Part shown: positions 1 through 64,000 of the stretch, piece after piece | How the letters are laid out: each line of letters begins with the position of its first letter | Numbering within the stretch: the first letter of the stretch is position 1 | Source of the DNA: a virus | Lineage: Duplodnaviria > Caudoviricetes | Direction: 5' to 3' (one strand) | Virus record (IMG/VR): IMGVR_UViG_3300037761_000327 | Span: 9,660 to 73,659 of that record | Length of the DNA stretch: 64,000 nt | Notes under the pieces: generated by a model | What the model was told of the DNA's origin: nothing | What the model saw: only the letters and a program-made list of their open reading frames with translations | Databases searched by the model: none | Program-made: the position numbers and the translations under genes

Positions 1-2
1 GA

Positions 3-635
3 GTTAGCAATCCGTCATCAAACAGGATTACATTTTCAAACATCCTTGTGCCCTCTCAATTACAGGCAGCAGCGTCTCCCTCTATAAGCTTTTCTGACGA
101 TAACCTCGTAGTTAATAGGAGCGGGGACAATACTGAGGACACGTTTTATATATTTAACGGTAGTGGTATAACATCTCCCAGAACCTACACACTCCCGGAC
201 AAATCCGGGACCGTTGCCCTTTTGGACGATATTACACCATCCGTAGAAGTAACAAAAGGTAATTTTACACCGGTATTAATAAGCAGTAACGGAAACTACT
301 CCTATTCTATGAGCGAGCAGGTAGGTAAGTATGTTAGGATAGACGACGTAGTACATTACGTAATTATTATAACAGTGTCCAGCAGTTCCGGCGCCGGATT
401 CGGAGGCACTTTACAAATAACCGGGGTACCCCTTACGTCCGAAATAGACCAAGTCAATCAAGTAATGAACTGCCTTTTTAACCAAGAGCAATATGCAGCC
501 ACTTTCTCCGGGGACAATATTATACTCCGAGAGTATGGAGGGTTTATAGCAAATGGGGCGGAGGCGGAGATAATACCCAATAACACCACGTTATATATCA
601 CAGGGTCGGTACTATTGAATACGTCGGGGTATTAA
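3..635 (+). CDS. Tail fibre/spike protein, C-terminal part (5' end outside window)
   Basis: Frame is open from base 3, upstream of the GTG at 48. RTYTLPDKSGTVALLDDI and GNFTP...GKYVRIDDVVH resemble segments common in phage tail fibres. Confidence 0.6.
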   Translation, partial: VSNPSSNRITFSNILVPSQLQAAASPSISFSDDNLVVNRSGDNTEDTFYIFNGSGITSPRTYTLPDKSGTVALLDDITPSVEVTKGNFTPVLISSNGNYSYSMSEQVGKYVRIDDVVHYVIIITVSSSSGAGFGGTLQITGVPLTSEIDQVNQVMNCLFNQEQYAATFSGDNIILREYGGFIANGAEAEIIPNNTTLYITGSVLLNTSGY

Positions 636-666
636 GGGTGTAAATATTACGCATCGAGATATATGG

Positions 667-674
667 TATCTTTG
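667..674 (+). promoter_or_regulatory. Bacteroidota -7 promoter element TATCTTTG
   Basis: Matches TAnnTTTG; intergenic, upstream of ORF 703. Confidence 0.65.
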
Positions 675-702
675 TGTGTAAATCAAATTTAACTCACTTA
701 AC

Positions 703-945
703 ATGGCAACAAAAAACTACAGAAAGATAACAGTAGGCGACAGTTTCTCAGACTGCATAGCCTACGTCAAGGGCGCAAGCTACCTTGGACGAAGTATTAA
801 AATCACGGATATCATCCCAAGCGAAACCGAAGGCGGTCTGGATATTTACGTACAGGCCAACGAGAAAGGTTCGGCAAAGGTCCTCTGGAAGACAATCTCC
901 GAAAAGCAGATATTGGAAGCGGAGTACGATTTAAACTTCGAGTAA
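703..945 (+). CDS. Hypothetical protein (80 aa)
   Basis: ATG with A-rich leader; first gene of the packaging operon. Confidence 0.7.
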   Translation: MATKNYRKITVGDSFSDCIAYVKGASYLGRSIKITDIIPSETEGGLDIYVQANEKGSAKVLWKTISEKQILEAEYDLNFE

Positions 946-948
946 TAC

Positions 949-1533
949 ATGAAATCCACAATCTATTTTATAGTACAAGTAGAAGACTCTTACAACAATT
1001 ATATAGAACTAGGTGACGGAACCAAGCTCTCTACCAACAATTCCATAGACAGTGTCGAACACATAAACCGTGTTGGAAAGGTTATTGATGCCCCTAAAGG
1101 GACCATAGTCGATAGAGGAGATTTTTTACTGTTCCATCATAATATCTGTAGGGAGTCTTGGGGAGCAAAAGGAAAAAAAAGGACAAGCGTGTTCGCTATG
1201 TCCGATAATACCTTTTTTGTCCCGGTTACCGAGATATTCATGTATATGAAAGCAGGTAGTGATAAATGGAACGCTCTTGCCCCATTTGTATTCATAAAGC
1301 CTATCCCAGCCGGGTCAGAAGTATTACCCAACGGGTTAGAGGTAAAGGAAGACGATTATAACGGTAAAAAGCCATTAGTGGGAATAATGTCTTACCCTAA
1401 CAAGGAATTGATGGACAAGGGGGTAAGGGAGGGAGACATTGTGGCTTTCTTAGAGGACTCCGAACATGAGTACGAAATAAAAGGTAATCTTTACTACAAG
1501 ATGAGAAATAGCGATATCTTGGCAATATTATGA
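949..1533 (+). CDS. GroES-like fold protein (apparent tandem domains)
   Basis: Two segments resemble GroES: G.V...P...V..GD.L.F and VFIKPI...G....GV..GD.V.F....EYEI.G..Y..M...DILAIL. Confidence 0.55.
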   Translation: MKSTIYFIVQVEDSYNNYIELGDGTKLSTNNSIDSVEHINRVGKVIDAPKGTIVDRGDFLLFHHNICRESWGAKGKKRTSVFAMSDNTFFVPVTEIFMYMKAGSDKWNALAPFVFIKPIPAGSEVLPNGLEVKEDDYNGKKPLVGIMSYPNKELMDKGVREGDIVAFLEDSEHEYEIKGNLYYKMRNSDILAIL

Positions 1534-4500
1534 GAGGGTTGTCCGGGGACATACAAGAAGCACTAGAGATAGTTGTTGAAGGTTTAAATTTTAAAATGGA
1601 CATAGATTTCATAGAGCCTGATAAAATAAAGGCGAGCATGGACTCTAAACTTGTCTCTTTTAGAACGGCTAAAGAATTGCTGTCTAAGTGGGTGAACAGC
1701 CCCAACGCCCCATCGGAATCGAAATTTAATAACTACGTAGAAAAGCTAATAACTTCTGGAGAATCCTCCATCAAAACCCTTAGAAAAGCTCTTAGAGCCC
1801 CTATAAACTACTCCACACTTGATACCCACAAACACAAACTAGCAGCCCAGACAAAACTTTTGGTCCTAAATTCTATAACAGAGCTCGACTCTTCTTTGAT
1901 AGAACTTCGTCACCAGTTCGAGACCGGTACGGTAATACTAAAAGACGCAGAGTTTAAAAGGGGCTTCGCGGAAAAATTCGCATACGGGGAGTTCTTTCCA
2001 CCAGAAAATTACCATAAAAACTGGCACAACAAGGAGCAGGACTCCATTGTAATAGACCCAAAAGGCTCAAGGGGAGAGATTATAGAGCTGGACGGATTAA
2101 AAATACAACTACCTCACCCCCCTAGAGACAGAAGCCAAATACTTTTTAGTGATAAGCCTAAAAGGGAGCAGTACTGGGTAAGGGAGGAGATACCCAAAGG
2201 ATTGACTCCGGAGAACGTAGAGGTTTACACCGACTACATTATGGAGCAATTCAGACGTAGACGAGAGGGTGTATGGTTTATGAACAACGGGACCCCTACG
2301 TGGTTGACTGGCAGGCACTGGATGCAGTTACAGTGGGGAAAAATGTTCGATGATGGGATATACCCCTCCTACAGGCATGCACAATTGTTACTGTTCTACC
2401 ACAAAGAAGCTTGCTACATAGATAAACTGTCCATGGGGCAGATATTTTTAAAGTCCCGACAGACCGGGTATACCTATGGAATGATGTCAGACTCTATAGA
2501 GTTGGTGTCTAGGACCAAGGGCTCAAGAACGGGAATGACCTCTATGACGGACGACGATGCCAGAAGAGCTTTCGCCAAACTGTCGTACACGTTTCAAGAG
2601 TGGCCATTCTTCTTTCAACCTATTACAAAAGGTAAAGCGGATTCCCCCACAAATATAAACTTCGGAAAACCGTCAAACTCCACGAAAGAGGAAAAGAAGA
2701 AGAACGATACTACTACAGATGGGTACGTAAACAGTACTACAGACTTTGAGGCCACTAAGGCAAAAGCTTACGACGGTCAGCATATGAAGTTATATGTGGG
2801 TGATGAATGCATTTTTGAAAATGATAAAATATGGACCCTAAAAGGCCTTCAAAAAATAGTAGACGTAGAAAAAGGCGATTTGGTGCTATGCGCAGATGGG
2901 GAGTACAGGCAAGTAATGGATAAGGCTGTACAAGAGGGACCTTTGTATAGGGTGACTCAGAGTAGGGGAAAGGATTACATGGTAAATGGTAATCATAAGC
3001 TATACCTACAAGAAGCCTACGGAGAAAGGGCTAAAAAAAGGAGAAACGTATTCATAACTCCCTTAGAGTACTTAGAAAAGCCTAAGTACACAAGAAATAA
3101 GTACAGAAGGATTTGTTTCAAAGGTTTTTACAACATTAAAGAAAAAGACTTTTTTATAGACCCTTATGTATACGGGGCATGGTTAGGGGACGGCTCTTCC
3201 AAATCATCTTCGTTTGTAATAAATATAGAAGATGTAGAAATAAGGGACAGTATAAATAGGTATGCTGAATCTAAAGGATTTAGACTAAAGGAGGTAGAAA
3301 ACGGTATGGACAGTTGTTATCAACTATACATGTCAGACCCCACAGTAAGAGATAACAGGTTTATAAACGAACTTAGGAGACTGGATAATTGGGGAAATAA
3401 ATACATTAACAAAGAGTATCTTTATTCTAGTAGGTCCCAAATGTTGGAAGTGTTGGCCGGAATAATAGACACGGACGGCAGTAAGTCCGTCCACGGAAAC
3501 ACCTACAACGTAGAGATGGCCTCTAAAAAATTAATAGAGGATATTTATGTTTTAGCTAAACACTGCGGACTGTGCACCTCAGAGGTAAGTGTTAGAAAAA
3601 GGCACAGAAAAGAAACAGAAACCTTTTCTTACAGGGTAGGAATATCTGATATAAACAAAGAAATACCCGTAAGAACAGAGAGGAAAAAGCAGTTAAAAGA
3701 GGCTACGTGTACCCAATCCAATAAAATGGACGTGGAGTACGAAGGAGTTGGTGTGTTTGTAGGACTCACCCTAGACACAAAAAAAGACGAAGAAGCCTTA
3801 ATAGTTTTGGAAGACTTTACGCTAACAAAGAACTGCGCGAAGTGGGAGCGGGTAAGCTATATTGAGCATTTGAACACATTATTGCCCACAACCTTTAGGG
3901 GAGGTCGGGTAGTTGGTAAAGTGTTTCTGGGCTCCACCATGGGAAAACTTGACGCAGGAGGCGAGGATTTCAAGACCCTGTACCAAAATTCTAAGGTCAA
4001 GGATAGGCAGCCGTCAGGATTCACTTCCACAAAACTGTACTCCTACTTCATGCCGGCCCACACCAACTACGAGGACTGCATAGATATCTACGGTAAGTGT
4101 TGGACAGAGACTCCTCCAAAAGGGACATTGAACACTTTCGGGGAGCCTATCTTAAAAGGCTCTATACAGGCTATAAAAGAACTTTACGCAGATGCTAAGA
4201 AACAAGGTGACGTGGCCCTTAACGCTGCCTACAGGGCATTCCCAATGACAGAGGCACATGCCATGAGGGACGAGGCCGACGCGTGTGTGTTCAACCTTAC
4301 AAAGCTTACGGACCAGTGGGACCATAACGAAGAGGTAACCATAGAAAAGCCCTTGTATACAAGAGGAAATTTTAGATGGGAAGGTGACGTAAAGTTCTCC
4401 AAAGTAGAGTTTGTACCGGACAAGCACGGAAGGTTCAAAATATGGTGGATGCCCAGCGCGTCGGACGATACATTAAAACTAAGGAACAACGTAAAGAAGA

Positions 4501-5210
4501 TTAGGAACCTCTACACCCCAATGAACGACTACGGTTGTATAGGGGTCGATTGTTTCGGTTCTTACGTACAGGGGAAGAATAAGGCGTCCAAGGGGGCGGC
4601 ACATGCTTTTACAGGACCTAACGTAGAAGGCGTACCAGCTAGGAAGTTTCTTTTTGAATACATAGATAAGCCGGCCACACAGGATATATTCAACGAGGAT
4701 ATACTTATGGCCGCATGGTTCTACGGACTTCCCATTCTTGCGGAGAACAACAGAAGGGACTTTGTAAGGCACCTTTTCAACGAACAATGTAGGCCATTCT
4801 CCATGAATAGGGTGGATAAGACAAAGTTGGACGGGGACGATGCCGTTCTGGGAGGACAGCCTATGCAGAGCAAGGATATTTTGGATGCCCACGAAAACGG
4901 TATAAGGAGCTTCATACAGCACCATGTGGGGGTATCCACGGCACCCGACGGTATAAAATTCAGACCGGAGGGGCAAATAGGGGACATGCCTTTCAACGAT
5001 ACGATACAGGATTGGATGAAGTTTAACCCCAATGCAAGGACGGCCCATGATGCCACGGTATCCAGCGGACTTGCTATTATGGGGTGCAATAAGGAAAAAT
5101 ATGTACCGAGAGCAAAGATAAATGATGCCAAAAAGAATAGGTCGATAATAAGGACATATGACAATAACGGCATGACAGGTACCTTTAAAAAACAGAAAGA
5201 GTTTAATTAG
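1530..5210 (+). CDS. terL: Terminase large subunit containing an intein
   Basis: Walker A-like KSRQTGYT, Walker B YVGDE, coupling motif GST, nuclease acidic motifs IGVD and HDATVSSG; lies directly upstream of the portal. Confidence 0.92.
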   Translation: MRGLSGDIQEALEIVVEGLNFKMDIDFIEPDKIKASMDSKLVSFRTAKELLSKWVNSPNAPSESKFNNYVEKLITSGESSIKTLRKALRAPINYSTLDTHKHKLAAQTKLLVLNSITELDSSLIELRHQFETGTVILKDAEFKRGFAEKFAYGEFFPPENYHKNWHNKEQDSIVIDPKGSRGEIIELDGLKIQLPHPPRDRSQILFSDKPKREQYWVREEIPKGLTPENVEVYTDYIMEQFRRRREGVWFMNNGTPTWLTGRHWMQLQWGKMFDDGIYPSYRHAQLLLFYHKEACYIDKLSMGQIFLKSRQTGYTYGMMSDSIELVSRTKGSRTGMTSMTDDDARRAFAKLSYTFQEWPFFFQPITKGKADSPTNINFGKPSNSTKEEKKKNDTTTDGYVNSTTDFEATKAKAYDGQHMKLYVGDECIFENDKIWTLKGLQKIVDVEKGDLVLCADGEYRQVMDKAVQEGPLYRVTQSRGKDYMVNGNHKLYLQEAYGERAKKRRNVFITPLEYLEKPKYTRNKYRRICFKGFYNIKEKDFFIDPYVYGAWLGDGSSKSSSFVINIEDVEIRDSINRYAESKGFRLKEVENGMDSCYQLYMSDPTVRDNRFINELRRLDNWGNKYINKEYLYSSRSQMLEVLAGIIDTDGSKSVHGNTYNVEMASKKLIEDIYVLAKHCGLCTSEVSVRKRHRKETETFSYRVGISDINKEIPVRTERKKQLKEATCTQSNKMDVEYEGVGVFVGLTLDTKKDEEALIVLEDFTLTKNCAKWERVSYIEHLNTLLPTTFRGGRVVGKVFLGSTMGKLDAGGEDFKTLYQNSKVKDRQPSGFTSTKLYSYFMPAHTNYEDCIDIYGKCWTETPPKGTLNTFGEPILKGSIQAIKELYADAKKQGDVALNAAYRAFPMTEAHAMRDEADACVFNLTKLTDQWDHNEEVTIEKPLYTRGNFRWEGDVKFSKVEFVPDKHGRFKIWWMPSASDDTLKLRNNVKKIRNLYTPMNDYGCIGVDCFGSYVQGKNKASKGAAHAFTGPNVEGVPARKFLFEYIDKPATQDIFNEDILMAAWFYGLPILAENNRRDFVRHLFNEQCRPFSMNRVDKTKLDGDDAVLGGQPMQSKDILDAHENGIRSFIQHHVGVSTAPDGIKFRPEGQIGDMPFNDTIQDWMKFNPNARTAHDATVSSGLAIMGCNKEKYVPRAKINDAKKNRSIIRTYDNNGMTGTFKKQKEFN
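2808..3833 (+). mobile_element. Intein with LAGLIDADG homing endonuclease (342 aa)
   Basis: Starts CIFEND right after GDE; block B NGNHKL; LAGLIDADG motifs GAWLGDGS and LAGIIDTDGS; ends LTKN followed by +1 Cys. Confidence 0.92.
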
Positions 5211-5218
5211 TATATTTG
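5211..5218 (+). promoter_or_regulatory. -7 promoter element TATATTTG
   Basis: TAnnTTTG between terminase stop and portal start. Confidence 0.65.
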
Positions 5219-5241
5219 TAACATAAACATCTTAAAGAGTA

Positions 5242-7728
5242 ATGGCAAGAAATAAAACGTACTTAAAAGTATCTAATCACAGGGTTGCACCGGACCCGTT
5301 TGCTCCAACTGAAATAAAGAATAGTGACGAGTACGGACTACAGTTCGCGAAATTAATCGAACACGAATGGTTCTATATCTCGGCAGGAAACACTGCCAAC
5401 CAGTTTTACGACAAGCGTCTTAAAATGGATGAGCAGAGAAAGTATGCCCGTGGAGAACATAGTACCGGACTTGTAAAGAAACTTATTACAGACGGCACCG
5501 ACGGAGATTCGTACACTAATTATGATTGGAGGCCTATTCAAATACTTCCAAAATTCATAAAGTTGGTGGTCAGCCAAATGCTGGAAAGGCTATACGAAAT
5601 AGACGCACAGGCAGTTGATGGTATCTCCCAAGGACTAAGGGACGAGTATAAGGACATCCTACAGAAGAATATGTATGCAAAGGATATGCTTAATGATGCC
5701 AAGAACCTATTTGGTATAGATTTAGTGCCCTCCGGCCTAGGCGAAATTCCTGATAGTGATGCAGAAATAGACCTGCACATGAAGCTAAAGTACAAACCTG
5801 CTATCGAGATAGCCATAGAGCAGGCCCTAAAATATACCTTAGAGCTAAACGAATACGACGAGACACAGAAAAGACTTATAAAGGATTTAGTAGAGATAGG
5901 CGTTGCTGCCCTCCACCACAGAACTGACCCTACAAAAGGAATCATAGCGGAGTACAGGGACCCAGCCGATATGTGTTGGGCCTATCCCACCAAGTCTAAT
6001 TTTGACAACGTAAACTATTACGGCGTAGTTAGGAGACTTACAATTAGCGAAGTGCAAAGGCTTTCGGGTAAGAAATTCACGCCGGAGGAATTGGAGAAGT
6101 ATAAGAACGTATCCAACGAGTGGCAAGGGTATAACCGTATATCGAACGAGTTTTGGTACAGGGGGGAAGACTTGCCCAGCACTATGGTAGATGTCTTGGA
6201 TTTCACTTTTAAGACGACCAAGACCACGAAGTTCAAAAAGAAATACAAACCAAACGGAGGGTTTTCCATTACAGAAAAGCCGTCCGATTATATTAAGCCC
6301 GAACACATACTTGCCAAAGAACAGGAACAGGGTTTCAAAGAGTACGATATCCTAGAGGATGTACAAGAAGTGTGGTACGAAGGCTCTATGATACTTGGTA
6401 GCGACATGCTATACAACTACAGGGAATGCTCAAATATGATTAGGCCGGAAGGTTTTATCAATAACAAAGTATCTTCCAATTATATAGTATATGCCCCAGA
6501 ATTGTACCAAGGAAGGATTCAATCCTTAGTGGACAGGGTAATTCAATACGTGGACCAGTTACAGCAGATACAGATAAAGATACAACAGTTCGTAGCCAAG
6601 GCCAAGCCAAACGGCATCTGGATTGATGTGGATGGATTGCAAGAATTGGACCTAGGGGACGGCAATTCTTTTGACGCATTGGACCTTATTAGGTATTATG
6701 ACCAGACCGGTAACTTACTTGGAACCTCCCGACTATCCGACGGAGGGTACAGCAATGGCGCCCTCCCCATAAAAGAATTGAACAACGGGGCAATGGCGGG
6801 GTTGGAGCAACTTATGAATGCCCACAACTTCCATTTCCAAATGTTCAGGGACTCCATAGGGATAGGACAAGGGGCCGACGGTACTTTACCTGACCCAAGG
6901 ACCTCCAACGGGGCCCTACAGTCACAGGAGATAAAATCCAACGTGGCCACAAGATATATTTTGGATGCCCAGTTAAAGATGACCCAGTACCTAGCTAATG
7001 GGCTATCCCTTAGGCTTAAGGACATATTCAAGTATTCTAATTTGAAAAATGCCTATATTAACTCTATAGGAAGGGTCAATGTTGATGTATTGGATTCTAT
7101 CCAAGACCTTCACCTACACGATTTTGGTATAACCATTAAACTTAAGCCAGACGCACAGGACAGGGCCCTACTGGAACATAATATTCAGGCGGAGATTGCT
7201 GCCGGAAACCTTGGTACCGAGGATGGTATAGATATAAGAAAGATAGGCAATATTTCTGTGGCAAACGAAATGCTCAAAGTCCGTAAGGAGAAAAGGATTA
7301 AGGAGGCCCACGCTAGGGAGATAGAAAAGATAGAGGCTAACGGTCAGGCTAGTCAACAGGCTGCCCAAGCGGCAGCGGCCTACAAGAAGGAGGAGATAAT
7401 GTTCGAAACAGAGGCCAAGAAAGAGCTTCTTATATTGGAGGCAGAACTTAAAAGAGCCTCTCTTAACGAAGAGTTAGAAGCCAAGAGACTACTGATGGCC
7501 GACGAGTATTACTACCAAACAGGCGTACAGACCAAGATAGCCGAAGTAAAAAGAAGCGACGACGCCTATAAAGAGGACAGGAAGGACAAGCGTACAGCCA
7601 TTCAAGCCACTCAGCAAAGTAAGATAAAGGCGGAGCAAAGTAAAGAGGGGGGCGGTAAGCCCATAGACTTCGAATCGGCACATACAAGCATGACCGGAGA
7701 GCTCGGTCTGGACGATTTTAGGACGTAA
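5242..7728 (+). CDS. Portal protein
   Basis: 828 aa between terminase and scaffold/capsid; NYDWRPIQILPKF segment; long C-terminal coiled coil as in podovirus portals. Confidence 0.85.
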   Translation: MARNKTYLKVSNHRVAPDPFAPTEIKNSDEYGLQFAKLIEHEWFYISAGNTANQFYDKRLKMDEQRKYARGEHSTGLVKKLITDGTDGDSYTNYDWRPIQILPKFIKLVVSQMLERLYEIDAQAVDGISQGLRDEYKDILQKNMYAKDMLNDAKNLFGIDLVPSGLGEIPDSDAEIDLHMKLKYKPAIEIAIEQALKYTLELNEYDETQKRLIKDLVEIGVAALHHRTDPTKGIIAEYRDPADMCWAYPTKSNFDNVNYYGVVRRLTISEVQRLSGKKFTPEELEKYKNVSNEWQGYNRISNEFWYRGEDLPSTMVDVLDFTFKTTKTTKFKKKYKPNGGFSITEKPSDYIKPEHILAKEQEQGFKEYDILEDVQEVWYEGSMILGSDMLYNYRECSNMIRPEGFINNKVSSNYIVYAPELYQGRIQSLVDRVIQYVDQLQQIQIKIQQFVAKAKPNGIWIDVDGLQELDLGDGNSFDALDLIRYYDQTGNLLGTSRLSDGGYSNGALPIKELNNGAMAGLEQLMNAHNFHFQMFRDSIGIGQGADGTLPDPRTSNGALQSQEIKSNVATRYILDAQLKMTQYLANGLSLRLKDIFKYSNLKNAYINSIGRVNVDVLDSIQDLHLHDFGITIKLKPDAQDRALLEHNIQAEIAAGNLGTEDGIDIRKIGNISVANEMLKVRKEKRIKEAHAREIEKIEANGQASQQAAQAAAAYKKEEIMFETEAKKELLILEAELKRASLNEELEAKRLLMADEYYYQTGVQTKIAEVKRSDDAYKEDRKDKRTAIQATQQSKIKAEQSKEGGGKPIDFESAHTSMTGELGLDDFRT

Positions 7729-7751
7729 AAAATAGCATACATTTTTATTCG

Positions 7752-7759
7752 TAGATTTG
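7752..7759 (+). promoter_or_regulatory. -7 promoter element TAGATTTG
   Basis: TAnnTTTG upstream of scaffold/capsid genes. Confidence 0.6.
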
Positions 7760-7793
7760 TATTATAAGACAATATAACTAAATTTAATCCATA

Positions 7794-8990
7794 ATGGCAT
7801 TATTTAAAAAGAAGGGCGACAACCTTAGCAGGGCAGGCGCTATATTGGACGCACTGTCCCCAAAAGAAATAAATGCACAGGCCCCAGAGGCCCAACAACA
7901 AAACGATACGCCACCAGCAGCCGCTCCCGTAGTGGATACGCCGCCGGTAGTGAACAACGATACACCGCCAGCGGTCGAGCCTAACAGCTACGCCCCTGCG
8001 GAAGTGGTAAACCCTGCCGATGTAGTTGCAACTACGGACGTGGACGTACCCACGGTAATACCGGAACCGACAGTTCCACAAAATGCAGAGGTAACAGAGG
8101 AAATCCTGTTGGCCAAGCTCAGCGAGAGGCTGGGCAGAAAGGTTGACAGTTTTGACGATTTGACTCCGAGAGAGGCCAACATCGACCCTGAACTAAAACA
8201 ACTGCAAGAGTGGAAAGAGAAGACCGGACTACCTTTATCCGAATGGTCTAATTACACTAGGGACTTTTCTAAGATGGGGGATATGGATGTGGCAAGAGAG
8301 ATTCTGGCCAAAAAATATCCTAACTTCACGAAAGAAGAGATTAACTACGAGTTGGAGAACTTTGTTTATAACGAAGATGTCGACGACGAGGGTATGAAGA
8401 TGAAAAAGGGTATCGAACTTAAAAAATTCGCTGCCGAGGGTAGGGGACAATTGGAGGCCCAAAGACTGGAACTTAAAAATTCCGCTCCGCAGGCAGTTCT
8501 AACAAAAGAGCAACAGGACGCCATAGCATTGGCCCAACAAGTGCAACAACAGTCTCTGACTACGAAACAGCAGCAAGAGGCCTACAATGCAGGGATAGTG
8601 CAGGCATCCACAAATCTGGAAGCGATTGATTTGAAACTGTCGGACAATTTGACCATTAAGTACAACATACCAGTTGAGGTCAAAAAAGGTCTTCCTAAGA
8701 TGGTGGCAGAGATGCCCCACTGGTACAACGAAGACGGTACGTACAACCATTTAAACGTAGTTAAGGATGTTGCCAAAGTGACTAATTTTGAAGCAATGGT
8801 CAAAGCAGCTTACGAACAAGGTATAGCTGCGGGGACTGAGAGTAGGATTAAGGCCGGAGGTAATATTACCGTGGACGGAGTTCCAAATCAGGCACCGGCT
8901 TCGACAACAAAAGGAAACGTAACCGACGTTGTAAGTAAGATTACAGGGGCCAAAACAGGCAGTAAGTTACGTTTCAGGACAAAAAAATAA
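7794..8990 (+). CDS. Putative capsid scaffolding protein
   Basis: Between portal and capsid; Pro/Val/Ala-rich disordered N-terminus then acidic helical region. Confidence 0.6.
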   Translation: MALFKKKGDNLSRAGAILDALSPKEINAQAPEAQQQNDTPPAAAPVVDTPPVVNNDTPPAVEPNSYAPAEVVNPADVVATTDVDVPTVIPEPTVPQNAEVTEEILLAKLSERLGRKVDSFDDLTPREANIDPELKQLQEWKEKTGLPLSEWSNYTRDFSKMGDMDVAREILAKKYPNFTKEEINYELENFVYNEDVDDEGMKMKKGIELKKFAAEGRGQLEAQRLELKNSAPQAVLTKEQQDAIALAQQVQQQSLTTKQQQEAYNAGIVQASTNLEAIDLKLSDNLTIKYNIPVEVKKGLPKMVAEMPHWYNEDGTYNHLNVVKDVAKVTNFEAMVKAAYEQGIAAGTESRIKAGGNITVDGVPNQAPASTTKGNVTDVVSKITGAKTGSKLRFRTKK

Positions 8991-9021
8991 GAAACTACAA
9001 CTATAACAATTATTAAACAAA

Positions 9022-10362
9022 ATGGCATTAGCAGCAACACCAACGTATGCAATCAGTCCTAGTTCAGTTAAGGCACCTAGCCAGACTAACTATATCGACA
9101 TATTCGACTACACCTCGCAATATGCACCTGACGCTTACGAACAATTGATTTCTATCTACGGGGACCAGTCCCTTATGGGTATGATTTTTGAACTTGGGAG
9201 CGAGGAGCCCATTTCTTCCGACCAGTACATCTGGACAGAGAAAGGACGTCTCCATACTTCCTACGACGCGGTAACACGTTCTGGTAACGTATTCACCCAA
9301 GCCGGTCACGTATTCCGTATCGGAGAGGTAGTAGCGGTATCCGGTAACTCCAACTTCCAGTTGGGACGTATTACTGCTGTAACAGCAAGTACCTTCACCG
9401 CCCTTCCTTACAAGGCAGCAGGTTGGTTGGTTGGTACGACAGCCATCAAAGCTTTTATCTCCCACTCCGAGTTCTTGAAAGGTTCTGGACCAATGGACGG
9501 AAGCCTTGAGACAGACTTTACAGTACTTAACAACAAAACCATTATCGAAAGGGATAACTACCTTGCGAGTGGTTCCGAGGTTACCCAAGATTCTTGGGTA
9601 CAAACTGATAACGGAGGTTTTGTATGGTATCTCCAATCTGAACTGGACGGAAGACGCAGGTTTGAGGACAGAATTGAATTAGGCCTATTACAAGGAGAGG
9701 CTGCGGAGGCAGGGTCTGAGGCCGGAGCAGCGGGCTACGACGGTTCGGAGGGTCTTTTCGAATCCGTCCGTACTAGAGGTAACGTATTTGACGGTCTTGC
9801 CACAACTTTGGCCGACTGGGATACTATCTTGAAACGTTTCGACGCACAAGGTAAAATCAGGGAATATATGTTTTACGTTGACAGGGACCAATCCCTAGCC
9901 ATCGATGACCTTTTGGGTACATTGAACGCAGGATATTCCGGCGGTATCTCATTCGGAATGTTTGACAATAGTGAGGAAATGGCGGTAAACCTTGGTTTTC
10001 AAGGGTTTAGAAGGGGGACGTATGACTTCTATAAGACGGATTGGAAAGTTTTAAACGACCCAACCCTTTTAGGAGCTGTTGCGCCAGCGGATGGAAAAGT
10101 ACGTGGACTATTGGTTCCTTACGGGGATACCGAAGTTTACGACGGAACAAGCCCAATGGCCGATCGTATCACCAAACCTTACTTGTCTATCAAGTACAGA
10201 GTTAAAGGTGCGGAGAACAGACGCCACAAAACTTGGATTACTGGTTCAGTTGGAACGAATGCCCCGACAGATGGAAATGACTCGATGCGAGTTCACCACC
10301 TAGCTGAGCGAGGGGTTTGCACGATAGGAAGCAATAACTATATGTTGTTTGAAGGAGCTTAA
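9022..10362 (+). CDS. Major capsid protein
   Basis: 446 aa in the canonical position, followed by a terminator; GSEGLFESVRTRGN and NLGFQGFRRGTYDFYKTDWK resemble flavobacterial podovirus capsids. Confidence 0.85.
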   Translation: MALAATPTYAISPSSVKAPSQTNYIDIFDYTSQYAPDAYEQLISIYGDQSLMGMIFELGSEEPISSDQYIWTEKGRLHTSYDAVTRSGNVFTQAGHVFRIGEVVAVSGNSNFQLGRITAVTASTFTALPYKAAGWLVGTTAIKAFISHSEFLKGSGPMDGSLETDFTVLNNKTIIERDNYLASGSEVTQDSWVQTDNGGFVWYLQSELDGRRRFEDRIELGLLQGEAAEAGSEAGAAGYDGSEGLFESVRTRGNVFDGLATTLADWDTILKRFDAQGKIREYMFYVDRDQSLAIDDLLGTLNAGYSGGISFGMFDNSEEMAVNLGFQGFRRGTYDFYKTDWKVLNDPTLLGAVAPADGKVRGLLVPYGDTEVYDGTSPMADRITKPYLSIKYRVKGAENRRHKTWITGSVGTNAPTDGNDSMRVHHLAERGVCTIGSNNYMLFEGA

Positions 10363-10370
10363 TTTGGAAG

Positions 10371-10394
10371 TTTGAAATAAATTCCCTATCTTTG
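10371..10394 (+). promoter_or_regulatory. Promoter (-33 TTTG, -7 TATCTTTG)
   Basis: Both Bacteroidota consensus boxes present upstream of the HNH gene. Confidence 0.6.
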
Positions 10395-10422
10395 TCAAAA
10401 GCTGGGAATAAAATCAGAAAAT

Positions 10423-10452
10423 TGGGGGATAAGTAATTGTCCCCCTTCTTTT
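10423..10452 (+). terminator. Intrinsic terminator after capsid gene
   Basis: GGGGGATAA-gtaa-TTGTCCCCC stem followed by TTCTTTT. Confidence 0.7.
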
Positions 10453-10478
10453 ACTTAGTATAAAAATCATAAAATTGT

Positions 10479-11192
10479 ATGAAATACAGAATTTGCAAAG
10501 GGTGTAAAGAGGATAAAAGTATAGAAAACTATTACAAGTCGGCTTCAAATGTTTGCGGATATAATTATAAATGTAAGAAGTGTCATAACGAAGACACTAA
10601 ACAAAGGCATAAAAATAATAAAAGTGAGTACGAAGCTAAGCAGCGCATATACTACGAAAAAAATAAAAATAAAATAAAAGAAAGGGCAAGAGAATACGCC
10701 ACAGAGAATAGAGAAAAAGTTTCCAAATACCAAAAAAAATATTCTGAAAGGAATAAAGAAAAATTATCAAAATATTTAAAAAAATACAACGCTAATAACC
10801 GAGAAAAGATAAATAAGCAAAAACTGGACCGTCGAAACTCCGACCCAATACTAAAACTCCAAAAAACAGTAAGTAGCCTAATATACGCATGCCTTAAAAG
10901 GAAGGGATACACTAAACGCTCTAAGAGTACGGAGATACTTGGTATAGGCTATTCAGGTCTAATCGAGCACTTGGACAGTAACCCTTACGGATTTAAATAC
11001 GAAGACGGTAATTATGACATTGACCATATTATACCAGTTAGGAGTGCCGTTACAGAAGAGGACGTATATGCACTAAACAAGTACAACAATCTCCAACTTT
11101 TGCCTAAAGAGTACAACCAAGGAGTGAAGAAAGACGGAACATGGGACATAGTCCATTTTGAAAACTGGCTCAAAAATAACGCATTAAAATAA
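10479..11192 (+). CDS. HNH homing endonuclease
   Basis: N-terminal CxxC...CxxC, K/E-rich helix, DIDHIIP...YNNLQLL...N; AT-rich insert in the structural module. Confidence 0.85.
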   Translation: MKYRICKGCKEDKSIENYYKSASNVCGYNYKCKKCHNEDTKQRHKNNKSEYEAKQRIYYEKNKNKIKERAREYATENREKVSKYQKKYSERNKEKLSKYLKKYNANNREKINKQKLDRRNSDPILKLQKTVSSLIYACLKRKGYTKRSKSTEILGIGYSGLIEHLDSNPYGFKYEDGNYDIDHIIPVRSAVTEEDVYALNKYNNLQLLPKEYNQGVKKDGTWDIVHFENWLKNNALK

Positions 11193-11241
11193 GCCTTATA
11201 TTTGTTTAAATAATATTAATCTAATTCTAATTTAAACAAAA

Positions 11242-12030
11242 ATGGCAGTAAAAAAAGCAGCGCCAAAGACCGGCGCACCAAAGCTAACGGCTAAGAACTA
11301 TAGGCTGTTAAGGTACCAACCACTTACTTTTACATTAAAGGTAGGAAGGAACAACTCTCTTTTAGTATTTGATGAATCCACTGGAATGAACAGGGCCATA
11401 AGGCACTGTCCCGGCGAAAGGTCCATCTTTGTAGACGAACAGTCTGAAAATGCAGTAGTTGTCCCAATCATCTTCTTGAAAGGTCTCTTAGAAACAAAAG
11501 AAACGGAAGTACTTACCCAAATGTTCTTGGACGCACATCCAAAGAACGGAGGAGTTTTCGAACTTATAGACACAGCTTCCGATGCTACCGATATAGCGGA
11601 TATGGAAGAATTGAAACTTGACGTTAAGCAGGCCATTCGGGACAAGGCGAAAGAGGACGCTGGAATGGAGGAACTGAGGCTTATCACATCAGTACTTATC
11701 AGCAACGCTGCGGAGGCGGCCAAAATGGAGCCGTCCCAAATCAAGAATGCCCTGTACGACCTTGTTGACCAGAACGTCAAACGTTTCGTTAACGATAATG
11801 GAGAGGTGAGCATCTTCGACGACGTAAAAATCAAGAGGGCTGCCATTACCCAACACGCATTCAACTCAGGAGTAATCCAAGTGAGTGCCGACGGAAGTAA
11901 GGTAATGTGGTCGGACAACAAAGCCACAATTTGCATGATTCCGGTAGGACAGAGCCACGTAGACTTCTTCTCCAAGTACTTAGGTACAGAGGAAGGGCTA
12001 CAGGTTGCGGTAGAGATATCCAGACGATAA
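11242..12030 (+). CDS. Hypothetical protein of the head module
   Basis: 262-aa ORF with strong A-rich start and downstream terminator. Confidence 0.7.
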   Translation: MAVKKAAPKTGAPKLTAKNYRLLRYQPLTFTLKVGRNNSLLVFDESTGMNRAIRHCPGERSIFVDEQSENAVVVPIIFLKGLLETKETEVLTQMFLDAHPKNGGVFELIDTASDATDIADMEELKLDVKQAIRDKAKEDAGMEELRLITSVLISNAAEAAKMEPSQIKNALYDLVDQNVKRFVNDNGEVSIFDDVKIKRAAITQHAFNSGVIQVSADGSKVMWSDNKATICMIPVGQSHVDFFSKYLGTEEGLQVAVEISRR

Positions 12031-12049
12031 TTTTATAAACATTAATAGA

Positions 12050-12080
12050 GAAGCCTCCTTGTCGGGGGCTTTTTCTGTTT
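12050..12080 (+). terminator. Intrinsic terminator
   Basis: GAAGCCTCC-ttgtc-GGGGGCTTT hairpin followed by T-rich run. Confidence 0.75.
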
Positions 12081-12123
12081 ATTAATATTTCGTATCTTTA
12101 GTGCACTTATAAAGAGATAAAAG

Positions 12124-12816
12124 ATGATAAACTCCGTTTACGAACTACTAAAGACAATACTCAATAAAGAGCTCAGGGGAAACGTTACCCCCATAGAGTT
12201 CAACCTTATAGCCAAACAGGCCCAAGAGGAAATATTCCGGGGATACTTTGAGGACGAGGCAAGGGATAAGTATAAGGAAAAAAGAGGCCTTTCCAGCAAG
12301 GGGTACGCAAATCTGGCCCTCATACAAAGACAGAGGATAGACCAATTTTCAAAAAAGGCAACACTTACATACAGCGACCCTAATTTTATACTGCCAGAGG
12401 ATTTGTATTTCATAAAAGATTTTGGAGTAGACTATAACGGTACCGTGGTAGAGGAGATGGAAGGACAGTATGTATCTTTCTTGGGCAAGTCGCTGGCTGC
12501 CCCATCCACGGTATTCCCCACTTACGAGCAAGAGGGCGGCCTTATAACCATAACACCGGATACAATAGTTTCAGGAGTGACCTGTAGGTACGTAAAAAGT
12601 CCTGAGGACCCTAAGTGGACGTATACTATCGTATCCGGCACCGAGATGTACAACCCCGATGCCGACGACTTTCAGGATTTTGAGCTGCACATTTCTGAGT
12701 TTACCAATCTTGTAATAAGGATGTTGTCGTACTTTGGTGTCAATATTAGGGAGCCGGAAGTTTCTCAATATGCGGAAGCTTTGAAAAAAGAAAAAGAAAC
12801 AAGGGAAGAATCCTAA
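12124..12816 (+). CDS. Putative head-tail adaptor / tail ring protein
   Basis: Position; TPIEFN..AKQAQ, LPEDLY and Y.K.P.DPKW.Y motifs typical of this virion protein class. Confidence 0.6.
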   Translation: MINSVYELLKTILNKELRGNVTPIEFNLIAKQAQEEIFRGYFEDEARDKYKEKRGLSSKGYANLALIQRQRIDQFSKKATLTYSDPNFILPEDLYFIKDFGVDYNGTVVEEMEGQYVSFLGKSLAAPSTVFPTYEQEGGLITITPDTIVSGVTCRYVKSPEDPKWTYTIVSGTEMYNPDADDFQDFELHISEFTNLVIRMLSYFGVNIREPEVSQYAEALKKEKETREES

Positions 12817-12826
12817 AAAATAAACA

Positions 12827-13690
12827 ATGGGCCTACCAAATTTTACAAATTTAGATAACTACTATGACGACGTTTCCCAGTTCGGAGACTATCAATATAG
12901 CACCCTCGAAGAAGTAGTAAACAACTTTATGTTCGAGCAGGACGACGATTCTTACGTGGCGCATTCTGACAGGGCTAGGGTGGCCATATTCGGAAAGAAG
13001 GGAGTGAGGGAACTCTACTACGACGTGGTAAATGAGATTATTTCCATAGAGCTGGATTTAGACCCCTCTCTAATTATACCCTTACCCCACGACTATATAC
13101 AGTATGTAAGGATTTCTTGGGTGGACCAAAGGGGGAAGAAACACCCCTTGGCATATGACAGAAGCTTTAACTTGGCCCAAGCCTACTTACAGGACGATGA
13201 CTATCAGTTTTTGTATGACATGAATGGAGATATCCTTAAGGGAAGCCACATCCAGAATACAGTGGAGAGTAACCCTATTATAGCCAACGAGGATGCCGAC
13301 CTAATTGCCAACTTTACGGAGAGGGGGTTCAATGTAGATAGGTCCAAAATATTTAAGAACGGAAGTTTTATTATAGACAAGACCCAAGGGGTCATACAAT
13401 TTTCTTCCATCGTCACCGGAAAGACTATTGTTCTGGATTACCTCAGCGACGGCCTGTTCCAGAGGACGGATGACCAGATAAAGATACACAAGTTTGCGGA
13501 AGAGGCCTTATATGCTTATATTTATTTCAACCTCATCAAAAGAAAAAGGTCGGTACCGGAGAGGGAAAAGATGAGGGCCGAAGCGGAATGGTTCAACCAA
13601 AGAAGGGTGGCCAAGAAGAGGATTTCCCCGATAACTTACGATAACGTTAGACAGATTTTAAATGGGTCTAGCAAATGGATAAAGAATTAA
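12827..13690 (+). CDS. Putative tail tubular/ring protein
   Basis: LPHDYIQYVRIS and LDYLSDG...IHKFAEEALYAYI; between adaptor and nozzle. Confidence 0.6.
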   Translation: MGLPNFTNLDNYYDDVSQFGDYQYSTLEEVVNNFMFEQDDDSYVAHSDRARVAIFGKKGVRELYYDVVNEIISIELDLDPSLIIPLPHDYIQYVRISWVDQRGKKHPLAYDRSFNLAQAYLQDDDYQFLYDMNGDILKGSHIQNTVESNPIIANEDADLIANFTERGFNVDRSKIFKNGSFIIDKTQGVIQFSSIVTGKTIVLDYLSDGLFQRTDDQIKIHKFAEEALYAYIYFNLIKRKRSVPEREKMRAEAEWFNQRRVAKKRISPITYDNVRQILNGSSKWIKN

Positions 13691-13693
13691 TAG

Positions 13694-16600
13694 ATGAACG
13701 AATTTAAAAATGTATTCCTTGCTGGTAGGATAAACAAGGACATTGATAGTAGGCTTATGCCGGAAGGCGAATACAGGGACGCTGTCAATATCAAACTTGG
13801 AAACTCTTCCGGCTCGGACGTGGGGGCGCTGGAGAACGTATTGTCCAATGAGCAGATGACATCTCTATCCCTCGGGACCACTGTAAGCACTGTCGGAGCA
13901 TTCTTCGACAGCAGCGCAGCTATGGTCTACTGGTTCACGACTTCTGAGCAGGGAGATTATGTGCTTGAATACGACACTGTCCTAGAAACAGCGGAGATAG
14001 TCCTTGCCGATACAAGCGCCGGAGTCCTTAATTTTAGTACCGATTACCTTATCACGGGAGTCGGCGTAATTGTTGATAGTGATAACAATAAAAGAATCCT
14101 TGTCTGGACAGATGCCCTTAACCATATTAGGTCCATAAACATAGAAACTGCGAAGACATACGCTACCAACGGATTTACTAACGAGCAGATAAACCTGTAC
14201 AAAAGGCCGCCACTCTATCCTCCTACCCTTGTCATGGCAACGACACCGACCGAGGATGAAAACAACTTGGCCGAACGCTTTTTGAGATTTTCTCATAGAT
14301 ACAGGTACGCGGACGGAGAGGTAAGTGCATTATCGCCTTTTACAGAGACTGCATTCCTTCCCAAAAACTTCAGCTACGATTACGCCATATCTTCCAACGA
14401 GTCTATGGTAAACCAGTATAACCAAGCTACTATAGGATTCAATACGGGAGTTGCCGAGGTCGTTGCTATAGACATACTTATGAAGGAGTCCAACAGCGAA
14501 ACTGTATACCTTATAGAGTCATTCGATAAAGAGGAAGAGTCTTGGGCCGACAGCTCCGACCAATCCTTTGAATTCACGAACAATAAAATATACACCGCCC
14601 TTGCAGCCGACCAGTTGAAAAGGTTGTACGATGCAGTGCCCCTTAGTGCCAAAGCCTTGGCCTTAATAGGGAACAGGGTAATGTTGGGAAATTTCACGGA
14701 AGGGTATAATATAGAGGATGCCGGAGGCAATAAGATAAAAATAGACTTCTCCCTCGAGGTATTGTCGGAGGCAGTGTCCTCTGGGACTCCCAGCAGGACC
14801 TTAAAGAGTAATAGGGACTACGAGATAGGCATAGTATACTTGGATTCAGATGGCCGCATGACAACCGTCCTGACCAGTCCGACCAATACTACATACATTA
14901 AAAACGGAGACTGCGACAAGTCAAACAAGATACAGGTAACTATTGTAAACGAGCCCCCTCACTGGGCCACTAAATACAGATTCTTCCTAAAACAGACCCG
15001 AGTGGATTACGAGACCATAGTCCCTTCTGTCTTTTATCAAGATGGCGTGTACGTGTGGGTAAAGGTAGAGGCAGACGAGAGGGATAAGTTTAAGGTGGGG
15101 GATTTTTTATACGTTAAATCGGACAGTTCCCAGATACTGTCAACAGCCGTACAGACCCGGGTTCTGGACATAGCGGAACAACCAATAAATTTTTTGAATC
15201 CGGAAGAAGAGACCGATATGGAGTCTCCCGGGTGGTATTTTAAAATAAAGCCCACGGGATTCAGGCTTAACGAGTCTGACTTTCAGACATATAATTATAC
15301 GGGAAAGGCGTTCAGGAGCAGGGCTTCCGACAAGAATTTTGATATAGCATCGGGGGCCTCGGGTACATATTACGAATTACCAATCTATTACGGAAGTGTG
15401 GGGATTGACGATATCACTGTTACCGGAACATACTCAGGAACGACCGATATACGTTATATAGTGGACATAAATGCTGTAGGTCTGCCAGACTCTTTTAGGT
15501 GGAGCAATGACGACGGGGCCACTTATAGCGCAGATACCCCTATAACAGGTGCGTCTCAGGCGTTGGAAAACGGTCTAAGCGTAACCTTTGGCAATACTAC
15601 CGGTCACGACCTTGGAGATAACTGGATAATCTCTGCCAAGGCTGTCGAGGTAACCAATGAGTGGAATAAGGACGGTAATGATGACGGGGCCCCGGGCAGC
15701 CTAAAAAGACGTGCAATTGTGGCCTACGCAGGTAAACCTTTGCCGGATGAGAGTATTAAAGCAGGAGCATCTATTACTATAAGCTACGACGATACTGTTT
15801 CGGACAGCGGGGCAAATGACAAGATAAGCTTTGTGCAATCTTTTAACTCAACATCCGACTACGCCAACATAGAAGAATGGTTTTATGGAGATAATATTTT
15901 AAACACTATTACATACCCCGTTACTGCGGATAGGGTAGTTTTTAGAAGAGGCACCCAGTTTGATAATGACCCCCCTTTAAGAGTGAGTATAGATGGTAGG
16001 TATACCTCTGGCGTACCGGACAACGGAATGATTATGTGCTTTTCTTCTAGCGCTAACTATAACGGAAGGCCTACCCTAAGGGCCAACACTTTTATGACCA
16101 TACTTGAACTGAACAACAACATCATATTCGAGACCATTCCTTTAAATTTTGACGAAAGTTTTTTCTACGAAATAGGGCGGACCTATGATATAGTAGGAGG
16201 TTACCACCAAGGGTATGACGAAAATGACCAAGACCAGACAGTAAGTCAGGATGCAATATTAATACTTTCGACCTTCAACGCATTCTCGTGGGGAAATGGG
16301 TTTGAGAGCTATAAAATAAAAGACAGGTTCAACGAAAAAGTCATGTTGACGGACACAAGGCCGTCATTGGATGTAGAGAATTATAGGCAGAATAAAAGAA
16401 TAGCGGACCTTACATACAGCAAGTCTTTTGAGCAGTCCACAAATTTTAACGGTATAAACGAGTTCAACGTGTCTACAGCTAATTTCCTACCAATGGATGA
16501 TAGGTACGGGTCTATACAGAAACTCTTTTCTGCCGATACCAACTTAGAAGTCTACCAAGAGGATAAGGTACACACGGTATTGTACGAAAAAGACATCCTG

Positions 16601-17647
16601 TTCGATGCGGACGGAAATGGTACAATAAGGGAGTCGGACAATGTTTTAGGGAAATCCCCTATCCATTGGGCCGGGGAGTACGGTATTTCCACTCACCCGG
16701 AGAGTTTTGCTTTTTACGGGAATATGAGATACTGGTGTGATGTAAGGAGGGGAACCCTGCTAAGACGTTCACAGGACGGCATAACAGAGATAAACAAAGG
16801 ACTTATTGACTTCCTTAGGGACTCTTTTAGGGATAATCCCTCCACTAGAAAATTTGGGGCCTACGACCTGCACGACAAGGAGTACGTCTTTCACGACGAA
16901 TCCCAGTATACGGTAGGGTATGACGAAAACGTAAAAGGGTTTCCCTCTTTCTACTCGTTCCAGCCACAATGGATGGGGTCGTTGAACAATAAGTTTTATA
17001 GTTTCAGCAATGGACAGCTATACAGGCACTACGACGAGAGCAGCTCTGTAAGGAATAATTTTTACGGAGTGGACTACGATTCTACCGTCAAGTTGATACT
17101 TAATTTCGGACCATCAGAAATAAAAGTCCTTAAAAACTTTATCCTAGAGGGAAACAAAGCTTGGGGAACAACGGTCAAGTCGTATTTAAACGACGAGACG
17201 GCGTCCATTACCCAAAGTACTATTCTTGACACGGAGTATGTCCGGAAGGAGGGCAAATTGTACGGGTACGTAAGACGTAACGAATTGAGCGGGGACCTGA
17301 CTGCAAAGAACGCTTTCGGTCTAGGGGAAATAGAATCTATAGACTCTTTGGTACTGACTATGAAGAGTCCTATACATACGTCCCTGTCCATAGGTGACGG
17401 GGTATATAACTCTTCTGCCGTACTTGTAGGGACAGTTACGGCTGTGAGCAGGGCCGCCAAGACCATAGCCCTATCTTCTGTGGGTTCGTTGGTAGCGGAT
17501 AATTTTATACTGGCCCAGAAAAACGGACGGGTAGAGGGTAGTGAAATTAGGGGGTATAATTTTGAGGTTGATTTGGTAGATGGTTCCAATACTAGGACTG
17601 AACTGTACGCACTAGGAAGTAATATGTTCAAAAGCTACCCGTCTTAA
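13694..17647 (+). CDS. Tail nozzle/stabilization protein (P22 gp10 / crAss muzzle-like)
   Basis: N-terminal GRINKDIDSRLMPEGEYRDAVNI; C-terminal propeller-like EYGISTHPESFA, RYWCD and FPSFYSF; 1317 aa. Confidence 0.75.
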   Translation: MNEFKNVFLAGRINKDIDSRLMPEGEYRDAVNIKLGNSSGSDVGALENVLSNEQMTSLSLGTTVSTVGAFFDSSAAMVYWFTTSEQGDYVLEYDTVLETAEIVLADTSAGVLNFSTDYLITGVGVIVDSDNNKRILVWTDALNHIRSINIETAKTYATNGFTNEQINLYKRPPLYPPTLVMATTPTEDENNLAERFLRFSHRYRYADGEVSALSPFTETAFLPKNFSYDYAISSNESMVNQYNQATIGFNTGVAEVVAIDILMKESNSETVYLIESFDKEEESWADSSDQSFEFTNNKIYTALAADQLKRLYDAVPLSAKALALIGNRVMLGNFTEGYNIEDAGGNKIKIDFSLEVLSEAVSSGTPSRTLKSNRDYEIGIVYLDSDGRMTTVLTSPTNTTYIKNGDCDKSNKIQVTIVNEPPHWATKYRFFLKQTRVDYETIVPSVFYQDGVYVWVKVEADERDKFKVGDFLYVKSDSSQILSTAVQTRVLDIAEQPINFLNPEEETDMESPGWYFKIKPTGFRLNESDFQTYNYTGKAFRSRASDKNFDIASGASGTYYELPIYYGSVGIDDITVTGTYSGTTDIRYIVDINAVGLPDSFRWSNDDGATYSADTPITGASQALENGLSVTFGNTTGHDLGDNWIISAKAVEVTNEWNKDGNDDGAPGSLKRRAIVAYAGKPLPDESIKAGASITISYDDTVSDSGANDKISFVQSFNSTSDYANIEEWFYGDNILNTITYPVTADRVVFRRGTQFDNDPPLRVSIDGRYTSGVPDNGMIMCFSSSANYNGRPTLRANTFMTILELNNNIIFETIPLNFDESFFYEIGRTYDIVGGYHQGYDENDQDQTVSQDAILILSTFNAFSWGNGFESYKIKDRFNEKVMLTDTRPSLDVENYRQNKRIADLTYSKSFEQSTNFNGINEFNVSTANFLPMDDRYGSIQKLFSADTNLEVYQEDKVHTVLYEKDILFDADGNGTIRESDNVLGKSPIHWAGEYGISTHPESFAFYGNMRYWCDVRRGTLLRRSQDGITEINKGLIDFLRDSFRDNPSTRKFGAYDLHDKEYVFHDESQYTVGYDENVKGFPSFYSFQPQWMGSLNNKFYSFSNGQLYRHYDESSSVRNNFYGVDYDSTVKLILNFGPSEIKVLKNFILEGNKAWGTTVKSYLNDETASITQSTILDTEYVRKEGKLYGYVRRNELSGDLTAKNAFGLGEIESIDSLVLTMKSPIHTSLSIGDGVYNSSAVLVGTVTAVSRAAKTIALSSVGSLVADNFILAQKNGRVEGSEIRGYNFEVDLVDGSNTRTELYALGSNMFKSYPS

Positions 17648-17679
17648 TTTGGCGGATTAATATTAAATTCGTATCTTTG
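17648..17679 (+). promoter_or_regulatory. Promoter (-33 TTTG, -7 TATCTTTG), probably giving a leaderless mRNA
   Basis: ATG at 17684 follows the -7 box after only 4 nt. Confidence 0.6.
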
Positions 17680-17683
17680 TTGC

Positions 17684-18094
17684 ATGATAAAACCTAATGA
17701 TTTTGAGGTAACTATAGAGCCTAAGGAGGATTTTTACCCTACGTACGAAAACTGGTGTGCAATGAGAGGATTCCCGTGTATACCCATAAGACAGATAGAT
17801 ACGGTCTTTGTTTGCTTCAAAGAGAGCATTGCCGTGTATAGCTGTTTCTTCTGGGGCACGAATTCCACTTTTGGGGTAATAGGGTTTCCTTTCAGCAACC
17901 CTCATGTGCCTTACGAGGAGAAGGAGGGAGGAATGAAGGCGCTGTTTGACGAGATGCTAAAGACCTGCAAGAAAGCCGGGTACGAAATAATCTGGACCAC
18001 TTCGGACACCCCTAGAGTGATAGAGAGTCTGGTAGAATCCGGCTTTAAGGTAGCTGATACCAAGGTGGACCAATACTACAACAGACTCTTTTAA
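17684..18094 (+). CDS. Putative GNAT-fold protein (position of T7 gp13-like gene)
   Basis: 136 aa between nozzle and ejection genes; CKKAGYEIIW...LVESGF pattern. Confidence 0.5.
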   Translation: MIKPNDFEVTIEPKEDFYPTYENWCAMRGFPCIPIRQIDTVFVCFKESIAVYSCFFWGTNSTFGVIGFPFSNPHVPYEEKEGGMKALFDEMLKTCKKAGYEIIWTTSDTPRVIESLVESGFKVADTKVDQYYNRLF

Positions 18095-18142
18095 CGTAAG
18101 TATTTTTTATGTATTTTTGTATAAGTAAAACAATAAACTAAT

Positions 18143-18829
18143 ATGGCAATAGCAGCAGCGGCGGTAGCGATAGTCGGGGGGGTGACCCAAGCGGTAATAG
18201 CGGCCAAGAAGGCCAAGAAGGCCAAAGACGCCATCAAAAACTATAAAAGGCAAGAGCTTACCAACGCTTACGACGATGTAAGGGTCAGCACTCTTGCGTC
18301 CGAACTACAAAGGGAAGAGTTGGCCCGGGCTACGGCAAGTGGCGTTCAGGCTTTAAGGGCAGGGGGTGCACGTACCGTAATAGGTGGCGTGGGCAACTTA
18401 CAGGCACAGAACGTGTTTGCAGCAAGGTCGATAGGTGCGGATTTGGACAGGCAACAGAAAGAAATAGATAAGTTAAGGGCTTCGGATGAAGTGCGTATCC
18501 AAGGTATGCAAGAGGACAGGGAGATTGCGGATTTGGCCGGACTTGGTAACGAATTTAACACTCAAAGGCAAAATACTACCAACGGCATAAATACGGCAGT
18601 TTCCGGAGTAGGTTCGGCTATAGAGGCTATAGGTGCGGCAAGGGAGGATAAGCCGGTAGTTTCGGGCTCTTCTACAGGGCCGGGACAATCCCTTATACCG
18701 ACCAAGTCTCAGGGGGCATACTCAGCCTCCCCTCAAGCATCGTTAATTCCCCCTTCCTACGCAATGAGCGCAGCCGGGTACGCCCCGGTAGGATACAACA
18801 GGCCAACAGCACCAATATACCCAGGATAA
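18143..18829 (+). CDS. Internal virion/ejection protein 1
   Basis: Hydrophobic Ala/Gly N-terminus then basic and coiled-coil segments; -7 box TATTTTTG at 18112. Confidence 0.6.
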   Translation: MAIAAAAVAIVGGVTQAVIAAKKAKKAKDAIKNYKRQELTNAYDDVRVSTLASELQREELARATASGVQALRAGGARTVIGGVGNLQAQNVFAARSIGADLDRQQKEIDKLRASDEVRIQGMQEDREIADLAGLGNEFNTQRQNTTNGINTAVSGVGSAIEAIGAAREDKPVVSGSSTGPGQSLIPTKSQGAYSASPQASLIPPSYAMSAAGYAPVGYNRPTAPIYPG

Positions 18830-18833
18830 TAAA

Positions 18834-20453
18834 ATGGCAATACCACAAGGAAATTACACGGCTTACCAACAGACCACTTCGGATTCGAAACTAGAGTTCG
18901 GTCAAATGGCCAAAGATGTTGCACAGTCCGAAAAGGATAGAAGGGACGAGGGGACCAAGTTGGCCAAAGAAAGGCAGGAACAGCAGCAGAAAATAGCTTT
19001 AAACTTTAATCAGGACTACAGCTCCCTTGTCGACGTTATAACCGGAACTAAGGCTATAGATGAGGCTTTCGCCCGGGGAATTAGCAAGGCTAGGGACATG
19101 ATGGGGGAGATTTACAAACAGATACAGGCCAATCCATCCCTTGCCAACGACGTCGAGATCCAAATGAGGTTGCAGAACCTTAGGAACTATGCCAAGACGT
19201 TGAAGACGTCCTCCGACAGGATTACCGACTTCAATGCCAAGCTTGCCACTGGGATGCAAGATGGCACCCTCTCTAACTGGAACCAACAACATTTGAACAT
19301 AGCCGACAGCATTTACAGAAAATCAAATCTGGAGATAAGTGTAGACTCTATGGGCAGGGCTATAGGGGCCACTGTACAAGTAGATGATGACGGGGAAGTG
19401 GTGCTCGACGAAAACGGGGTACCGGTTGTAGAGCAATTAAGTCTCCCACAAGTAATGCAGGGAGGAGGCCTTCCTACATTGATACCGGAATACAACATGG
19501 CCGCAGATGCACAAGCGATAGGGAAAGACTTAGGCAAGCGGGTCAAAGCCCTTGATTTAGGAGGTTTCGCACAAGGGGAGTACCAAACCTTTGATTTCGT
19601 GGAAAGCGACGCCAGAGAGCTTGTAAAGGGCTACATAGGTAACGCCAGCAGCCCTACCGACATGGCAAAATCCATCTGGGCAGATATTTTAGGTCACGCC
19701 CCTAAGAAACTTACAGAGTCGGACATGAAGGTCATCGAGGATGCCTATGTCAAGACTATTAAGCCATTCTACGATGAGAGCACTTCCGAGCTTACCGATT
19801 TAGGGGCTAGGAACGCAGCTTTAGAAAGACAAAGAAGAGAGAAGGAAGATGCCAAAAAGGCCCAAGAGACAAAAGCGTCATCACAGTTTACGATAATCAC
19901 CGACCAAGATGGAAGGGTAGAGGAAGAAGAGTTTGTAGGGGCCACAGGAGATATACAGGGAAAGGCCGTATCTTTCGCATTGCCGACCGACCCTAAGACC
20001 AAGGAATCCAACACTACGGTAACAGGCCCCAACGGAAACAAGATGACTGTTACGGAGGTCCACTTACTTGATTCCGGGGAGCTTGCCTATTCAGGATTCG
20101 AACTAAGGGGCAAAGTTACGGGACAACCATTGGACCCTAACAGCTCTAGCATACGTAATAGGGACACAGGTAAATTGTCTAGCGACGTTGTAAGAAAGAA
20201 AGTTGGAGGTGGGATGGATAAGGACGATAAGGTCCTTACTTCCGTTGCCAAAGCCTACGGACTGGATAATGAGGCACAACTTAAGCAAATGTTATCCCAA
20301 AAGAAACAGGCCTATACGGCCCCTACAGCGGAGAAGCCGGCCAAAAAACAGATAAGTTCCTCACAAGTGTCCGCAGCCGCTAAAAAGGCAGGGTACAGCG
20401 AGTCGGAATACAGGAAGCTTTTAGAGAAGAACGGAGTACAAATAACTAATTAA
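18834..20453 (+). CDS. Internal virion/ejection protein 2
   Basis: 539 aa, helical; second of three genes of increasing size. Confidence 0.55.
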   Translation: MAIPQGNYTAYQQTTSDSKLEFGQMAKDVAQSEKDRRDEGTKLAKERQEQQQKIALNFNQDYSSLVDVITGTKAIDEAFARGISKARDMMGEIYKQIQANPSLANDVEIQMRLQNLRNYAKTLKTSSDRITDFNAKLATGMQDGTLSNWNQQHLNIADSIYRKSNLEISVDSMGRAIGATVQVDDDGEVVLDENGVPVVEQLSLPQVMQGGGLPTLIPEYNMAADAQAIGKDLGKRVKALDLGGFAQGEYQTFDFVESDARELVKGYIGNASSPTDMAKSIWADILGHAPKKLTESDMKVIEDAYVKTIKPFYDESTSELTDLGARNAALERQRREKEDAKKAQETKASSQFTIITDQDGRVEEEEFVGATGDIQGKAVSFALPTDPKTKESNTTVTGPNGNKMTVTEVHLLDSGELAYSGFELRGKVTGQPLDPNSSSIRNRDTGKLSSDVVRKKVGGGMDKDDKVLTSVAKAYGLDNEAQLKQMLSQKKQAYTAPTAEKPAKKQISSSQVSAAAKKAGYSESEYRKLLEKNGVQITN

Positions 20454-20458
20454 GTGTA

Positions 20459-23400
20459 ATGGAAGAAGAATTTGACGAATTTGGAATACCGATAAAAAAA
20501 GAATCCGCTACAGTACAACAAACTGAGGTGGACGAGTTCGGAATACCCGTAAAAAAAAAAGAAGCTACGGTATCAGTTTCCCCTTCCGTGGAGGCTGGTT
20601 CTGCATCGGTTGGTTCAGACATTGAGCCGACACCTTCTCCCGTACCCACTATTTCCGATATACCGGACCAGCCCGTAGACGAGCCTATAGCTGCATTATA
20701 CGAGAGTTATAAGGGGGCCGGCAAAATAAAACCTGCACAGCAACAGATAATAGAAGCAAAAATCAGGGCCCAAGAAAAAGGCGACAGAGGTTTTTGGGAG
20801 ACCGCTATTGCCTTAACGGAAGGCTATTTCAAGACGGGCATGGCCATACCTATGTTCCAGTATGATAACAAAGAGGACCTTCTCGCCAAAAGGGAATTAA
20901 AGAACAAAGTAGACTTTTTATCGGAATTGCCCGAGGAAACATTATTGGAGCTCAAATCTTACGCTGGCGAAAAGATAGCCGACTTGGAGAGCTCGAATCT
21001 GAACGTGTTGGCCGAGAACAAGATAATGGAGGAGGGGAGCAAGCAGCTTGTAAACGAGCTCAAGTACCAGACACAGGCCATCCAACAGCTACGGGAATCC
21101 GGGCAGGACGTACCTGAGGAAGGTATAAAGGCTTACGAGGACAACAGGCTCGAACTCCAATCCCTTGCGGCTACCTATAATAATAACGTAGACTCCTTAG
21201 AGAACAACAACGAGGATATAGGGGACTTCTACGAAGAGGTAAATCTGTTAAAGAAAAATTACGGGGGACTAGACTATTACAAGGACATGGCAAGGCTTAC
21301 CTCTGCGGGAATGATGGCAGGGGCGGCAGAGTTTGCCCTATCCACAAGGGATATGGTAAGCGACCACCCCTTGGCGTTCCAACCTTTTGGTGCACCTTTT
21401 GAAAAAGAGGATGTTGCCGAGTTCAGGGCGGAAGTGGACAGTCAACAGGAGTACCTAAGACCTCAAATGTCGGTATCCGATATCGAAGGTATGGGGGATT
21501 TCGGTGCGTGGCTCGGAGAGCAGGTAGCTACACAATTGCCGGTCATTACCGTATTGGCGGCCTCCGGTGGGACCGTGGGCCTAGGTGCACTCGGAGTAAG
21601 TGCCGCAGGCCAGAAGATAGGGGAATTGGAGGACAGGAGAGCTGACGCAAAACAGACCATAGAGAGTATGAACTCGTTATTGTCGTCCGGACAGGAGTTC
21701 ACGGAAGAGGAGCTTGAAGATATAGACGGGGCCATTTCAGAGGCAACCAGACTATCGGACCTATCGGATGATGAGATGTACCTTGCCGGTCTTGGCACAG
21801 GTGCTCTGGAAGTACTCACTGAAAGGGTAACGTTGGGAATATTATCAAAAGGTAAGAGAGCTTTTCTCGCGGCAAAAAATGCCGGGGGAGCGCCTTTTAA
21901 GGAGTTCGGTAAAGGTGTGGGCAGGTCCGTAACAGCAGGTATGAGTGAAGGGGGGGCCGAATTTGTAAACCAAATAGGACAGAATACGATAGACATACTT
22001 TACCTCAACGACCCCGACGTGCACATTTTCGACGGTGCCGTAGATGCCCTTGCGTCCGGCTCTGCCCTAGGTTTCGGTATGAGGTTCTCGCCCATGGTTA
22101 TGGGAATGGGCTCAAAAGCTTTTATGCCAAAAGAGTCCACTACAAAGATAAAAGCGGATACGAAAAAAATATCCGACCTTATAGAAGAGGCGGAGTCCAA
22201 TGAGCAACTTGATAGCGAGACAAAAAAACAGATAAACAATAAAATAAAGACCCTTAAAGAAGAGGTCTCAAAAGGTATGAAGAAAACGTTTGACGACGTT
22301 TCAAAAATGCCTAAAGAGAATATTTCCGAACTTATCGAATTGGATAAAAAAGCCAATAAGATTGCCAAGAGGGTTCAGGAGCTACAAAGTAGCAACGTAA
22401 ATAAGGAACTAAAGGCCGAGTTCATCTTGGACCTTAAGAGGGATATAGATGCCATAGCTGCAAGGAAGAAAGAGTTATTAGATAGCAAAGAAGGAAAAAG
22501 CCTAGAGGAGATTGTTGATAGCCCACTAAAAAAAGAGCTTAAGGGTATTGGGGCGACCCAAAAAATTATAGACGCAATCCCGGACGACACCGTCTTAAGA
22601 GAGGGATTCTTAGCGGACACTTCCAGCCTTAGTCAAACTTTAGAAAGTGTATTTATGGGACTGGCCGGAAATTACTCGCAGAGCGAAAACACTGTTAGGG
22701 TAGGTAAATTTTATTCTTCCCTCGCGGGGGGAAGGGACCGAATTCTTTTGCACGAAGCTGTACACGCAGCTACCGTGTCCACTATGAGGGACGTAAGCAG
22801 GAATCCAGACTCTTATGCTCAACAGCAAGTAGAGTCTGTAAGGGAGTTAAGTCAAATAGCCGGAGAATATATGATGTCCACAAGCTCTTTATCTAAGATG
22901 CTTGACCCAAGGGTGTATGGCACATTAGATAGATACGAGTTCGTGTCAGAATTTTTGACCAATAAGAAGTTCAGGGAGTGGGTAGGGAAGAATGACCCCA
23001 GAAAAGATATGGACAGCGTAACAGGGACCCCAAAAGAAAAGAGTACCATTAAACATATTTGGTCCAGAATATTAGAAGCTTTAGGAATGTCTAAAAAAGA
23101 TATAGACCAGTCGATAATAGATTATGTGGAAGTTCTTATAGACAAAACACTTGATATTAGTATACAAAGAAATGGGATTAAACAAAAGAGTAAAGGAGAA
23201 AGTTCGGGAGCGAACGCCGGAATCTTCGAAGGAAGTACGGGAACAGTTGAAGAGGGACAGGATAGCGGCCAATCTACGGTTACTGATAGACCTAGGGTAA
23301 AGCTCTCCAAGCAGTCCAAGGGCATCTACATGGACACTATTAATGACTATACCGTAAACAAAACTGATAGTGGTAAATGGCAGGTACGTACGGCCCCCGA

Positions 23401-25993
23401 CTCCAAGAACAATAACGAGGGTACGGTCCTTACGGAAGTAGCTACTCTTAAGGAGGCCACGGCCTACCTACAGGAGCAGACGGATAAGAGGGCGGAACTA
23501 CTGGAGAGTGCTCAAAGGGAAGCCGATTCCGGCAACCTTTTCGATAATAAAGAAGGAAAGTCGGAATTTAACTGGCGTAAGTTATTGTCCGGAGTTCCGG
23601 TAGTGTCCTATGTTGACGAAATTACTTTTTCCAGAATGGCAAAGGTTATAGAGGATAAGATTTCGTACTACGGGAACAAGGCCTTCTTAGGTCAGTATAA
23701 TATCAAAAGGGACGACTCCTCTCCCTCCAATCTGAACCAGAGGGAGGCGAAAGCCTTAAAGAATTTTGGTATTGAAGTAGTAAACTCTTTAGTGGTTGGG
23801 TCGGCCAATGTGGCCAACAGTTTTTATAAAGGCTATCTAAGAACAGATTCTGAAATAGCATCGAGCAGAAAGGTAGAGGGGTATCAAAAAAGGACTTTAA
23901 CGGATGCCAAGTCACTTACTCTTAAATTGGGGATGATGATAGACTCCGACCCTGCCTCCGCTAAGAGGGTCCACCAAGCCTTAGACCCGGAGATATACGA
24001 CGAGACTGTAAGGTACGAAGACCTGACGGAGGGAGAGAAGACTTTATATGACTCACTAAGGGCGATAAATCAGGCTACCCACGAGCTTAATTATAAGAAC
24101 GGGTTCATCTCTAAAGAGACTTTCGATAAATATGACGGAAAGTATATAGGGAGGGGGTACGAGGTGTACGAGGATGGACTGTCTTCTACTGATAGAGAGA
24201 TAGCGGTGAGCTCTAAATTCTTCGGTGACATATATAAACAAAGGCAGGAGATAAACCAGTGGCTTATGGACAACACTGTAAGCGACCCGATATACCTGAC
24301 CATGAACAGAATGGTACGTAGCCAGAGGAATGTAATAGTTAAGGACTACTCTAATTTCGTATCAAAGAAGTACGGCGTAAGGCAGAAGCCTGAAAGCGGG
24401 GTCTACACCCAACTTAACGGAAAATCTTACGGGGACCTTAATGGTAAATGGATACCTAGTAATGTGGCCGAAGACTTTAAGGGCTATTTCTTCAACAACT
24501 CTATATTGGATTCGGTCTATCAAGGACTTAATATCTATAACCAAACATTGTACAAGCAGTTTATGAAGAGGTTTCATACAGTGTACTCACCTCTGGTTCA
24601 GGTCGGTAACTTTGTGTCTAACTTAGCCTTCTCCTACGCTGCCGGGGTAAACTTCGTACAATTGGGCAAAAACATAGGGCCGTCCTATACAGACCTTAAG
24701 AACAAGACAGGAGATTATCAAGCTGTCATGCAGGAGGGAATAATAGGGTCCAATGTATTAGAGAAGGACCTACAACTGTCCAAGGAGGCGAAAAGTAACC
24801 TGAGCATGTCTTCCCAAAGTAAGATAATGAAGTTGGACTCTTTTGCCAGAAGGGCATATTCGGCTTCGGATAACGTAATGAAATTAGCGGCATATAAATC
24901 TTTAAGGGAGGTTGGGTACAATCATGAAGAGTCTGTGCAAAGGGTGTACGAAGGCTTTCAGAATTATGCCTCTGTAGGTAAGGTATGGGACATATTCAGT
25001 AAAGTGCCTGTGTGGGGGAGCGACTATATAAAATTCCAAGGGGATTTGAACCGTATAGTAAAGAACGCCGTGACCAAAAGGCCATTGACATCTGCCACAT
25101 TCCTGTACTCCCTTAGCCTTGTTGCGGGGATACTTAGTAGACTGTCGGGAGAGAGTGAAGAAGAGAGGGCCATAAGGGAGGGAAGGCAGTATATACCTAA
25201 AATAAAAACATTTATAGGGGATTTTCCTTTGACATACAGGGCAGGAGATACGGAAGTGAACATGGCCAGATACATATCCCCATTGTACGAATATGATACC
25301 GGAAGTAAGCACTGGGCAGAAAGGGTGGCCAAATATTCCCCCATAAACCTTAACGTGGATGAGGCTACCGGCGCCATAAGGATAATTCCTTCCGATGTCG
25401 CCTTAGGCTCTATCTGGGCGGCGTTTATGGATAATAAAGATTTCCGTAACAAGATTATATCCGACCCAGACTATAACATATACACAGGCTCTACTGCCAG
25501 CGAAGGACAGAAGTTGTCCAATAGGGTATTGTACGTCCTTAGAAGTCAGGTACCGTTATTCTCTTTTGGAAACGACTTGGCCCTATCGGCGGCCTTCGGA
25601 GAGGACTATTATGGAAGAACAAAAGACCCTGCCCAAGTGCTGGCGTCCAGAATAGTAAAGATACAGACGTGGGACGACGATAGTACGAGGGACCAGATTG
25701 TGAGAAGTCTTAGTGGAATAGACTACAGGGCCAAGGCATTGAAGACCCAAAGGTCGGCCATTGGCAACAAGTACGATAAACGGGTATACGAACTTGAGGA
25801 TAAACTAAGGGATGGGAAAATAACCCAAGTCAAGTTCGATAACTCGGTCAAGAGTGCCGCGGAAGATTATGAGAAGAGGAGTGCCGCATTGGCGGAGAAG
25901 GAAGCATTATTGCAAGAGGAGTTTAATACCCTTGACGAGAATGTAAAATCGATAGGATTGAATTTTAAGTCCATACTCGACAAAGCGGATTAA
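20459..25993 (+). CDS. Large internal virion/ejection protein with zincin-like HExxH domain
   Basis: 1844 aa; Gly/Ala-rich membrane-like segments; ILLHEAVHAAT followed by YEFVSE. Confidence 0.7.
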   Translation: MEEEFDEFGIPIKKESATVQQTEVDEFGIPVKKKEATVSVSPSVEAGSASVGSDIEPTPSPVPTISDIPDQPVDEPIAALYESYKGAGKIKPAQQQIIEAKIRAQEKGDRGFWETAIALTEGYFKTGMAIPMFQYDNKEDLLAKRELKNKVDFLSELPEETLLELKSYAGEKIADLESSNLNVLAENKIMEEGSKQLVNELKYQTQAIQQLRESGQDVPEEGIKAYEDNRLELQSLAATYNNNVDSLENNNEDIGDFYEEVNLLKKNYGGLDYYKDMARLTSAGMMAGAAEFALSTRDMVSDHPLAFQPFGAPFEKEDVAEFRAEVDSQQEYLRPQMSVSDIEGMGDFGAWLGEQVATQLPVITVLAASGGTVGLGALGVSAAGQKIGELEDRRADAKQTIESMNSLLSSGQEFTEEELEDIDGAISEATRLSDLSDDEMYLAGLGTGALEVLTERVTLGILSKGKRAFLAAKNAGGAPFKEFGKGVGRSVTAGMSEGGAEFVNQIGQNTIDILYLNDPDVHIFDGAVDALASGSALGFGMRFSPMVMGMGSKAFMPKESTTKIKADTKKISDLIEEAESNEQLDSETKKQINNKIKTLKEEVSKGMKKTFDDVSKMPKENISELIELDKKANKIAKRVQELQSSNVNKELKAEFILDLKRDIDAIAARKKELLDSKEGKSLEEIVDSPLKKELKGIGATQKIIDAIPDDTVLREGFLADTSSLSQTLESVFMGLAGNYSQSENTVRVGKFYSSLAGGRDRILLHEAVHAATVSTMRDVSRNPDSYAQQQVESVRELSQIAGEYMMSTSSLSKMLDPRVYGTLDRYEFVSEFLTNKKFREWVGKNDPRKDMDSVTGTPKEKSTIKHIWSRILEALGMSKKDIDQSIIDYVEVLIDKTLDISIQRNGIKQKSKGESSGANAGIFEGSTGTVEEGQDSGQSTVTDRPRVKLSKQSKGIYMDTINDYTVNKTDSGKWQVRTAPDSKNNNEGTVLTEVATLKEATAYLQEQTDKRAELLESAQREADSGNLFDNKEGKSEFNWRKLLSGVPVVSYVDEITFSRMAKVIEDKISYYGNKAFLGQYNIKRDDSSPSNLNQREAKALKNFGIEVVNSLVVGSANVANSFYKGYLRTDSEIASSRKVEGYQKRTLTDAKSLTLKLGMMIDSDPASAKRVHQALDPEIYDETVRYEDLTEGEKTLYDSLRAINQATHELNYKNGFISKETFDKYDGKYIGRGYEVYEDGLSSTDREIAVSSKFFGDIYKQRQEINQWLMDNTVSDPIYLTMNRMVRSQRNVIVKDYSNFVSKKYGVRQKPESGVYTQLNGKSYGDLNGKWIPSNVAEDFKGYFFNNSILDSVYQGLNIYNQTLYKQFMKRFHTVYSPLVQVGNFVSNLAFSYAAGVNFVQLGKNIGPSYTDLKNKTGDYQAVMQEGIIGSNVLEKDLQLSKEAKSNLSMSSQSKIMKLDSFARRAYSASDNVMKLAAYKSLREVGYNHEESVQRVYEGFQNYASVGKVWDIFSKVPVWGSDYIKFQGDLNRIVKNAVTKRPLTSATFLYSLSLVAGILSRLSGESEEERAIREGRQYIPKIKTFIGDFPLTYRAGDTEVNMARYISPLYEYDTGSKHWAERVAKYSPINLNVDEATGAIRIIPSDVALGSIWAAFMDNKDFRNKIISDPDYNIYTGSTASEGQKLSNRVLYVLRSQVPLFSFGNDLALSAAFGEDYYGRTKDPAQVLASRIVKIQTWDDDSTRDQIVRSLSGIDYRAKALKTQRSAIGNKYDKRVYELEDKLRDGKITQVKFDNSVKSAAEDYEKRSAALAEKEALLQEEFNTLDENVKSIGLNFKSILDKAD

Positions 25994-25998
25994 AAATA

Positions 25999-26027
25999 AG
26001 AAAGCCCCGTAAAGGGGCTTCTTTTTT
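25999..26027. terminator. Bidirectional intrinsic terminator between convergent genome arms
   Basis: AAGAAAGCCCC-gtaaa-GGGGCTTCTTTTTT. Confidence 0.85.
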
Positions 26028-26039
26028 ATAGTTCTGTGT

Positions 26040-26417
26040 TTATCGTACCTGTAAATAAGACGTTATTTTTCCAAGTCCTTTTATCCTGTCTTGATACCTC
26101 TCTACCTTATACACTCCCGCTGCCGGGTCGTATATTTTTTTACCTTTATACACTACCCAGTGACTCCTACCATCGTTCCAACACACCTTAAGTATGCAAG
26201 GAAAGTCTACCCCCTCGTACTGCACCCCTATTTTAGTTTTGAACCTAGTCAGCTTTGTGCCTAGGGGGAGTTTTAAGGCAGCGACCAAATCTTTGGTAGA
26301 AGTGCATCCGGATTTTTTAATAAGTTTTATAGATTCCTCCAACGTTATCCCTAAAATCATGGCCACGCAAGATTGCCCACATAAGTTACTGCCCTTGGGT
26401 TGTCTTATAAATTCCAT
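26040..26417 (-). CDS. C39-like cysteine peptidase
   Basis: Q.....CGQSCVAM, HWVVY, IYDPA: Gln-Cys-His-Asp arrangement. Confidence 0.8.
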   Translation of the reverse strand: MEFIRQPKGSNLCGQSCVAMILGITLEESIKLIKKSGCTSTKDLVAALKLPLGTKLTRFKTKIGVQYEGVDFPCILKVCWNDGRSHWVVYKGKKIYDPAAGVYKVERYQDRIKGLGKITSYLQVR

Positions 26418-26423
26418 ACTTTT

Positions 26424-26645
26424 CTAATCTTTAAACCCTAACCCACCCAATATCCTATCCACCTTTTCGTCTATCACATTCTGCATCTCCCTGCAATATC
26501 CATACAGTTCGGCCTTCTCGAAGTCTTTTAAGTACTTCTTACAGTCGTTGATAATGAACTGGTGCGCCCACTCTTTGAACGAGGCCACGTTAGGGTGTGA
26601 TTTAATAAAGTTTTCTAGGTCTTGGATGGGTTCGTAGTCTTTCAT
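26424..26645 (-). CDS. Hypothetical protein
   Basis: Tightly packed minus-strand ORF. Confidence 0.6.
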   Translation of the reverse strand: MKDYEPIQDLENFIKSHPNVASFKEWAHQFIINDCKKYLKDFEKAELYGYCREMQNVIDEKVDRILGGLGFKD

Positions 26646-26655
26646 GTCATAATTT

Positions 26656-26943
26656 TTAAGGTAGTAGTGCCCATTCTAGGACTTGATTTTTACTTTTTTT
26701 AGCCGTAAGGCTTTGGAGCTGCCTATCGCTAAAATCGAAATAACATAGTCCGTATCCGCACCCTCTCCAAAATTCTGTATTATGCCTGCCGGAGTCTATG
26801 TCATCTTTTTTTCCTAGGTCGTGGGCTACGTCAGTCAAATACCCCTCTATAAGAAAAGGGCCTAATGTTCCCTTTTTATATTTTAAGAGGACTCTTTTAC
26901 GTAATTCCGGCTGTTCGGAGACATCTTTAAAATCTAGTGTCAT
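26656..26943 (-). CDS. Hypothetical protein
   Basis: ATGA overlap with the upstream gene. Confidence 0.6.
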   Translation of the reverse strand: MTLDFKDVSEQPELRKRVLLKYKKGTLGPFLIEGYLTDVAHDLGKKDDIDSGRHNTEFWRGCGYGLCYFDFSDRQLQSLTAKKSKNQVLEWALLP

Positions 26944-27617
26944 ACTTTTATCGAATTTAACAAATTAAACACCTTATAGGATGCCGTAATCTCTTTGGCC
27001 ACCTTAAGTATATTCTCCCTGACCCTAGCTACCGCCCCCGGACTGACGTCTTGGGGGATTACCTCAACCTTGTTGCCAAGCTTCAAAGGCTCTCCCCTAA
27101 AGGCGTTTCCGGTACGCTCTATAAGCTCTACCCAACCCATGGTCGGCAAGTGGCCCGTCTCCTGTTCTATGGCCCCGGCATAAATAGTGACTTGGTCATA
27201 TGCATCGTCTTCATATACGGCAACCTTGTTCATGTCACCTGTTTTATAGTCCACTATTTTAGTGACTACTTCTTTTGCGTCCGGACTTAGTCCGTCAAGT
27301 AATACGTCGTTCGTATCTATAAACCCTTTCACAAAGAAGTCTCCAAAGTCCCAAGCTATTTCCCTTTCAAACTGGTCTAGGCGGGTGATTCTGGACAGGA
27401 CCTCTACCTCTTGCTCGGTGAACCCGGAGAAATCGTTGTTCTCTAATGCTTCCCCTATCATGGAACCAAAGCTCGTATATGCATTGCCCTCAAACCTTTC
27501 GCCCAAGAAGTAGGACTTGATGTAGTCCTTCTTATCACTTTTCCACTTACTATACTGGCTATACGAAATATACGACTTTCCGTCCTTGTCTTTTTTAGGT
27601 AGTTCTATTTTACTCAT
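26940..27617 (-). CDS. PD-(D/E)xK (Cas4/RecB-like) exonuclease
   Basis: ISYSQY, FGSMIG, GFID, IVDYKTG, QVTIYA. Start reassigned to MSKIELP. Confidence 0.8.
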   Translation of the reverse strand: MSKIELPKKDKDGKSYISYSQYSKWKSDKKDYIKSYFLGERFEGNAYTSFGSMIGEALENNDFSGFTEQEVEVLSRITRLDQFEREIAWDFGDFFVKGFIDTNDVLLDGLSPDAKEVVTKIVDYKTGDMNKVAVYEDDAYDQVTIYAGAIEQETGHLPTMGWVELIERTGNAFRGEPLKLGNKVEVIPQDVSPGAVARVRENILKVAKEITASYKVFNLLNSIKV

Positions 27618-27798
27618 CTTTGGCATTAAATAGCGGTTTAAAATTACGTCTCTTCTCATTATCCGGATAGTCACTCACATCCTGCTCGACCTCGTAATAC
27701 CTTACCTCGGCCTTCCAGAGTTTGGTCTCCCCGTCCCACATTTCCACGTAGTACGGGAATTTACCCAGTTTGTCCTTCACTACTTTTACTCTACCCAT
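27610..27798 (-). CDS. Hypothetical protein
   Basis: Overlaps both neighbours by 8 nt. Confidence 0.55.
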   Translation of the reverse strand: MGRVKVVKDKLGKFPYYVEMWDGETKLWKAEVRYYEVEQDVSDYPDNEKRRNFKPLFNAKDE

Positions 27799-28687
27799 TA
27801 ATCAATTCTTTAATATCTTTTTTAGTAATCGACGTTTCTTTTCCTTTTGCCTTGCAGGGGAGCACGTTCAGGATTTCAATGGCCTTGGCCTTGTCGGTCT
27901 TGGTCATCTTGGAAATTGCCGTCTTTAATTGTTCCGCGATTTCCGCTGTGTACTCTCCACCAAGGAAGATATACTCTAGGATTCCTAAAGGCTCTTGTTC
28001 TACCGGCTCCGAAACTTCTATAGGCTCCTCCCCCCTTAGTACCCTCACTACGTTCACCACAGCTACGACGTCCCTTTCACAATACTTAACTATATCCTTA
28101 ATCTTTCCCTCATAATACAGCCTCCCGACATCTGAACCGTTGAACTCCTCTTTGGGAGACGGGAGTCCAAGTGCCGTAGTCACTGATACCAATGTAGATA
28201 CCTTGAATCCGGTACTTTTCCACAGAAGTGCCGTATCGAAATAAGGAACTGTCCAAGGCTTTTCGTGGGCCATATCAAATATTTGGTGCATCTCTACCCT
28301 ATTTATCAAACACCTTTTCATTATAAACGGCGCATCAAATCCGGTTATAACGTGCCCACAAAGCCAAGTCTTATTGTTGGCGAACTTGGAGACGGCCTGA
28401 TTAAATTCTTCCAACAGCTCTTTTTCATCCTCGTTGGAAAATGTTTTCAAAACAATCTTATCGTTCCTTACTGCCCCTATAGTAATACAGGCTATGCGTC
28501 CGAACTCTGCGTACAATGGCGCCTCCGTAAAGTAACTCCCTACTACGTCCTCTATGTCGTTCTTAATGCAGTAGTAGCTCCAAGCGTCGTACAAAGGAGT
28601 GTCTATAACAAGCTCCGGAACCGATGGGGCCGTTTCTATGTCTATGAAAAGAAAGTCCTCTAGGTTATATTTTTTTAATATTCTCAC
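27791..28687 (-). CDS. PolB-like 3'-5' exonuclease (DEDDy)
   Basis: FIDIETAP, GHVITGFDAPF, YCERDV. Confidence 0.85.
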   Translation of the reverse strand: MRILKKYNLEDFLFIDIETAPSVPELVIDTPLYDAWSYYCIKNDIEDVVGSYFTEAPLYAEFGRIACITIGAVRNDKIVLKTFSNEDEKELLEEFNQAVSKFANNKTWLCGHVITGFDAPFIMKRCLINRVEMHQIFDMAHEKPWTVPYFDTALLWKSTGFKVSTLVSVTTALGLPSPKEEFNGSDVGRLYYEGKIKDIVKYCERDVVAVVNVVRVLRGEEPIEVSEPVEQEPLGILEYIFLGGEYTAEIAEQLKTAISKMTKTDKAKAIEILNVLPCKAKGKETSITKKDIKELING

Positions 28688-29069
28688 CCTTCTTAAGTTT
28701 AAAATGTTTGGATATATTTTCTTTGTGCGATATTATCTGTAAGTTATCTTTCCTGTTGTTAGACTTATCCTCGTCTATGTGGTCTATTACTTTTTCTGTA
28801 GTCCCGTCAGTCTCGTGACCCATAAAATAATACGCCACTAGCTTATGTACATACTTTTTAGACTCTTTTCCGTCTTTATACAGGCTTATTTGGATGTGTC
28901 CGTACGTATCGGGAAATCCTTTTAACAACCTCTCCCTCTTTAGTATCTGGCCGTGAATAGGATTAGGAGCGAATCTTTTGAGGGACTTAACCTCTCCGAA
29001 ATCACTTATTTGGTACAGTCCCTCATAACCAAGTATGTCGCTCCAACTTTCTACAAGGAGGGTATTCAA
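28665..29069 (-). CDS. NUMOD4-HNH homing endonuclease
   Basis: W.DI.GYEGLYQISDFGEVKS, VHKLVA, IDHIDEDKSNN...NL. Confidence 0.9.
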   Translation of the reverse strand: MNTLLVESWSDILGYEGLYQISDFGEVKSLKRFAPNPIHGQILKRERLLKGFPDTYGHIQISLYKDGKESKKYVHKLVAYYFMGHETDGTTEKVIDHIDEDKSNNRKDNLQIISHKENISKHFKLKKGENIKKI

Positions 29070-29608
29070 GCTCCCCTAAGTTTAGCCCAAGTCTTCGAAC
29101 AATAGCTCACTTGGTGATAGCAATCTTGTAGTGCATTGTGTGCCGTCCCTTTAAAAGGCTCGTTCTTTTTTATTTCGGGGTAAAAATTACAAAGGGTCCT
29201 GACGCACATTTCGTTATAAAACTGCCAAGGCCTGCTTATTCCGACGGCGTCGTAGGCATTCCCTAAAAGGCCTAGGTCAAAAGATGCTGAATTGCCCCAA
29301 ACTTTATAACTGTTCGTATTTATAAAATCCGTAAAATTGATAAGGGCTTGGGGCAGGCTCAACTGGTTATCCTTTTTGAGCATATCGTTTTGCGCCTTTT
29401 TATCTTGGCCCAACCACCAGATAACCGTGGCGGGGTCTATTTTCAGACCGTGGTCTACGGAACTCTTTAGGTCCACATTGACCAAGAACTCCCTACCGGT
29501 CTCTCCGGTAGCCATGTCAAACTCTAAGGCCCCTATACTGGTTATGGCCGAAAAGGATTTGGTGCCCATTGTCTCTAGGTCCACCATTAAATTTTCAAAT
29601 CTTTTCAT
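29066..29608 (-). CDS. DEDDh 3'-5' exonuclease (RNase AS/DUF5051-like)
   Basis: MVDLETMG, WGNSASFD, HNALQDC. Confidence 0.85.
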   Translation of the reverse strand: MKRFENLMVDLETMGTKSFSAITSIGALEFDMATGETGREFLVNVDLKSSVDHGLKIDPATVIWWLGQDKKAQNDMLKKDNQLSLPQALINFTDFINTNSYKVWGNSASFDLGLLGNAYDAVGISRPWQFYNEMCVRTLCNFYPEIKKNEPFKGTAHNALQDCYHQVSYCSKTWAKLRGA

Positions 29609-29630
29609 TTAATTGTTTTAAATTAAATTC

Positions 29631-29909
29631 CTACACTGAACCAAACAGGCTCAACATCTTTACCCTGTCCAAAGCGTTCTCCTCACGTATCAACTGCTCT
29701 TGTCTCCTTCTTACCTTATCGGACCCGTGCTCCTTTATCCTCTTGACCACTTTTTCCATCACCTCTACCCTTTCTTCGTGCGAAAGATTGCCCCTATCCT
29801 TCCAAGAGAAGAATAGGAGGTCCTCTAACATGTTCTTTTCCTTGGTAACGTCCTGTATATCATACAGCCTCTTAAAGGCCTTTACTCTGTTGAACACTCC
29901 CATAATCAT
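29631..29909 (-). CDS. Hypothetical protein
   Basis: Coupled ORF in operon. Confidence 0.6.
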   Translation of the reverse strand: MIMGVFNRVKAFKRLYDIQDVTKEKNMLEDLLFFSWKDRGNLSHEERVEVMEKVVKRIKEHGSDKVRRRQEQLIREENALDRVKMLSLFGSV

Positions 29910-30250
29910 CGTTTATTACACTTGTCCAAGAAATCGTGACATTGTTCCACTACCCATCCCAATAAATAACACTGGGGCTCGTCGTTGACCACGTCCATTT
30001 TAATACAGCAGTTTGCCCAGATAAAACCTACACAATGTAGCGCTTCGTGGGCCACTACGCTAGGGGGAGAATCTTTGGTCAGGGCTACATAGTAGTGGTC
30101 ATATCCTTGTGAATCCTTCGTGGCAGTACAGAACGCCCCTCCATCAAAATTAGAATCCGGCTCTATCTTCTTTGCCTCCCCATTAAGGTCTTCCGACACT
30201 ATTATATGAAGGGTCCCGAAATAAATCGGGACCTTTATAGTCTTCTTCAT
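29906..30250 (-). CDS. Small HExxH zincin-like protein
   Basis: VVAHEALH...NDEPQCY. Confidence 0.6.
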   Translation of the reverse strand: MKKTIKVPIYFGTLHIIVSEDLNGEAKKIEPDSNFDGGAFCTATKDSQGYDHYYVALTKDSPPSVVAHEALHCVGFIWANCCIKMDVVNDEPQCYLLGWVVEQCHDFLDKCNKR

Positions 30251-30251
30251 A

Positions 30252-31814
30252 CTACCTTTCTACGGTTACTACCGCCTCTGTGGTAAGGAACGTACCCGCC
30301 ACTGACGCAGCGTTCTCAAGGGCACAACGTGTAACCTTTTTAGGGTCGATAATTCCCTCTTCAATCATATTCACAAATTCTCCGGTCTTAACGTTGATAC
30401 CATATCCTTCGGAATTGTATGAGCAATACTCACGCCCGGCGTTATCACATATCTGCCTTGCAGGGGCAGAGCAGGATTCCAACACTATATGGTAACCTGC
30501 CTCAAAGGCGGATAGCTCTACAGGAGATACTGACATCAACGAACTTGCAGCATTGTCAAGAGCGACCCCTCCACCGGCAACGATGCCTTCTTCAAGTGCC
30601 GACCTAGTGGCATTTATACTGTCCTCTACCCTGTCCTGCTTCTCCTTCAACTCACTATCAGACTTTGCCCCCACGTAAAGTGTGGCCACCCCGCCCGTGA
30701 TTCTGGATAGTCTTTCCTGTAGTTCAAGTTTATCGAACTGATTTTTAGTGGCCGAAATTTTCTCCTTCAACTCGGATACCAGTCCTATAAGGTTATCGGC
30801 ATTCCCTACCAACAGTGAATCTTTTTCGGATATCACGCACTTGCTGAGCCTTCCCAGAACTTCCGGACGTAGCTTGACGCCCTCCACATCGGACACGACC
30901 GTTGCTCCCGTAAGTACGGAGATATCGTTCATAAGGTCCTTCTCTATCTTGAGTATCTGGGGAGTCTTTACAAGACATATCTTTCCGGCTATGGCCCCCT
31001 TCTTGACATTCTCCAAAATAGTGGAGAGTACGAACGGGTCAACATCGTCGGCGATAATCAGCAAAGTGTTCTTGGGCTGAGAGAATACCGCACTGAAAAG
31101 GCTTACTATTGCATCCCCCTTCTCCAGCTTCCCTTTGTGCAGGAGTACGAAAGGCTGGTCCAGTTCGCATATGTCCTTCACCTTGTTAGTTATGAAATTC
31201 TGGTGGTAGAAGCCCCTATCCAACTGTACCCCGTCGCGAAGTTCGACATAGGTATCACTGGTATCGGACACAGCGGTCACCACTGTCCCGTGCTTGCCTA
31301 TCTTATTGAAGGCCTTGGCTATAATCTTTCCAAGCTCCGTGTCCCCGTTTGCCGAAATAGTGGCCACGCTCTCCAAATCTGACTTGGACACTTTCTTGGA
31401 CACCTTGTCCAAGTAGGCGACAATATCCTTGGTAGCTTGGTCTATGCCCCTTTTTAGCTCTACGGAAGAGATATTGTCGGAAGAGGACAAGAGGTTTAGA
31501 CCTTTCTCAAAAATGCTCTGGGCAAGTACCGTTGCGGTAGTGGTTCCGTCGCCGGCCTGACTGTTGGTCCTACGTGCGGCCTCCTTCACAACCTCTGCCC
31601 CAATCCTTTCGTACTCGTCCCTAGGACTGATGGATTTGGCAATCGATACACCGTCCTTAGAGATGATGTAGCTGTAACTGGTCCCCACTTGTACCGGAAA
31701 TATGACGTTACGTCCTTCTGCCCCAAGGGATACCTTTACGGCATTTGCAACTGCATCGACTCCCCTTTTTAAGGCCTCCCGTGCTTCGTTATTAAATTTA
31801 ATTGTAGTGTTCAT
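30252..31814 (-). CDS. groEL: Chaperonin GroEL
   Basis: SKDGVSIA, AGDGTTTATVLA, GIVAGGG, GIIDPKKVTRCALENAAS; no GGM tail. Confidence 0.97.
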   Translation of the reverse strand: MNTTIKFNNEAREALKRGVDAVANAVKVSLGAEGRNVIFPVQVGTSYSYIISKDGVSIAKSISPRDEYERIGAEVVKEAARRTNSQAGDGTTTATVLAQSIFEKGLNLLSSSDNISSVELKRGIDQATKDIVAYLDKVSKKVSKSDLESVATISANGDTELGKIIAKAFNKIGKHGTVVTAVSDTSDTYVELRDGVQLDRGFYHQNFITNKVKDICELDQPFVLLHKGKLEKGDAIVSLFSAVFSQPKNTLLIIADDVDPFVLSTILENVKKGAIAGKICLVKTPQILKIEKDLMNDISVLTGATVVSDVEGVKLRPEVLGRLSKCVISEKDSLLVGNADNLIGLVSELKEKISATKNQFDKLELQERLSRITGGVATLYVGAKSDSELKEKQDRVEDSINATRSALEEGIVAGGGVALDNAASSLMSVSPVELSAFEAGYHIVLESCSAPARQICDNAGREYCSYNSEGYGINVKTGEFVNMIEEGIIDPKKVTRCALENAASVAGTFLTTEAVVTVER

Positions 31815-31831
31815 AGAAATGTTGACTGATT

Positions 31832-32113
31832 TTAGTTTACTTTCTTCCTCTCTAGGTACTGTAATCTTGTGTCCGACTCACCCTGCTTTATAAGCTTCTT
31901 TTCGAATTTCATAAAGGAATACGGACCTATCCGTACTATTGCCAATTGGATTCCTTTTTTGTTACTAAAAGGTCTCTTGGAGGTCTTGCCCTCTTTCTCC
32001 CTTCTCTCTTTCCTGTTGGGACCGTACCCGCGGTACGAGAACAATATAGGGTTTATAAGCTCGCCACTGGCGTCGTACGCCTTGACGTACGGAATGTTTT
32101 TTCTATCTGTCAT
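31832..32113 (-). CDS. Hypothetical basic protein between groES and groEL
   Basis: 93 aa with ATGA overlap. Confidence 0.6.
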   Translation of the reverse strand: MTDRKNIPYVKAYDASGELINPILFSYRGYGPNRKERREKEGKTSKRPFSNKKGIQLAIVRIGPYSFMKFEKKLIKQGESDTRLQYLERKKVN

Positions 32114-32385
32114 ATTATTGCTACTATACTTCCGAAGGGTATTGCAAAATGGTCCTCTTCGTTAAATTTGATTTTTCCTTTTTCTCTTGGTTCTACGTAG
32201 TACACGTGGTCGCCGACATTCGGTACGTTGACCTTGTCCGAGGACATTTTAAGTTCGTCGGAGATTGCTATCACTTCTGCCCTTGGTAAGTAGTCCCCAT
32301 CGACCCTCCACTCCATTCCCGTATCTTTGTCTATGGTGGATGTAGTGTACCTTTTTATAAGTACTCTGTCGTTAAGGAGTTTCAT
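32110..32385 (-). CDS. groES: Co-chaperonin GroES
   Basis: MKLLNDRVLIK, AEVIAI, VGDHVYY, SIVAII; next to groEL. Confidence 0.85.
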   Translation of the reverse strand: MKLLNDRVLIKRYTTSTIDKDTGMEWRVDGDYLPRAEVIAISDELKMSSDKVNVPNVGDHVYYVEPREKGKIKFNEEDHFAIPFGSIVAII

Positions 32386-32648
32386 ATGTTCTTTTTAGTT
32401 TTAGGGGCCGAATGTTTGGGGCCCGGTTCGGGCAAATTACTGGCCTCGGGGATTCTAGCTTGCAGGTCTTTAGCGTACCCCTCTCTTTTTCTGTAGCCGT
32501 CCAACTCTTCCCTAATCTTGGGGAGCACTTCTAGGTCGGAGTGTACCGCCCTTAACGAGGACATGATAAGCCCCACCTCTTGTAGGCTGAACGCTCCTCT
32601 TTGCGTGGCCTTGTCTAAGGCCTCTTGTAAGATTTGATAGTTTTTCAT
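32382..32648 (-). CDS. Hypothetical protein
   Basis: ALDKATQRGAFSLQE; coupled to groES. Confidence 0.6.
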   Translation of the reverse strand: MKNYQILQEALDKATQRGAFSLQEVGLIMSSLRAVHSDLEVLPKIREELDGYRKREGYAKDLQARIPEASNLPEPGPKHSAPKTKKNI

Positions 32649-32658
32649 TTTTACTTGT

Positions 32659-33642
32659 TTAAATTAAATTGTTTCCCGTTGTCCATTTCAAATATTCCCT
32701 ATTGGAGAGTTTGTACTGGGACCCATCGACCCCGCACTTCATTAACCTCTGTATGGTCCCTGCCGGTGTTATGGTATCCCCCATGTAAATTAGTTTTTCC
32801 GTTTCTCCGCAAGTAGGGCAACTGTATTTATCATTACCGACCGCTACCCCCAAATGGGCCGCATGCCTCATATAGGGTATCATCTTTACGTAGACCTCTT
32901 CCGTGGATATAATATCACCTATATTGTACACCTCCATCTTTTTCAGGTACTCCTTCTGTTGGGCCGGGGTGCCGTACTGTACCATCTCCCACATCAACAA
33001 ACCTTCATGGCCCAACTTCATGGTAACTTCGAAAAACTTGCACATGTATTTCAGGGCGTAGGATGGCAACCTTGCTATCCTCTTCATCTGCTTTTGCAGG
33101 TCCAAGGATTTTACGAACATGTTGACATGAAGCCCGTGCTTCATTGCACGTGCGTTAATCCACCTATTATCGAAGTTGTTGTTGTTTACCCCCACCACTA
33201 GGTCGGCCTCGTTGTACTCTTTTAGGAAAACCTCTACCAGCTCCCTGTCATCGTGGTTCTCGTCCCACGTCTTCGTGAACACTTTGTTCTCTCCGAACCA
33301 CTTCCACGCTACCGTGATAATCTTAGGTTCGTCTATAACATCGTTCCCGTTCACGAACTGCTTCCCCGACCACCACACATTGGCCCTTAACCTAGGCGTC
33401 TCTATGTCGTAGATAAGGATTTTGGACCCGTTGGAAATGTTCTTGGCCATTAGGCCTATCTCCAGTTCTTTTGCCCAGTTCCTTATGGACCTTTCCGTTA
33501 CCCCGAACCTTTCGGCCAACTGTTCCTGCGCCTCTTTTCTTGAAACGCCCTCCGAGGAGTACAGGTCTATTATGACCCCCCTCTCCTCCTGTGTTAAGTC
33601 CTTGAACTGTTTTGACATCCGTTCTTCACAAGATTTCTCCAT
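32659..33642 (-). CDS. HTH plus RNase H-like (DEDDy) exonuclease with Zn ribbon
   Basis: LAERFGVTERSIRNW; IYDIETP; NNNFD; YNIGDI; CPTCG. Confidence 0.8.
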   Translation of the reverse strand: MEKSCEERMSKQFKDLTQEERGVIIDLYSSEGVSRKEAQEQLAERFGVTERSIRNWAKELEIGLMAKNISNGSKILIYDIETPRLRANVWWSGKQFVNGNDVIDEPKIITVAWKWFGENKVFTKTWDENHDDRELVEVFLKEYNEADLVVGVNNNNFDNRWINARAMKHGLHVNMFVKSLDLQKQMKRIARLPSYALKYMCKFFEVTMKLGHEGLLMWEMVQYGTPAQQKEYLKKMEVYNIGDIISTEEVYVKMIPYMRHAAHLGVAVGNDKYSCPTCGETEKLIYMGDTITPAGTIQRLMKCGVDGSQYKLSNREYLKWTTGNNLI

Positions 33643-33820
33643 TTACAATCTGTTCTTTTAAAATATTAAGTCTGGTTCTTATCGACTCGATAAGCTCTAT
33701 GCACTCCACCCTACCCCTGTCAACGAGGGATTCGTTAAGGTTGGAAACGTCCATATGGATATCTTCCGTCTGATAATTGATTATGCGGATTCTCCGACTG
33801 TCTACTGATTCTCTTTTCAC
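33626..33820 (-). CDS. Hypothetical protein
   Basis: Overlapping ORF in operon. Confidence 0.5.
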   Translation of the reverse strand: MKRESVDSRRIRIINYQTEDIHMDVSNLNESLVDRGRVECIELIESIRTRLNILKEQIVNGEIL

Positions 33821-34254
33821 AACGTCTTTATGATTTTAATGGTCTCCTTACAATCCTGCAAATCCCTCGGAACGAAGCAGACGGGGTTAAGGTCTTTTTT
33901 TAATAGCATCTTCTTGAATGCCCTCCACGTTCTAGAAAAATCCGGAAAAGACCTTCCCTTTATCTCTATTACCCACTTTAGTGGCTCCCCTACGGGAGGA
34001 AGGAAATCCGGGGTGTATATCGAGCTCTTGTATACCTTTCCGCCCCTGTTCATGAATACGCCCTTTCCGTTCATGAACCTTTCGTAGGAATCGTGGGGGG
34101 AAATGAATCCCGAGTCGATTTCAAACCTCTGCTCTTCGTAGGAAAAAGGTATTCCTGCCTCTTTCAGTAGTTTATACATGTTCCTTTCCAACATGGACCG
34201 AAACTGTATTCCGTCGTACACGACCTTGCGTGCGTTAGTCTGTCTTTTTGCCAT
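33817..34254 (-). CDS. T7 endonuclease I / DUF1064-like nuclease
   Basis: YDGIQFRSMLE, YTPDF, IEIKG. Confidence 0.8.
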   Translation of the reverse strand: MAKRQTNARKVVYDGIQFRSMLERNMYKLLKEAGIPFSYEEQRFEIDSGFISPHDSYERFMNGKGVFMNRGGKVYKSSIYTPDFLPPVGEPLKWVIEIKGRSFPDFSRTWRAFKKMLLKKDLNPVCFVPRDLQDCKETIKIIKTL

Positions 34255-34304
34255 AAGTAAAGATAAGAAAATTTACCGTTACTTCCAAAGAATTTCCTAT
34301 TAAA

Positions 34305-36206
34305 TTAATGTACTTCTGCATAATTGTCCCCGAACTGAACGTCCACCCCTATAACAACATTCAATTTCAGCAAATCATTTACCTTCTCCATCGATTCCTC
34401 TATTATCCTTTTAACTTCCTCCTCCCTTCCCTCTTCTATCAACGCCACCATTTCATCGTGGTACTGTAGGAAAGGAATCACTCCCTCCGACATCACGTAC
34501 TTTAGCCACACATCAAATACGAACGCGCCCGTTCCTTGGTTAAGGGTACTGAAAATATCCCTCTCCGAACGTACCGAATACCACAGCCTGCTCACTGGAT
34601 TGAGTAACCACATCTGGTCGTTTATGGTCTTGACCTCAATGTCGTTTGGAAGTTGTTTTATGGACCAGTTCCTGTCCCAGTAGGATTGTATTAGGGCCTT
34701 GGCTTCTCTAGTTTTCATTCCCACTGTCTTGCCCAGCTTCTCGGCCCCTACCCCGTAGATACAAGAGTAATTCGCAACTTTATAGATATCCCTGATAGGT
34801 TTCAGCCTAGACTTTACCTCCTTGTCTCCGGCCTTGTACAGCTCCAACTCCTCTTCCGTGATAGCTCCGGCCCTAAGTGCCAAATCCAAATGTGGGCAAA
34901 AGCCCTCTTCCATTTGCTCTATTACGTACTCTGGGTCATAGTCGTACATGTAGTTCCTTTTGCATTGGTCTTCTAAACTAGATATATCCGACCCACAAAC
35001 TACGTACCCCTCCGGAGCCACGATACATTCTCTTATTATCTGGCCGTCCCTTAAGTTCTCGGCAACCGCCTCAGCTTTGGTCATCCCCCCGTCCATGGCC
35101 TTATGAATATCGCCGGTAACCCCCGGTAAATTCACAATGGGTTTTGAGTGCCTTAGCCTCAGGGTGTTCGTAAACCCTACCGCCCCTGCGATACAGTATC
35201 CGTCGTCATCGACAGAATCCAAGAAACCGTTGAGCACTCCCAGCCTATGATTAATCACGGTAAGGCCGTCTAGTTCGTTTATGGCGGGGTCCTTGCTGGC
35301 CAAGTCCGTTACGCTCGAACATAGCTCCTTGTCCTTGTTCCTTATTTGTGGAACAGGGCCGTTGGCTCCGTCGTTGAATATCTCCGGCTCCCATCCCAAT
35401 GAAAATAGCCAATCCTTTACTTGGGACGTAGAGCTCGGGTTCGGCTCTTGGTAAACTACCTCGGTATTCAGGGGCAAACCGTTATCCCTCAGATACTCGA
35501 ACCATTTCTCGCCCAATGCCGACACGCTGTTATCCTTCTTGTACATCTTCTTCGGCTTGCACTTGTCTATGACGGTCTTGGGCATGGCTTCCTTAAGGGC
35601 ATCCTCTTTTTCTTTTAACAGTGGCGTAAGGATGTTTATGTTAGCCTTGACCGTATCCACATCGACAAGAGTCATAATCCTCTGCTGTTCTACCAGACAG
35701 TCCATTTTGAACATCAGGTACTTTATAAGAGAGTTGGCCCTTTCGGAACTACCGTACAGCTCTATTAGCCTAGAAATAATATCTTCCCATAGGGCTATGT
35801 TTATCCTAACGTCACTTTCGCAGCGGAAGGCGTACTCTAAGTAGCTAAGGTTCTCCCAATCATCTACCTTGGGTTTCTCTATCCCATAATCCTTTCCAAA
35901 GGCCTCTAGGCCAAATGTCCCGCTCCGTCTTTCGGGGAAAATATACCAAGCCAGGGCCAGCGTGTCTACAATCCTTGCTTGTATTTTGAATCCTAGCACC
36001 CTCTCCAACTCTACAGCGTCGAACATCTTGAAGAAGTGCCCCACTACCGTATTCTCTGGATTGGACATAATATCCCTCATGACGTCGTAGTCAGGGGTGG
36101 ACTTGACCTGCCACTCCCCGTCCTTGTCCTTATATCCGACCGACATGACGTGCACCTTAGTGGACATCAGACCATCAGTTTCAATATCGATTACGTATAG
36201 TGGCAT
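34305..36206 (-). CDS. DNA polymerase family A (T7-like, with 3'-5' exonuclease)
   Basis: DIETDG exo I; motif A DISSLE; motif B R...K...YSCIYG; motif C YHDE. Confidence 0.95.
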   Translation of the reverse strand: MPLYVIDIETDGLMSTKVHVMSVGYKDKDGEWQVKSTPDYDVMRDIMSNPENTVVGHFFKMFDAVELERVLGFKIQARIVDTLALAWYIFPERRSGTFGLEAFGKDYGIEKPKVDDWENLSYLEYAFRCESDVRINIALWEDIISRLIELYGSSERANSLIKYLMFKMDCLVEQQRIMTLVDVDTVKANINILTPLLKEKEDALKEAMPKTVIDKCKPKKMYKKDNSVSALGEKWFEYLRDNGLPLNTEVVYQEPNPSSTSQVKDWLFSLGWEPEIFNDGANGPVPQIRNKDKELCSSVTDLASKDPAINELDGLTVINHRLGVLNGFLDSVDDDGYCIAGAVGFTNTLRLRHSKPIVNLPGVTGDIHKAMDGGMTKAEAVAENLRDGQIIRECIVAPEGYVVCGSDISSLEDQCKRNYMYDYDPEYVIEQMEEGFCPHLDLALRAGAITEEELELYKAGDKEVKSRLKPIRDIYKVANYSCIYGVGAEKLGKTVGMKTREAKALIQSYWDRNWSIKQLPNDIEVKTINDQMWLLNPVSRLWYSVRSERDIFSTLNQGTGAFVFDVWLKYVMSEGVIPFLQYHDEMVALIEEGREEEVKRIIEESMEKVNDLLKLNVVIGVDVQFGDNYAEVH

Positions 36207-36207
36207 A

Positions 36208-36354
36208 TTACTTTCTTTTGATTAAATCTATTCTATCCATAAGGGAATATATTTCCTCTTTCAAGATGTCCAAGTCGTTCATCATCCTGTACTTCCTCTC
36301 TTTCAAAGAGGACATTTCAGACTCTAATTCTGCAATTTTTTCTACGTCTGTCAT
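36208..36354 (-). CDS. Small coiled-coil protein (48 aa, not in ORF track)
   Basis: MTDVEKIAELESEMSSLKERK...; fills the gap with an ATGA overlap. Confidence 0.6.
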   Translation of the reverse strand: MTDVEKIAELESEMSSLKERKYRMMNDLDILKEEIYSLMDRIDLIKRK

Positions 36355-36959
36355 AATAATGTTGATTTAGGAACCCCGTCATCTTTCAAAGTCTTCTTAA
36401 AACCTATATTCGCCGCTGTGTGGAACACTATGATACCCTCTGGGTCCATGAATCCGGGGGCAGCGAGGCTTCCGTTATCCCCTAAAAAGTCTATCATCAT
36501 ATCCGCTACCTCGGTGCTAAATAACCCCCAAAAAATCACCGGGACCACCCCCACACACTCCGGTAACACGTCTTGATATTTCTCTATCTTCGAGTCCGCT
36601 GTAGGTATCCTTTGCGGCTCTGTTCCGTAAAGTGCCCACCTACTGGTATTGAAAAGAGACAATCTTTTATCCCCTTTAGTAAGCCCGTATCCCCTTTGGA
36701 TACCACTTCCCCACCATTCCCCGAAATGCCGTCCCGGACCCAACTTAAGAATGTCATCCCTATTGCCCTCCACCCATCTTGCAAATCCATAATTGTCGTT
36801 ATTAGGAGTAATCCATCTGTTACGGCTTCCTACAAATAAGTCTCCATCTTCTGTTATAAATATCTGGGCATTTGTGCCGTCTATCTTTTCTGTGATTACG
36901 ACGTCCCTAGATAGCCTTGCCATCTTAGGAAATCCTTGAAATTCTACGTTTGTCTCCAT
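36351..36959 (-). CDS. RNA ligase (Rnl2-like nucleotidyltransferase domain)
   Basis: TEKIDGTN, GSRNR, FGEW.G.GIQ, PEGII. Confidence 0.85.
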   Translation of the reverse strand: METNVEFQGFPKMARLSRDVVITEKIDGTNAQIFITEDGDLFVGSRNRWITPNNDNYGFARWVEGNRDDILKLGPGRHFGEWWGSGIQRGYGLTKGDKRLSLFNTSRWALYGTEPQRIPTADSKIEKYQDVLPECVGVVPVIFWGLFSTEVADMMIDFLGDNGSLAAPGFMDPEGIIVFHTAANIGFKKTLKDDGVPKSTLL

Positions 36960-37970
36960 TTAAAGTATATCTTTTAAGCATTTGATTCTTTTAAACCCTA
37001 CCGAATACCTCTGGTTGTGGGGAGCATCCATCAGGAACGTACATATGCCCGCTTGGTTCAACGACTTAAAATTGTGCCATCCGTCATCGACGAATATATC
37101 CAGTCCCTGCTCTTTGGCTATAACCACTTTGGTCCTTTCGCTAGTGGTAGTGAATACCGGTCTGGCGGGAAATCCGTGCTTTGCCAACCAAGCCTCGGTA
37201 ACCGAGGAATCGACCGGACGTGATGTAATATAACAATGGGGTTCGAAGGGTATATCGCTAGGGTTGATAAGTGGCTTCAAGTTCATGTAAAATTTGTCCA
37301 GCTCCCCAGAGGCTTTCATCTCCTCGAACTTCTGCAACAACTCCCTGTCAAAATACCAACTGGAAGGGGTCTCTAATCCCCTCATGTCCGTCCAATCCCC
37401 TACCCAATCTGCAAGGACCTCGTCTATATCCAGCCCTATCTTCTTCTCGTTCAGGTAAGCATGCGGCCTGTTGTCACCTTCCGGAAATATCTTATAGAAC
37501 TCCAATAGGCTGAAAAGTCCCCAAGCGGCATTGGCTAAATGGTACGTACCTAATTCACTATCAAAGTCCTCTCCGGATTTCCATGCCTCTATGTGCCTCA
37601 TGGCGGAATCCATGCACCCCATCCAATCCTGACCTAGCCTCCAATTATTACTGGCATCCTCGATAAGTTCGTACTTACCTACGTCAGAAAAAGGGAAGTC
37701 CTTCCCTTGTATAAGTTTTCCGTTTGAATCTTTGTACATAGAATACTTATGTGCTCCCCTAGTATACACGTCGGCCAATGCCTCTTTTGCGAAAGGGGGA
37801 ATGAGGACGTGTCTGGACTTACCTTTGTTGTACCTTTTGGCGCCTCCTTTTTTGTTGCTGTTGTCCAAGTCTTTCGGAGCCTTTAGCTGCTTTTTTGATT
37901 TCAGTTGGTCCAGTTGAGGGTAGTCTTTATTTAACCTATCCTCGAAATCTTTTAGATTTAGTATACTCAT
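36960..37970 (-). CDS. dATP/dGTP diphosphohydrolase (DUF5664-like) fused to HAD 5'(3')-deoxyribonucleotidase
   Basis: RYNKGK, GAHKY, NW..G, SAMRH..AW..GE..D.E.G..HLA.A; then LDIDEVLAD, ITSR, FVDD. Confidence 0.8.
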   Translation of the reverse strand: MSILNLKDFEDRLNKDYPQLDQLKSKKQLKAPKDLDNSNKKGGAKRYNKGKSRHVLIPPFAKEALADVYTRGAHKYSMYKDSNGKLIQGKDFPFSDVGKYELIEDASNNWRLGQDWMGCMDSAMRHIEAWKSGEDFDSELGTYHLANAAWGLFSLLEFYKIFPEGDNRPHAYLNEKKIGLDIDEVLADWVGDWTDMRGLETPSSWYFDRELLQKFEEMKASGELDKFYMNLKPLINPSDIPFEPHCYITSRPVDSSVTEAWLAKHGFPARPVFTTTSERTKVVIAKEQGLDIFVDDGWHNFKSLNQAGICTFLMDAPHNQRYSVGFKRIKCLKDIL

Positions 37971-37994
37971 ACTTACTTAATTTTAATTAAACTT

Positions 37995-39857
37995 TTATCC
38001 AAATGCATCCGTTGGGTCCACCTTCGGCAAAGGTTTTGACTCTGCCTTCTTTACCTTCTTTCTTTGTGAGTTCATTATAGGATTGAATCCAGAGGAATCG
38101 AAGTATCCGGTAAACCCGTCAACGGTCTTATAGGAAAATGCGGTGGACTCATTGGCAGGGGTTACACTGCCACCTGTGCTATAGTCCTTAATTTTCGCCG
38201 ACCTTATGTCCATTATTCTCTTAAGTTGGGGTACCCTGTGGTTCGTTATCCTGTGGTAGACCAAAAATCCGTCACATCTATTGGCGAACATGTTCCCTCC
38301 TATGGCATCGTAGTGCGAGGGGGGTTTTAAGTAACCCTCTGCGTCCCTTGGAGCCCTTGTAGCCTCCGTTATGGGATGCACCGACATGAATATCGACATC
38401 TCGTTCTTTGCATAAATATTCAGTCTTGACAAGAGGTCGTCGTTATAGTTGTACACATTGCTTGCCGGCTTTTTGAAATAAGAGAACGGGTCTATGAAGA
38501 CTCCATCAAGATTGTACTTTGATTTCAACCTTTCCGCCCTGTCCAATACGTCCTCCACAGTGTAGAACGTTTCGTTCTTGAATATGTAGAAGTGGGCGTA
38601 CATGAAGTCCTTAAAAAGTTGCAGTTCCTTTCTGTTGTTCTTGTAATCGCTAACGGACTTGCCGGACAACGCTTCTAGAAGATACCTCTTGACAGTCGAA
38701 ACATCGTTCTCGCCACAACATATTGCAAACTTCTTTCCGTACAATGTGGCCAAAGCTGCCAGCTTGTGGAGAATCATAAAAGTCTTCCCGACCCCCTCGA
38801 AGGCAAGGGCGAAGTTGAGGCTGTTGCCTTTGTAAACGTAGTAAGGGTCAAGCTGAGGCCATCCGAAGGACAGGCCCAATGGTACAGTACCGTCGATAAA
38901 CTGCTCCAATTTTTCCTCGTCCTCCCCGGCCCACGAGATATATGAAAAATCGTCAAGACTTTCGTCGTTAAGCCCCTTATCTGAATACCCTTCTCTTTCG
39001 GCCCCGTGCCCGACCTTTCTTAACTCCCTGTATCCCTTTTTGTAATTCCCTTCGTGCTCTAAGATGCAATAGATAGCGGAATTACTGTAAGGCTTTTCCG
39101 TCTCGAAATCCGTTGAGGTAGAGAATACGTAAAGGAAACATCCGTCCAGATTGTAAGTTGCTGAAACTCCTTCCCTTCTTTTACCGGGCCTTTTTAAGTA
39201 TACCCACTGAGAGTCTTCTTTTAATACCTCCCACCCGTGCTCCTCTAAAATGTCTAGTCCTATATCTGGGTCAGAATTGTAAGATGGGAACGGGTCGTTG
39301 TACTCCCCATCGGCATAAAAGGCCTTTTTGGACTTTATCCTTTCGTCGTAAAGTTTGGAGGTGGTGATAAGAACGTTCCGCTCGTATTCCTCTATGAACT
39401 TTATGTCCGTAAGGCTACCGTAGATAATTTCATACCCCTCGGAAGGAAAACATTTAACGTACCCCCCCTGCCCGCGGGTCTCCATTATCACGGTCTTGTC
39501 CTCTTTGGATGCAAGTTTTTTATTGCCCTCCACCACACTGGTCCTGTACATAACGTGGTATCCTCCGCTCTTGGTCTTGGCCACCGTCATTTTTCTGAGA
39601 ATGTTCTTGGGTATCTTGGACTTCCATTCCTCCCAGACCTCATCGGCGTTTTCCAAAACATCCAAGTCCAAGTCTATTACCTCCAATCCGCCGGAGACCG
39701 GTCCGGTACATACTCCTATCTCCTCAAACTTATACTGGCTTAAATCTTCGTCTATCGGGTTGACCCAACCCTCTATATTAGGGACCTTGTCTCCGAAACT
39801 CAACGGTACGGGGTTTAGGCCCGCATTTAAATACTCTCTCGCGATTTCGTTGTACAT
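37995..39857 (-). CDS. Primase-polymerase (Prim-Pol) fused to SF4 helicase
   Basis: VIDLD, TKSGGYH, ETRGQGGYV; C-terminal EGVGKT, VFIDPF, SVHP. Confidence 0.85.
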   Translation of the reverse strand: MYNEIAREYLNAGLNPVPLSFGDKVPNIEGWVNPIDEDLSQYKFEEIGVCTGPVSGGLEVIDLDLDVLENADEVWEEWKSKIPKNILRKMTVAKTKSGGYHVMYRTSVVEGNKKLASKEDKTVIMETRGQGGYVKCFPSEGYEIIYGSLTDIKFIEEYERNVLITTSKLYDERIKSKKAFYADGEYNDPFPSYNSDPDIGLDILEEHGWEVLKEDSQWVYLKRPGKRREGVSATYNLDGCFLYVFSTSTDFETEKPYSNSAIYCILEHEGNYKKGYRELRKVGHGAEREGYSDKGLNDESLDDFSYISWAGEDEEKLEQFIDGTVPLGLSFGWPQLDPYYVYKGNSLNFALAFEGVGKTFMILHKLAALATLYGKKFAICCGENDVSTVKRYLLEALSGKSVSDYKNNRKELQLFKDFMYAHFYIFKNETFYTVEDVLDRAERLKSKYNLDGVFIDPFSYFKKPASNVYNYNDDLLSRLNIYAKNEMSIFMSVHPITEATRAPRDAEGYLKPPSHYDAIGGNMFANRCDGFLVYHRITNHRVPQLKRIMDIRSAKIKDYSTGGSVTPANESTAFSYKTVDGFTGYFDSSGFNPIMNSQRKKVKKAESKPLPKVDPTDAFG

Positions 39858-40570
39858 CTGCTATATTCGTCGTTTAATAACTCTGCGTGTAGGTAGTTAC
39901 TGTGGGTAGGCCTCCCTGCCCTCCAACCTTCGGGAGAAATTCTCTCCCCTGAATCCGAAGTTATGTGGAAATATTCATACCCTTTCGGAGCACCGGACAC
40001 CAAAGTTAATTTGTTTTCTGCTCGGCACCAGACTTTTTCGAGGGTAAGTTTCCAACTCCTAACCTTGACATTTTTTTTATTGTGCCAATCTAAATCAGAA
40101 TAGTAATCCACAAAAGTTTTACCATTTACTACGTACCCTAGACTTAGGGCGTAATTTGTAACTTCTTCTGGGGTCGGTGGCACGAATGCCATTGTAGGCT
40201 TAAAGTCGCTGGCATCGTAAATATCAAGAAGCTCTTTTCTATAGCGAGAACTTTTGCCCTCGTCTACAGCTTTTCGTATGTTCAGTTTTGATTTTGGCAA
40301 AGAGAGGAAGTGCTCTTTTATTATGAAGATGTGGACCCTGTCCTTGGTAATCCATCTTATGAACCCCTCGTCGTCGAGTATTTTTCCGTATTCTACCAAC
40401 TGGTCAAAATCCTTTAGTCCCAAGTCGAGTATAATCCTGTCACTGCTCAACTCCAATACTCCCAACGTACTTATGCTGGAATGAGTGACTAAATATAAAT
40501 ACAGTAGTTTAGAATAAGGGGGAAGCGAAGAAAACCTCGCATTCCCCCATAATTTCCCTACTTTGACCAT
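39827..40570 (-). CDS. Putative replication initiator-like protein
   Basis: KLLYLYL wHTH-like N-terminus; FVPPTPEEV..Y and FVDYY...W. Confidence 0.55.
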   Translation of the reverse strand: MVKVGKLWGNARFSSLPPYSKLLYLYLVTHSSISTLGVLELSSDRIILDLGLKDFDQLVEYGKILDDEGFIRWITKDRVHIFIIKEHFLSLPKSKLNIRKAVDEGKSSRYRKELLDIYDASDFKPTMAFVPPTPEEVTNYALSLGYVVNGKTFVDYYSDLDWHNKKNVKVRSWKLTLEKVWCRAENKLTLVSGAPKGYEYFHITSDSGERISPEGWRAGRPTHSNYLHAELLNDEYSRCTTKSRESI

Positions 40571-40572
40571 TA

Positions 40573-41343
40573 CTAAAATGGCAAATCATCGTCCTTCTCA
40601 GCCCCGGCCTTAGCTCCAGCCCTAGGCCTTCTAACGGACTTCTGCTCTTTTACAGCAGGTTTTTTCTCCTTCTCCTCCTTCTCCTCCTTCTCCTCCTTCT
40701 CCTCCTTCTCCGGTTCGGCCCCCTTGTCCTTGCTCAGGTCCGGCTTAAAATTCTCCTCCATAAACGAGGTCAATTGCTCATACAGATAGGCCTCTTGCTC
40801 GTCGTAGTTCCACTCCACCTTACGTCCTTTCTTGGTCTGTACCGGTTCCGGCATGTCTTCGTAGGTAAGGAAGTACTCGACCTTCTCGTCGTTCTGGTAC
40901 ATCTTGACACCATTTCTCTTCTTACCGTCGTCCGTCTCCATAGACCACAGGCCAAAGTTGATTTCCTCTCCAAGATTAAGGTTTCCGACCCTTCGGATGA
41001 AATCTTTCGACGTTCTGCTGAAAACATCTCCTAAAGAGACTATAAACTTCTCGTCTACATCCGTGAACTCTAGTTCCACAAAATCTCCCCAATCAGTTTC
41101 GCTGATAGTGATTCCGGTCAATAGGCCCTCTACGTCGTACACTACAAAGTAGTATACCGTTTGTCCTTCATTCCTTCCCTTGACCTTCTTCCTCTCTTGG
41201 ATTTTTTCGGGGTCGTAGCCAAAATACTCCAGCCTCTTTTCGAGGTCCTCACGAATAGTGTGCTCTAGTACTAACTGATTTGAATAGACTCCTAGATAAG
41301 TCTTGTTGGAAGAGCCTCCCCCTCCTCTGGTGTTCATGCCCAT
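40573..41343 (-). CDS. Putative single-stranded DNA-binding protein
   Basis: Acidic tail ending DDDLPF; in the replication module. Confidence 0.6.
   Translation of the reverse strand: MGMNTRGGGGSSNKTYLGVYSNQLVLEHTIREDLEKRLEYFGYDPEKIQERKKVKGRNEGQTVYYFVVYDVEGLLTGITISETDWGDFVELEFTDVDEKFIVSLGDVFSRTSKDFIRRVGNLNLGEEINFGLWSMETDDGKKRNGVKMYQNDEKVEYFLTYEDMPEPVQTKKGRKVEWNYDEQEAYLYEQLTSFMEENFKPDLSKDKGAEPEKEEKEEKEEKEEKEKKPAVKEQKSVRRPRAGAKAGAEKDDDLPF
40664..40710. repeat. 9-bp tandem repeat (TTCTCCTCC)n encoding EEK repeats
   Basis: Directly visible inside the SSB-like linker. Confidence 0.85.
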
Positions 41344-41372
41344 AGTAATTGAATTTAATTAAATGTTAATTT

Positions 41373-41921
41373 TTAGTAATCTTTAAAGGTTTTAATCCTA
41401 TTGCTGTAAAAAACATGGTCTACCTTCACATCATCTTTTTCGCTTTTTAGTACCCTTCTCCTTTTCTCAAAGAGGGCCTTACTCCTTTCGTACTTCCGGT
41501 CCAAGGAAATCTTCCTCTTTTTCTTCGTCTCCGGGCTAAGCGTCTTGCTCCTGTTTACCTTGGCCATCTCCCCCCTTCTTTCATTGTAGATTTCGGTGGC
41601 CGTAGTTACCCAATACTCGATTTCCTTATCGATATTGATGACCCTTCTCGCCAATTGGACGAGTTTGTCATGGTCATTGTGTATCATTACGAGAGTCAGG
41701 GCCTTTACAAATCCCAATTCTAATACCTTCTCGGTAATAAGGGGGTCCACTTCTTCATAGTAGTCGTCGAACCTGACGTCCTTCCAAGAATATTCCCCCT
41801 TGATTGATTTGCTTACCCTGAACCCTTTGTGTATGTATACCGACTCCGTTCCGAAGTCGTAAGGGTGGCCTGCCAGCTCCGACTCGGCCATCTCGTAAAT
41901 TTTCTTGTATGTCTCCTGCAT
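41373..41921 (-). CDS. Hypothetical basic protein
   Basis: The track's TTG start lies inside a minus-strand TATATTTG box (41943-41950), so the ATG at 41921 is preferred. Confidence 0.6.
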   Translation of the reverse strand: MQETYKKIYEMAESELAGHPYDFGTESVYIHKGFRVSKSIKGEYSWKDVRFDDYYEEVDPLITEKVLELGFVKALTLVMIHNDHDKLVQLARRVINIDKEIEYWVTTATEIYNERRGEMAKVNRSKTLSPETKKKRKISLDRKYERSKALFEKRRRVLKSEKDDVKVDHVFYSNRIKTFKDY

Positions 41922-42066
41922 TAGGTGTCTGTGTGATTTGGACAAATATAGGGAATAAGATTCAGAACACCAAATAATTTAGGAAGTTTTTACGCTAAGA
42001 CATTTAACTTTAGACTAAACTTTATAGTCCCTAGAAATATGCCCATAATTAATATATCTTATTTAA

Positions 42067-42855
42067 TCACATCCTACCCCTCTCTCCTGAGTATAGCTCA
42101 GATACTAGGTCACTCTGCCAGTACTCCTTAGTGTCTACATCTAGTACTGTAAGCTTGCCATCCCATCCGCAACCCGTGTCGAGGTTCCAAACGTTCTGGC
42201 GGTTTACCGGTATAGTTATACCTTCCGACTTATCCGTTTGTAGTTCATACTCTCTTAAGTGCCTTTTAAGCTTCATTGCCGTGGTAGTGGTATGTCCTAT
42301 AAAAAGTTCGTTATGGGCCTCTACTTTCGCTCCCGAAAGTACTTGTGCCCACATGCTCCTGTCCCATACCCTTAGGTAAGGCAGGGTCCCGGCCACACCT
42401 TTCTCCCTGTCACAGCCGGCATGTACGAATGCGCGGTTTTTGTTATCCACGTAGTACGGATGAAGGTATTTGAAAAAGCTCCTGTGGCTGTCGAGGGATT
42501 CGGAACTCTTTCCGTTTTCTTCCCAAAAAGATGTGTATGACCTTAGAGTAGTTTTTCCTCCATTCTCCAACCAACCTTGTGGAATCGTACCGTAGATTAA
42601 AAACTCCCCTACCCACTGGTCGTGGTTGCCCTCCAGGCATATTACCGAATCTGGGTGCCTCATCTCAAACTTGGCCTTCTCCTTCAAACCTATTATAAAA
42701 TCCACTACCTCTGCCGACTGGCTCCAACCGTCCACATAGTCTCCCAAGAAGATGAGGTTATCTTTTTTGGAGTCGTATCCGCTCCTTTGAAGCACTTGGA
42801 CCAGTGCTTTTAGCGCGCCGTGGATGTCGGCGATTACTAAAGTTCTTGTCGCCAT
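42067..42855 (-). CDS. Metallophosphoesterase (NinI/PPP-like)
   Basis: DIHG, GDYVD, GNHD, VHAG, GHT, LDTG. Confidence 0.92.
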   Translation of the reverse strand: MATRTLVIADIHGALKALVQVLQRSGYDSKKDNLIFLGDYVDGWSQSAEVVDFIIGLKEKAKFEMRHPDSVICLEGNHDQWVGEFLIYGTIPQGWLENGGKTTLRSYTSFWEENGKSSESLDSHRSFFKYLHPYYVDNKNRAFVHAGCDREKGVAGTLPYLRVWDRSMWAQVLSGAKVEAHNELFIGHTTTTAMKLKRHLREYELQTDKSEGITIPVNRQNVWNLDTGCGWDGKLTVLDVDTKEYWQSDLVSELYSGERGRM

Positions 42856-42857
42856 AA

Positions 42858-43145
42858 CTACAGATTTTCTACTAGCCACTGTCCCAGCTCTTTATCGGAA
42901 TCGAATACAAATATCTCCGAAGCATCGGAAAGTTTGTCCAAAAGGGCCTCAATAGTATCTCCGCTGGTCTTATTACCGTGTCCGTAATTATTAGTGGGAT
43001 AACACGTTATGTACATTCCATTTTTTACCCTTACCACGAACGACCTTGTTCCGTCCTGAAATTCTACCCCTACTCTATCCGAGTCTCTTAGACTAGACAT
43101 TAATACAATATTGGCTTCTGGTAAAATTTTTACAACTTTTATCAT
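42858..43145 (-). CDS. Hypothetical protein
   Basis: Packed ORF. Confidence 0.6.
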   Translation of the reverse strand: MIKVVKILPEANIVLMSSLRDSDRVGVEFQDGTRSFVVRVKNGMYITCYPTNNYGHGNKTSGDTIEALLDKLSDASEIFVFDSDKELGQWLVENL

Positions 43146-43164
43146 AATATTTAACTGATTTTAA

Positions 43165-43623
43165 TTACAATCCAAACTCTGCTCCCATCCCCGTAACCAT
43201 CGACCACCCTGTCTCGGCGTCCCTGAAATGACCCCTTATAACAGGAGTCCATCCCAAGACCACTTTTGCCCTGCCTCCCACGCTGACCATTATATCCAGA
43301 CCGAAGGAGGGGTACAACCCTCCCGAAATCTGTTTTGCCACCCCGGCATTGGGCCTTAGCGTCAGCCCCTCGGCAATATTTACCTTGTGGTAAACATTAG
43401 CGGAGGACTGTTGAAAATTCCTGCCCCTTAATACTGCGTAGGTATAATCCACGCCCACTCCCGTATTCCCAAGGATATCTTGGTTCAAACCTATTGTACT
43501 GGCTATGCCAAGCCCTAATTTATTACTCTGCTCCAATACCCCGGGGCTTAGGTTCAGGGTAGTTTCTTGTGCACTGATAGTGGTGCATAAGGTCATTGCG
43601 ATAATACTGAATAATTTTTTCAT
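43165..43623 (-). CDS. Secreted, outer-membrane beta-barrel-like protein
   Basis: Signal peptide MKKLFSIIAMTLCTTISA-Q; alternating amphipathic strands; ends GAEFGL. Confidence 0.55.
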   Translation of the reverse strand: MKKLFSIIAMTLCTTISAQETTLNLSPGVLEQSNKLGLGIASTIGLNQDILGNTGVGVDYTYAVLRGRNFQQSSANVYHKVNIAEGLTLRPNAGVAKQISGGLYPSFGLDIMVSVGGRAKVVLGWTPVIRGHFRDAETGWSMVTGMGAEFGL

Positions 43624-43790
43624 GTTTGTGATTTTAGTTAATAATAATCTTGACACTTGGCGCAGCATCCTTGTAAAAAGTGATTATGTTGGTATTTAAA
43701 ATTTGGTATTTTAATAGCGTACCTCCCGACTAAAAATACAATCCTAGTTACTCCTTTTAGACTTAATTTCATGTCTTTTTTAATTAGGTT

Positions 43791-43952
43791 TTAAACGTTC
43801 AATAGCTTATCGCATACCACCCTTATCATATCCTCGGTGACTTCAAAAGGGTCCTCCCAAGGCTCTGGGTTAAGGATACTAAGGGCCTCCCCGAACCATT
43901 TTGCAGGTTTGTAGCCCAACTTTATTAAGTCGTTTCCTGTTACTTTCTTCAT
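43791..43952 (-). CDS. 53-aa protein with TGNDLIKLGYKP motif (not in ORF track)
   Basis: MKKVTGNDLIKLGYKPAKWFGEAL... translated by hand. Confidence 0.6.
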   Translation of the reverse strand: MKKVTGNDLIKLGYKPAKWFGEALSILNPEPWEDPFEVTEDMIRVVCDKLLNV

Positions 43953-43956
43953 GTCC

Positions 43957-44139
43957 TTATTTATTTTTTGACCATCTGTAGATTATTAAATGGATAAATG
44001 AGTAAAAAAGAGACTCAAATATATACCACCCCCAAGAGTCTCCATACTGCATGTGCTCCAACCCCCTGTGCAGTCCGAAAGAATGGGCTATAAGTGTCTG
44101 CAATGCTCCTGTAATCATAAATATTACAAATCTTTTCAT
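43957..44139 (-). CDS. Small membrane protein
   Basis: Two hydrophobic segments. Confidence 0.55.
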   Translation of the reverse strand: MKRFVIFMITGALQTLIAHSFGLHRGLEHMQYGDSWGWYIFESLFYSFIHLIIYRWSKNK

Positions 44140-44297
44140 ATCCTATAGTATTTAACCACCGGGGGAAGTCCCCAGTGTATCGGGTTATTGTTCACCTCTA
44201 TCCTCAACCATGTCAACCATGCCCAAGAGCCGCACTCCGTTATTACCGGATGCCAAGCGAACCAAGGTTCTGAGTAAGTCGTTTCGTCAAGTGTCAT
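44136..44297 (-). CDS. Trp-rich 53-aa protein (not in ORF track)
   Basis: MTLDETTYSEPWFAWHPV...; ATGA overlaps on both sides. Confidence 0.6.
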   Translation of the reverse strand: MTLDETTYSEPWFAWHPVITECGSWAWLTWLRIEVNNNPIHWGLPPVVKYYRI

Positions 44298-44584
44298 AAG
44301 TCTTTGTGTTTTGTTATTAATGCCCTCATCAACCCCCTCTTGTGCTTAATTCCGAATAGTTCCAAGGGGAGGTATGGCGCATCTCCCCCTACTACCCTCT
44401 TATTGGCCAATCCCCCTTTGTCATAGTAGTTCCCGTCTATCTTTGTCACACAATGGTCGTTGTTGTAATATACCTCTCCTTGGAACTGTGAGGACAGTAG
44501 CAAAGCCACCAGATAGCACTGTGGCTCGGGAAACACTTCGTTTATCTTCAATATCTCGGCCAATACGTCGTATCTAATCATCAC
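44294..44584 (-). CDS. Hypothetical protein
   Basis: CY..A, DHCVTKIDGNYYD (possible Cys-His-Asp fold). Confidence 0.6.
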   Translation of the reverse strand: MMIRYDVLAEILKINEVFPEPQCYLVALLLSSQFQGEVYYNNDHCVTKIDGNYYDKGGLANKRVVGGDAPYLPLELFGIKHKRGLMRALITKHKDL

Positions 44585-45087
44585 ATTACAAAATATAAAT
44601 CCTTATCTTCGTTAAACGTCTCCCACGCCCTCGGTCTAAATGTGTCAACCCAAAACTCTTTGGGCAACAGCCTCTCGTCGCCGAAAGACGGCTCCTTGTA
44701 CCTATCCAATGGCACATAGTGTATCGAGTCCGGGCAGTTTTCTAGTATCCCTTTGATAGTGGCGTCGTCGAAGTGTTCTAGGACTCCGTGGGTCACTACT
44801 GTCCTGTCGCTTTCGAACCCTTTTATGTCCCGTACCATAAAAAGGCTGTCCGGAACATTTTTACAGGCCAGTGCTACCATATCCGGACAAAGGTCGAACC
44901 CTACCGTAAATATTCCGCGCTTGTTGAGGTATTTGGATACCGAACCTATCCCGCATCCCGCGTCGATAACGACTCCCCCTCCAAAAGCCCTAGTCAATAC
45001 CGTATCCAGAAAGGGTTGGTACCTCCTCTCGAAGTACTCTTGATAAGAGCTGTTCACCCTTTTCTCATAAAATTTGTGCCATTCCAT
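44581..45087 (-). CDS. Class I SAM-dependent methyltransferase
   Basis: VIDAGCGIG, GFD, HGVLEHF. Start reassigned to MEWHKF. Confidence 0.85.
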   Translation of the reverse strand: MEWHKFYEKRVNSSYQEYFERRYQPFLDTVLTRAFGGGVVIDAGCGIGSVSKYLNKRGIFTVGFDLCPDMVALACKNVPDSLFMVRDIKGFESDRTVVTHGVLEHFDDATIKGILENCPDSIHYVPLDRYKEPSFGDERLLPKEFWVDTFRPRAWETFNEDKDLYFVM

Positions 45088-45107
45088 AGCATCCTGTATT
45101 TGCTTAG

Positions 45108-45167
45108 AGGGGTATGCCGGATTCGAACCGACCCGTGGCAATATAGCCACGTACCCATTTATACCCT
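45108..45167 (-). ncRNA. tRNA-like element lacking a D arm
   Basis: Acceptor GGGTAT/ATACCC, T arm GTCGG-TTCGAAT-CCGGC, one central hairpin GTGGC-TATATT-GCCAC. Confidence 0.5.
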
Positions 45168-45178
45168 TACCTTATTCA

Positions 45179-45514
45179 CTAATCACAGTCGCAATCCGGA
45201 CCGCATATTCCACCAAAAAGGGATGCCAAAGTATTCTGTCTAAGCTCAGTATTCTCTACCACCATTATAATGGCCTGAGAGGTAATCTGAGATATGAACA
45301 GGTCTAAGTCCTTTCCGGTGAACGTGGACATTGCCCTGTCGTACACATCGGCAGAATTTACGCCTTCTTCGGATGTCCTGAGGTTCTCCAGCTCCCCTTC
45401 CATGAAGTCCACGTACTTTTTCTCGAAGTCTTTTATGGACTCGTCGTCAAAGCCTAGGATTTTTGGAAGACTCTTGGTACCCTCTTTCAAATTTTTGTTA
45501 ACTGCTACTCCCAT
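45179..45514 (-). CDS. Hypothetical protein
   Basis: Acidic; C-terminal CGPDCDCD. Confidence 0.6.
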   Translation of the reverse strand: MGVAVNKNLKEGTKSLPKILGFDDESIKDFEKKYVDFMEGELENLRTSEEGVNSADVYDRAMSTFTGKDLDLFISQITSQAIIMVVENTELRQNTLASLFGGICGPDCDCD

Positions 45515-45531
45515 AATTTAATCTTTGTTTT

Positions 45532-45978
45532 TTAAAGTTTTAATTCGATTAATTTTTTCCAAAGCTTGTACTTTCTGTAGTACTCCTCGGTCGCACTGAT
45601 TAGATGGCCCTGATATATTCCCCCATTGTGCCACCTTACTATAATCTCGTTACTGGGACGGACACCGTGTCTCTTTACGTACCTGTCGATACCCATTCGA
45701 GCGTATAGCTTAAAAACTTCCTCCGCACACTCCGCTTGGAACATGTCCTCGTGGGAGTAATAAGTGCCGTAATGCCTGTTTACATCCTTAACACACGCAC
45801 TTCGAATCTGTAATACTCCATAAGAACCTCCGCCGTCTCCTACCGCCATTGGGTCGTTATTCGACTCCACGTGTTTCAATACTTCCATAATTTCGTCCAA
45901 CGACAATGGTTTTGTGTTTGAAAAGGAGGGTGTCGGGGTTAAAAATAGTGTTAAAATTAATAATATAGCCTTTTTCAT
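45532..45978 (-). CDS. Lysozyme-fold muramidase/transglycosylase with signal peptide
   Basis: HVES, GDGG.SYGVLQI, WHNGG. Confidence 0.75.
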   Translation of the reverse strand: MKKAILLILTLFLTPTPSFSNTKPLSLDEIMEVLKHVESNNDPMAVGDGGGSYGVLQIRSACVKDVNRHYGTYYSHEDMFQAECAEEVFKLYARMGIDRYVKRHGVRPSNEIIVRWHNGGIYQGHLISATEEYYRKYKLWKKLIELKL

Positions 45979-46550
45979 CCTATTGATTTACTTAAACTCT
46001 TGCACCGTTCTGCATAAGGAGGTACCTCGCCTTTAATAGTAAACCGAGTCAAACCTACAAAAAATAAACCGGACTACCAAATAAACGGGTTACTTTTTAA
46101 GATTATCGCGGCTATTCCTACAAGAACGGCCTGTAAAAGAGACCATCCAAAATTGTCGAGAGAACTTCCGGTGTCCTCTTTTTTCTTCTTCTGTGCGTAT
46201 ATTGCCGCATATATTAAAAGTGCTGCGACTGAGTCCAGAATCATTTATTCGTACGTTTTAATTCGTTACTTATTCCTTGTAGGGTATTTACGACCTTCTT
46301 TAAGAGGGCTATAATCCACTTAAGCTCGTCCATTATTAGAACCAGCATAACTACCAATACTAACAGAAATACTATTATTACTACATTCATATCACAATAT
46401 TTGAAGATTTTATATTATTTTGTACCCACTTATGGGCCACATCGTAGGCTATTATCAGTAACGGAAGCTCCCTCGGAAGGTCCGGCCTTATGTCCACATT
46501 CACGCCCTTGGTCCAATGTATGTATACCTGTACCGTGGCAATCATTTTTT

Positions 46551-46829
46551 CTATTTCCATTTTGACAATGTTTTAATATTCACTTGGTCCTTGGTACCGT
46601 AGTCGTCCTTGTGGGTAAATCCCCACCTGAGCGACCTAGACCCGTCCGATTTAAGCGAGCTGCCGATAAAGAACCTTCTGTAGGTCTCCGTGGGCTCGTC
46701 CCACCCCCTTCCGCGCTGCTTGACGGTTATATCCACCATAGCCTTGCTCTTAGGGGGCGAGCCGTCCACGAATACCCTACCGTAATGCTCGTGCAGGGCG
46801 TAGTTTCCTACGAAGTCGGATACTTTCAT
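46551..46829 (-). CDS. Hypothetical protein
   Basis: Coupled ORF. Confidence 0.55.
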   Translation of the reverse strand: MKVSDFVGNYALHEHYGRVFVDGSPPKSKAMVDITVKQRGRGWDEPTETYRRFFIGSSLKSDGSRSLRWGFTHKDDYGTKDQVNIKTLSKWK

Positions 46830-47074
46830 TTTACCTCCACGGACACGGTCGTCCTAGCATCGTGGTCGAAATAACTGAACTTCTTCACACTGCCTGTGAT
46901 AACTACCTCGTCCTTAATGGGCGCCTCTACGAGCCCCGTTCCGTCGAAAGTATCCCCTATTTCACTTTCGCTCCAAGCTTTGGGGTTGACGCATTTACCG
47001 TTTATGAAATGATTTACCCTGCTATCCAATTTCTCTACGTTCCCGTAGGCATCCCTGTATCTGGTGTTGAACAT
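46826..47074 (-). CDS. Hypothetical protein
   Basis: ATG with A-rich leader. Confidence 0.55.
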   Translation of the reverse strand: MFNTRYRDAYGNVEKLDSRVNHFINGKCVNPKAWSESEIGDTFDGTGLVEAPIKDEVVITGSVKKFSYFDHDARTTVSVEVK

Positions 47075-47099
47075 TTTGATAGTGTTTTAATTGTTAAAA

Positions 47100-48431
47100 T
47101 CAATCTTCGTTGTTGGTCACGGGAAGTTCCTCTACCCACTCACTGTCCTCGTCAAGGACCCATCCTGCCAAGTCGTAGGCTTCGTCCACATCGACAATCC
47201 TTACGTCCATGTCCAAATCCTCTACCCACATTACTTCGTCTTCGGGATAATAGTCGTTGTTGAAATCACAGTAACGGGTGTCCTCTTTGTGGTACCACAT
47301 ATTTTCGGAGTCTACGTAGGTTATTTCGTCGGACCCCTCGTACACCATGACGTACCTGTTCGTACAGACACAATGTTCGTATAGGTACCATTCTCCGTCT
47401 ATGGAGCACTGGGTAGCATTGTCCACGTGGGTATGTACATCCCTATAACCAAGGTACACAGCTTCGTCCCTGTCGATATAGCAATCATTTGCCTCATCGT
47501 ACACCCTATCCTCGTTGTCTTCACATTCCTGACTCTCCGGCTCGGTCTGGGCATAAATCTCGTAGTCTCCGTCGTCATATGCCATTATCGAACCATCATC
47601 CCAACAACAGAACGTATCCATGTAGGGTATTGGCTTAAAGTCGGTGTCAACGGATATCCTAGCTTTTATTTCACATACCTTATCGTCCGGACCAATCCAA
47701 GTAGGGAAACAGGGGTCTTGGCAAGATTTTCTGTACCAACCGTTCGTCCTTGCGAGCATCTTGAACGCCTCTGTGATATAATCGTTGGCGTATATCCTGT
47801 CCAAAAATTTCCTTCCCTCCTTGTCTGTCCAAAGGAGTGCCCTTCCCCTTATCAAATCCTCGTCCGGGTCCGGCGACCTCAGTATCACCATTTGGCAATT
47901 TTCGTTATTGGCATAGAACTCTGTGGCCCTTTGGCACGCCCCTTCGTGCCTCATACAGGAGGAGCCCAAGCTTCCAATATTGAACTCGTAGTCGTAATTT
48001 TCGCCAAGATAGTACTTGGTGATATCATCCCCGCTCACGATTGCGAACTCCCCCTCTACCGTGTATCTAGCTTTGAGGGAGTTTACTATTGCCTCCAGTT
48101 CGCTGGCCTTTATCAGTTTGGGCTCTACACCGTTCTCGACCAAGAGTTTTCTTAAGACCTTGCCATAGCTGCCCGACTGCCTGTTATCGCTTTTCCAAGT
48201 AGGTGGGAAAGTATGCGTATTGGCTATGCAATCCTTCCCTTTTGGCAAAAAAGTCATCTCGCCCTTGTTGTTCACGGTGACGTTCTTCATACCTTTTCCG
48301 GTAGCCTCTGTTTTGTAGATGTTGAAAAGCATGTCCACCAAGGTATTATTGTTGACGGAAAGTATTTTTTCCATCAGGCTACTGCTTATGTGCTGATTTT
48401 CTACCGGCACGTTAATGACCTCTATACTCAT
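47100..48431 (-). CDS. Hypothetical protein (SCMR / GRALLW / DRIY / PYMD motifs, Cys-acidic C-terminal repeats)
   Basis: Start MSIEV overlaps the peptidase stop (ATGA). Confidence 0.65.
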   Translation of the reverse strand: MSIEVINVPVENQHISSSLMEKILSVNNNTLVDMLFNIYKTEATGKGMKNVTVNNKGEMTFLPKGKDCIANTHTFPPTWKSDNRQSGSYGKVLRKLLVENGVEPKLIKASELEAIVNSLKARYTVEGEFAIVSGDDITKYYLGENYDYEFNIGSLGSSCMRHEGACQRATEFYANNENCQMVILRSPDPDEDLIRGRALLWTDKEGRKFLDRIYANDYITEAFKMLARTNGWYRKSCQDPCFPTWIGPDDKVCEIKARISVDTDFKPIPYMDTFCCWDDGSIMAYDDGDYEIYAQTEPESQECEDNEDRVYDEANDCYIDRDEAVYLGYRDVHTHVDNATQCSIDGEWYLYEHCVCTNRYVMVYEGSDEITYVDSENMWYHKEDTRYCDFNNDYYPEDEVMWVEDLDMDVRIVDVDEAYDLAGWVLDEDSEWVEELPVTNNED

Positions 48432-49666
48432 TTTATTTTTGATTTTGATTTTGATAGTGAATGTGAATCTGAATTTACGTCCTCCTTGTCCAACCAATTA
48501 TTGAAGTACTCTTCGTCGAGTTCGTCCTCTAAGTCCGGCCCCGCATGGCTATAGATATTGGTATACTCGTCGCAGGCAAAGCACCAGTCCGCATCCTGAG
48601 CACTGTCGAACATTATTTCGTCCGTACCGCACTGGCTGCAACAGGTCTCGAGGTCATAATGCTCGAAAGCGTCCTCATCGGTAAAGTCTTCGGAGGAGGG
48701 GTAGTCCAGTTCCTGCTCTATCTTAACGCCATGCCTCTCGGACAGGTCTCTCCAAGACGACGCGCCCTGTCCGTACTTATAGCCTTCCCACCAATCCTGC
48801 TTGCTCTCCTCGCTCCAATCGGTGTAGTGCCTTTTTCCGCCGGCCCCCTTAGAACCTTTCCCCTTATGGGACTTGGCCTTGTACTTTCTCCGATCTACGT
48901 ACAGGCTGTTCTTCCACACCTTTCCGCCCAAAGAGGTTATTATAGCGAAGACCATGTCCCTAGTACTGAACACTTCGTTGAGGATTATGACCTCATCGTC
49001 GCAGTGTGGACGGTAATACCCACATGACATATTGGCCACGCAAACATCCAGACCGTTACTTACAAGCTGGTGCACGTCCGTAAGTCCGCCCTGATTGGTC
49101 TCCTTTTTTCCGTAGGTTTCCAATATGGTGGATATCGCCGAGGAGAAAGGCCTATCAAAAAGCTTATCCCCCAATATCGTGTTCACGAAATCCTTGTACC
49201 CCTGCCTGTCGCACTGTAGTACAAACTCTACGTTTTTGAACCAATTCATGTCGGCCTCGATACTTCCGAGGCATCCGTGCTCCTCGTCCCTGAAAAATGC
49301 AACTTTGATTACACCAACTTCCCTTAGCATCTCAAGTGCCACGTATATCCCTACCTTATCGTCTCCACCGACTCCCACTTGGAGCCCTTCGGACATGTCC
49401 ATTGCGAACATTATGTCGTCCTTTTCGAACACGGTAAAGTTATCGTGTATCTTGTGCACCGTATCCGTGTGCGCGATTACGCATGGGTACGTGTCGGCCT
49501 TTCCTTTCGTAATGTAGGTGTTACCGACCTCGTAGTGGAAGTCGAAGTTGTCCTCGTTGTCTTTAGACAGCTCCAAATACCGTTCATAGATGAAGTCGTC
49601 CATATCCTTGGTCGTATACGTTGCCGTCTGCACGGACATGACGTCCATCAGTCTTTCTTTGCTCAT
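48428..49666 (-). CDS. M20/M28-family zinc peptidase with C-terminal Zn ribbon
   Basis: AHTDTVH, GGDDKVG, DEEHGCLGS, QCDR, GYYRPH; CSQC...CFAC. Confidence 0.85.
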   Translation of the reverse strand: MSKERLMDVMSVQTATYTTKDMDDFIYERYLELSKDNEDNFDFHYEVGNTYITKGKADTYPCVIAHTDTVHKIHDNFTVFEKDDIMFAMDMSEGLQVGVGGDDKVGIYVALEMLREVGVIKVAFFRDEEHGCLGSIEADMNWFKNVEFVLQCDRQGYKDFVNTILGDKLFDRPFSSAISTILETYGKKETNQGGLTDVHQLVSNGLDVCVANMSCGYYRPHCDDEVIILNEVFSTRDMVFAIITSLGGKVWKNSLYVDRRKYKAKSHKGKGSKGAGGKRHYTDWSEESKQDWWEGYKYGQGASSWRDLSERHGVKIEQELDYPSSEDFTDEDAFEHYDLETCCSQCGTDEIMFDSAQDADWCFACDEYTNIYSHAGPDLEDELDEEYFNNWLDKEDVNSDSHSLSKSKSKIK

Positions 49667-49715
49667 TATGATAATAATTGTTTAATGATTGTTTTGGCAA
49701 TATTGCCGGTTTCAG

Positions 49716-49789
49716 TGGTAGGGGACGGATTCGAACCGCCATATCGGGCGCATCGGGCCCCGCGCTCTGACCAATTGAGCTACCCTACT
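49716..49789 (-). tRNA. tRNA-like gene with aberrant anticodon arm (possibly Ile-GAT pseudogene)
   Basis: Good D arm GCTC/GAGC and T arm GGCGG-TTCGAAT-CCGTC; loop CCGATGC lacks U33 and purine-rich 3' side. Confidence 0.55.
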
Positions 49790-49885
49790 TTTAAGATATT
49801 AATATAGCTCCACTACCAATTAAAATATGTATATAAAAACATGCCCAACATTCCTATCCATAAGAATGCATATGATACTACTTCC

Positions 49886-50245
49886 CTAGTCTTCTTTTTC
49901 ATAGTAAATATCTTCGTTATCGATTCCAAACTCCAGTTCTCTGTCCGTAGGTTCGTAGTCGTCCCAATCCAAGTTTTCCCACACTTCCTCTGTAGTCAAC
50001 ATCCCGTTCTTCCTCTCTTCCGCAAGGGATTTCCTAAGTCTTTTATCCCTCTCTGAGCAAGCTTCCACCCACTCTTCTTCCCATTCCTCTAGATTAAGGT
50101 TCTTGTCATCGTAGGATATGTGAAAGGTTTCGACGGGCCTTGATTGTCTCTTGTGAAATTCTAATCTGAAAAGCGCCTCTTCTAGAGTAAACCCTCCCTC
50201 GACGGTCTCTGACAACTTGCCTACGGTCTTTATTATGTTTCTCAT
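49886..50245 (-). CDS. Hypothetical acidic protein
   Basis: ATGA-coupled ORF. Confidence 0.6.
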   Translation of the reverse strand: MRNIIKTVGKLSETVEGGFTLEEALFRLEFHKRQSRPVETFHISYDDKNLNLEEWEEEWVEACSERDKRLRKSLAEERKNGMLTTEEVWENLDWDDYEPTDRELEFGIDNEDIYYEKED

Positions 50246-50592
50246 ATTCCCGATGTTTTGTTCTGTAGTTCCATTATAAGGTCTTCCAGTTGGAGTATCC
50301 TGCCCAACCTAACCCCGTCCTTGTGGTCGCTCTCCTCACTGGAAGGCATCGTGTCCTCTTGGTACCTCAACTTCTTTTGCAGCATTTCTATAATCCCTTC
50401 CTTATCCATGTCTTCCTCTTTTTCGTTCAAAAAATGTGTTACTATTTGATTGGTACAGCTCCAACTCGGACTCTTACCGGAGAAGGACAACGTCGCTTCT
50501 ATCCTATGTACATTGCCCATCGTGGTCTCAGTCTTGACCACGTACTTTCCTATGGGCGGGGGGTTGTCCCTGTCGTATTCGGTCCAGTTCAT
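50242..50592 (-). CDS. Hypothetical protein
   Basis: MNW...PP.GKYVV start; first gene after the repeat array. Confidence 0.6.
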   Translation of the reverse strand: MNWTEYDRDNPPPIGKYVVKTETTMGNVHRIEATLSFSGKSPSWSCTNQIVTHFLNEKEEDMDKEGIIEMLQKKLRYQEDTMPSSEESDHKDGVRLGRILQLEDLIMELQNKTSGI

Positions 50593-50612
50593 TTGATAGT
50601 GTTTTGTTTAGG

Positions 50613-50672
50613 CTATATAATCAACAGCACGTAAGGATAGTTGCCGTTGCCGTAGCCGTTGGGTAATTCCAT
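50613..50672 (-). CDS. Gly-X repeat peptide 7 (19 aa, MELPNGYGNGNYPYVLLII; not in ORF track)
   Basis: Same start, end and spacer as the other six units; only 2 XG pairs. Confidence 0.7.
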   Translation of the reverse strand: MELPNGYGNGNYPYVLLII

Positions 50673-50687
50673 AGTGTTTTGTTTAGG

Positions 50688-50933
50688 TTATATAATCAAC
50701 AGCACGTAAGGATAATTGCCGTAGCCGTAGCCGTCGCCGTAGCCGTAGCCGTAGCCGTCGCCGTTGCCGTTGCCGTAGCCGTAGCCGTTGCCGTTGCCGT
50801 AGCCGTAGCCGTAGCCGTTGCCGTAGCCGTAGCCGTAGCCGTCGCCGTAGCCGTTGCCGTAGCCGTAGCCGTCGCCGTCGCCGTTGCCGTCGCCGTAGCC
50901 GTAGCCGTCGCCGTCGCCGTTGGGTAATTCCAT
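50688..50933 (-). CDS. Gly-X repeat peptide 6 (81 aa)
   Basis: MELPNG(XG)33NYPYVLLII. Confidence 0.8.
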   Translation of the reverse strand: MELPNGDGDGYGYGDGNGDGDGYGYGNGYGDGYGYGYGNGYGYGYGNGNGYGYGNGNGDGYGYGYGDGYGYGNYPYVLLII

Positions 50934-50948
50934 AGTGTTTTGTTTAGG

Positions 50949-51236
50949 TTATATAATCAACAGCACGTAAGGATAATTGCCGTAGCCGTAGCCGTCGCCG
51001 TCGCCGTAGCCGTTGCCGTTGCCGTAGCCGTTGCCGTTGCCGTTGCCGTAGCCGTAGCCGTAGCCGTCTCCGTAGCCGTCGCCGTAGCCGTAGCCGTAGC
51101 CGTAGCCGTCGCCGTAGCCGTTGCCGTTGCCGTAGCCGTAGCCGTTGCCGTAGCCGTAGCCGTAGCCGTTGCCGTAGCCGTAGCCGTAGCCGTTGCCGTA
51201 GCCGTAGCCGTAGCCGTCGCCGTTGGGTAATTCCAT
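50949..51236 (-). CDS. Gly-X repeat peptide 5 (95 aa)
   Basis: MELPNG(XG)40NYPYVLLII. Confidence 0.8.
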   Translation of the reverse strand: MELPNGDGYGYGYGNGYGYGYGNGYGYGYGNGYGYGNGNGYGDGYGYGYGYGDGYGDGYGYGYGNGNGNGYGNGNGYGDGDGYGYGNYPYVLLII

Positions 51237-51251
51237 AGTGTTTTGTTTAGG

Positions 51252-51467
51252 TTATATAATCAACAGCACGTAAGGATAGTTGCCGTAGCCGTCGCCGTCG
51301 CCGTCGCCGTCGCCGTAGCCGTTGCCGTTGCCGTTGCCGTAGCCGTAGCCGTCGCCGTAGCCGTTGCCGTTGCCGTCGCCGTCGCCGTCGCCGTTGCCGT
51401 TGCCGTAGCCGTTGCCGTAGCCGTAGCCGTAGCCGTAGCCGTAGCCGTCGCCGTTGGGTAATTCCAT
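51252..51467 (-). CDS. Gly-X repeat peptide 4 (71 aa)
   Basis: MELPNG(XG)28NYPYVLLII. Confidence 0.8.
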   Translation of the reverse strand: MELPNGDGYGYGYGYGYGNGYGNGNGDGDGDGNGNGYGDGYGYGNGNGNGYGDGDGDGDGYGNYPYVLLII

Positions 51468-51482
51468 AGTGTTTTGTTTAGG

Positions 51483-51746
51483 TTATATAATCAACAGCAC
51501 GTAAGGATAGTTGCCGTTGCCGTCGCCGTAGCCGTTGCCGTAGCCGTTGCCGTAGCCGTCGCCGTAGCCGTTGCCGTAGCCGTTGCCGTAGCCGTAGCCG
51601 TTGCCGTAGCCGTAGCCGTCGCCGTAGCCGTCGCCGTTGCCGTAGCCGTTGCCGTAGCCGTTGCCGTTGCCGTTGCCGTAGCCGTAGCCGTAGCCGTTGC
51701 CGTAGCCGTCGCCGTTGCCGTAGCCGTAGCCGTTGGGTAATTCCAT
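51483..51746 (-). CDS. Gly-X repeat peptide 3 (87 aa)
   Basis: MELPNG(XG)36NYPYVLLII. Confidence 0.8.
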   Translation of the reverse strand: MELPNGYGYGNGDGYGNGYGYGYGNGNGNGYGNGYGNGDGYGDGYGYGNGYGYGNGYGNGYGDGYGNGYGNGYGDGNGNYPYVLLII

Positions 51747-51761
51747 AGTGTTTTGTTTAGG

Positions 51762-51971
51762 CTATATAATCAACAGCACGTAAGGATAATTGCCGTAGCC
51801 GTCGCCGTCGCCGTAGCCGTTGCCGTTGCCGTAGCCGTAGCCGTAGCCGTAGCCGTCGCCGTAGCCGTCGCCGTAGCCGTAGCCGTCGCCGTCGCCGTAG
51901 CCGTTGCCGTAGCCGTAGCCGTCGCCGTTGCCGTAGCCGTAGCCGTTGCCGTAGCCGTTGGGTAATTCCAT
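51762..51971 (-). CDS. Gly-X repeat peptide 2 (69 aa)
   Basis: MELPNG(XG)27NYPYVLLII, TAG stop. Confidence 0.8.
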   Translation of the reverse strand: MELPNGYGNGYGYGNGDGYGYGNGYGDGDGYGYGDGYGDGYGYGYGYGNGNGYGDGDGYGNYPYVLLII

Positions 51972-51986
51972 AGTGTTTTGTTTAGG

Positions 51987-52232
51987 TTATATAATCAACA
52001 GCACGTAAGGATAGTTGCCGTAGCCGTCGCCGTCGCCGTCGCCGTTGCCGTTGCCGTCGCCGTCGCCGTAGCCGTAGCCGTAGCCGTCGCCGTAGCCGTA
52101 GCCGCCGCCGTCGCCGTCGCCGTAGCCGTAGCCGTAGCCGTAGCCGTCGCCGTAGCCGTCGCCGTAGCCGTAGCCGTCGCCGTCGCCGTAGCCGTAGCCG
52201 TCGCCGTTGCCGTTGCCGTTGGGTAATTCCAT
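51987..52232 (-). CDS. Gly-X repeat peptide 1 (81 aa)
   Basis: MELPNG(XG)33NYPYVLLII; starts 15 nt after the VWA gene stop. Confidence 0.8.
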   Translation of the reverse strand: MELPNGNGNGDGYGYGDGDGYGYGDGYGDGYGYGYGYGDGDGGGYGYGDGYGYGYGDGDGNGNGDGDGDGYGNYPYVLLII

Positions 52233-52247
52233 AGTGTTTTGTTTAGG

Positions 52248-53306
52248 TTATATAATCAACTCCTTCACACCGAGGACTTTTGCCACTTGTGTCCTTACCC
52301 CTATCCCCATTACCAATATATTAGAAATATTTTTTGGCAGCGTTTCGATGTCACAACTATCGTCGTCGGTTATTATGACCGATAGTTGTGACATATCTTT
52401 TATTATGTTATCAATAACCACTTTATAATTCGTACCACCACCGCCTTTAATCGGGTCTTTTTGCAACAGAACATCGTTGAAGTACAAAACATCCTTATTT
52501 ATACCCCCTCTATACTTCAATACTACCTTATTTAGTGTATCATTGGCAGACCTTGTCTTGGTTTCGTCAAAACTCCCCGACCTGTCTACGTAGATGGTCA
52601 AGGTCGGTGCTTTCCTTTTAGACGAAACTCCTTTCCTCAAAAGCTCGTCATTATGGCCCCTTCTATTGGGTCTTTTATAAGATTTTTCCCTACGTACCTT
52701 AAACCTGCCTAAATACCTGTCTATTTCACTTGCTAGACTAGGCTTTATATCCACTTTTGATACATCCTCTTGTAGTGAGGTCAGCCTTGAAGCATCGATT
52801 ATTTCATTAATTTCCGAAACAGCCTTTTCAATTAATGAATCAACACTGGTTAGTTTATCTAGAAGCTCTTCGAGTTCTTCGGGCCCAAGTGGTCGGATTT
52901 CCGTATTACCGTCTACATCAGTAGAATTGAGTTGATTTTCATCGGATTTTAGGAGCTCAGAATAAAAATCTTCCGCATATACACAATTAGGGTATTTATC
53001 GCAATCCTTTGTGATAATGCCCCCTTTCAAAGGCGACCTTGGTTCGGCTATATTATTGTTATCCTTATCGGAGTAAATATATAATGCTATTTCAAGGTCG
53101 CAGGCAATGTTCCATTTTTTATGGTCCAGCCCTAATATCCTTTGACCCCTTTGATAGTGTTGCAACCAGATGTGGGATTTTTCGTGGCTACGCAAGGTCT
53201 GTAGGTACTTCCCTCTTACAGACGTGCTGGTATATATTTTAATATAGTCAGTGTATCCTATGCTTGGAGAAGTCCCACTAAACCTTACCTCCTCTATGCT
53301 ATCCAT
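52248..53306 (-). CDS. HExxH metallopeptidase-like plus VWA domain protein (DUF2201-like)
   Basis: HEKSH..LQH..R, WNIACDLEI, SYKRPNRR, MIDAS DRSGS, GGGGTNY, IITD. Confidence 0.85.
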   Translation of the reverse strand: MDSIEEVRFSGTSPSIGYTDYIKIYTSTSVRGKYLQTLRSHEKSHIWLQHYQRGQRILGLDHKKWNIACDLEIALYIYSDKDNNNIAEPRSPLKGGIITKDCDKYPNCVYAEDFYSELLKSDENQLNSTDVDGNTEIRPLGPEELEELLDKLTSVDSLIEKAVSEINEIIDASRLTSLQEDVSKVDIKPSLASEIDRYLGRFKVRREKSYKRPNRRGHNDELLRKGVSSKRKAPTLTIYVDRSGSFDETKTRSANDTLNKVVLKYRGGINKDVLYFNDVLLQKDPIKGGGGTNYKVVIDNIIKDMSQLSVIITDDDSCDIETLPKNISNILVMGIGVRTQVAKVLGVKELII

Positions 53307-53580
53307 TTAAAGTGGTGCCTTTGAACTCATAAAGGTTCTTCGAAGGAAGGATTGCATACACGGCTGATAGTGGAAATGTTAGGGTTTCGTCCTTGTCGAA
53401 CTGGTCAAGGTGGACAGTCGCCCCGTCTCTATTAGAAGCAACCCCGGGCAACCCTTTACCACCACCGAACTTTCTGAACATTGATGCATTTGTAAGGGAA
53501 ACGAAACCTTCGGGGGCATTTATCTCCTCTCCAAAGAAATAAAACCCACCTGCAATAGTAAAAATCTTAAAATTTTTCAT
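53299..53580 (-). CDS. Small beta-rich hypothetical protein
   Basis: GFYFFG...LTNASMFRKFGGGKGLPGVA; overlaps the VWA gene start. Confidence 0.7.
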   Translation of the reverse strand: MKNFKIFTIAGGFYFFGEEINAPEGFVSLTNASMFRKFGGGKGLPGVASNRDGATVHLDQFDKDETLTFPLSAVYAILPSKNLYEFKGTTLNG

Positions 53581-53638
53581 TTTTGTTTAATTTAAAAGTT
53601 AATATTTGTTTTTGTTATATTTAGTTTAGGTCAGACAA

Positions 53639-54418
53639 TCAATCGAACCTCAACGGTTTTTGTAGGGCCCTTCCGCCTACGCTTCTAGATATTGCCTGTA
53701 TATCAGCTCCACCCTCCCCTTTGTTAGCGTTCGACTTAAACAGGCTTATCATCCCGCTTGCTGCATTGGTCGTCAACAACCCTTTTATTATCTCCTTTTT
53801 TTCATCGGTCTTCAAAGCCTTGTCCAGTGAAGCGGAGATTGCCATTTCCAAACTCCGTGGACTTGTTGTTCGAAGTTCAAAATCCTCACCAATACGTTCC
53901 AACAAGGGGATTTCCCTATTTTTTATCCTGTCAACAAAGCTTTGGATAAAATCATTGTCGAGGTGTCCGTACTTGTTTGTGATGAAACTTATAAAACCAA
54001 CAACGTCAGGAACAGCGTTTATTATCGTAAACCTGTTCATCATAGGTATCGAAACTCCGTCTCCGCCACCCCACTCAGGAGGATTGGCACAAGCAATTAC
54101 ATCTACGCTTTCGGGTATCCCGAACAGTTCCTGATTGGTTACCAGTGTTAACAAAGTGTCGGAAACTTCCCTTCTTGCTTTGTCCATTTCGTCGAGTAAA
54201 AGGCACACTTTTTGGTTTTTCAGGGAAGCTTGTTGCAACCTTGCCACAAACGGCGGGATTGCCCTCTTTTCGAAGTCGCCTTCCCTATAGGGGATTCCGG
54301 ATATATCCTCCTCGGTCATACTGGATAATAGTAATACTTCAACGTAGTCGTATTGCTGTTTTATCTTCTGGGTCTTGCCAATTCCAGTGGCGCCCACGTA
54401 CAGTTTTGGTATTTTCAT
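53639..54418 (-). CDS. MoxR/dynein-related AAA+ ATPase
   Basis: Walker A GATGIGKT, D..GIP, Walker B LLLDE, sensor ANP, arginine finger NRF, SPRS. Confidence 0.9.
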   Translation of the reverse strand: MKIPKLYVGATGIGKTQKIKQQYDYVEVLLLSSMTEEDISGIPYREGDFEKRAIPPFVARLQQASLKNQKVCLLLDEMDKARREVSDTLLTLVTNQELFGIPESVDVIACANPPEWGGGDGVSIPMMNRFTIINAVPDVVGFISFITNKYGHLDNDFIQSFVDRIKNREIPLLERIGEDFELRTTSPRSLEMAISASLDKALKTDEKKEIIKGLLTTNAASGMISLFKSNANKGEGGADIQAISRSVGGRALQKPLRFD

Positions 54419-54439
54419 GATGGTATTGATATTTACGAT

Positions 54440-54475
54440 TAATGTTTATAAGTAATGTTTATAAGTAATGTTTAT
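54440..54475. repeat. 13-bp tandem repeat (TAATGTTTATAAG, about 2.8 copies)
   Basis: Intergenic, immediately upstream of the AAA gene. Confidence 0.75.
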
Positions 54476-54483
54476 TTATATCC

Positions 54484-54888
54484 TTACAGACCCAAATCCC
54501 CCATCATTATCCCGCCCCTCTCAAGGTCCATCCTCATCTCTTCGATAAAGGATTGGTGCTCTACCTGTGCGAGCCATTCTTCGTAGGAGGTGCCCCCTCT
54601 TTGAATATCTACGCTATATTCCCCATCTGCACCAGTCCCCTGCATTCCAGCCTGAAATGGTAGAGACGGATAGCCCCTTTTTGCGTACAGCCCTCCAAAA
54701 TCTGGATTTTCTGTATGCTCCTCTCCTCTATCGATAGCATCCTCCTCCGCCTGCGCTTTGGTCCTGTTACTGTTCTTTGTCCTTGTTCCATGTTTCGAGT
54801 TTTGATAGTGAATGTCTTCCCTTCTTGCCTTTGCCGCGAGCAATGCTGCGAAAGCGAATATTGCTGCTGCCATTAAGTAATTGTTCAT
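54484..54888 (-). CDS. Hypothetical protein with N-terminal hydrophobic segment
   Basis: MNNYLMAAAIFAFAALLAA. Confidence 0.6.
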   Translation of the reverse strand: MNNYLMAAAIFAFAALLAAKARREDIHYQNSKHGTRTKNSNRTKAQAEEDAIDRGEEHTENPDFGGLYAKRGYPSLPFQAGMQGTGADGEYSVDIQRGGTSYEEWLAQVEHQSFIEEMRMDLERGGIMMGDLGL

Positions 54889-54985
54889 ACCTTAGTTTTT
54901 AAATAGTTTCATTACCCTTCTTACCCTTGTACCGCTCTCGCAATCGGATATGTCCATACAGTCGAAGGCCAAGTCAAAATCCCGT

Positions 54986-55321
54986 TTAGGTATCTGCTCC
55001 GCCAACCTGTTCAGTTCCGTCATCCTGTTGTACCATTCCTGTGTTGTCATCCTTGATTATTTTAAATTGTCCTTTGTGGAGTGTCTGGGGGGTGGGGTAC
55101 CAAAACGGGAGACCCTTGCACAAAACTTTGCACCGCTCCCCACTTATTCTATACACGTCCACTCCACCGTAGCCGTTGCTTGTCCCCCTTATCTCCCCTA
55201 TCGAGCCGTCCTTTAAGCAGTGCCCTACGTGATGCCCCCTTCGCCTACTTTGGTCGTACGAAGGGCTGTTCGGATTCAGTTCGCCGATTATAATTACCTT
55301 TGTTCCTATTGGTATACTCAT
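54986..55321 (-). CDS. Hypothetical protein
   Basis: Related in style to the N-terminal half of the neighbouring ORF (HC, GYGG/GGYG, F/W.IIKD). Confidence 0.5.
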   Translation of the reverse strand: MSIPIGTKVIIIGELNPNSPSYDQSRRRGHHVGHCLKDGSIGEIRGTSNGYGGVDVYRISGERCKVLCKGLPFWYPTPQTLHKGQFKIIKDDNTGMVQQDDGTEQVGGADT

Positions 55322-55330
55322 GATTTCCCT

Positions 55331-55822
55331 CTATTTATGGTTATCCCTACAATTGTCCTCTATGTCATCAATTATACCCTTTGCACCTTCGGGGCCTGCG
55401 AACCAGTAAGTAATTTTTTCTTTGTTGGGCCCGTGGTAGGTGATGGTATTGTCGGTATTTATATCGTACTTACAACAACCGTTGTTCGATATTACCGAAA
55501 CCTCCACCCTGTCACGCTTTCCCGAAGCGCAGGAAGAGGAAAGAGCGAATATAAGGATTATGATAGTGAATACATTGAACAGGGACTTAATGGATTTCCA
55601 GAGTCCTTTTAAGAAACTGTGACTTTCGTCCTTTTCGTCCTTTATAATTTCCCATTCTGAGCCGTACCCTCCTATGTGTGCGCAGTGGTTTGGTATGCAG
55701 TAGTGCCCTTTCACATAAAAACCGGCAGATATTCCCGGCTTTGTTTCGTATACTTCGTCCCGGTCTACCCAAGTAGTTGACCTCAGGCCATCCTTACCTA
55801 TACTTTTTACCTTTACTTTCAT
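55331..55822 (-). CDS. Hypothetical membrane protein
   Basis: Internal hydrophobic segment ending LSSSC (lipobox-like). Confidence 0.55.
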   Translation of the reverse strand: MKVKVKSIGKDGLRSTTWVDRDEVYETKPGISAGFYVKGHYCIPNHCAHIGGYGSEWEIIKDEKDESHSFLKGLWKSIKSLFNVFTIIILIFALSSSCASGKRDRVEVSVISNNGCCKYDINTDNTITYHGPNKEKITYWFAGPEGAKGIIDDIEDNCRDNHK

Positions 55823-56007
55823 GATTTTTCTTTTTGATATCCGTACTCAGTTTCTTTTTTCTCTAGCAGCTCTATACAATCCAAGTGCAGGAGAGTTGCG
55901 TCCTTAAAACTAAGGTTGTCTAGGTTGTATCCCAGCCCCTTGGCCCATTCGCTGAACCTTATTATGTCTTCCATGGTTCAGTGTGTTTTGGATTTTATAT
56001 TTATTAG

Positions 56008-56083
56008 TAGCCCGTGGGAGAATCGAACTCGCCATTTTACGGTTGAAAACCGCACGTCCTTATATCCGTTAGACGAACGGGCC
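56008..56083 (-). tRNA. tRNA-Glu (TTC)
   Basis: GGCCCGT/ACGGGCT acceptor; TGCGG-TTTTCAA-CCGTA; TTCGATT loop. Confidence 0.85.
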
Positions 56084-56217
56084 ATTTACGCCATTGGATT
56101 AAAGCGTAATCAAATACTCGGTCGCTCCCATCAATAACAGGATTAATACAAACGCGACTCCCCAAAATGTTGATTTAGATACTTTCATGGTGTTAGGATT
56201 TAGTTGTTTTAATTCCG

Positions 56218-56280
56218 TGCCAAAGATGGGATTCGAACCCACAAGCCCGTATTATTTTAGGGCATACCGGTTTCATTGGC
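56218..56280 (-). ncRNA. tRNA-like element (acceptor, T arm, one hairpin; no D arm)
   Basis: GCCAATG/CTTTGGC, GTGGG-TTCGAAT-CCCAT, GCCC...GGGC. Confidence 0.5.
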
Positions 56281-56304
56281 GTTAAATCGCTGTGCTATTG
56301 GGGT

Positions 56305-56340
56305 AAATAAAAACCCCGCACGGTTTGGTTGTGCAGGGTT
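56305..56340 (-). terminator. Intrinsic terminator after ORF 56368-56751
   Basis: AACCCTGCAC-loop-GTGCGGGGTTTTTATTT on the minus strand. Confidence 0.7.
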
Positions 56341-56367
56341 ATTGTAATCAAATATTTAGGTGTGATG

Positions 56368-56751
56368 TTAGGCAGTTACCTTAACGCTTTCCTTCTTTGC
56401 GGTCACCTTTTTAGCGTCCTCCTTTGTGGAATTGGCCAAGTTTTTGTTCAAAGCTTGCAGCACATAAAAAGGGCTGTAATTTCCGGCCTTGGAGATACGG
56501 ACAATACCTTTAAAGGATTTGAACGCTTCATTATCCTTTTGTACAAAGCGCAATACTTTCACCCTTTGTGCATCCAAACCTATCTCATTGCTGAAATTCA
56601 AAAGCGTCTTGATACACCCGCCCAAAGACCTTGTTTCTACCTTCAGGGCCCTGTTAACGCCCAATACTTGGGTTGCGTAAATGCCTTGGCCTTTTTTCTC
56701 CCCAGTCTTAACGACCGCTTTTACTTTTTTTGTGTCGATAATAGTTTCCAT
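56368..56751 (-). CDS. Basic early protein
   Basis: 127 aa, Lys-rich; first clear gene of the leftward arm. Confidence 0.65.
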   Translation of the reverse strand: METIIDTKKVKAVVKTGEKKGQGIYATQVLGVNRALKVETRSLGGCIKTLLNFSNEIGLDAQRVKVLRFVQKDNEAFKSFKGIVRISKAGNYSPFYVLQALNKNLANSTKEDAKKVTAKKESVKVTA

Positions 56752-57770
56752 AATATTAAGTATTAATTTGTTTGTTACGGCAATATTGCCATTGTTTTAG
56801 TTTAAAAATTGTGTTGGTGCCATGCGGGATATTCACTACGCCCGCATAGCCAGTATAATAAGTATTAAAGGCGCTTTACATTTCAATGGTGTTAAATGTG
56901 CCTGAACCTTAAAGAGGTACACCATCATTTCAATGTATGTTTTTTGTTTATTATAAAAATCCCCATAGTTACAATTATATTTATCTAGTTTTTGGACTGT
57001 TTACCCTTTACATACTTTGGGCGCCAAATTGTCGGATTTTTACGGGCATGCTCTACAATAGTAGTTAACTCATGCCCCGTTACGGCAATTATCAGTAGTG
57101 TTTAAGGGGTGTAAATCCCTCTACCCATAACGGAATTTTTACGCCATTTTGCGGTGGCGTGACCAGTGGGCCGTATAACAACGGACGTTGGTTCTTTTAA
57201 TTGCTTTCAAACGCTTGTAATGGATGTGGCACGGGTGGGAGAATGTTTAAAGGCACAATGTAATGTACCACTTACTCTTAATGCTTTCCAGTTACCATAT
57301 ACAAACTATGTCATGTAATCTTGCTTTGCCAAGCGTTGGGACGGTCAAGGGCTTGCCCTACTTTGCCACTAATTGTCCATACGGTGAATGTTTATTACTT
57401 GTTGACCCAAATATTTGTGCTCTTACAAAAGATTGGCCCAAATTATCAACTTAAAGGGGGGAACGAATTTAAAAGACTCTGACCCCCTTCCCTGCGGAAT
57501 TACAGGACAATTAAAGGTTTTAACGCCTTCCATACCTATGGAGTTTATAACGCTTGTTTGCGCTTGGTAAGATTACAGTACTTCAAAGAACTTGTGTTGA
57601 TTCGTCCAACACTTGCGATTTTGCTCGGTGTTATGCAGCCCCTAGCGGTTACTTGTACATGACCTACTTTATTCGGGTTGCACTTTCACGTTATGCTAGC
57701 TATACACATACGCCTGTTTTTATAATATCGCTTGTAAAGAACGTTTTGCCGTTTCCGACTTTCAACACCC

Positions 57771-57778
57771 CAAACATA
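57771..57778 (-). promoter_or_regulatory. -7 promoter element TATGTTTG for the leftward early arm
   Basis: CAAACATA on the plus strand with T-rich upstream region. Confidence 0.5.
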
Positions 57779-58471
57779 CGGCAACTTTCCCGAAAAACAA
57801 TAAAAAAATCGATGAAATGCAGGAAAATCCGATGAAATGTAGTCAAAGGGCGACTTAAGGATGCATGATGCGGGAGCGGGCGGGCGTGTAGATATATACC
57901 CGCACGTGGGCAGGATAATTACGTGTGTGCGTATGCGGGAATATAGCCACGATAGGGGCAGGTCATGGCGTTGGGAGGGCATGCCGTTGGTAGATTGTGC
58001 CGGGGTGGGTCAAGGCCATCATAGACAGAATCTATAGCAGCAATAACTGCCCATAGACAAAACACATAGAAGGGCAATTTCCTACCCTAATAAAGTTAGT
58101 TAAATACCTGTTTAACACACTTTACTTATACATAAACAAGCTATAAAAAACTGGCACAAGGATACACAAGGTATTCGTATAAGCTATTGGAACACAGATG
58201 GTTAGGCCATAAAAAAGCTAAAACTTTTGACAGAAAAATCTCAAACAGGACCCCCGCCCCCTCGCAGAAATTCGATTTCCTTTTCGGCCGCGAGCCCTTA
58301 AAATATACTATGACTTAAAGCGGTTTAAGCGAAATATCTCTGTGAATTTTTGAAAAATCATGCAAGTTTTAACATTCTTTAACAATGACGGATTTTATAC
58401 CGAATTTTTGGCCTAAAAATAGACCCAAAAACAGTTCTATTTTAATCTTTTTAAAAATAATTTGATATGAG

Positions 58472-58507
58472 TTTGGTTTGTATTATAATTTTACTTATAT
58501 TTGTACC
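58472..58507 (+). promoter_or_regulatory. Promoter of tRNA cluster 1 (36-bp exact repeat of 61681-61716)
   Basis: TTTGGTTTGTATTATAATTTTACTTATATTTGTACC contains -33 TTTG and -7 TATATTTG. Confidence 0.85.
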
Positions 58508-58533
58508 TGAACGATTAAAAAGAAACATTTTCA

Positions 58534-58614
58534 ATGTACTCAACAGCCATCATAGCGACAGTAATCAGAACCGGAGGTAAGGATAAACCCTCGGGGAGGA
58601 TTTTTATGCTGTAA
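58534..58614 (+). CDS. Putative leader peptide 1 (MYSTAIIATVIRTGGKDKPSGRIFML)
   Basis: 26-codon ORF between promoter and terminator. Confidence 0.7.
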   Translation: MYSTAIIATVIRTGGKDKPSGRIFML

Positions 58615-58640
58615 TGTCGATAGTACATTAAATTACACAT

Positions 58641-58672
58641 AAACCTTCTCCCTAAAAAGAGAGGGTTTTTTA
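58641..58672 (+). terminator. Attenuator terminator 1
   Basis: AAACCTTCTC-loop-GAGAGGGTTT followed by T run. Confidence 0.8.
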
Positions 58673-58674
58673 TT

Positions 58675-58705
58675 GGCCTGTTAGTTTAGCTGACGAAAAC
58701 TTGCC
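58675..58705 (+). pseudogene. 5' tRNA remnant (acceptor 5' strand and D arm)
   Basis: GGCCTGT-TA-GTTT-AGCTGACGA-AAAC directly after the terminator; no T arm follows. Confidence 0.35.
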
Positions 58706-58763
58706 TAATAATAAGCCTTCCAACTAATAATCGCTATTATAAGCAGATTTAAGAGTACAATAT

Positions 58764-58937
58764 ATGAGCAGAACGTACAGAAAAAGTAGAAACGGCTTAA
58801 AATTTAGAGAAGGAAGGTATGCCGAAGGAGTTTTTTATAAGTGCCGGTGTGAATATTGTACTGGAATAGATAAGAAGATTCTTGAGGATAAAATCCTTGA
58901 CAAGGAAATGAAACAGGAGTGTAGCTTAATTGGTTAA
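58764..58937 (+). CDS. 57-aa basic protein MSRTYRK...CRCEYC (not in ORF track)
   Basis: Translated by hand; CxCxxC motif; stop lies inside tRNA-Ile. Confidence 0.55.
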   Translation: MSRTYRKSRNGLKFREGRYAEGVFYKCRCEYCTGIDKKILEDKILDKEMKQECSLIG

Positions 58938-58988
58938 AGTACTCAGCTGATACCTGAGTGAGTGCAAGTTCGAATCTTGCCACTCCTA
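58915..58988 (+). tRNA. tRNA-Ile (GAT)
   Basis: Full cloverleaf: AGGAGTG/CACTCCT, CTCAG-CTGATAC-CTGAG. Confidence 0.92.
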
Positions 58989-58993
58989 CAACT

Positions 58994-59066
58994 GCGAAAG
59001 AGGTCATAGAGGAATGGCGCCTGCCTTCCAAGCAGGAGTTAGCGAGTTCGAACCTCGTCTTTCGCT
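58994..59066 (+). tRNA. tRNA-Gly (TCC)
   Basis: GCGAAAG/CTTTCGC, CCTGC-CTTCCAA-GCAGG. Confidence 0.9.
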
Positions 59067-59071
59067 AATTT

Positions 59072-59155
59072 AGCGGGGCAGTCAGTAGAGGAAGCTTGTG
59101 GGGCTCATAACCCCATGCCGAAAGGCCCCGGGAGTTCGAATCCCCCTCCCTGTTC
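59072..59155 (+). tRNA. tRNA with CAT anticodon (Met/fMet-like) and long variable arm
   Basis: TGGGG-CTCATAA-CCCCA; extra GCC-GAAA-GGC hairpin. Confidence 0.7.
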
Positions 59156-59159
59156 AAAT

Positions 59160-59229
59160 TGGGGTAAGCCTAGGTAGGTTAGCGGACCTTATATGTCCGT
59201 GGGGACGGGTTCGATTCCCTCTACCCCAA
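59160..59229 (+). tRNA. tRNA-Ile (TAT)
   Basis: TGGGGTA/TACCCCA; CGGAC-CTTATAT-GTCCG; short D arm. Confidence 0.7.
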
Positions 59230-59233
59230 CAAA

Positions 59234-59265
59234 TTTGGTAGTTACAAAAGAATTTCGTATCTTTG
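59234..59265 (+). promoter_or_regulatory. Promoter (-33 TTTG, -7 TATCTTTG), probably leaderless
   Basis: ATG at 59269 follows the -7 box after 3 nt. Confidence 0.65.
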
Positions 59266-59268
59266 ACC

Positions 59269-59553
59269 ATGACGGATTTTATACCTAAAAAAAACCAACA
59301 GGAGATACACGAAATCAACTTCCAGAACGCCGAGGAGCTGCTACTGTACCACAAGTACCTGTACTACGAGCTCTCCAAGCCGATGGTGACCGACCAACAC
59401 TTCGACCAGCTCGACCAATATGCAAGAAGACTTTCCCAGTACGTATGCCCCAAGCGCTTTCCACCGGAGGAATACGTACACGAGACAATGGTCGGCTTTG
59501 ATAAAAATCACCGGTTGTGGCCGAAAGTGAAAGAGAGATTTGGAATAAAATAA
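59269..59553 (+). CDS. Stand-alone protein resembling NAD-dependent DNA ligase domain Ia
   Basis: LLYHKYLYYELSKPMVTDQHFDQL matches H...YY....P.I.D..YD.L; ends with a VG motif. Confidence 0.65.
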   Translation: MTDFIPKKNQQEIHEINFQNAEELLLYHKYLYYELSKPMVTDQHFDQLDQYARRLSQYVCPKRFPPEEYVHETMVGFDKNHRLWPKVKERFGIK

Positions 59554-59569
59554 AAAAATTGTATAAAAG

Positions 59570-59600
59570 TTTGTAGGTATCAAAAAAAGTTGTATATTAG
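59570..59600 (+). promoter_or_regulatory. Promoter of tRNA cluster 2
   Basis: -33 TTTG at 59570; -7 variant TATATTAG at 59593-59600. Confidence 0.65.
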
Positions 59601-59604
59601 CAGC

Positions 59605-59694
59605 ATGAAAACATTAAACACATATAATTCCTTTTGGTATTCGAATTGCTCCGGCAATGTTGAAGGGGATTCCTATGTCTACAAACTCATATAA
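59605..59694 (+). CDS. Putative leader peptide 2 (MKTLNTYNSFWYSNCSGNVEGDSYVYKLI)
   Basis: 29-codon ORF between promoter and terminator. Confidence 0.8.
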   Translation: MKTLNTYNSFWYSNCSGNVEGDSYVYKLI

Positions 59695-59724
59695 CTGTTT
59701 TCGTTTTTTGATTTTGATTCATTT

Positions 59725-59754
59725 AACCCTTCGTCTCCTAACGAGGGGTTTTTT
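59725..59754 (+). terminator. Attenuator terminator 2
   Basis: AACCCTTCGT-ctccta-ACGAGGGGTT followed by TTTT. Confidence 0.85.
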
Positions 59755-59760
59755 GTTTTA

Positions 59761-59845
59761 TGCCATTTTATACCGTAGGGGTAGCGGGGCAGACTGTAAA
59801 TCTGTTGTTTAACGACTCGGGTGGTTCGACTCCACCAGGTGGCAC
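59761..59845 (+). tRNA. tRNA-Tyr (GTA)
   Basis: GCAGA-CTGTAAA-TCTGT; long variable arm; GGTGG-TTCGACT-CCACC. Confidence 0.85.
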
Positions 59846-59849
59846 ATTT

Positions 59850-59932
59850 AGTGGGTAGCGCAGAGGTTGCGAACCGGTCTTGAAAACCGGGCTATCGGGG
59901 GACTGATGAGGGTTCGATTCCTTTACCCACTA
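59850..59932 (+). tRNA. tRNA-Ser (TGA)
   Basis: AGTGGGT/ACCCACT; CCGGT-CTTGAAA-ACCGG; long variable arm. Confidence 0.85.
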
Positions 59933-59986
59933 CAATATATTTGTTCAATTATTTTTCGTACTTTTGATTCGAACTAAAATAAAACT

Positions 59987-60505
59987 ATGAAAGGACAAAT
60001 ATTAAAATTAAGAAGCTCGGGTAAAACCTACAACGAAATTATAAAAGAGCTAGGTTGCAGCAAAGGCACAGTGAGTTATTATTGTGGAGAAGGTCAAAAA
60101 ACTAAAACTCTAGCCAGAACTAGAAAAAGAAGAACAAACCCTGTAGTGGGCAAACTTGAAAAGTTTTTGTCAAGGGCAAACAAGATAAGGGTAAATGATT
60201 TTCAAAGGAATAGAGGAAATGGAGGCTCTTTTAAAGAGGGGAGAGATTATAATTTCACAGTAAAAGATGCTATTAAAAAATTTGGACATAATCCTATTTG
60301 CTATTTGACGGGCAGAAGAATAGATTTATTAGATAGTAAATCTTATCACTTTGACCACATTATTCCGGTGTCCAAGGGGGGTAAGAATACCTTAAGTAAC
60401 TTAGGACTACTGTGCAGAGAGGCTAATTACTCGAAAAGTGATATGATGGTAGATGAATACCTACAGTTATGTAAAGAGGTTATAGAATATTCTAATAGAG
60501 GGTAA
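59987..60505 (+). CDS. HTH-HNH homing endonuclease inside the tRNA cluster
   Basis: GKTYNEI..ELGCSKGTVSYY; CYLTG, FDHIIPVSKGG.N...NL...C...N..K. Confidence 0.88.
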   Translation: MKGQILKLRSSGKTYNEIIKELGCSKGTVSYYCGEGQKTKTLARTRKRRTNPVVGKLEKFLSRANKIRVNDFQRNRGNGGSFKEGRDYNFTVKDAIKKFGHNPICYLTGRRIDLLDSKSYHFDHIIPVSKGGKNTLSNLGLLCREANYSKSDMMVDEYLQLCKEVIEYSNRG

Positions 60506-60580
60506 ACTGAGCAGGTGTTCAGGAGGTATTGCTAATACTATCGAGGGTAGTACCTTGCGTTTCGAGTACGCTGCCCTCTT
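60497..60580 (+). tRNA. tRNA-Ser (GCT)
   Basis: AGAGGGT/GCCCTCT; GGTA-TTGCTAA-TACT; long variable arm. Confidence 0.75.
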
Positions 60581-60589
60581 CTATTATAA

Positions 60590-60676
60590 GGGTAAGTTGC
60601 CGTAGTGGACGAACGGTTCAGCCTGTTAAGCTGGCGAGCAAAAGCTCCATCGTAGGTTCGAATCCTACCTTGCCCT
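60590..60676 (+). tRNA. tRNA-Asn (GTT) with long variable arm
   Basis: GGGTAAG/CTTGCCC; TCAGC-CTGTTAA-GCTGG; GAGC-AAAA-GCTC. Confidence 0.8.
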
Positions 60677-60683
60677 CTTTAAT

Positions 60684-60754
60684 GCTTGTGAGCGCAGGTT
60701 GTGCCGGTCGGTCTCCAAAACTGTACCGTAAGAGTTCGAATCTCTTCACTCGCG
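60684..60754 (+). tRNA. tRNA-Trp (CCA)
   Basis: CGGT-CTCCAAA-ACTG; AAGAG-TTCGAAT-CTCTT; two acceptor mismatches. Confidence 0.7.
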
Positions 60755-60759
60755 CTAAT

Positions 60760-60862
60760 TAAAATAGACTTATGCCGTGAAACGGTGTGATGGTCGCTGG
60801 ATGAAAGCAACGCACTTAATGACCGTGCCCAAAATTGATAAAATTTCCAGATGTCTATTTTA
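60760..60862 (+). ncRNA. Candidate structured non-tRNA RNA
   Basis: 10-bp closing stem TAAAATAGAC/GTCTATTTTA enclosing several hairpins. Confidence 0.5.
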
Positions 60863-60868
60863 TTACTT

Positions 60869-60942
60869 GCGTCAGAAGCTAACTTGGTTAGAAGCGCCGG
60901 CTTGAAGCCCCGGAGGAGTTGGTTCGATTCCAGCCTGTCGCA
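60869..60942 (+). tRNA. tRNA-Phe (GAA)
   Basis: GCGTCAG/CTGTCGC; loop TTGAAGC; GTTGG-TTCGATT-CCAGC. Confidence 0.8.
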
Positions 60943-60955
60943 CATAATTATCTAT

Positions 60956-61030
60956 ATTGGGGAACCTGACGGAGAAGGGGGACGTCTGCAAAACCATCCC
61001 ATGCCGGTTCGACCCCGGCCCCCAATTCCA
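60956..61030 (+). tRNA. tRNA-Cys (GCA)
   Basis: ATTGGGG/CCCCAAT, U discriminator, CCA; loop CTGCAAA. Confidence 0.8.
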
Positions 61031-61078
61031 TTTAAATTCTTTTTTGTACCTTTACAACCTAACATTAAAAATGTAACA

Positions 61079-61405
61079 ATGGCAAAAACAACAAAAAACG
61101 GGCCGGGGGACAAGGACAAGAAAAAAAAATCCACCTCCAAAGCTAACGACACGATAAGCCCGTACTACGCAGCGGTAAAATATGGAAGCTCTCTCGAAAA
61201 GAATGCTGCCAAGAAATCCATGGCAGGATACTTCTCCGGCTCCCCTGCCAACAAAAGAGGAGAGTCCGAGAGCCAGCACATGTCCAGAATGGCCAAAAAA
61301 GATACTATCCCCAGTGCCAGAAAAGCGAGGGGAGTATATCAGGCAGGTAACTTTGGTCCCAGCATCGGCAAAAAAGCATCCTCAACCGTAAAAAAGAAAA
61401 AGTAA
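61079..61405 (+). CDS. Lys-rich hypothetical protein
   Basis: Start reassigned to MAKTT because the upstream part of the track ORF is tRNA sequence. Confidence 0.6.
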   Translation: MAKTTKNGPGDKDKKKKSTSKANDTISPYYAAVKYGSSLEKNAAKKSMAGYFSGSPANKRGESESQHMSRMAKKDTIPSARKARGVYQAGNFGPSIGKKASSTVKKKK

Positions 61406-61406
61406 T

Positions 61407-61679
61407 ATGAAAAATCTATTCTTAGGACTTGCACTATTGATTTCGTCTATAGTGTTCTCACAGGAGCCCGTTCTGGACAGCATACAAGTTTTTAAACCTA
61501 TGCCGGAGCCTGTACTGATAGCCACTATGTACGAATACGAAACGTTCTTCGAGAAACTTACAAAAGTGTCCGACAGGACAGGTGCCAATGAGGTTATCTG
61601 CGTATTTTTCTACAAAGAGGATAAAGACTCTCCCCAAAAAACTCTGGTAAAAACTTTTATTAGAAAAAAACAACGATAA
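61407..61679 (+). CDS. Secreted hypothetical protein
   Basis: Signal peptide MKNLFLGLALLISSIVFS-Q. Confidence 0.6.
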   Translation: MKNLFLGLALLISSIVFSQEPVLDSIQVFKPMPEPVLIATMYEYETFFEKLTKVSDRTGANEVICVFFYKEDKDSPQKTLVKTFIRKKQR

Positions 61680-61680
61680 A

Positions 61681-61716
61681 TTTGGTTTGTATTATAATTT
61701 TACTTATATTTGTACC
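61681..61716 (+). promoter_or_regulatory. Promoter of tRNA cluster 3 (identical to 58472-58507)
   Basis: 36-bp exact repeat with -33 and -7 boxes. Confidence 0.85.
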
Positions 61717-61719
61717 ATC

Positions 61720-61797
61720 ATGAAAACAACACGCTTTGTTGCGGTACGCAACTTACATACACAGCTACTAGAGCAACCGGAAATAATCGTCTGGTAG
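61720..61797 (+). CDS. Putative leader peptide 3 (MKTTRFVAVRNLHTQLLEQPEIIVW)
   Basis: 25-codon ORF between promoter and terminator. Confidence 0.75.
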   Translation: MKTTRFVAVRNLHTQLLEQPEIIVW

Positions 61798-61839
61798 GGA
61801 TAGGTATGGTGTGATGTAAGAAACTTATATTATCGTATT

Positions 61840-61873
61840 AAGCCTCCCCGGAAACGTGGGGGCTTTTTATTTT
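61840..61873 (+). terminator. Attenuator terminator 3
   Basis: AAGCCTCCCCG-GAAA-CGTGGGGGCTT followed by TTTATTTT. Confidence 0.85.
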
Positions 61874-61946
61874 CGGGATGTGACAAAATTGGTAACGTGC
61901 TCGGTTTGGAGCCGAGAGACTGTAGGTTCGAGGCCTACCTCCCCTA
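61874..61946 (+). tRNA. tRNA-Pro (TGG), weak acceptor stem
   Basis: CTCGG-TTTGGAG-CCGAG; GTAGG-TTCGAGG-CCTAC. Confidence 0.7.
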
Positions 61947-61994
61947 CAAAGAGACGTTTGGCCGTTTAACTCCTTAAAAAACAATGGCCCTAAT

Positions 61995-62067
61995 GCTACC
62001 ATCGTCTAAATGGTCAGGACACAAGACTTTCAATCTTGAAATCGGGTTTCGATTACCCGTGGTAGTA
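61995..62067 (+). tRNA. tRNA-Glu (TTC)
   Basis: GCTACCA/TGGTAGT; CAAGA-CTTTCAA-TCTTG. Confidence 0.9.
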
Positions 62068-62077
62068 CGAATATAAT

Positions 62078-62148
62078 TGGAGTATGATGTAGTGGTAACA
62101 TGGTTGGTTTTGAGCCAACTCTCGGAGGTTCGACCCCTTCTGCTCCAA
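62078..62148 (+). tRNA. tRNA-Gln (TTG)
   Basis: TGGAGTA/TGCTCCA; GTTGG-TTTTGAG-CCAAC. Confidence 0.9.
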
Positions 62149-62155
62149 CTAACAT

Positions 62156-62237
62156 GGTGTCATTGTTGTAAACGGTGAGCATAGTAGGTTGTGACCTTGC
62201 AGGTCTCGGTTCGAATACTCCCGGGCGTTCTACACCA
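62156..62237 (+). pseudogene. tRNA-His (GTG) with disrupted 3' end
   Basis: Normal through GTAGG-TTGTGAC-CTTGC and CTCGG-TTCGAAT, then loses register. Confidence 0.65.
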
Positions 62238-62367
62238 ATTTCGTACTATTGGGCGTCCTGAAAGATAGGGCGTCCTTTATCTTTGAATCCTTCCTTCTGT
62301 ACAGCCTCGCTACCTTTTTATTAGGGTCGGAGGCCTTTTCCGATATCTTATGTTTTCTGTAGTTCAT
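62230..62367 (-). CDS. 45-aa basic protein (not in ORF track)
   Basis: MNYRKHKISEKASDPNKKVARLYRRKDSKIKDALSFRTPNSTKLV. Confidence 0.55.
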   Translation of the reverse strand: MNYRKHKISEKASDPNKKVARLYRRKDSKIKDALSFRTPNSTKLV

Positions 62368-62404
62368 AGTTGCAAGGTAATGATTTTTTTGTTATATTGT
62401 ATTC

Positions 62405-62899
62405 ATGATAAAAAGATTTATATTACTCGCCCTTACACTGACCGTCTTCGGTTTCACCTTCGACCACGGCCCCATTAACTACGTCCAAGAACAAAAGATG
62501 GGAAGGCCCCACGTAGAGGCTCGACTACTGAAATACTTTAATGAGCTGGACTCTATCTACGTCTCCAAAGGCATCGTAATAGACTACTCCAAGGTATCCA
62601 GCATACAGAGTATGGACTCACTCCCGTACGACCCGGTGTTGCAAGGAAAGTCTTTGGAAGGCCTGTATAATAAGCACACAAATCAAGTGTACATAAACAC
62701 CTATCAATTGGATGCCTTTTTTAAGGGCAAGTACAAAGAGAAGATTTTGCTTATAATGGCACATGAGATAGGCCACTCACAAGGTATGGGCCACTCTAAT
62801 GACACCACTTCCATAATGTACTACAGTAGTAAGTACGTTTCGGCCCTGCTGGATAACAATAAAATTGAGGACCTTGTGAGCGAGATGTATTTAAATTGA
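62405..62899 (+). CDS. Secreted metzincin (matrixin/M10-like) metalloprotease
   Basis: Signal peptide; HEIGHSQGMGH; Met-turn SIMY. Confidence 0.85.
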   Translation: MIKRFILLALTLTVFGFTFDHGPINYVQEQKMGRPHVEARLLKYFNELDSIYVSKGIVIDYSKVSSIQSMDSLPYDPVLQGKSLEGLYNKHTNQVYINTYQLDAFFKGKYKEKILLIMAHEIGHSQGMGHSNDTTSIMYYSSKYVSALLDNNKIEDLVSEMYLN

Positions 62900-63538
62900 C
62901 ATTTTTAGCCTTTGATATCTTCGGCCCAAATTATTTATACTATTCCTCCTCTTTAAAGTTCTACCCCTCTTCGGGGGGAGGTTCTATAAGTATTACTTAT
63001 GTAGTAAGTAACTACTATATAAGTACCTATTAAATATTTACTACTTTATTAAGTAACTACTATAATAGTATTGAAACGATATCTAACGGGGAACGCTACG
63101 CTTTAAACAAAAATAAGGGTTTTCCTTATATTGCTTTGTCGTAACGCTCGTTCATTTGTCTTGAAACTGACTCTGAACGGGTGTGGGTATATCTCCCAAG
63201 GGTGTTTAGTCCTCTACCTCCCTGTTGCTAACACTAACACGACCCCCGCGGGCCCAAAGATGCTTGGCCCCCGTCAACTGGCCCCATGCTACAAGGAATA
63301 CTTGTTTTAAGACGGTCGGATACTTCGGGCAGTCCTACTACCTCTTTCTCCTTGTTCCCCTAGCTTTTTAAGTGGTCTGGGTAAATCGTCACTCCGTAAT
63401 GTAAATAAGTACAAATATACAAAAAATATTCTAATCACCAAACAATACCACCATTATTTTTATAAAAAATTCACAGTCCCTCATAACTCCCTGATTTACT
63501 GCGCGATAAAAAATAATTTAAAAATAATTACCCTAAAG

Positions 63539-63570
63539 TTTGTTGAAACCGATTATTTGTTCTATATTTG
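63539..63570 (+). promoter_or_regulatory. Promoter (-33 TTTG, -7 TATATTTG)
   Basis: Consensus boxes upstream of 63596. Confidence 0.65.
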
Positions 63571-63595
63571 CTGTGAACGAAAATAGAAGAGAGGT

Positions 63596-63733
63596 ATGAA
63601 ACTGATAATAATGGCCCCCACAGTAGACCTCTACCTCCGACAGGGCCTTGCCCACGAGCTTAGGGACATGGAGCGCGGGAGCTCGGCAGTGGTGCCAAAA
63701 ACGGATTATGTGCTTATAATAAAAAATGATTGA
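63596..63733 (+). CDS. 45-aa hypothetical protein
   Basis: ORF directly after the promoter. Confidence 0.45.
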   Translation: MKLIIMAPTVDLYLRQGLAHELRDMERGSSAVVPKTDYVLIIKND

Positions 63734-63735
63734 TT

Positions 63736-64000
63736 ATGGGAAGCGTAACATGCGTAACGCCAACAGATGGTATATTTCTTTTTGAAAAAGGTTCTATGTT
63801 CATAGAGGCCATAAAAACAGGAAACAGTTTTAAAGTCCCTAAGCACAGGTGGACCTATCCAAAACTAGTATCGGCAAAAGCTTCTATACTTGGTCCAGAC
63901 CATGAAATTTTTATTACTGACTTGGGGGTTATAACCTCTATAACTTTTGACGAGCATATAGCGGAATTAGCAATATCCCCTTACTCCTCTAAAGGATTTC
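63736..64000 (+). CDS. Hypothetical protein, truncated by window end
   Basis: MGSVTCVTPTDG... open to the last base. Confidence 0.5.
   Translation, partial: MGSVTCVTPTDGIFLFEKGSMFIEAIKTGNSFKVPKHRWTYPKLVSAKASILGPDHEIFITDLGVITSITFDEHIAELAISPYSSKGF

Follow-up and report, generated by a model that had tools for sequence, protein, structure and literature searches.

MoxR-type AAA+ ATPases act together with VWA proteins, as in the pairs RavA-ViaA, CbbQ-CbbO, NorQ-NorD and BchI-BchD, and midasin carries a MIDAS domain of its own. The expected logic of these pairs is that of an ATP-driven remodeller with a VWA adaptor gripping the client. In RiPP precursor cassettes, multi-copy precursor genes lie beside processing proteases. 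Gly/Tyr-rich self-associating proteins include the high-glycine-tyrosine keratin-associated proteins (KRTAPs), the [G/S]Y[G/S] domains of FUS, FG-nucleoporins and spore-coat proteins. The phage locus analyzed here shares features with each of these systems. Its four parts (mini-proteins, ATPase, Sm-like protein and VWA protein) form a previously uncharacterised module, and no account of it was found in the libraries or literature searched.

Layout of the locus

The window, by which we mean the whole stretch of 64,000 nucleotides of viral DNA analyzed, comes from a 73.7-kb phage genome that is 100% complete according to CheckV. All coordinates are counted from its first letter. Its minus strand, which is the strand of every neighboring gene from ~26 to 56 kb, carries the genes for an AAA_5 ATPase (259 aa, 53639..54418), a 93-aa protein (53299..53580), a 352-aa HExxH/VWA protein (52248..53306) and seven in-frame mini-ORFs of the formula MELPNG(XG)nNYPYVLLII. 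These are mini-genes 1 (51987..52232, 81 aa, n = 33), 2 (51762..51971, 69 aa, n = 27), 3 (51483..51746, 87 aa, n = 36), 4 (51252..51467, 71 aa, n = 28), 5 (50949..51236, 95 aa, n = 40), 6 (50688..50933, 81 aa, n = 33) and 7 (50613..50672, 19 aa, n = 2), the last of which has collapsed but still has the motifs at its two ends. An identical 15-nt spacer, CCTAAACAAAACACT, lies upstream of each mini-gene, with a final copy at 50598..50612 on the same strand, and all copies share one frame. The stops are TAA or TAG (TAG in mini-gene 2), and the Asn codon ahead of YPY is AAC or AAT. The original prediction had described this operon from the ATPase to the seventh mini-gene, and every feature it named, from the spacers and the common frame to the stop and Asn codons, was found on the minus strand, with repeat numbers that matched exactly on recount.

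The module is surrounded by replication and early genes. In Pfam and PHROGs scans of the neighboring ORFs at 47100-55822 of the window, the sole named product besides the ATPase and the VWA protein was an M28 peptidase.

The three larger proteins of the module

The ATPase scores 23.6 bits against Pfam AAA_5 (PF07728), above the gathering cut-off of 22, and matches phrog_1297 (E 3e-15), and its closest solved sequence is the AAA domain of midasin (E 6.5e-4). It has a Walker A motif, GATGIGKT, and a Walker B motif, LLLDEMD. Residues D76, E77 and D79 are invariant in the alignment with its relatives, and identity to the ATPases of two related loci, L130 and L045, is 35-38%. The VWA/MIDAS gene adjoins the ATPase gene in the window, and the same adjacency is seen in related loci. 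Judged by sequence, the protein is an ATPase of the AAA_5/MoxR-type AAA+ class on all three counts (Pfam, Walker motifs and VWA neighbor).

The 352-aa protein is predicted to be a fusion of an HExxH metallopeptidase (DUF2201_N-like, with the motif HEKSH) and a VWA domain with a DxSxS MIDAS motif. It scores just below the Pfam cut-offs for PF09967 (23.6 bits, cut-off 26.4) and PF13203 (21.2 bits, cut-off 23.2) and matches phrog_1314 (E 4e-23). In 11 homologues of 29-34% identity, H41, E42, H45, E72, D241, S243, S245, T313 and D314 are invariant, a set that comprises the HExxH motif, a downstream Glu and the DxSxS...T...D residues of the MIDAS. The peptidase half gave a poor structural model (pLDDT <50).

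The 93-aa protein is the best-conserved member of the module, with 58% identity to its L130 counterpart. It had no match to Pfam at E 0.01 or better; its relatives fall into 70 database clusters, every one unnamed or hypothetical and without Pfam, and number 29 among 1.84 billion representatives. It models as an Sm/LSm-like bent five-stranded beta-barrel (AF2, pLDDT 95.5). The best Foldseek matches of the model are Sm-like (3by7, E 1.3e-3, TM 0.59), and VIA gave Z 8.3 to 6ppv_A, 7.8 to 3by7_A and then 7.4, values near 8 being only moderate according to the tool's own note. Down to rank 40, nearly all VIA rows are Sm, LSm or Hfq entries or contain an LSm-domain chain. The Atlas neighbors are viral DUF6948/Sm_like clusters, which we take as a lead only. 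Neither the Sm-like fold nor the top conservation of this ORF had been part of the original prediction.

Sequence make-up of the array

The seven cores comprise 199 hexamers, 197 of which read (T/A/G)ACGGC (TAC 101, AAC 48, GAC 48), the two exceptions being one GGCGGC and one TACGGA; the latter holds the sole GGA codon, in mini-gene 5. CAC is absent from the X codons, whose first base is the sole variable position. The order of Tyr, Asn and Asp is near random (mean longest shared block 6.67 vs 6.16 in shuffles; chi-square 9.8, 4 df), and the constant parts of the mini-genes (75 nt) are near-identical between copies. Wobble positions are near-frozen, with 1 of 199 Gly codons and 0 of 197 NAC codons changed, and GGC, only 18% of Gly codons phage-wide, is yet near-universal in the arrays. 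We attribute the frozen wobble to the descent of all units from one hexamer; a constraint at the DNA, RNA or codon level could also be its source. Shine-Dalgarno sites were found for only 2 of 32 phage genes, and the start context of the spacer, TAAACAAAA, is common to the mini-genes and other genes of this phage.

A mini-protein family linked to the module genes

Homologues of the VWA or the 93-aa protein in viral contigs, metagenomes and two bacterial genomes nearly always have one to four adjoining mini-genes. Their products start with M-x-[LY]-P-x-G and end in a YPY tail, with a core that is about half Gly and otherwise mostly Tyr/Phe, Asn and Asp, and with 3-6 residues after YPY. We defined the family by an N-cap M-x(1-3)-[LYIF]-[PS]-x-G, Gly and aromatic contents of no less than 25% and 10%, respectively, and a C-cap YP[YHSF] plus 2-12 residues, adjoining Sm-like, ATPase or VWA genes; all seven copies of the window belong to it.

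Among loci found via the VWA protein, a mini-gene begins just past the VWA stop in nine of ten viral loci and in both bacterial-genome loci (Luteibacter sp. Sphag1AF and a Paraburkholderia MAG). The 35 metagenome loci found via the Sm-like protein yielded 33 motif-matching mini-genes in 19 loci; diverged G/Y-rich ORFs adjoin the Sm-like gene in three more, and 12 of the 13 remaining loci are contigs cut within the module. These were picked by N-cap and composition, and the YP[YHSF] tail, which was no part of the search, is present in 28/28 complete metagenome mini-genes. When 118 loci were chosen solely by hexamer pattern, two had the YPY-tailed type, and the module was present in both.

Identity between the window phage and the proteobacterial set is 30-38% for the VWA protein and the ATPase and 58% for the Sm-like protein. 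One family member consists of GF/GY repeats with N/D spacers (L155), another has a non-repetitive core (L164/L165), and the residues past YPY vary by lineage (LLII, NLI, LVTR). The trio of larger genes also occurs without mini-genes in L153/L139, where none lies within 2 kb downstream, and an AAA / 92-aa / metallopeptidase trio without them is found in the N4-like Pseudomonas phage inbricus, so mini-protein clients are evidently not required for the enzymes to work. The original prediction stood or fell with co-occurrence of the array with AAA and HExxH-VWA genes elsewhere, and this co-occurrence is clearly there and tight. By genome comparison, the mini-protein family is genetically locked to the ATPase, Sm-like and HExxH/VWA genes.

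Proposed role of the mini-proteins

In our judgment the best overall explanation, and a moderately probable one, is that the translated mini-proteins are bulk, self-associating clients of the ATPase, Sm-like protein and VWA-peptidase. Because there are many copies with identical start contexts and any length from 19 to ~105 aa is tolerated, their role would be a stoichiometric, bulk one. Their composition suggests that they might form a self-associating Gly/aromatic material (matrix, fibril or condensate) in the infected cell. The conserved caps could be handles for docking, trimming or remodelling by the VWA-peptidase, the Sm-like protein and the ATPase, to which genetic linkage ties them, and this remodelling would parallel that of MoxR/VWA pairs acting on their clients.

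We also consider, at low probability, that the module is a membraneless-compartment kit. In this picture the Gly/Tyr(Phe)-Asn/Asp mini-proteins, much as FUS-type or FG-type domains do, would make up a low-complexity phase that coheres; RNA or the Pro/Tyr caps would be recruited by the Sm-like ring; and assembly, disassembly and trimming would fall to the AAA_5 ATPase together with the VWA-peptidase as its adaptor. If true, this would be a viral counterpart, in a bacterial cell, of eukaryotic RNP granules, with dosage set by expansion and contraction of the tandem mini-gene array.

The original prediction had instead likened the array to a precursor-peptide library, with amyloid formation, a decoy role or metal binding as candidate functions. 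In such a RiPP-like system the HExxH peptidase would cut the caps and free a bioactive or modified (Gly-X)n peptide, and short ORFs in several copies, constant at both ends and variable in between, that lie beside a metallopeptidase with an intact HExxH would suit it, as would the conservation of the caps across lineages. We find it improbable, however, as Pfam and PHROGs revealed no radical-SAM, YcaO, lanthipeptide or other maturase family in the neighboring ORFs, and no export or immunity gene was seen. The constant N-terminus of just 6 residues is no leader and the C-cap has 9 aa, while the cores vary in length and composition, with length free (2 to 40 units) and a compositionally uniform rather than position-specific make-up. 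The position among replication and early genes also speaks against it.

Gly-rich tracts stall AAA+ unfoldases, and the mini-proteins could be host-directed decoys or inhibitors whose Gly-rich tracts, with a degron-like tail, block the AAA+ proteases of the host or titrate out a defence sensor, with the phage enzymes merely maturing or protecting them. High gene dosage and length tolerance would suit a stoichiometric inhibitor, as would the accessory or early location, beside recombination genes in prophages. But no common degron is evident, because the residues after YPY differ between lineages, and the obligate linkage to phage-encoded partners favors an internal client relationship, so that we regard the decoy role as rather unlikely. 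The module proteins had no match among the PADLOC models, a library of defence and not counter-defence proteins.

Reading frame and change of the arrays

The start codon, caps and stop are conserved in ~20 lineages that use different codons at G+C contents from 32 to 59%. Gly is encoded by GGC in the window phage and the proteobacterial lineages, by GGA (63/63) in L154, by GGG (33/41) in L170 and by a mixture in L155. The cap Pro is CCC, CCA, CCT or CCG, and YPY is TAT-CCT-TAC, TAC-CCT-TAT or TAC-CCC-TAT. Five of the six frames are open over the repeats, and the peptides of the other frames differ by lineage (AV, AI/AS, SV, PI) or, in the non-repetitive L164, are interrupted by stops. Since the caps stay the same despite differing codon usage and conservation is limited to this frame, translation on the strand and in the frame originally predicted is supported. 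The comparison establishes the family and its reading frame, and by this evidence the mini-ORFs are bona fide genes, presumably translated, that belong to a family conserved among phages.

The ORFs might still be a by-product of an element that acts as DNA or RNA, a non-coding hexanucleotide minisatellite, or the array could be an assembly artefact. Variation is indeed confined to one hexamer base, with frozen wobble and open alternative frames, and according to a published study GGC outnumbers the other Gly codons in low-complexity regions of prokaryotes, perhaps owing to slippage bias (PMC6821194). The public contigs from two runs with the locus (X1, X2) stop precisely where the array is bounded (50639 or 50597, and 52231) and cover its inside only with 49-61-nt pieces; the copy number of seven and the order of the copies should be taken as provisional. 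The X1 pieces, however, are exact matches with a depth similar to that of the flanks, the array of a related phage was identically assembled in five samples, and an array is present in an isolate genome too. In addition, two samples contain the array of the window, in one case from a strain with ~28 differences in ~2,380 bases compared. RNA runs shared only generic hexamer words with the locus, covering no flank. RNA folding of the array equals that of shuffles (z = -0.01), which, with the conserved caps and the non-repetitive member, makes this reading very improbable and, at the family level, largely refutes it.

In five assemblies of a single related phage, the Sm-like gene (276/276 nt), the ATPase gene (729/729 nt) and the first mini-gene are all identical. 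The second mini-gene encodes 30 aa in four of them (L150, L179, L180, L181) and 68 aa in the fifth (L176), this 114-nt difference being the sole length change, and the collapsed 30-aa copy is comparable to mini-gene 7 of the window. In L136 and L137 the VWA genes agree at 1053/1053 nt, and over the initial 114 nt of their arrays a single hexamer differs. The arrays are thus built of hexamer units, which are gained, lost and reshuffled by replication slippage or unequal recombination while selection acts on composition. The term 'hypervariable' used in the original prediction holds between copies and lineages but not within the related phage.

Targeted hypermutation, DGR-like or other, that keeps rewriting the first base of the X codons would account for a near-random Y/N/D order beside near-identical constant parts, but it is hardly credible. 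The 73.7-kb genome has no RVT_1 match, and together with the unchanged first mini-gene and the single 114-nt change this argues for slippage or recombination; moreover, the arrays are otherwise identical across the five assemblies, and the second A of the codon is invariant, unlike in adenine mutagenesis. The hallmarks of a diversity-generating retroelement are missing: the genome has no RVT_1 match, none of the copies is invariant as a template would be, and in NAC the variation is limited to the first base.

Coding on the plus strand, with (Val-Ala)n proteins open from a TTG start, T/A/G changes read as synonymous GTA/GTT/GTC (197/197 variable sites) and TAA/TAG as synonymous TTA/CTA, deserves almost no weight, since the Ala wobble is invariant and GTG absent, AAC/AAT and GGA are non-synonymous there, all neighbors lie on the minus strand, and the frame comparison across relatives, whose equivalent frame reads AI/AS, SV or PI or has stops, appears already to refute it.

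Comparison with known systems

Like diversity-generating retroelements, the arrays are repeated coding segments that differ at set codon positions with AAC/TAC/GAC-type codons. Unlike them, they have no reverse transcriptase or template repeat, only one of two adenines varies, and they are stable across samples. RiPP cassettes share the tandem short ORFs with constant ends, variable middle and protease neighbor, but the locus differs in having no maturase, no leader of usual length and no export or immunity genes, and in its low-complexity core of variable length.

The mini-proteins, known here from their genes, resemble Gly/Tyr-rich self-associating proteins in composition (about half Gly, about a quarter aromatic, polar spacers) and small size, with no claim of homology, and KRTAP genes also form tandem multi-copy arrays. 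The one hint of this kind in the searches was a KRTAP-carrying cluster at 0.85, below the level trusted by the tool. The strict G-X alternation, found in many lineages, and the conserved Pro/Tyr caps set the phage mini-proteins apart.

The trio of the N4-like phage inbricus (MG018928.1; phrog_1297, phrog_1314) has the same gene order as the window, and its VWA protein is 22-24% identical over 80-88% of the length. It differs in having no Gly-rich mini-genes and in its 92-aa ORF, which has no detectable kinship to the Sm-like protein (BLASTP E 0.12). The label carried by phrog_1314 is 'HNH endonuclease'.

As in MoxR/VWA pairs, an AAA_5 gene adjoins that of a VWA protein with a complete MIDAS motif. 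Unlike in those pairs, no metal-cofactor enzyme or other known client lies near the module of the window, the VWA domain shares its polypeptide with an HExxH peptidase, the set has an Sm-like protein as its obligate third partner, and the presumed clients are tandem low-complexity mini-proteins encoded within the operon itself.

A minus-strand operon ending in seven tandem mini-genes

The source record is 73,659 bp long and 100% complete by CheckV. The window, which covers its positions 9660-73659, has a G+C content of 44.6%, and between ~26 and 56 kb all of its called genes lie on the minus strand. In this region, a 259-aa ATPase (54418-53639, minus strand; phrog_1297), scoring 23.6 bits against the Pfam AAA_5 cut-off of 22, is followed by a 93-aa ORF (53580-53299, minus strand) that appears Sm/LSm-like from its model, and by a 352-aa protein (53306-52248, minus strand) with an HEKSH motif and a VWA-like C-terminal half. 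The latter matches phrog_1314 (E = 4e-23), and its scores for DUF2201_N and DUF2201 both fall slightly below the Pfam cut-offs. Together with this trio, the module comprises seven mini-ORFs of the form MELPNG(XG)nNYPYVLLII on the minus strand, in one common frame and separated by identical 15-nt spacers. By script, n = 33, 27, 36, 28, 40, 33 and 2, and the original description of the locus proved accurate in all particulars. Of the 199 hexamers, 197 are TACGGC (101), AACGGC (48) or GACGGC (48), the exceptions being one GGCGGC and one TACGGA; variation is otherwise confined to the first hexamer base, and CAC is absent from all 199.

No terminator-like site was found on the minus strand within the operon, and a promoter scan, in a host without sigma-70-type signals, gave nothing informative. 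RNA folding of one mini-gene with its spacers gave z = -0.01.

The phage also encodes its own DNA polymerase and primase/helicase, a full-length GroEL-type chaperonin (30252-31814, minus strand; phrog_5725, E = 5e-146) and, two genes downstream of the array, an M28-family peptidase (48428-49666, minus strand; PF04389; phrog_4191, E = 1e-58) whose C-terminal extension is rich in Lys, Gly, Asp and Glu. Among the 13 tRNA genes between 49715 and 62149 are those for Tyr(GTA), Asn(GTT) and Gly(TCC), with none for Asp. Of the three residues that occupy X in the mini-proteins, the set serves Tyr and Asn; its Gly tRNA reads GGA/GGG, and the arrays use GGC instead.

The array in sequencing runs and assemblies

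The locus was present in two sediment-metagenome runs, X1 and X2 (0.89 and 0.69 of the sampled words). Contigs from both runs end exactly at the array borders, and the interior is represented only by pieces of 49-61 nt. In X1 these pieces match the window exactly at a depth similar to that of the flanks; X2 holds a different strain, with ~28 of ~2,380 bases differing from the window. Because both runs hold the locus and the X1 interior pieces match exactly at flank-like depth, the array is real in two samples, while its seven-copy number and order rest on one assembly.

Five separate samples of a related phage yielded the same kind of array in identical form, apart from one length change described below. 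Others occur in viral contigs of 35-46 kb, where three, four or two-plus-three copies are present, and, within a 520-kb contig, in the genome record of Luteibacter sp. Sphag1AF. That record, probably from an isolate since its accession is RefSeq-type, carries the module in a prophage (NZ_JACHYH010000002.1, ~249.6-260.6 kb).

Two RNA runs (X19 and X21) have only short hexamer-repeat pieces in common with the locus, with 1-3 mismatches and nil flank coverage; these pieces derive from repeats of other organisms and have no bearing on expression here. More broadly, runs X3-X24, many of them from wastewater, sludge or soil and including RNA libraries, held ~0.17 of the sampled words, all hexamer repeats, with high depth reached in X19 and X21. 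Repeats of this type may be plentiful in other organisms, where they are possibly transcribed, although DNA carry-over is also possible. The small shares in wastewater and sludge runs are no evidence of the phage's habitat.

The mini-genes are read in the Gly-X frame

Read on the plus strand, the repeats would encode (Val-Ala)n with all T/A/G changes synonymous, so that coding of (Val-Ala)n products by that strand was at first a serious rival, and comparison across loci settled the matter against it. The opposite frame reads AV, AI/AS, SV or PI according to lineage, and in L164, a locus whose core is not a simple repeat, it is interrupted by stops. A conserved product exists in the Gly-X frame only, with an M-x-[LY]-P-x-G start, a Gly/aromatic/Asn/Asp core and a tail of YPY plus 3-6 residues before the stop, kept across loci. 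The codons meanwhile change: Pro is CCC, CCA, CCT or CCG among loci. For Gly, GGC is used by the window phage and by the proteobacterial set; L154 uses GGA throughout (63 of 63), L170 mostly GGG (33 of 41) and L155 a mixture. X is encoded by NAC in most lineages, with NAT in L135. Since only the Gly-X product persists while the codons change, Gly-X is the coding frame.

Consecutive mini-genes of the proteobacterial loci overlap by ATGA. In the window phage, Shine-Dalgarno sites precede just 2 of 32 genes, and the mini-genes share with its other genes an A-rich start context, TAAACAAAA. The comparative evidence, with cap motifs conserved in the Gly-X frame despite codon change, indicates that the mini-genes are translated, on the strand for which this had been proposed. 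The idea that NAC codons relate to queuosine-read tRNAs was rejected, as relatives use NAT (L135, L170) and other residues (T, S, F).

The mini-genes accompany the ATPase, Sm-like and VWA genes

A search of viral contigs with the VWA protein found 10 loci at 30-35% identity, and in nine of them a mini-gene begins directly past the VWA stop. The exception is L139; a more distant relative (L001, 26%) is also without a mini-gene. Mini-genes are also present in both bacterial-genome matches, one in Luteibacter sp. Sphag1AF and the other in a Paraburkholderia MAG. With the 93-aa protein as bait, 35 loci were recovered from metagenome contigs and filtered by N-cap and composition, the tail being no criterion. 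Thirty-three ORFs at 19 of these loci passed, and all 28 complete ones carry a YP[YHSF] tail. At three further loci (L143, L145, L149) the bait adjoins diverged ORFs, 109-139 aa long and G/Y-rich, and 12 of the other 13 are contigs ending inside the module. Only L153, on the same contig as L139, has a complete trio without anything resembling a mini-gene. The mini-genes, in 1-7 copies, stand after the VWA gene, between any two trio genes or before them. Conversely, at least 118 viral loci were chosen by the hexamer pattern alone; among those listed, two (L045 and L130) are of the YPY-tailed type, and both have the module.

Many loci are one phage seen in several samples, and the distinct lineages number about 20, with G+C contents of 32 to 59%. 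The co-occurrence with AAA/VWA genes anticipated by the original prediction is thus borne out from the VWA side and from homologues of the 93-aa protein alike. The mini-genes are very probably a real gene family tied to the module, and the family's linkage to the AAA_5 ATPase, the Sm-like protein and the HExxH-VWA protein is obligate. Among 50,697 phage records, neither blastn with the locus nor tblastn with the L130 VWA protein gave a match, and an exact search of viral contigs with the 26-nt tail/spacer gave 0 matches.

Some loci are organized differently. L133, a 46-kb phage contig, has its mini-genes in two clusters (1832-2364 and 5927-6815): a pair that follows a small membrane-protein-like ORF upstream of the module, and a set of three on the downstream side of the VWA gene. 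Its Sm-like and ATPase genes are separated by an inserted HNH-like gene. In L175, ~5 tandem units of ~92 nt (1812-2317), each opening as a ~40-aa ORF starting VSFFCEY, lie directly upstream of the Sm-like gene.

Viral contigs commonly contain (G-[YNDS])n tracts built from (N-A/G-C)GGC hexamers, with at least 118 loci (L013-L130) and several unrelated contexts. These include small M..FRPVG(XG)nTVS..RRR proteins, a C-terminal tract behind an N-terminal '..VVDVLD.GAC.DGV..' domain, an N-terminal tract ahead of a ~150-aa C-terminal domain ('HGETLREAMEALRDKLFEDMP...WHHRLTGSC') and DUF7666 fusions (L074). Ten tract proteins searched against Pfam and PHROG matched no family of known function, DUF7666 (L074) aside.

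Properties of the partner proteins

The 93-aa protein is the best-conserved member: its identity with the L130 protein is 58%, where the VWA protein and the ATPase reach 33-38%. Database searches with it gave 70 clusters, every one unnamed or 'hypothetical' and lacking a Pfam domain, and only 29 matches among 1.84 billion representatives at E <= 0.001. Its model (pLDDT 95.5) matched the Sm/LSm-like barrel 3by7 in Foldseek (E = 1.3e-3, TM 0.59); VIA-align gave Z scores of 8.3 to 6ppv_A and 7.8 to 3by7_A, moderate by the tool's note, and nearly all rows to rank 40 were Sm, LSm, Hfq or entries holding an LSm-domain chain. The model thus matches an Sm/LSm-like barrel, with moderate Z scores and uniform matches. 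As a lead only, the ESM Atlas places the protein beside viral DUF6948/Sm_like clusters. Some lineages have a tandem pair of Sm-like genes (L164, 2464-3055), and two proteins of 190-195 aa (P0096 and P0097), which match the Sm-like profile in two stretches, may be fused double copies.

In the VWA protein, no substitution among 11 homologues affects the HExxH motif, a Glu downstream of it or the MIDAS residues, so both halves look active. Its model (mean pLDDT 55.7, with residues 1-39 and 72-140 under 50) was too poor for a fold search, and a profile search of solved structures returned a single chance-level match (E = 0.24). The nearest solved relative of the ATPase by sequence is the midasin AAA domain (E = 6.5e-4). 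The module proteins matched no PADLOC or NCBIfam model. Complex prediction using the VWA-peptidase and Sm-like alignments, with a 69-aa mini-protein as partner, gave 0.00 ('no answer'), which is neutral on binding.

The VWA protein ends much as the mini-proteins do (ELII/LLII in the window, VVTR/MVTR in L133 and L142). Functional mimicry was rejected, because both ends are encoded by shared junction DNA of the repeat unit, overlapping stop/start included; the likeness is absent from six other lineages.

Arrays vary by gain, loss and reshuffling of units

The order of Y, N and D in the window is near random (mean longest shared block 6.67, versus 6.16 ± 0.32 after shuffling; neighbor-pair chi-square 9.8, 4 df), and the largest block common to two copies is 12 units, in copies 1 and 2. 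The constant parts (75 nt) have just two differing sites per unit. In the related phage, the five assemblies have identical flanking genes (276/276 and 729/729 nt), and their sole difference is a 114-nt length change giving a second mini-gene of 30 aa in four and 68 aa in one. Between L136 and L137, whose VWA genes are identical (1053/1053 nt), one hexamer differs in the first 114 nt of the array.

We conclude that units are gained, lost and reshuffled via slippage or unequal recombination, and that the same process keeps the caps uniform; the 19-aa seventh copy of the window is a collapsed unit, like the shortened second mini-gene of the related phage. Against templated hypermutation as the source of variation stand three findings: no reverse transcriptase was found in the genome, the second adenine of the codon is invariant, and the 105-aa first mini-gene is identical in all five assemblies. 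We also conclude that selection acts on core composition (aromatic, Asn, Asp), because aliphatic and basic residues are absent though one mutation away.

GGC makes up ~100% of Gly codons in the arrays versus 18% in the remaining genome. This frozen wobble is most simply accounted for if all units descend from one hexamer, which explains it only partly. According to PMC6821194, GGC is the prevalent Gly codon of prokaryotic low-complexity regions, in which aromatic residues and Asn are strongly under-represented, making the mini-protein composition unusual.

Possible roles of the module

Mini-gene dosage is high and variable, and the family is indifferent to core length while conserving the Pro/Tyr caps. 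The favored reading takes the mini-proteins to be bulk, self-associating material on which the ATPase, Sm-like protein and VWA-peptidase would dock via the caps, trimming or remodeling it. We consider this client/material reading as a whole somewhat probable; it builds on background from both MoxR/VWA systems and Gly/aromatic low-complexity proteins, and any specific product of the module is much less likely. A host-directed decoy role for the mini-proteins is possible, and the bolder reading of the module as a phage condensate kit is improbable. The precursor-peptide library originally proposed, of a RiPP-like kind, fails the defining tests because Pfam and PHROGs showed no maturase family in the neighboring ORFs and there is neither a leader nor a fixed-length core.

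Comparison with known systems

The four-gene module has no name in Pfam, PHROGs, NCBIfam or PADLOC, and no description of it was found in full-text literature searches. A dipeptide-repeat glycofibril (10.1101/2025.09.30.679562), whose repeats are tentatively assigned as Ala/Ser, is unrelated to the mini-proteins.

If the client/material reading holds, MoxR/VWA systems would gain a built-in, easily traced client, and self-assembly studies in bacteria would gain a natural graded-length series of Gly/aromatic repeats. To our knowledge, the clients of MoxR/VWA systems are mostly unknown. The wider occurrence of (G-[YNDS])n tracts, in at least 118 viral contigs and fused to several unrelated domains of unknown function, may matter equally.

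The N4-like Pseudomonas phage inbricus (MG018928.1; L178, 64591-67063) has a similar AAA / 92-aa / metallopeptidase gene order but differs in that mini-genes are absent and its small protein has no detectable relation to the 93-aa protein. The VWA-peptidase homologue is labeled 'HNH endonuclease' in several RefSeq N4-like phage records and in phrog_1314 despite its HExxH/VWA features; the label is probably a propagated misannotation. The ATPase/VWA pair of the module belongs to the MoxR/VWA kind, from which the module differs in that its VWA is fused to a peptidase, that an Sm-like protein is a third member and, as the chief novelty, that tandem low-complexity proteins are encoded in the operon.

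What the first reader, a model, noticed from the sequence alone, without database searches (positions are those of the whole stretch)
58472..62237. Three phage tRNA operons each gated by a leader-peptide attenuator matched to its tRNAs
Seen: the same architecture occurs three times: Bacteroidota promoter > 25-29 codon ORF > intrinsic terminator > tRNA cluster starting within a few nt of the U-run. Leader 2 has NTYNSFWYSNCS before Tyr, Ser, Ser, Asn, Trp, Phe, Cys. Leader 3 has LHTQLLEQPE before Pro, Glu, Gln, His. Leader 1 has Ile (ATC, ATA, ATC, ATT), Gly (GGA, GGT, GGG) and Met before Ile-GAT, Gly, Met, Ile-TAT. Established: ribosome-mediated attenuation of this form controls trp/his/thr/ilv biosynthetic operons. 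Inference: the phage senses shortage of specific charged tRNAs (starvation or host anticodon nucleases) by ribosome stalling, then transcribes the matching replacement tRNAs as a multi-input feedback loop. I do not know of a description of this for phage tRNA arrays.
Basis: partly seen in the sequence, partly recalled or inferred. Interest (0 to 1): 0.95.

Follow-up and report, generated by a model that had tools for sequence, protein, structure and literature searches.

The report
Leader-peptide attenuators gating phage tRNA operons
A marine Flavobacteriaceae phage places a tiny reading frame and a transcription stop signal in front of each tRNA gene cluster, the frame spells out the codons read by the tRNAs behind it, and this points to an undescribed feedback switch that makes tRNAs only when they run short.

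Summary
The architecture is real. Three units of promoter, 25-29-codon ORF, intrinsic terminator and tRNA cluster lie at 58472-62275 of a 73.7-kb Callevirus-like phage genome.

In the window alone only unit 2 is statistically compelling: 10 of 10 consecutive codons are cognate, against 0 of 200,000 random gene segments. Unit 3 is marginal, because its 'His' tRNA is a His/Arg deletion chimera. Unit 1 is not significant, and a 245-nt gap with a 57-aa ORF separates its terminator from the tRNAs.

Relatives settle the matter. The same design occurs in Cellulophaga phages Calle_1, phi38:1, phi10:1 and phi4:1, in Tenacibaculum phage Gundel_1, in Maribacter phage Panino, and in many metagenomic contigs.
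- In 26 units, 137 of 143 tRNA identities are represented in codons 3-17 of their own leader.
- When a tRNA (Asn, Leu, Tyr/Ser, Glu, Ala) moves between clusters or is absent, the leader codons move or vanish with it.
- In most units the ORF's 3' part can pair with the terminator's 5' arm, and this antiterminator covaries with the terminator.

Best reading is ribosome-mediated attenuation giving feedback control of tRNA supply. It rests on sequence analysis only. My nine literature searches found no description.

The parts
58472..58503 (+). Promoter of unit 1: -33 TTTG (58472-58475), 20-nt spacer, -7 TATATTTG (58496-58503). The start codon lies 30 nt downstream.
   Evidence: Read. A 36-nt stretch (58472-58507) is identical to 61681-61716. 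Motif spacing. The promoter consensus itself is recalled, not tested here.
58534..58614 (+). Leader ORF 1, 26 codons. It holds Ile ATC/ATA/ATC/ATT, Gly GGA/GGT/GGG and Met. It also holds Thr, Ala, Val, Arg-AGA, Lys and Asp codons whose tRNAs are missing from this genome but present in relatives.
   Evidence: Homologous leaders in Calle_1, L007, phi4:1 and Panino precede Ala, Lys, Ile, Gly, Met, Asp, Thr, Val and Arg-TCT tRNAs.
58593..58653 (+). Predicted antiterminator 1. The ORF's last codons plus the stop (58593-58615) pair with 58632-58653, which includes the terminator 5' arm.
   Evidence: The pairing forms with the ribosome A-site at codons 2-16 and is blocked at most later positions, including the stop codon.
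58641..58674 (+). Intrinsic terminator 1: stem 58641-58668 followed by a T-run.
   Evidence: -12.4 kcal/mol.
58764..58937 (+). 57-aa Cys-rich ORF between terminator 1 and the tRNAs. It overlaps the start of tRNA-Ile.
   Evidence: A homologous ORF lies between Lys and Ile in L007. No PHROG match.
58915..59230 (+). tRNA cluster 1: Ile-GAT 58915-58989, Gly-TCC 58994-59066, Met-CAT 59078-59155, Ile-TAT 59160-59230.
   Evidence: Rfam supports Ile and Gly, scores Ile-TAT weakly (24 bits) and does not list Met.
59570..59600 (+). Promoter of unit 2: TTTG 59570-59573, 19-nt spacer, TATATTAG 59593-59600. Only 4 nt separate it from the ATG, so a leaderless mRNA is predicted.
   Evidence: Read. The 4-nt spacing occurs in 16 of 28 units. 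The leaderless start is inference.
59605..59694 (+). Leader ORF 2, 29 codons. The control block N-T-Y-N-S-F-W-Y-S-N-C-S occupies codons 5-16.
59620..59678 (+). Segments 1 and 2 of attenuator 2. The control codons (59620-59632) pair with 59665-59678. Segment 2 (59662-59667) can alternatively pair with 59727-59732 in the terminator 5' arm.
   Evidence: The 1:2 pairing appears in the ribosome-free fold and the 2:3 pairing when the A-site is at codons 7-15. Duplex energy -11.0 kcal/mol.
59725..59760 (+). Intrinsic terminator 2: stem 59725-59750 followed by a T-run. tRNA-Tyr starts at 59762.
59762..61030 (+). tRNA cluster 2: Tyr 59762-59845, Ser-TGA 59850-59933, HNH endonuclease ORF 59987-60505, doubtful Ser-GCT-like about 60497-60580, Asn 60590-60677, Trp 60684-60755, Phe 60869-60943, Cys 60956-61030.
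   Evidence: HNH matches phrog_6050 at E 5.7e-38. The HNH ORF is absent in L008.
61681..61712 (+). Promoter of unit 3: TTTG 61681-61684, 20-nt spacer, TATATTTG 61705-61712. The ATG lies 7 nt downstream.
61720..61797 (+). Leader ORF 3, 25 codons. The control block R-N-L-H-T-Q-L-L-E-Q-P-E occupies codons 10-21.
   Evidence: The leader peptide is the same in L008; one synonymous base differs.
61797..61849 (+). Predicted antiterminator 3. Its 5' strand starts at the stop codon, and its 3' strand includes the terminator 5' arm.
   Evidence: More of the terminator's 5' arm is held with the A-site at codons 2-21 (6-7 nt) than at codons 22 to stop (3 nt). This unit's own-partner duplex is not better than foreign ones (rank 17 of 28).
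61841..61873 (+). Intrinsic terminator 3 followed by a T-run. tRNA-Pro starts at 61874.
   Evidence: -14.2 kcal/mol for the core arms; -17.3 with the longer arms.
61874..62233 (+). tRNA cluster 3: Pro 61874-61947, Glu 61995-62068, Gln 62078-62149, then a His/Arg(ACG) chimeric pseudo-tRNA at 62155-62233.
   Evidence: The deletion is shown by alignment with L008.
62251..62275 (+). Terminator closing unit 3.

Best explanation
Each unit is a ribosome-mediated transcription attenuator whose regulated genes are tRNA genes.

Proposed mechanism.
1. A phage promoter starts a transcript that begins at or very near the start codon of a 20-33-codon ORF.
2. Codons about 5-17 of that ORF form a 'barcode' made almost only of codons read by the tRNAs encoded downstream.
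3. The ORF's last third and its stop region form the 5' strand of an antiterminator that pairs with the 5' arm of an intrinsic terminator. In units 2 and 3 of the window, and in most relatives, that terminator sits immediately before the first tRNA.
4. If every cognate charged tRNA is plentiful, the ribosome runs through the barcode and occupies or melts the antiterminator strand. The terminator then forms and the tRNA cluster is not transcribed.
5. If any one of those tRNAs is scarce, the ribosome stalls on the barcode. The antiterminator forms, RNA polymerase reads through, and the whole cluster is made.

The product relieves the stall, so the circuit is a negative-feedback homeostat for tRNA supply with one input per tRNA species.

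Shown here (in silico): the architecture, the codon match, its covariation with cluster content, and the alternative pairings and their covariation.

Inferred: translation of the ORFs, transcription-translation coupling, termination and read-through, the leaderless start, and the physiological trigger.
For: 1. Architecture in the window.

2. Recurrence.
- Calle_1 and phi38:1.
- Contig L007/L016, and type-C units in L009, L013, L018 and L017.
- L047, L049, L051, L054 and L066.
- A second unit in L051.
- phi10:1, of a different phage family.
- phi4:1, Gundel_1 and Panino.
- Among loci fetched through an unbiased tRNA-Pro seed, 26 of 33 assessable loci carry the matched leader and 7 do not. Many of these loci are duplicates of one phage.

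3. Codon match.
- The best 8-codon window is 8 of 8 for the type-B leaders of the window, Calle and L007, against 0 of 100,000 random segments each.
- Type-C leaders reach 5-8 of 8, with 98 to 1,983 of 100,000 random segments doing as well.
- The 3x3 leader-by-cluster matrices are diagonal-dominant in the window, Calle and L007.
- The match is codon-exact for arginine: AGA goes with Arg-TCT in type-A units and CGN with Arg-ACG in type-C units.

4. Covariation (26 units).
- 137 of 143 (unit, tRNA amino acid) pairs are represented in leader codons 3-17.
- Within-type shuffles reach the observed agreement in 23 of 20,000 trials; all-unit shuffles in 0 of 20,000.
- Asn tRNA and N codons both sit in the Pro/Gln unit of Gundel_1. 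phi10:1 has no Asn tRNA and no N in its 10-codon control block, though one N codon follows at codon 16.
- Leu tRNAs and L codons sit together in the Tyr/Ser unit of L051.
- Tyr and Ser tRNAs and Y/S codons sit together in the Pro unit of L017.
- Glu tRNA and E codons in the control block are present together or absent together.

5. Substitutions between homologous leaders stay inside the cognate set, and the order of residues is shuffled (listing). This fits codon sensing and does not fit a conserved peptide.

6. Alternative structure.
- Ribosome-position scans of 18 units show the terminator 5' arm held by an upstream strand while the A-site is on the barcode. In 13 of them it is fully released at some later position; in several it re-forms before the stop (the Against line 4).
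- Summed contrast is 130, against a shuffle mean of 36.6 and a maximum of 66 in 100 shuffles.
- Own ORF-3' region against own terminator arm gives a duplex sum of -296.4, against -216.2 (sd 10.7) for permuted partners; 0 of 20,000 permutations do as well. The own partner ranks in the top 5 in 20 of 28 units.

7. RNA-library contigs from phi38:1-holding runs join leader, terminator and tRNAs in one piece (X2 record 10, X5 record 24, X1 record 7). This is compatible with read-through transcripts.

8. Controls.
- 24 unrelated ORFs sharing the first eight residues of leader 2 do not continue with the barcode and, with one exception (L023, a tRNA-Phe 1.1 kb downstream), have no tRNA within 2.5 kb downstream.
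- 0 of 20 tRNA units of one Bacteroidales genome show the design.
- E. coli pheV and pheU have no leader.
Against: 1. There is no direct evidence of translation, termination or read-through. The RNA data are contigs only and DNA carry-over cannot be excluded.

2. In this window, units 1 and 3 match their present clusters poorly: 3 of 8 (p 0.44) and 5 of 8 (p 0.02). Leader 1 keeps codons for Thr, Ala, Val, Arg, Lys and Asp without phage tRNAs, so leaders do not track recent losses.

3. Exceptions exist.
- The L011/L015/L019/L067 lineage has promoter and terminator but no leader ORF.
- The Tyr-Cys cluster of L049 has a terminator but no matched ORF.
- L018 lacks an Arg codon although Arg-ACG follows.
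- L051 unit B has an F codon without a Phe tRNA.
- A Thr ACA codon is conserved inside type-B and type-C barcodes without a Thr tRNA in those clusters.

4. The structure evidence is modest unit by unit.
- Shuffle fractions range from 0 of 100 to 56 of 100.
- Five units (u3_window, u3_L054, u3_L051, u3_L066, u2_L007) never fully release the arm.
- In several units (u3_L002, u3_L047, u3_L054, u3_L066, u2_window, u2_L007) the antiterminator can re-form with the ribosome at the stop codon.
- u3_window, u3_L049, u3_L066, u1_phi4 and u2_Panino pair no better with their own arm than with foreign ones.

5. The units are related, so the counts are not independent events.

6. Several tRNA identities rest on relaxed ARAGORN settings or on my own reading of anticodon loops. 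These are Gundel Tyr and Cys, L051 Cys, L017 Ser-GCT, the Calle Leu-TAG and the Calle Ala-like element.
Confidence: 0.8

Rival explanations
1. The short ORFs are translated and do sense tRNA supply, but the output is not transcription termination. The hairpin would instead act as a processing or stability element, or as an insulator. Ribosome position would then control cleavage (for example RNase P or RNase E access) or decay of the tRNA precursor.
For: In units 2 and 3 of the window, and in most relatives, the first tRNA starts at the end of the T-run. RNase P cleavage must therefore occur right at the terminator tail. RNA-library contigs bridge the terminators.
Against: The hairpins are canonical G+C-rich stems followed by 5-8 T. 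The ORF's 3' part is complementary specifically to the 5' arm and covaries with it. That is the geometry of an antiterminator.
Confidence: 0.07
2. The leader RNA senses tRNAs directly, without ribosomes. The string of codons would pair with anticodons of uncharged or charged tRNAs in a T-box-like way and switch the terminator.
For: The control element is a string of triplets complementary to the downstream anticodons.
Against: No T-box or any other Rfam cis-regulatory family scores in the region at E<=1; the only non-tRNA rows there, Plastid-ycf2 and sX4, lie on tRNA genes at about a third of their gathering scores. All 28 leaders analysed keep a start codon, an open frame and a stop codon, and in the 18 units measured the stop lies 24-49 nt before the terminator arm. 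The cognate triplets are contiguous and in frame. 16 of 28 leaders have the ATG at a fixed 4 nt from the promoter motif. None of this is needed for a ribosome-free sensor, and pairing of up to ten different tRNAs side by side is sterically implausible (inference).
Confidence: 0.05
3. The ORFs encode small functional peptides, and their position before tRNA clusters has another reason.
For: Several are annotated as hypothetical proteins in GenBank records: phi38:1 gp066, phi4:1 gp075, and Panino CDS0063 and CDS0108.
Against: Composition is conserved but residue order and identity are not. Substitutions stay within the cognate tRNA set (listing), and composition changes with cluster content.
Confidence: 0.03
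4. Coincidence or shared ancestry. The terminators merely end upstream genes, and the ORFs are chance frames in A+T-rich spacers.
For: In the window alone, leaders 1 and 3 are not clearly beyond chance. One lineage has the terminator without an ORF.
Against: 0 of 200,000 and 0 of 100,000 random segments match leader 2. The design recurs in different phage families with independent tRNA rearrangements. Each unit has its own promoter between the upstream gene and the ORF.
Confidence: 0.03

Closest known systems
Ribosome-mediated attenuators of amino-acid biosynthetic operons (trp, his, leu, pheA). Recalled textbook knowledge.
   Same: A short leader ORF with regulatory codons, an intrinsic terminator, and a mutually exclusive antiterminator whose formation depends on where the ribosome sits. 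Unit 2 of the window even shows the classical 1:2 / 2:3 / 3:4 layout.
   Different: The regulated genes are tRNA genes, not biosynthetic enzymes. The signal is the availability of up to ten different tRNA species read once or a few times each, not a run of one codon. Many units seem to lack a 1:2 anti-antiterminator, so absence of translation should give read-through. 16 of 28 leaders are predicted to be leaderless mRNAs. The element is encoded by phages of Bacteroidota.
Multivalent attenuators thr (Thr+Ile) and ilvGMEDA (Ile+Leu+Val). Recalled.
   Same: One leader polls several amino acids at once.
   Different: Those poll two or three amino acids of one pathway. Here a leader polls 4-10 unrelated amino acids, defined only by which tRNA genes follow.
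pheST (pheM leader) attenuation and T-box riboswitches, which tune aminoacyl-tRNA synthetase genes to tRNA charging. Recalled.
   Same: They control a component of the translation apparatus by sensing the state of the cognate tRNA.
   Different: The output here is the tRNA itself. No T-box features were found, and the sensing would be by the ribosome.
Promoter-level control of bacterial tRNA genes (stringent and growth-rate control). E. coli pheV and pheU were checked here.
   Same: It regulates tRNA gene transcription.
   Different: E. coli pheV and pheU have the promoter directly before the tRNA and no leader ORF or attenuator. 0 of 20 tRNA units of one Bacteroidales genome have the design.
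Phage tRNA arrays as compensation for codon usage, host tRNA decay or tRNA-targeting defences. Recalled literature, not read here.
   Same: It supplies the rationale for why a phage carries tRNAs and why their supply might need sensing.
   Different: Those studies, as I recall them, concern tRNA content and sequence. They do not describe a leader-peptide switch in front of the arrays.

Membership tests
Leader-peptide (ribosome-mediated) transcription attenuator | Short ORF in the transcript leader, enriched in regulatory codons | tested here: met
   Strong for unit 2. For units 1 and 3 it is clear only with the ancestral clusters seen in relatives.
Leader-peptide (ribosome-mediated) transcription attenuator | Intrinsic terminator between the leader ORF and the regulated genes | tested here: met
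   Stems of -11 to -19.5 kcal/mol followed by T-runs in all 18 units examined.
Leader-peptide (ribosome-mediated) transcription attenuator | Antiterminator mutually exclusive with the terminator and dependent on ribosome position | tested here: met
   In silico only. Searches (130 against a shuffle mean of 36.6; 0 of 20,000). Weak for some single units.
Leader-peptide (ribosome-mediated) transcription attenuator | Regulatory codons correspond to what the regulated genes supply | tested here: met
   137 of 143 tRNA identities are represented in their own leader.
Leader-peptide (ribosome-mediated) transcription attenuator | Regulated genes are amino-acid biosynthesis, transport or synthetase genes | tested here: not met
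   The genes downstream are tRNA genes. An HNH ORF and a 57-aa ORF ride along.
Leader-peptide (ribosome-mediated) transcription attenuator | Leader translated and coupled to transcription; read-through rises on tRNA shortage | not testable with these tools
   Only contigs of RNA libraries were available.
T-box riboswitch (Rfam RF00230) | Stem I specifier loop and the conserved T-box sequence in the antiterminator bulge | tested here: not met
   No match at E<=1 in 45000-64000.
Curated Rfam leader families (His, Leu, Thr, Trp leaders, Bacteroid-trp) | Match to the covariance model | tested here: not met
   One search lists only tRNA-clan hits and three sub-threshold chance rows.

The most novel reading that the evidence does not exclude
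Phages of marine Flavobacteriaceae carry a codon-barcoded tRNA homeostat. Every tRNA operon is gated by a mini-ORF, mostly leaderless, that polls each tRNA species encoded behind it. A shortage of any single one opens the operon, whether it comes from codon-usage mismatch, host tRNA decay, an anticodon nuclease or hypomodification. The module is old and mobile. It occurs in at least five phage genera or families, and the barcode is rewritten whenever tRNA genes move. The three conserved clusters are roughly sorted by the first codon base (U-, C- and A/G-starting codons). The switches might therefore also report the state of the position-37 modification classes. This would be the first ribosome-mediated attenuator known to control tRNA genes.
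Probability: 0.7. Interest if true: 0.92.

Novelty: new variant of a known kind. Interest (0 to 1): 0.9.

Why it matters
How phages regulate their tRNA arrays is an open question. The arrays are usually treated as constitutively or temporally expressed cargo.

A sensor that reads the charged-tRNA pool codon by codon and answers by making exactly those tRNAs would be new in three ways.
- It would be a new output for a textbook mechanism.
- It would be a natural multi-input feedback circuit.
- It would give a direct handle on the arms race around tRNA-targeting defences and on translation control in Bacteroidota, where initiation and transcription-translation coupling are poorly understood.

It is directly testable. 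Several of the phages (phi38:1, phi10:1, phi4:1, Calle_1, Gundel_1, Panino) are deposited as isolates with named hosts. The barcodes also offer compact, programmable parts for sensing individual tRNAs.

Tried and rejected
1. Precedent in E. coli. I recalled an attenuator before the tRNA-Phe genes pheV and pheU. The K-12 sequences show the promoter directly before the tRNA and no leader, so I dropped that precedent.

2. 'MKT..TYN' DNA seed. The 24 new loci were all chance hits. They are useful only as a negative control.

3. Other seeds. Searches with the structural protein, tRNA-Cys, tRNA-Gly and the Ala-like element found only Calle, phi38:1, L007/L016, one 98% relative of the window, and L004, in which ARAGORN called no tRNA and which I did not examine further.

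4. Genome-contig scan. Five chance hits in protein genes, none with a tRNA.

5. Equilibrium folding of unit 2 with the terminator's 3' arm present always gave the terminator. Only the co-transcriptional view, without the 3' arm, is informative.

6. RNA runs.
- They are SOLiD libraries kept as contigs.
- Contig breaks at 2825 and 5509 fall on the repeated promoters and are assembly effects.
- In X2 and X4 the contig over leader C (5525-5623/5628) has a depth of about 2,400, against about 280 downstream. In X1 the bin over leader A is high. The tool states that contig depth cannot rank parts of a gene, tRNAs are poorly captured, and no DNA run was laid. I therefore draw nothing from depth or from uncovered parts.

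7. The Ala-like element after the type-A terminators of Calle and L007. ARAGORN gives no clean tRNA. Homology to the annotated tRNA-Ala of Panino and phi4:1 suggests Ala-TGC. I left it out of the cluster lists for Calle and L007.

8. Host chromosomes. I did not survey Flavobacteriaceae genomes. One Bacteroidales genome served as a small control.

9. Literature.
- Searches returned listings and abstract starts only.
- One passage of PMC3082878 was read and is irrelevant.
- None describes leader-peptide attenuators before tRNA genes.
- Subscription journals are not covered, and supplements were not opened.

Full report
WHAT IS THERE

The window is bases 9660-73659 of a 73,659-bp single-contig virus record. 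Its portal protein is 76-77% identical to those of Cellulophaga phages phi38:1, phi40:1 and Calle_1 of the genus Callevirus. PHROG matches to portal, structural protein, DNA polymerase and primase confirm a tailed phage.

Three units on the + strand between 58472 and 62275 share one plan.
- A Bacteroidota-type promoter: TTTG, 19-20 nt, then TAnnTT[T/A]G (read). The consensus is recalled, not tested here.
- A short ORF.
- A G+C-rich hairpin followed by a T-run.
- tRNA genes.

Promoters 1 and 3 share an identical 36-nt stretch.

CHECK OF THE OBSERVATION

Four details are not.
- Unit 1's tRNAs begin 245 nt after the terminator, behind a 57-aa ORF.
- The 'His' tRNA is a chimera made by a deletion of about 165 nt between the T-loops of tRNA-His and tRNA-Arg(ACG). 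In the 98% relative L008 that stretch holds intact His, a Leu-TAG-like tRNA and Arg.
- The second Ser (GCT) is recognised as Ser by no program.
- Trp and Cys appear only at relaxed ARAGORN thresholds.

Against chance, within this genome:
- Leader 2 is overwhelming: 10 of 10 residues in the best window, against 0 of 200,000 random gene segments. At codon level it is 8 of 8, against 0 of 100,000.
- Leader 3 against its intact tRNAs is marginal: 5 of 10, p about 0.056. Against the cluster of its 98% relative it scores 9 of 10, with 230 of 200,000 random segments doing as well.
- Leader 1 is not significant: 3 of 8 at codon level, with 43,506 of 100,000 random segments doing as well.

RELATIVES

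BLAST of the region found Callevirus phages with the same tRNA order.

Reading them showed the same three units with larger clusters.
- Calle_1 leader A runs K-T-I-M-N-I-A-T-D-I-R-T-K-G-V-K. It precedes an Ala-like element, then Lys, Ile, Gly, Met, Asp, Thr, Val, Arg-TCT and Ile-TAT.
- Leader B is a string of Y, N, F, S, W and C before Tyr, Ser, Ser, Asn, Trp, Phe and Cys.
- Leader C is R-L-L-H-Q-E-P-L-E-Q-L-R-L-P before Pro, Glu, Gln, His, Leu, Leu and Arg-ACG.

The match is codon-exact for arginine: AGA in unit A with Arg-TCT, CGA/CGT/CGC in unit C with Arg-ACG. The window's leaders 1 and 3 are therefore remnants. The phage has lost Ala, Lys, Asp, Thr, Val and Arg-TCT from unit 1, and His, Leu and Arg from unit 3, while the leaders still carry their codons.

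An unbiased seed inside tRNA-Pro retrieved 18 viral, 21 metagenomic and 5 genomic stretches.
- Of 33 assessable loci that really hold the tRNA, 26 have a matched leader and 7 do not. Many are duplicates of one phage.
- Clusters without Glu have leaders without E in the control block (L-R-H-P-Q-Q, Q-H-L-P-Q-R). Clusters with Glu have E.
- L017, whose cluster is Pro, Tyr, Gln, His, Arg, Ser, Ser, has the leader S-L-H-S-Y-R-P-L-Q-Q-L-S.
- L051 has a second unit, L-Y-S-F-Y-C-L-L-S-S, before Tyr, Ser, Leu, Leu, Cys and Ser.

Isolates of other phage families show the same design.
- phi10:1 (Assiduviridae): W-S-Y-S-C-F-S-Y-S-F before Tyr, Trp, Phe, Ser and Cys.
- phi4:1 (Lightbulbvirus): all three types, including a type-A leader with Ala codons before an annotated tRNA-Ala.
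- Panino: all three types.
- Gundel_1 (Pachyviridae): the Asn tRNA sits in the Pro/Gln cluster, and four N codons sit in that cluster's leader instead of the other one.

QUANTIFICATION

Over 26 units, 137 of 143 (unit, tRNA amino acid) pairs are represented in leader codons 3-17. A further 85 leader amino acids have no tRNA behind them; these lie mostly in the N-terminal M-K-T-type start and in the antiterminator-coding part.

Shuffling clusters among units of the same type reaches the observed agreement in 23 of 20,000 trials. Shuffling among all units reaches it in 0 of 20,000.

The units are related, so these are not counts of independent events. The moves of Asn, Leu, Tyr/Ser and Ala are separate rearrangements. 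Some tRNA identities in the lists are my own readings or rest on relaxed ARAGORN calls.

MECHANISM

Folding without the terminator's 3' arm, which is the state while RNA polymerase is still upstream, shows that the ORF's last third pairs with the terminator's 5' arm.

A scan of ribosome positions was run on 18 units.
- The arm is held while the A-site is on the barcode.
- In 13 of the 18 units the arm is fully released at some later ribosome position.
- The summed contrast is 130, against a mean of 36.6 and a maximum of 66 in 100 shuffles. Single units range from 0 of 100 to 56 of 100.

Unit 2 of the window has a full 1:2 / 2:3 / 3:4 arrangement.

The antiterminator strand covaries with the terminator. 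GGGTGG, GGGAGG, GGAAGGATT and AAGGCT versions of the terminator's 3' arm are each mirrored in the ORF. Own-partner duplexes sum to -296.4 kcal/mol, against -216.2 (sd 10.7) for permuted partners, and 0 of 20,000 permutations do as well.

In 16 of 28 units exactly 4 nt separate the TAnnTT[T/A]G motif from the ATG. By analogy with the -10 hexamer this puts the transcription start on the A of the ATG, which would make the mRNA leaderless. That is inference.

In units 2 and 3 of the window, and in most relatives, the first tRNA abuts the T-run, so RNase P would sever leader from tRNA. That is also inference.

Units without a 1:2 helix should read through when untranslated. The switch would then report general translation competence as well as specific tRNA supply.

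EXPRESSION DATA

Four SOLiD RNA libraries from two studies hold the phi38:1 stretch. Their contigs join leader, terminator and tRNAs. This is compatible with read-through transcripts but not proof, because DNA carry-over cannot be excluded. Depth differences are not interpretable.

COMPARISON WITH KNOWN SYSTEMS

The element works like the classical leader-peptide attenuators. It meets their structural criteria in silico but fails the criterion of regulating biosynthetic or synthetase genes.

It is not a T-box and matches no Rfam leader family. E. coli tRNA-Phe genes have no such leader. One Bacteroidales genome shows 0 of 20 tRNA units with the design.

Nine full-text searches returned nothing on attenuators before tRNA genes. 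I saw listings and abstract starts only, plus one irrelevant passage. Subscription journals and supplements were not covered. In GenBank several of the leaders are annotated as hypothetical proteins.

VERDICT

The interpretation as ribosome-mediated attenuation matched to the downstream tRNAs is the best-supported reading (0.8). The physiological trigger remains open. I rate it a new variant of a known kind of mechanism and of high interest.

Noticed in passing
L008 (reverse strand) positions 26-110, homologous to window 59762-59845: In the 98% relative, the tRNA at the Tyr position has anticodon CTA (ARAGORN calls it 'Pyl'), which would make it a putative amber suppressor. The window has GTA. 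The contig ends there, so its leader is unknown.
   Followed up: partly
window 62155-62233: A His/Arg(ACG) chimeric pseudo-tRNA. It was created by a deletion between the two T-loops that also removed a Leu-TAG-like tRNA. tRNA clusters here seem to shrink by T-loop recombination.
   Followed up: yes
window 59987-60505; also L007 and L075 5628-6134: HNH endonuclease ORFs sit inside the tRNA operons. In the window the ORF lies between Ser-TGA and the Ser-GCT-like element and is absent in L008. In Gundel_1 it lies between the terminator and tRNA-Pro.
   Followed up: partly
window 58376-58404 and 59260-59288: A 29-nt direct repeat (90% identical, spacing 884 nt) brackets the whole of unit 1. It duplicates the 5' end of the 96-aa ORF 59263-59553, which weakly resembles the N-terminus of DNA ligase. 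Unit 1 looks like a cassette gained or lost by recombination.
   Followed up: no
window 58764-58937; L007 between Lys and Ile: A conserved Cys-rich ORF of about 57 aa (shared K-C-R-C-E-Y-C-T motif) is embedded in the type-A tRNA operon. It has no PHROG match.
   Followed up: no
window 49715-49789 (-), 56007-56083 (-), 56215-56340 (-): Two further tRNAs (Ile-GAT, Glu-TTC) lie on the minus strand inside the gene module that is mostly on the minus strand. Upstream of the Glu gene a terminator is followed directly by a D-arm-less tRNA-like element and a 29-aa hydrophobic ORF. Calle and L016 also have an opposite-strand Glu-TTC.
   Followed up: no
window 60756-60868; L008 464-573: The spacer between tRNA-Trp and tRNA-Phe is nearly identical in L008. 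It is closed by a long-range stem followed by T's. Calle has a different insert with the same kind of closing stem. It may be a small structured RNA or an internal terminator.
   Followed up: no
L011, L015, L019, L067 (upstream of tRNA-Pro): One lineage keeps the promoter and a terminator directly before tRNA-Pro. It replaces the leader ORF with about 60 nt of non-coding sequence that contains a CCCTAGGG palindrome. This may be a different kind of switch or a decayed one.
   Followed up: no
all units: The three conserved clusters are roughly sorted by first codon base. Type B reads mostly U-starting codons (Tyr, Ser, Trp, Phe, Cys, sometimes Leu-UUR) plus Asn. Type C reads mostly C-starting codons (Pro, Gln, His, Leu-CUN, Arg-CGN) plus Glu. 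Type A reads A- and G-starting codons. By recall, this parallels the position-37 modification classes.
   Followed up: no
type-B and type-C leaders, e.g. window 59620-59622 and 61759-61761: A Thr ACA codon is conserved inside the barcodes (T-Y in type B, H-T-Q in many type-C leaders), although no Thr tRNA lies in those clusters. This is unexplained.
   Followed up: no
L078 27557-27889 (Panino record): The GenBank record annotates a tmRNA (SsrA) inside the type-A tRNA cluster, overlapping tRNA-Asp and tRNA-Thr. I did not check it.
   Followed up: no

What the first reader, a model, noticed from the sequence alone, without database searches (positions are those of the whole stretch)
59605..59754. 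Attenuator 2 has a complete protector/antiterminator/terminator switch
Seen: AATTCCTTTT (Asn-Ser-Phe codons) can pair over 10 bp (with G-U) with GAAGGGGATT later in the leader. The same GAAGGG can instead pair with CCCTTC, the 5' strand of the terminator. Eleven of the 12 codons NTYNSFWYSNCS encode amino acids served by the downstream cluster, including rare Trp and Cys. Inference: a ribosome stalled on these codons masks segment 1 and frees the antiterminator. This is the clearest of the three modules.
Basis: partly seen in the sequence, partly recalled or inferred. Interest (0 to 1): 0.85.

Follow-up and report, generated by a model that had tools for sequence, protein, structure and literature searches.

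The report
Leader-peptide attenuator controlling phage tRNA genes
A marine phage places a tiny gene and a stop signal in front of a group of its tRNA genes, and the tiny gene is written in the codons those tRNAs read, so the phage probably makes these tRNAs only when ribosomes run short of them.

Summary
At 59605-59759 there are a promoter-proximal 29-codon ORF, an intrinsic terminator (59725-59750) and tRNA-Tyr only 2 nt after the T-tract. The quoted pairings exist.

I collected 31 homologous modules from Callevirus-like phages, Maribacter phage Panino and viral or metagenome contigs. Leader codons match the tRNA set directly downstream (68%) and not other clusters of the same phage (9%). In one contig two leaders split the amino acids as its two clusters do.

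The antiterminator (59661-59667 with 59727-59733) beats shuffles (p 0.03-0.05 here; 22 of 27 modules at p<=0.05). It covaries on an alignment not fitted to it. It behaves like five E. coli leader attenuators run through the same pipeline. The protector hairpin is conserved but not significant in this sequence alone (p about 0.2).

Best reading: a classical ribosome-stalling attenuator moved onto phage tRNA genes. Ten answered full-text searches found no description. No expression measurement was possible.

The parts
59570..59600 (+). Putative Bacteroidota-type promoter: TTTG at 59570-59573 and a TAnnTTnG-like box at 59593-59600, ending 4 nt before the ATG. This implies a leaderless or nearly leaderless mRNA.
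   Evidence: Read directly. The same box followed by 4 nt and then ATG recurs in front of the homologous leaders. The consensus itself is recalled, not tested. No transcription start data.
59605..59694 (+). Leader ORF, 29 codons plus stop.
   Evidence: The Met-Lys-Thr start is shared by 27 of the 31 modules. Within the codon run the gaps of alignment A1 are multiples of three. The tail after segment 2 is not conserved as protein, and one homologue carries a 1-nt indel there.
59617..59652 (+). Regulatory codon run, codons 5-16. Eleven of the 12 are read by the downstream tRNAs.
   Evidence: At codon level, 10 of the 15 codons 4-18 are read under strict wobble, and 2 more (TCC) if U34 reads all four.
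59626..59649 (+). Segment 1 (protector 5' strand): 59626-59632 pairs with 59665-59671; 59640-59644 pairs with 59660-59664; 59645-59649 forms the inner hairpin with 59654-59658.
   Evidence: MFE. The inner helices are 94.2% paired across 11 homologues, against 38-60% for slid controls.
59661..59671 (+). Segment 2: shared strand of the protector and the antiterminator. The antiterminator core is 59661-59667, inside codons 19-21.
59725..59734 (+). Segment 3: terminator 5' arm. The antiterminator partner is 59727-59733.
59741..59759 (+). Segment 4: terminator 3' arm (59741-59750) and T-tract (to 59759).
   Evidence: Hairpin -14.8 kcal/mol.
59762..59933 (+). tRNA-Tyr(GTA) 59762-59845 and tRNA-Ser(TGA) 59850-59933, the first regulated genes. 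They start 2 nt after the T-tract, which leaves no room for a promoter.
   Evidence: Rfam scores both below the gathering cut-off, as tRNA-Sec-like long-arm tRNAs.
60590..61030 (+). Rest of the cluster: tRNA-Asn(GTT) 60590-60677, candidate tRNA-Trp(CCA) 60684-60755, tRNA-Phe(GAA) 60869-60943, candidate tRNA-Cys(GCA) 60956-61030.
   Evidence: The gene order is the same as in relatives where Trp is annotated or where ARAGORN calls Trp and Cys at a lowered threshold. Trp and Cys are weak calls.

Best explanation
This is a ribosome-mediated (leader-peptide) transcription attenuator that gates a phage tRNA sub-cluster.

Inferred sequence of events: host RNA polymerase starts just upstream of the ATG, and a ribosome begins translating the 29-codon leader.
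- If the codons for Tyr, Asn, Ser, Phe, Trp and Cys are decoded quickly, the ribosome runs over segment 2. Alternatively, after it passes, segment 2 re-pairs with segment 1. Either way the terminator (3:4) forms and transcription stops 2 nt before tRNA-Tyr.
- If decoding of any of these codons is slow, the ribosome stalls on codons 5-15 and covers segment 1. Segment 2 begins 9 nt after codon 16 and stays free. It pairs with the terminator 5' arm as that arm emerges. The polymerase then reads through into tRNA-Tyr, Ser, Asn, Trp, Phe and Cys.

The result is a demand-driven feedback on the supply of exactly the tRNAs that the sensor codons need.

Shown here: the anatomy, the alternative pairings, their conservation and covariation, and the leader-to-tRNA correspondence.
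Inferred: the transcription start, translation of the leader, the direction of the switch, and that the signal is tRNA supply rather than amino-acid supply.
For: (1) Anatomy. A short ORF and an intrinsic terminator precede tRNA-Tyr, with no room for a promoter after the terminator. The tRNAs can therefore only be made by read-through.

(2) Leader-to-tRNA match. 12 of 15 codons match (P 5e-6). Within the 8 loci that hold at least 2 modules, leader runs match their own cluster at a mean of 0.68 (n=18) and other clusters of the same phage at 0.09 (n=24); Mann-Whitney p 2.7e-8.

(3) The match follows rearrangements.
- Contig L220 has two clusters split differently. Its first leader carries Leu, Tyr, Ser, Arg, Phe, Cys and Trp codons ahead of Phe, Tyr, Ser, Trp, Leu and Arg tRNAs.
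- Its second leader carries codons for all 13 amino acids of the 13-amino-acid cluster behind it, with 22 of 23 run residues matching.
- L068 lacks tRNA-Glu and its leader run lacks Glu.

(4) The scan that found most modules specified only the promoter box and the first three codons. Four more modules with different leader starts were found from the tRNA side.

(5) Antiterminator.
- The duplex beats shuffles in 22 of 27 modules at p<=0.05 and in 25 of 31.
- Cognate 2:3 duplexes average -11.6 kcal/mol against -9.5 for swapped partners (23 non-duplicate modules, p<5e-5).
- The official pair count shows covariation.
- Segment 2 always sits just 3' of the codon run, at a mean 0.24 of the way along the searched stretch.

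(6) Masking the stall site raises P(2:3) from 0.30 to 0.73. E. coli thrL, trpL, hisL, pheL and leuL give 0.00-0.58 rising to 0.71-0.91 in the same pipeline.

(7) Weak hint. In RNA libraries of phi38:1 infection, contigs from 3 runs of 2 studies bridge the homologous leader, terminator and tRNAs. DNA carry-over cannot be excluded.
Against: - No measurement of termination, read-through, leader translation or transcription start was possible. The RNA runs are kept only as contigs, which cannot show ends or levels.
- The protector is not significant in this sequence (p 0.20-0.25). It is significant in only 10 of 27 modules.
- The antiterminator does not beat shuffles in window modules 1 and 3, L028, L215, L191_M3 or L191_M2b.
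- The swap test within type-2 modules alone gives p 0.06 (n=9).
- At equilibrium the masked full-length RNA still favours the terminator by 4.5 kcal/mol.
- The modules are related by descent, so the combined p-values overstate independence.
- Some leaders keep the full codon run although few matching tRNAs follow: L028 has Phe only, L272 Asn only, and window modules 1 and 3 match 5 of 16 and 5 of 18 codons. The match is therefore not strict.
- tRNA-Trp and tRNA-Cys of the window are weak calls.
- Each regulatory amino acid appears only 1-4 times in the run, far fewer than in the his or pheA leaders.
Confidence: 0.8

Rival explanations
1. The same attenuator hardware exists, but the physiological signal is amino-acid starvation or general translation status (uncharged tRNA, slowed ribosomes) rather than the abundance of the particular tRNAs. 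The codon-to-tRNA match would then only reflect the common origin of leader and cluster.
For: Stalling at a codon cannot distinguish a lack of tRNA from a lack of its charging. Leaders keep their codon runs after the matching tRNAs are lost (window modules 1 and 3, L028, L272).
Against: Making more tRNA does not relieve amino-acid starvation. Leader composition follows the partition of tRNAs into clusters inside one phage, which a general starvation sensor would not need (0.68 against 0.09; L220).
Confidence: 0.1
2. The terminator is constitutive and leaky, behind an independent small gene. The short ORF encodes a functional small peptide or is not translated, and the tRNAs are made by fixed, unregulated read-through. 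The 2:3 complementarity would arise because any G-rich Gly/Glu codons match a C-rich terminator arm.
For: In this one sequence the protector is not above chance and the 2:3 duplex is only borderline (p 0.03-0.05). The tail of type-2 leaders is Cys-rich. No expression data exist.
Against: - Peptide sequences of the three module types are unrelated except for the start, yet each tracks its own tRNA set.
- The tail of the ORF is not conserved and tolerates a frameshift.
- 2:3 covaries, and cognate pairs beat swapped pairs.
- The nucleotide-level conservation of the Tyr-Ser-Asn-Cys codons is explained by pairing with segment 2.
Confidence: 0.07
3. Inverse logic or another mechanism: efficient translation promotes read-through and stalling promotes termination, or control is by Rho or an RNA-binding protein rather than by alternative RNA folds.
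For: The direction of the switch is inferred from geometry only. In 4 of 31 modules the antiterminator is the more stable conformer even without masking constraints favouring it (positive ddG). This leaves room for a default-on design.
Against: The stop codon lies 23-49 nt before the terminator arm in the 27 modules, so a terminating ribosome cannot reach the hairpin. Segment 2 lies just beyond the footprint of a ribosome stalled on the run, as in the trp leader. Searches found no RNA family that would suggest a protein-binding or ligand-binding element.
Confidence: 0.03

Closest known systems
E. coli trp operon attenuator (trpL) and other single-amino-acid leader-peptide attenuators (hisL, pheL, leuL)
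   Same: Promoter-proximal short ORF with regulatory codons, then protector (1:2), antiterminator (2:3) and terminator (3:4) sharing strands. In the same pipeline trpL gives an antiterminator duplex of -10.9 kcal/mol, P(2:3) rising from 0.06 to 0.71, and a terminator favoured by 3.9 kcal/mol. The window gives -11.0, 0.30 to 0.73, and 4.5.
   Different: - The regulated genes are tRNA genes, not biosynthetic enzymes.
- The run mixes six amino acids, each used 1-4 times.
- Segment 2 lies inside the ORF, 8 codons before the stop.
- The element is phage-borne, in a Bacteroidota-type context with no room for a Shine-Dalgarno leader.
- There is no sequence or Rfam relationship.
Multivalent attenuators thrL (Thr, Ile) and ilvL (Ile, Leu, Val)
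   Same: One leader senses several amino acids at once. thrL, run as a control, behaves alike: P(2:3) 0.58 to 0.91.
   Different: Two or three related amino acids against 6 here and up to 13 in L220. ilvL was not run here; its description is recalled.
pheST attenuator with the pheM leader (recalled, not examined here)
   Same: A leader-peptide attenuator that controls a component of the translation apparatus according to the availability of charged tRNA-Phe.
   Different: It controls a synthetase gene of the host, for one amino acid. I did not fetch or test it.
T-box riboswitches
   Same: Transcription attenuation that reports on the tRNA pool through a terminator/antiterminator choice.
   Different: T-boxes bind uncharged tRNA directly and need no ribosome or ORF. 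No T-box match was found in the window. Here the sensor is a translated codon run.
tRNA clusters of Cellulophaga phages phi38:1, phi40:1 and Calle_1-3, and of Maribacter phage Panino
   Same: True homologues with the same gene order and the same leader-terminator modules.
   Different: In the records the leaders are unannotated or listed as 'hypothetical protein' (for example PANI_CDS0108 and phi38:1 gp066). In phi38:1 an opposite-strand ORF is annotated over module 2. Passages matching my search terms in the phi38:1 transcriptome paper PMC5335546 say nothing about them.

Membership tests
Ribosome-mediated (leader-peptide) transcription attenuators | Short ORF close to the transcription start, upstream of the regulated genes | tested here: met
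   ORF 59605-59694, conserved start and frame in homologues. The promoter box ends 4 nt before the ATG. The transcription start itself was not measured.
Ribosome-mediated (leader-peptide) transcription attenuators | Run of codons whose decoding reports on the product of the regulated genes | tested here: met
Cognate match 0.68 against swapped 0.09 within phages.
Ribosome-mediated (leader-peptide) transcription attenuators | Intrinsic terminator between the leader and the regulated genes | tested here: met
   59725-59750 plus T-tract, -14.8 kcal/mol. Present in all 31 modules.
Ribosome-mediated (leader-peptide) transcription attenuators | Antiterminator that uses the terminator 5' arm and is mutually exclusive with the terminator | tested here: met
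   59661-59667 with 59727-59733, 7 bp, p 0.03-0.05. Covaries. Cognate beats swapped.
Ribosome-mediated (leader-peptide) transcription attenuators | Protector helix that ties the antiterminator strand to the regulatory-codon region | tested here: inconclusive
   Present in the MFE and in 11 of 11 type-2 homologues. The inner helix is 94% paired. Not above shuffles in this sequence (p 0.20-0.25), and significant in 10 of 27 modules.
Ribosome-mediated (leader-peptide) transcription attenuators | Read-through increases when the cognate charged tRNA is limiting | not testable with these tools
   Only contigs of RNA libraries were available.
Described Rfam leader families (Trp, His, Leu, Thr, Phe leaders and others) | Match to the family covariance model | tested here: not met
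   No leader family matched in the window at gathering score, nor in 58000-63000 at E<=1.
T-box riboswitch | Match to the T-box model (specifier loop, T-box sequence) | tested here: not met
   No match.

The most novel reading that the evidence does not exclude
Phage tRNA arrays in marine Flavobacteriia phages are split into sub-clusters, each under its own codon-matched leader-peptide attenuator. The phage would thus read out, codon family by codon family, whether the infected cell's decoding capacity is failing, and switch on only the replacement tRNAs it needs. Failure could come from host shut-off, tRNA turnover or tRNA-cleaving defence nucleases. This would be the first case of tRNA genes regulated by ribosome stalling on their own codons, and a built-in sensor for tRNA-targeting host defences.
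Probability: 0.5. Interest if true: 0.9.

Novelty: new variant of a known kind. Interest (0 to 1): 0.85.

Why it matters
- How phages regulate their tRNA genes, and why they carry them, remain open questions. The current ideas are codon compensation and escape from tRNA-cleaving defences (for example PMC10264068, where I read only passages matching my search terms).
- A codon-matched attenuator in front of each tRNA sub-cluster says the tRNAs are made on demand. It also names the demand signal: slow decoding of the very codons they read.
- This extends leader-peptide attenuation from amino-acid biosynthesis and synthetase genes to RNA genes. It extends it to leaders that sense 6-13 amino acids at once, and to phages of Bacteroidota, where translation initiation differs from the E. 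coli model.
- The idea can be tested directly in a cultured, harmless system (phi38:1 or Calle phages on Cellulophaga).
- Practically, these leaders are mis-annotated or unannotated in the deposited genomes.

Tried and rejected
- Promoter-only pattern in IMG/VR: of 19 stretches, only the phi38:1 and Calle_1 records held modules. Of the other 17, 16 had no tRNA at all.
- Leader-body patterns: one search gave 12 stretches with 3 new true loci (L024, L025, L028; L024 and L025 carry the same leader). One search gave 94 stretches, 80 listed, with 1 new module (L272).
- The same promoter-plus-start pattern in bacterial and archaeal genomes: none of 121 sites had a short ORF followed by a tRNA within 300 nt.
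- MAFFT alignment A1 misaligned the terminators by one column. RNAalifold on it recovered only the terminator. It was replaced by a covariance-model alignment, in which the two phi38:1/Calle rows are still misaligned at the terminator and count against the helix.
- The first shuffle design set the RNA end at a later T-run, which broke the analysis for the window module and L041_M2 (zero pairs). I discarded it and used.
- A His tRNA at about 62150-62240 suspected by eye was not called even at 85% threshold.
- Rfam gave no family for the leader.
- RNA runs are kept as contigs only, so no ends, strands or levels can be read. Contig ends fall in the repeated promoter sequence and are assembly breaks, not RNA ends. 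Stretches without cover carry no meaning.
- The look-up of sequencing runs for the window stretch itself did not complete.
- Supplementary files were not opened. Supplementary Dataset S1 of PMC5335546 may hold phage transcript levels that bear on read-through.
- Literature: searches found no description of leader-peptide attenuation of tRNA genes. I saw listings and abstracts only, plus matching passages of PMC5335546 and PMC10264068. Older subscription papers on T4 and T5 tRNA regions are not in the library.

Full report
WHAT THE WINDOW IS

The window is 64 kb of a 73,659-base IMG/VR virus record rated 100% complete. Its nearest named relatives are Cellulophaga phages phi38:1, phi40:1 and Calle_1-3 (Callevirus, Pervagoviridae). 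These match at about 78% identity over the tRNA genes only.

The region 58.5-62.3 kb holds a + strand tRNA array. It is broken into three groups. Each group is preceded by a promoter-like box, a short ORF and an intrinsic terminator. The finding concerns the second group.

THE OBSERVATION

All quoted strings are present at the stated places.
- The ORF is 59605-59694.
- The terminator is 59725-59750, followed by a T-tract to 59759.
- tRNA-Tyr begins at 59762. Nothing downstream can be transcribed without reading through this terminator.
- The leader RNA folds better than its shuffles (MFE -33.7 kcal/mol, z -2.51, 3 of 200 shuffles as stable).
- In the MFE the G-rich segment 2 (59661-59671) is fully paired to the regulatory-codon region and the terminator is formed.

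The downstream tRNAs are Tyr, Ser, Asn and Phe by default ARAGORN. Trp and Cys appear only at 90-95% thresholds. Both have imperfect cloverleaves and the Rfam tRNA model misses them. They sit where relatives have their Trp and Cys genes.

HOMOLOGUES

phi38:1 and Calle_1 carry the same three modules. Maribacter phage Panino carries module 2.

I then scanned IMG/VR and the metagenome collection with a pattern that specifies only the promoter box and the first three codons.
- Both lists were capped: 94 and 120 stretches found, 80 listed each.
- Among all loci then held, 80 sites had an ORF of at most 50 codons.
- With a slightly relaxed pattern, 23 distinct sites had a same-strand tRNA within 250 nt.
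- Searching from the tRNA side found four further modules whose leaders start differently.
- In all I analysed 31 modules: 27 and 4 more. They include near-duplicates (Calle against phi38:1, L272 against L103, L147 against L068), which I removed where stated.
- The same pattern in bacterial and archaeal genomes gave 0 of 121 sites with a tRNA behind a short ORF. That scan was also capped.

LEADER CODONS FOLLOW THE tRNAs

In the window module, 12 of 15 codons (4-18) belong to the six amino acids of the cluster. The background frequency is 0.23, giving binomial P 5e-6. At codon level, 10 are read under strict wobble and 2 more if U34 reads four ways.

Across the 8 loci with two or more modules, leader runs match their own cluster at 0.68 on average (n=18). 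They match the other clusters of the same phage at 0.09 (n=24; Mann-Whitney p 2.7e-8).

The most telling case is contig L220, whose array is split differently.
- The first leader is built from Leu, Tyr, Ser, Arg, Phe, Cys and Trp codons. It precedes Phe, Tyr, Ser, Trp, Leu and Arg tRNAs.
- The second leader contains codons for all 13 amino acids of the cluster behind it (Pro, Ala, Gly, Asp, Asn, Ile, Val, Lys, Met, Glu, Thr, Gln, His). 22 of its 23 run residues match.

There are exceptions.
- L028 and L272 keep a full type-2 run in front of only Phe or only Asn.
- The window's own modules 1 and 3 keep codons for tRNAs that relatives have but the window lacks (5 of 16 and 5 of 18).

THE SWITCH

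I folded each leader cut just before the terminator 3' arm, either free or with the 5' part masked as by a stalled ribosome.
- In 11 of 11 type-2 homologues the terminator 5' arm then pairs with a G-rich stretch at codons 18-26. The same bases are held by the codon-run region in the free full-length MFE.
- For the window the pairing is 59661-59667 with 59727-59733 (7 bp, -11.0 kcal/mol). Shuffles of the intervening sequence give -6.8 +/- 2.0, so p 0.05.
- 22 of 27 modules reach p<=0.05. A Fisher combination over 23 non-duplicate modules gives 2e-15, but the modules share ancestry, so this overstates independence.
- Terminator arms differ between lineages and segment 2 follows them. Cognate duplexes average -11.6 kcal/mol against -9.5 for swapped partners (p<5e-5). 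Within type 3 the result is p<5e-5 (n=11). Within type 2 alone it is p 0.06 (n=9).

For a formal count I built a covariance model with only the inner protector and the terminator as structure. I realigned the 11 type-2 leaders to it and counted the antiterminator pairs on that alignment.
- 80.7% of cells are paired, against 35-71% when the partner is slid.
- The covariation score is 0.407 (0 of 500 shuffles reach it).
- 8 cells have changes on both sides (2 of 500 shuffles reach this).
- Two positions alternate G-C and A-U.
- The two phi38:1/Calle rows are misaligned at the terminator and count against the helix.

Protector results are mixed.
- The inner protector helices are 94.2% paired on the MAFFT alignment, against 38-60% for slid controls. 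They explain why the Tyr-Ser-Asn-Cys codons are conserved at the nucleotide level.
- The protector as a whole lowers P(2:3) from 0.73 to 0.30 in the window. But 20% of shuffled versions of segment 1 do as well. The effect reaches p<=0.05 in only 10 of 27 modules.

CALIBRATION AGAINST KNOWN ATTENUATORS

At equilibrium it does stay dominant. With nt 1-44 masked, the terminator conformer is 4.5 kcal/mol better than the antiterminator conformer.

I ran E. coli K-12 thrL, trpL, hisL, pheL and leuL through the identical script.
- In all five the terminator is favoured, by 2.8-20.5 kcal/mol.
- P(2:3) rises from 0.00-0.58 to 0.71-0.91 on masking.
- trpL has an antiterminator duplex of -10.9 kcal/mol (shuffle p 0.076).

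The window module falls inside this range on every measure. The equilibrium criterion is therefore not diagnostic. As in the classical cases, the choice would be kinetic: segment 3 meets a free segment 2 before segment 4 exists.

GEOMETRY

- The codon run spans codons 5-16, and segment 2 starts 9 nt after codon 16.
- A ribosome with any of codons 5-15 in its A site would cover at most about 13 nt beyond that codon (footprint size recalled). That leaves segment 2 free.
- The stop codon lies 25 nt before the start of the terminator hairpin as extended, about 30 nt before the 59725 arm. The range is 23-49 nt over the 27 modules. A terminating ribosome therefore cannot reach the hairpin.
- Unlike trpL, segment 2 lies inside the ORF, so a ribosome that is not stalled physically runs over it.
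- The promoter-like box ends 4 nt before the ATG in most modules. This suggests a leaderless or nearly leaderless message. That point rests on a recalled Bacteroidota consensus and was not tested.

EXPRESSION

The only public RNA data that hold a homologue are libraries of phi38:1 infections, kept as contigs.
- Contigs from 3 runs of 2 studies run from the module-2 promoter region through the leader, terminator, tRNAs and the next gene (L004 4273/4284 to 5509/5534).
- This is compatible with read-through RNA but does not exclude DNA carry-over.
- Contigs cannot show ends or levels, and their ends coincide with the repeated promoter sequence.

COMPARISON AND NOVELTY

- The element works like a leader-peptide attenuator and meets four of the five structural criteria. 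The protector criterion is inconclusive (see Membership tests).
- It matches no Rfam leader family and no T-box.
- What is new is the target (tRNA genes), the multi-amino-acid codon-matched run, and the setting in a phage of Flavobacteriia.
- Ten answered full-text searches and the passages matching my search terms in two relevant papers turned up no description. Older subscription literature on T4 and T5 tRNA regions could not be searched.
- In the deposited relatives the leaders are unannotated or called hypothetical proteins.

VERDICT

The protector is the least secure part, and everything functional is still inferred. Confidence in the attenuator reading is 0.8. Interest is 0.85. Novelty: a new variant of a known kind.

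Noticed in passing
window 58534-58668 (leader ORF 58534-58614, terminator 58641-58668): Module 1. The same design sits 234 nt upstream of tRNA-Ile, Gly, Met and Ile(TAT). Its leader keeps Thr, Ala, Val, Arg, Lys and Asp codons. The matching tRNAs exist in phi38:1 and L180 but not in the window, where only 5 of 16 codons match. Antiterminator p 0.08.
   Followed up: partly
window 61720-61870 (leader ORF 61720-61797, terminator 61845-61862): Module 3, ahead of tRNA-Pro, Glu and Gln. The leader has His, Leu and Arg codons, but no His, Leu or Arg tRNA was found after it. The stretch 62150-62240 looks like a decayed tRNA and is not called even at 85% threshold. The antiterminator is not above shuffles (p 0.39).
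   Followed up: partly
window 58470-58507 and 61681-61716: Near-identical promoter repeat of about 36 nt in front of modules 1 and 3. The module-2 promoter is a different variant, shared with all three phi38:1 modules. In RNA-library assemblies of phi38:1 such repeats cause false joins.
   Followed up: no
L220 (metagenome contig, 4468 nt), leaders at 197 and 1759: Two leaders divide the amino acids between them, as the two tRNA clusters behind them do. The second leader carries codons for all 13 amino acids of its cluster.
   Followed up: partly
window 59987-60505: HNH endonuclease ORF with an N-terminal helix-turn-helix (Pfam HNH_5, E 1.7e-9). It is inserted between tRNA-Ser and tRNA-Asn, inside the regulated cluster, and is absent at this place in phi38:1.
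   Followed up: partly
window 59269-59553: Stand-alone 94-residue ORF matching only the N-terminal NAD-binding Ia domain of NAD-dependent DNA ligase (PF22745, E 7.7e-7). It lies between the module-1 tRNAs and the module-2 promoter.
   Followed up: no
window 62405-62899: 164-residue ORF with a matrixin-type zinc-peptidase motif (PF00413, E 4.8e-8), just after the end of the tRNA array and its terminator (62251-62275).
   Followed up: no
window 59762-59933 and 60590-60677: Odd tRNAs. Tyr and Ser score best against the tRNA-Sec model, below its cut-off. tRNA-Asn is 88 nt long. Several phage tRNAs in this family are missed by default ARAGORN and by Rfam.
   Followed up: no
window 49715-49789 and 56007-56083 (minus strand): Two isolated tRNA genes (Ile-GAT and Glu-TTC) on the opposite strand, far from the array. 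No terminator was found within 110 nt upstream of either.
   Followed up: no
L001 (phi38:1) 3911-4042 minus strand; L022 (Panino) 6016-6117: Annotation issues in deposited relatives. phi38:1 gp067 is annotated on the strand opposite the module-2 leader. The Panino leader is annotated as a hypothetical protein.
   Followed up: no
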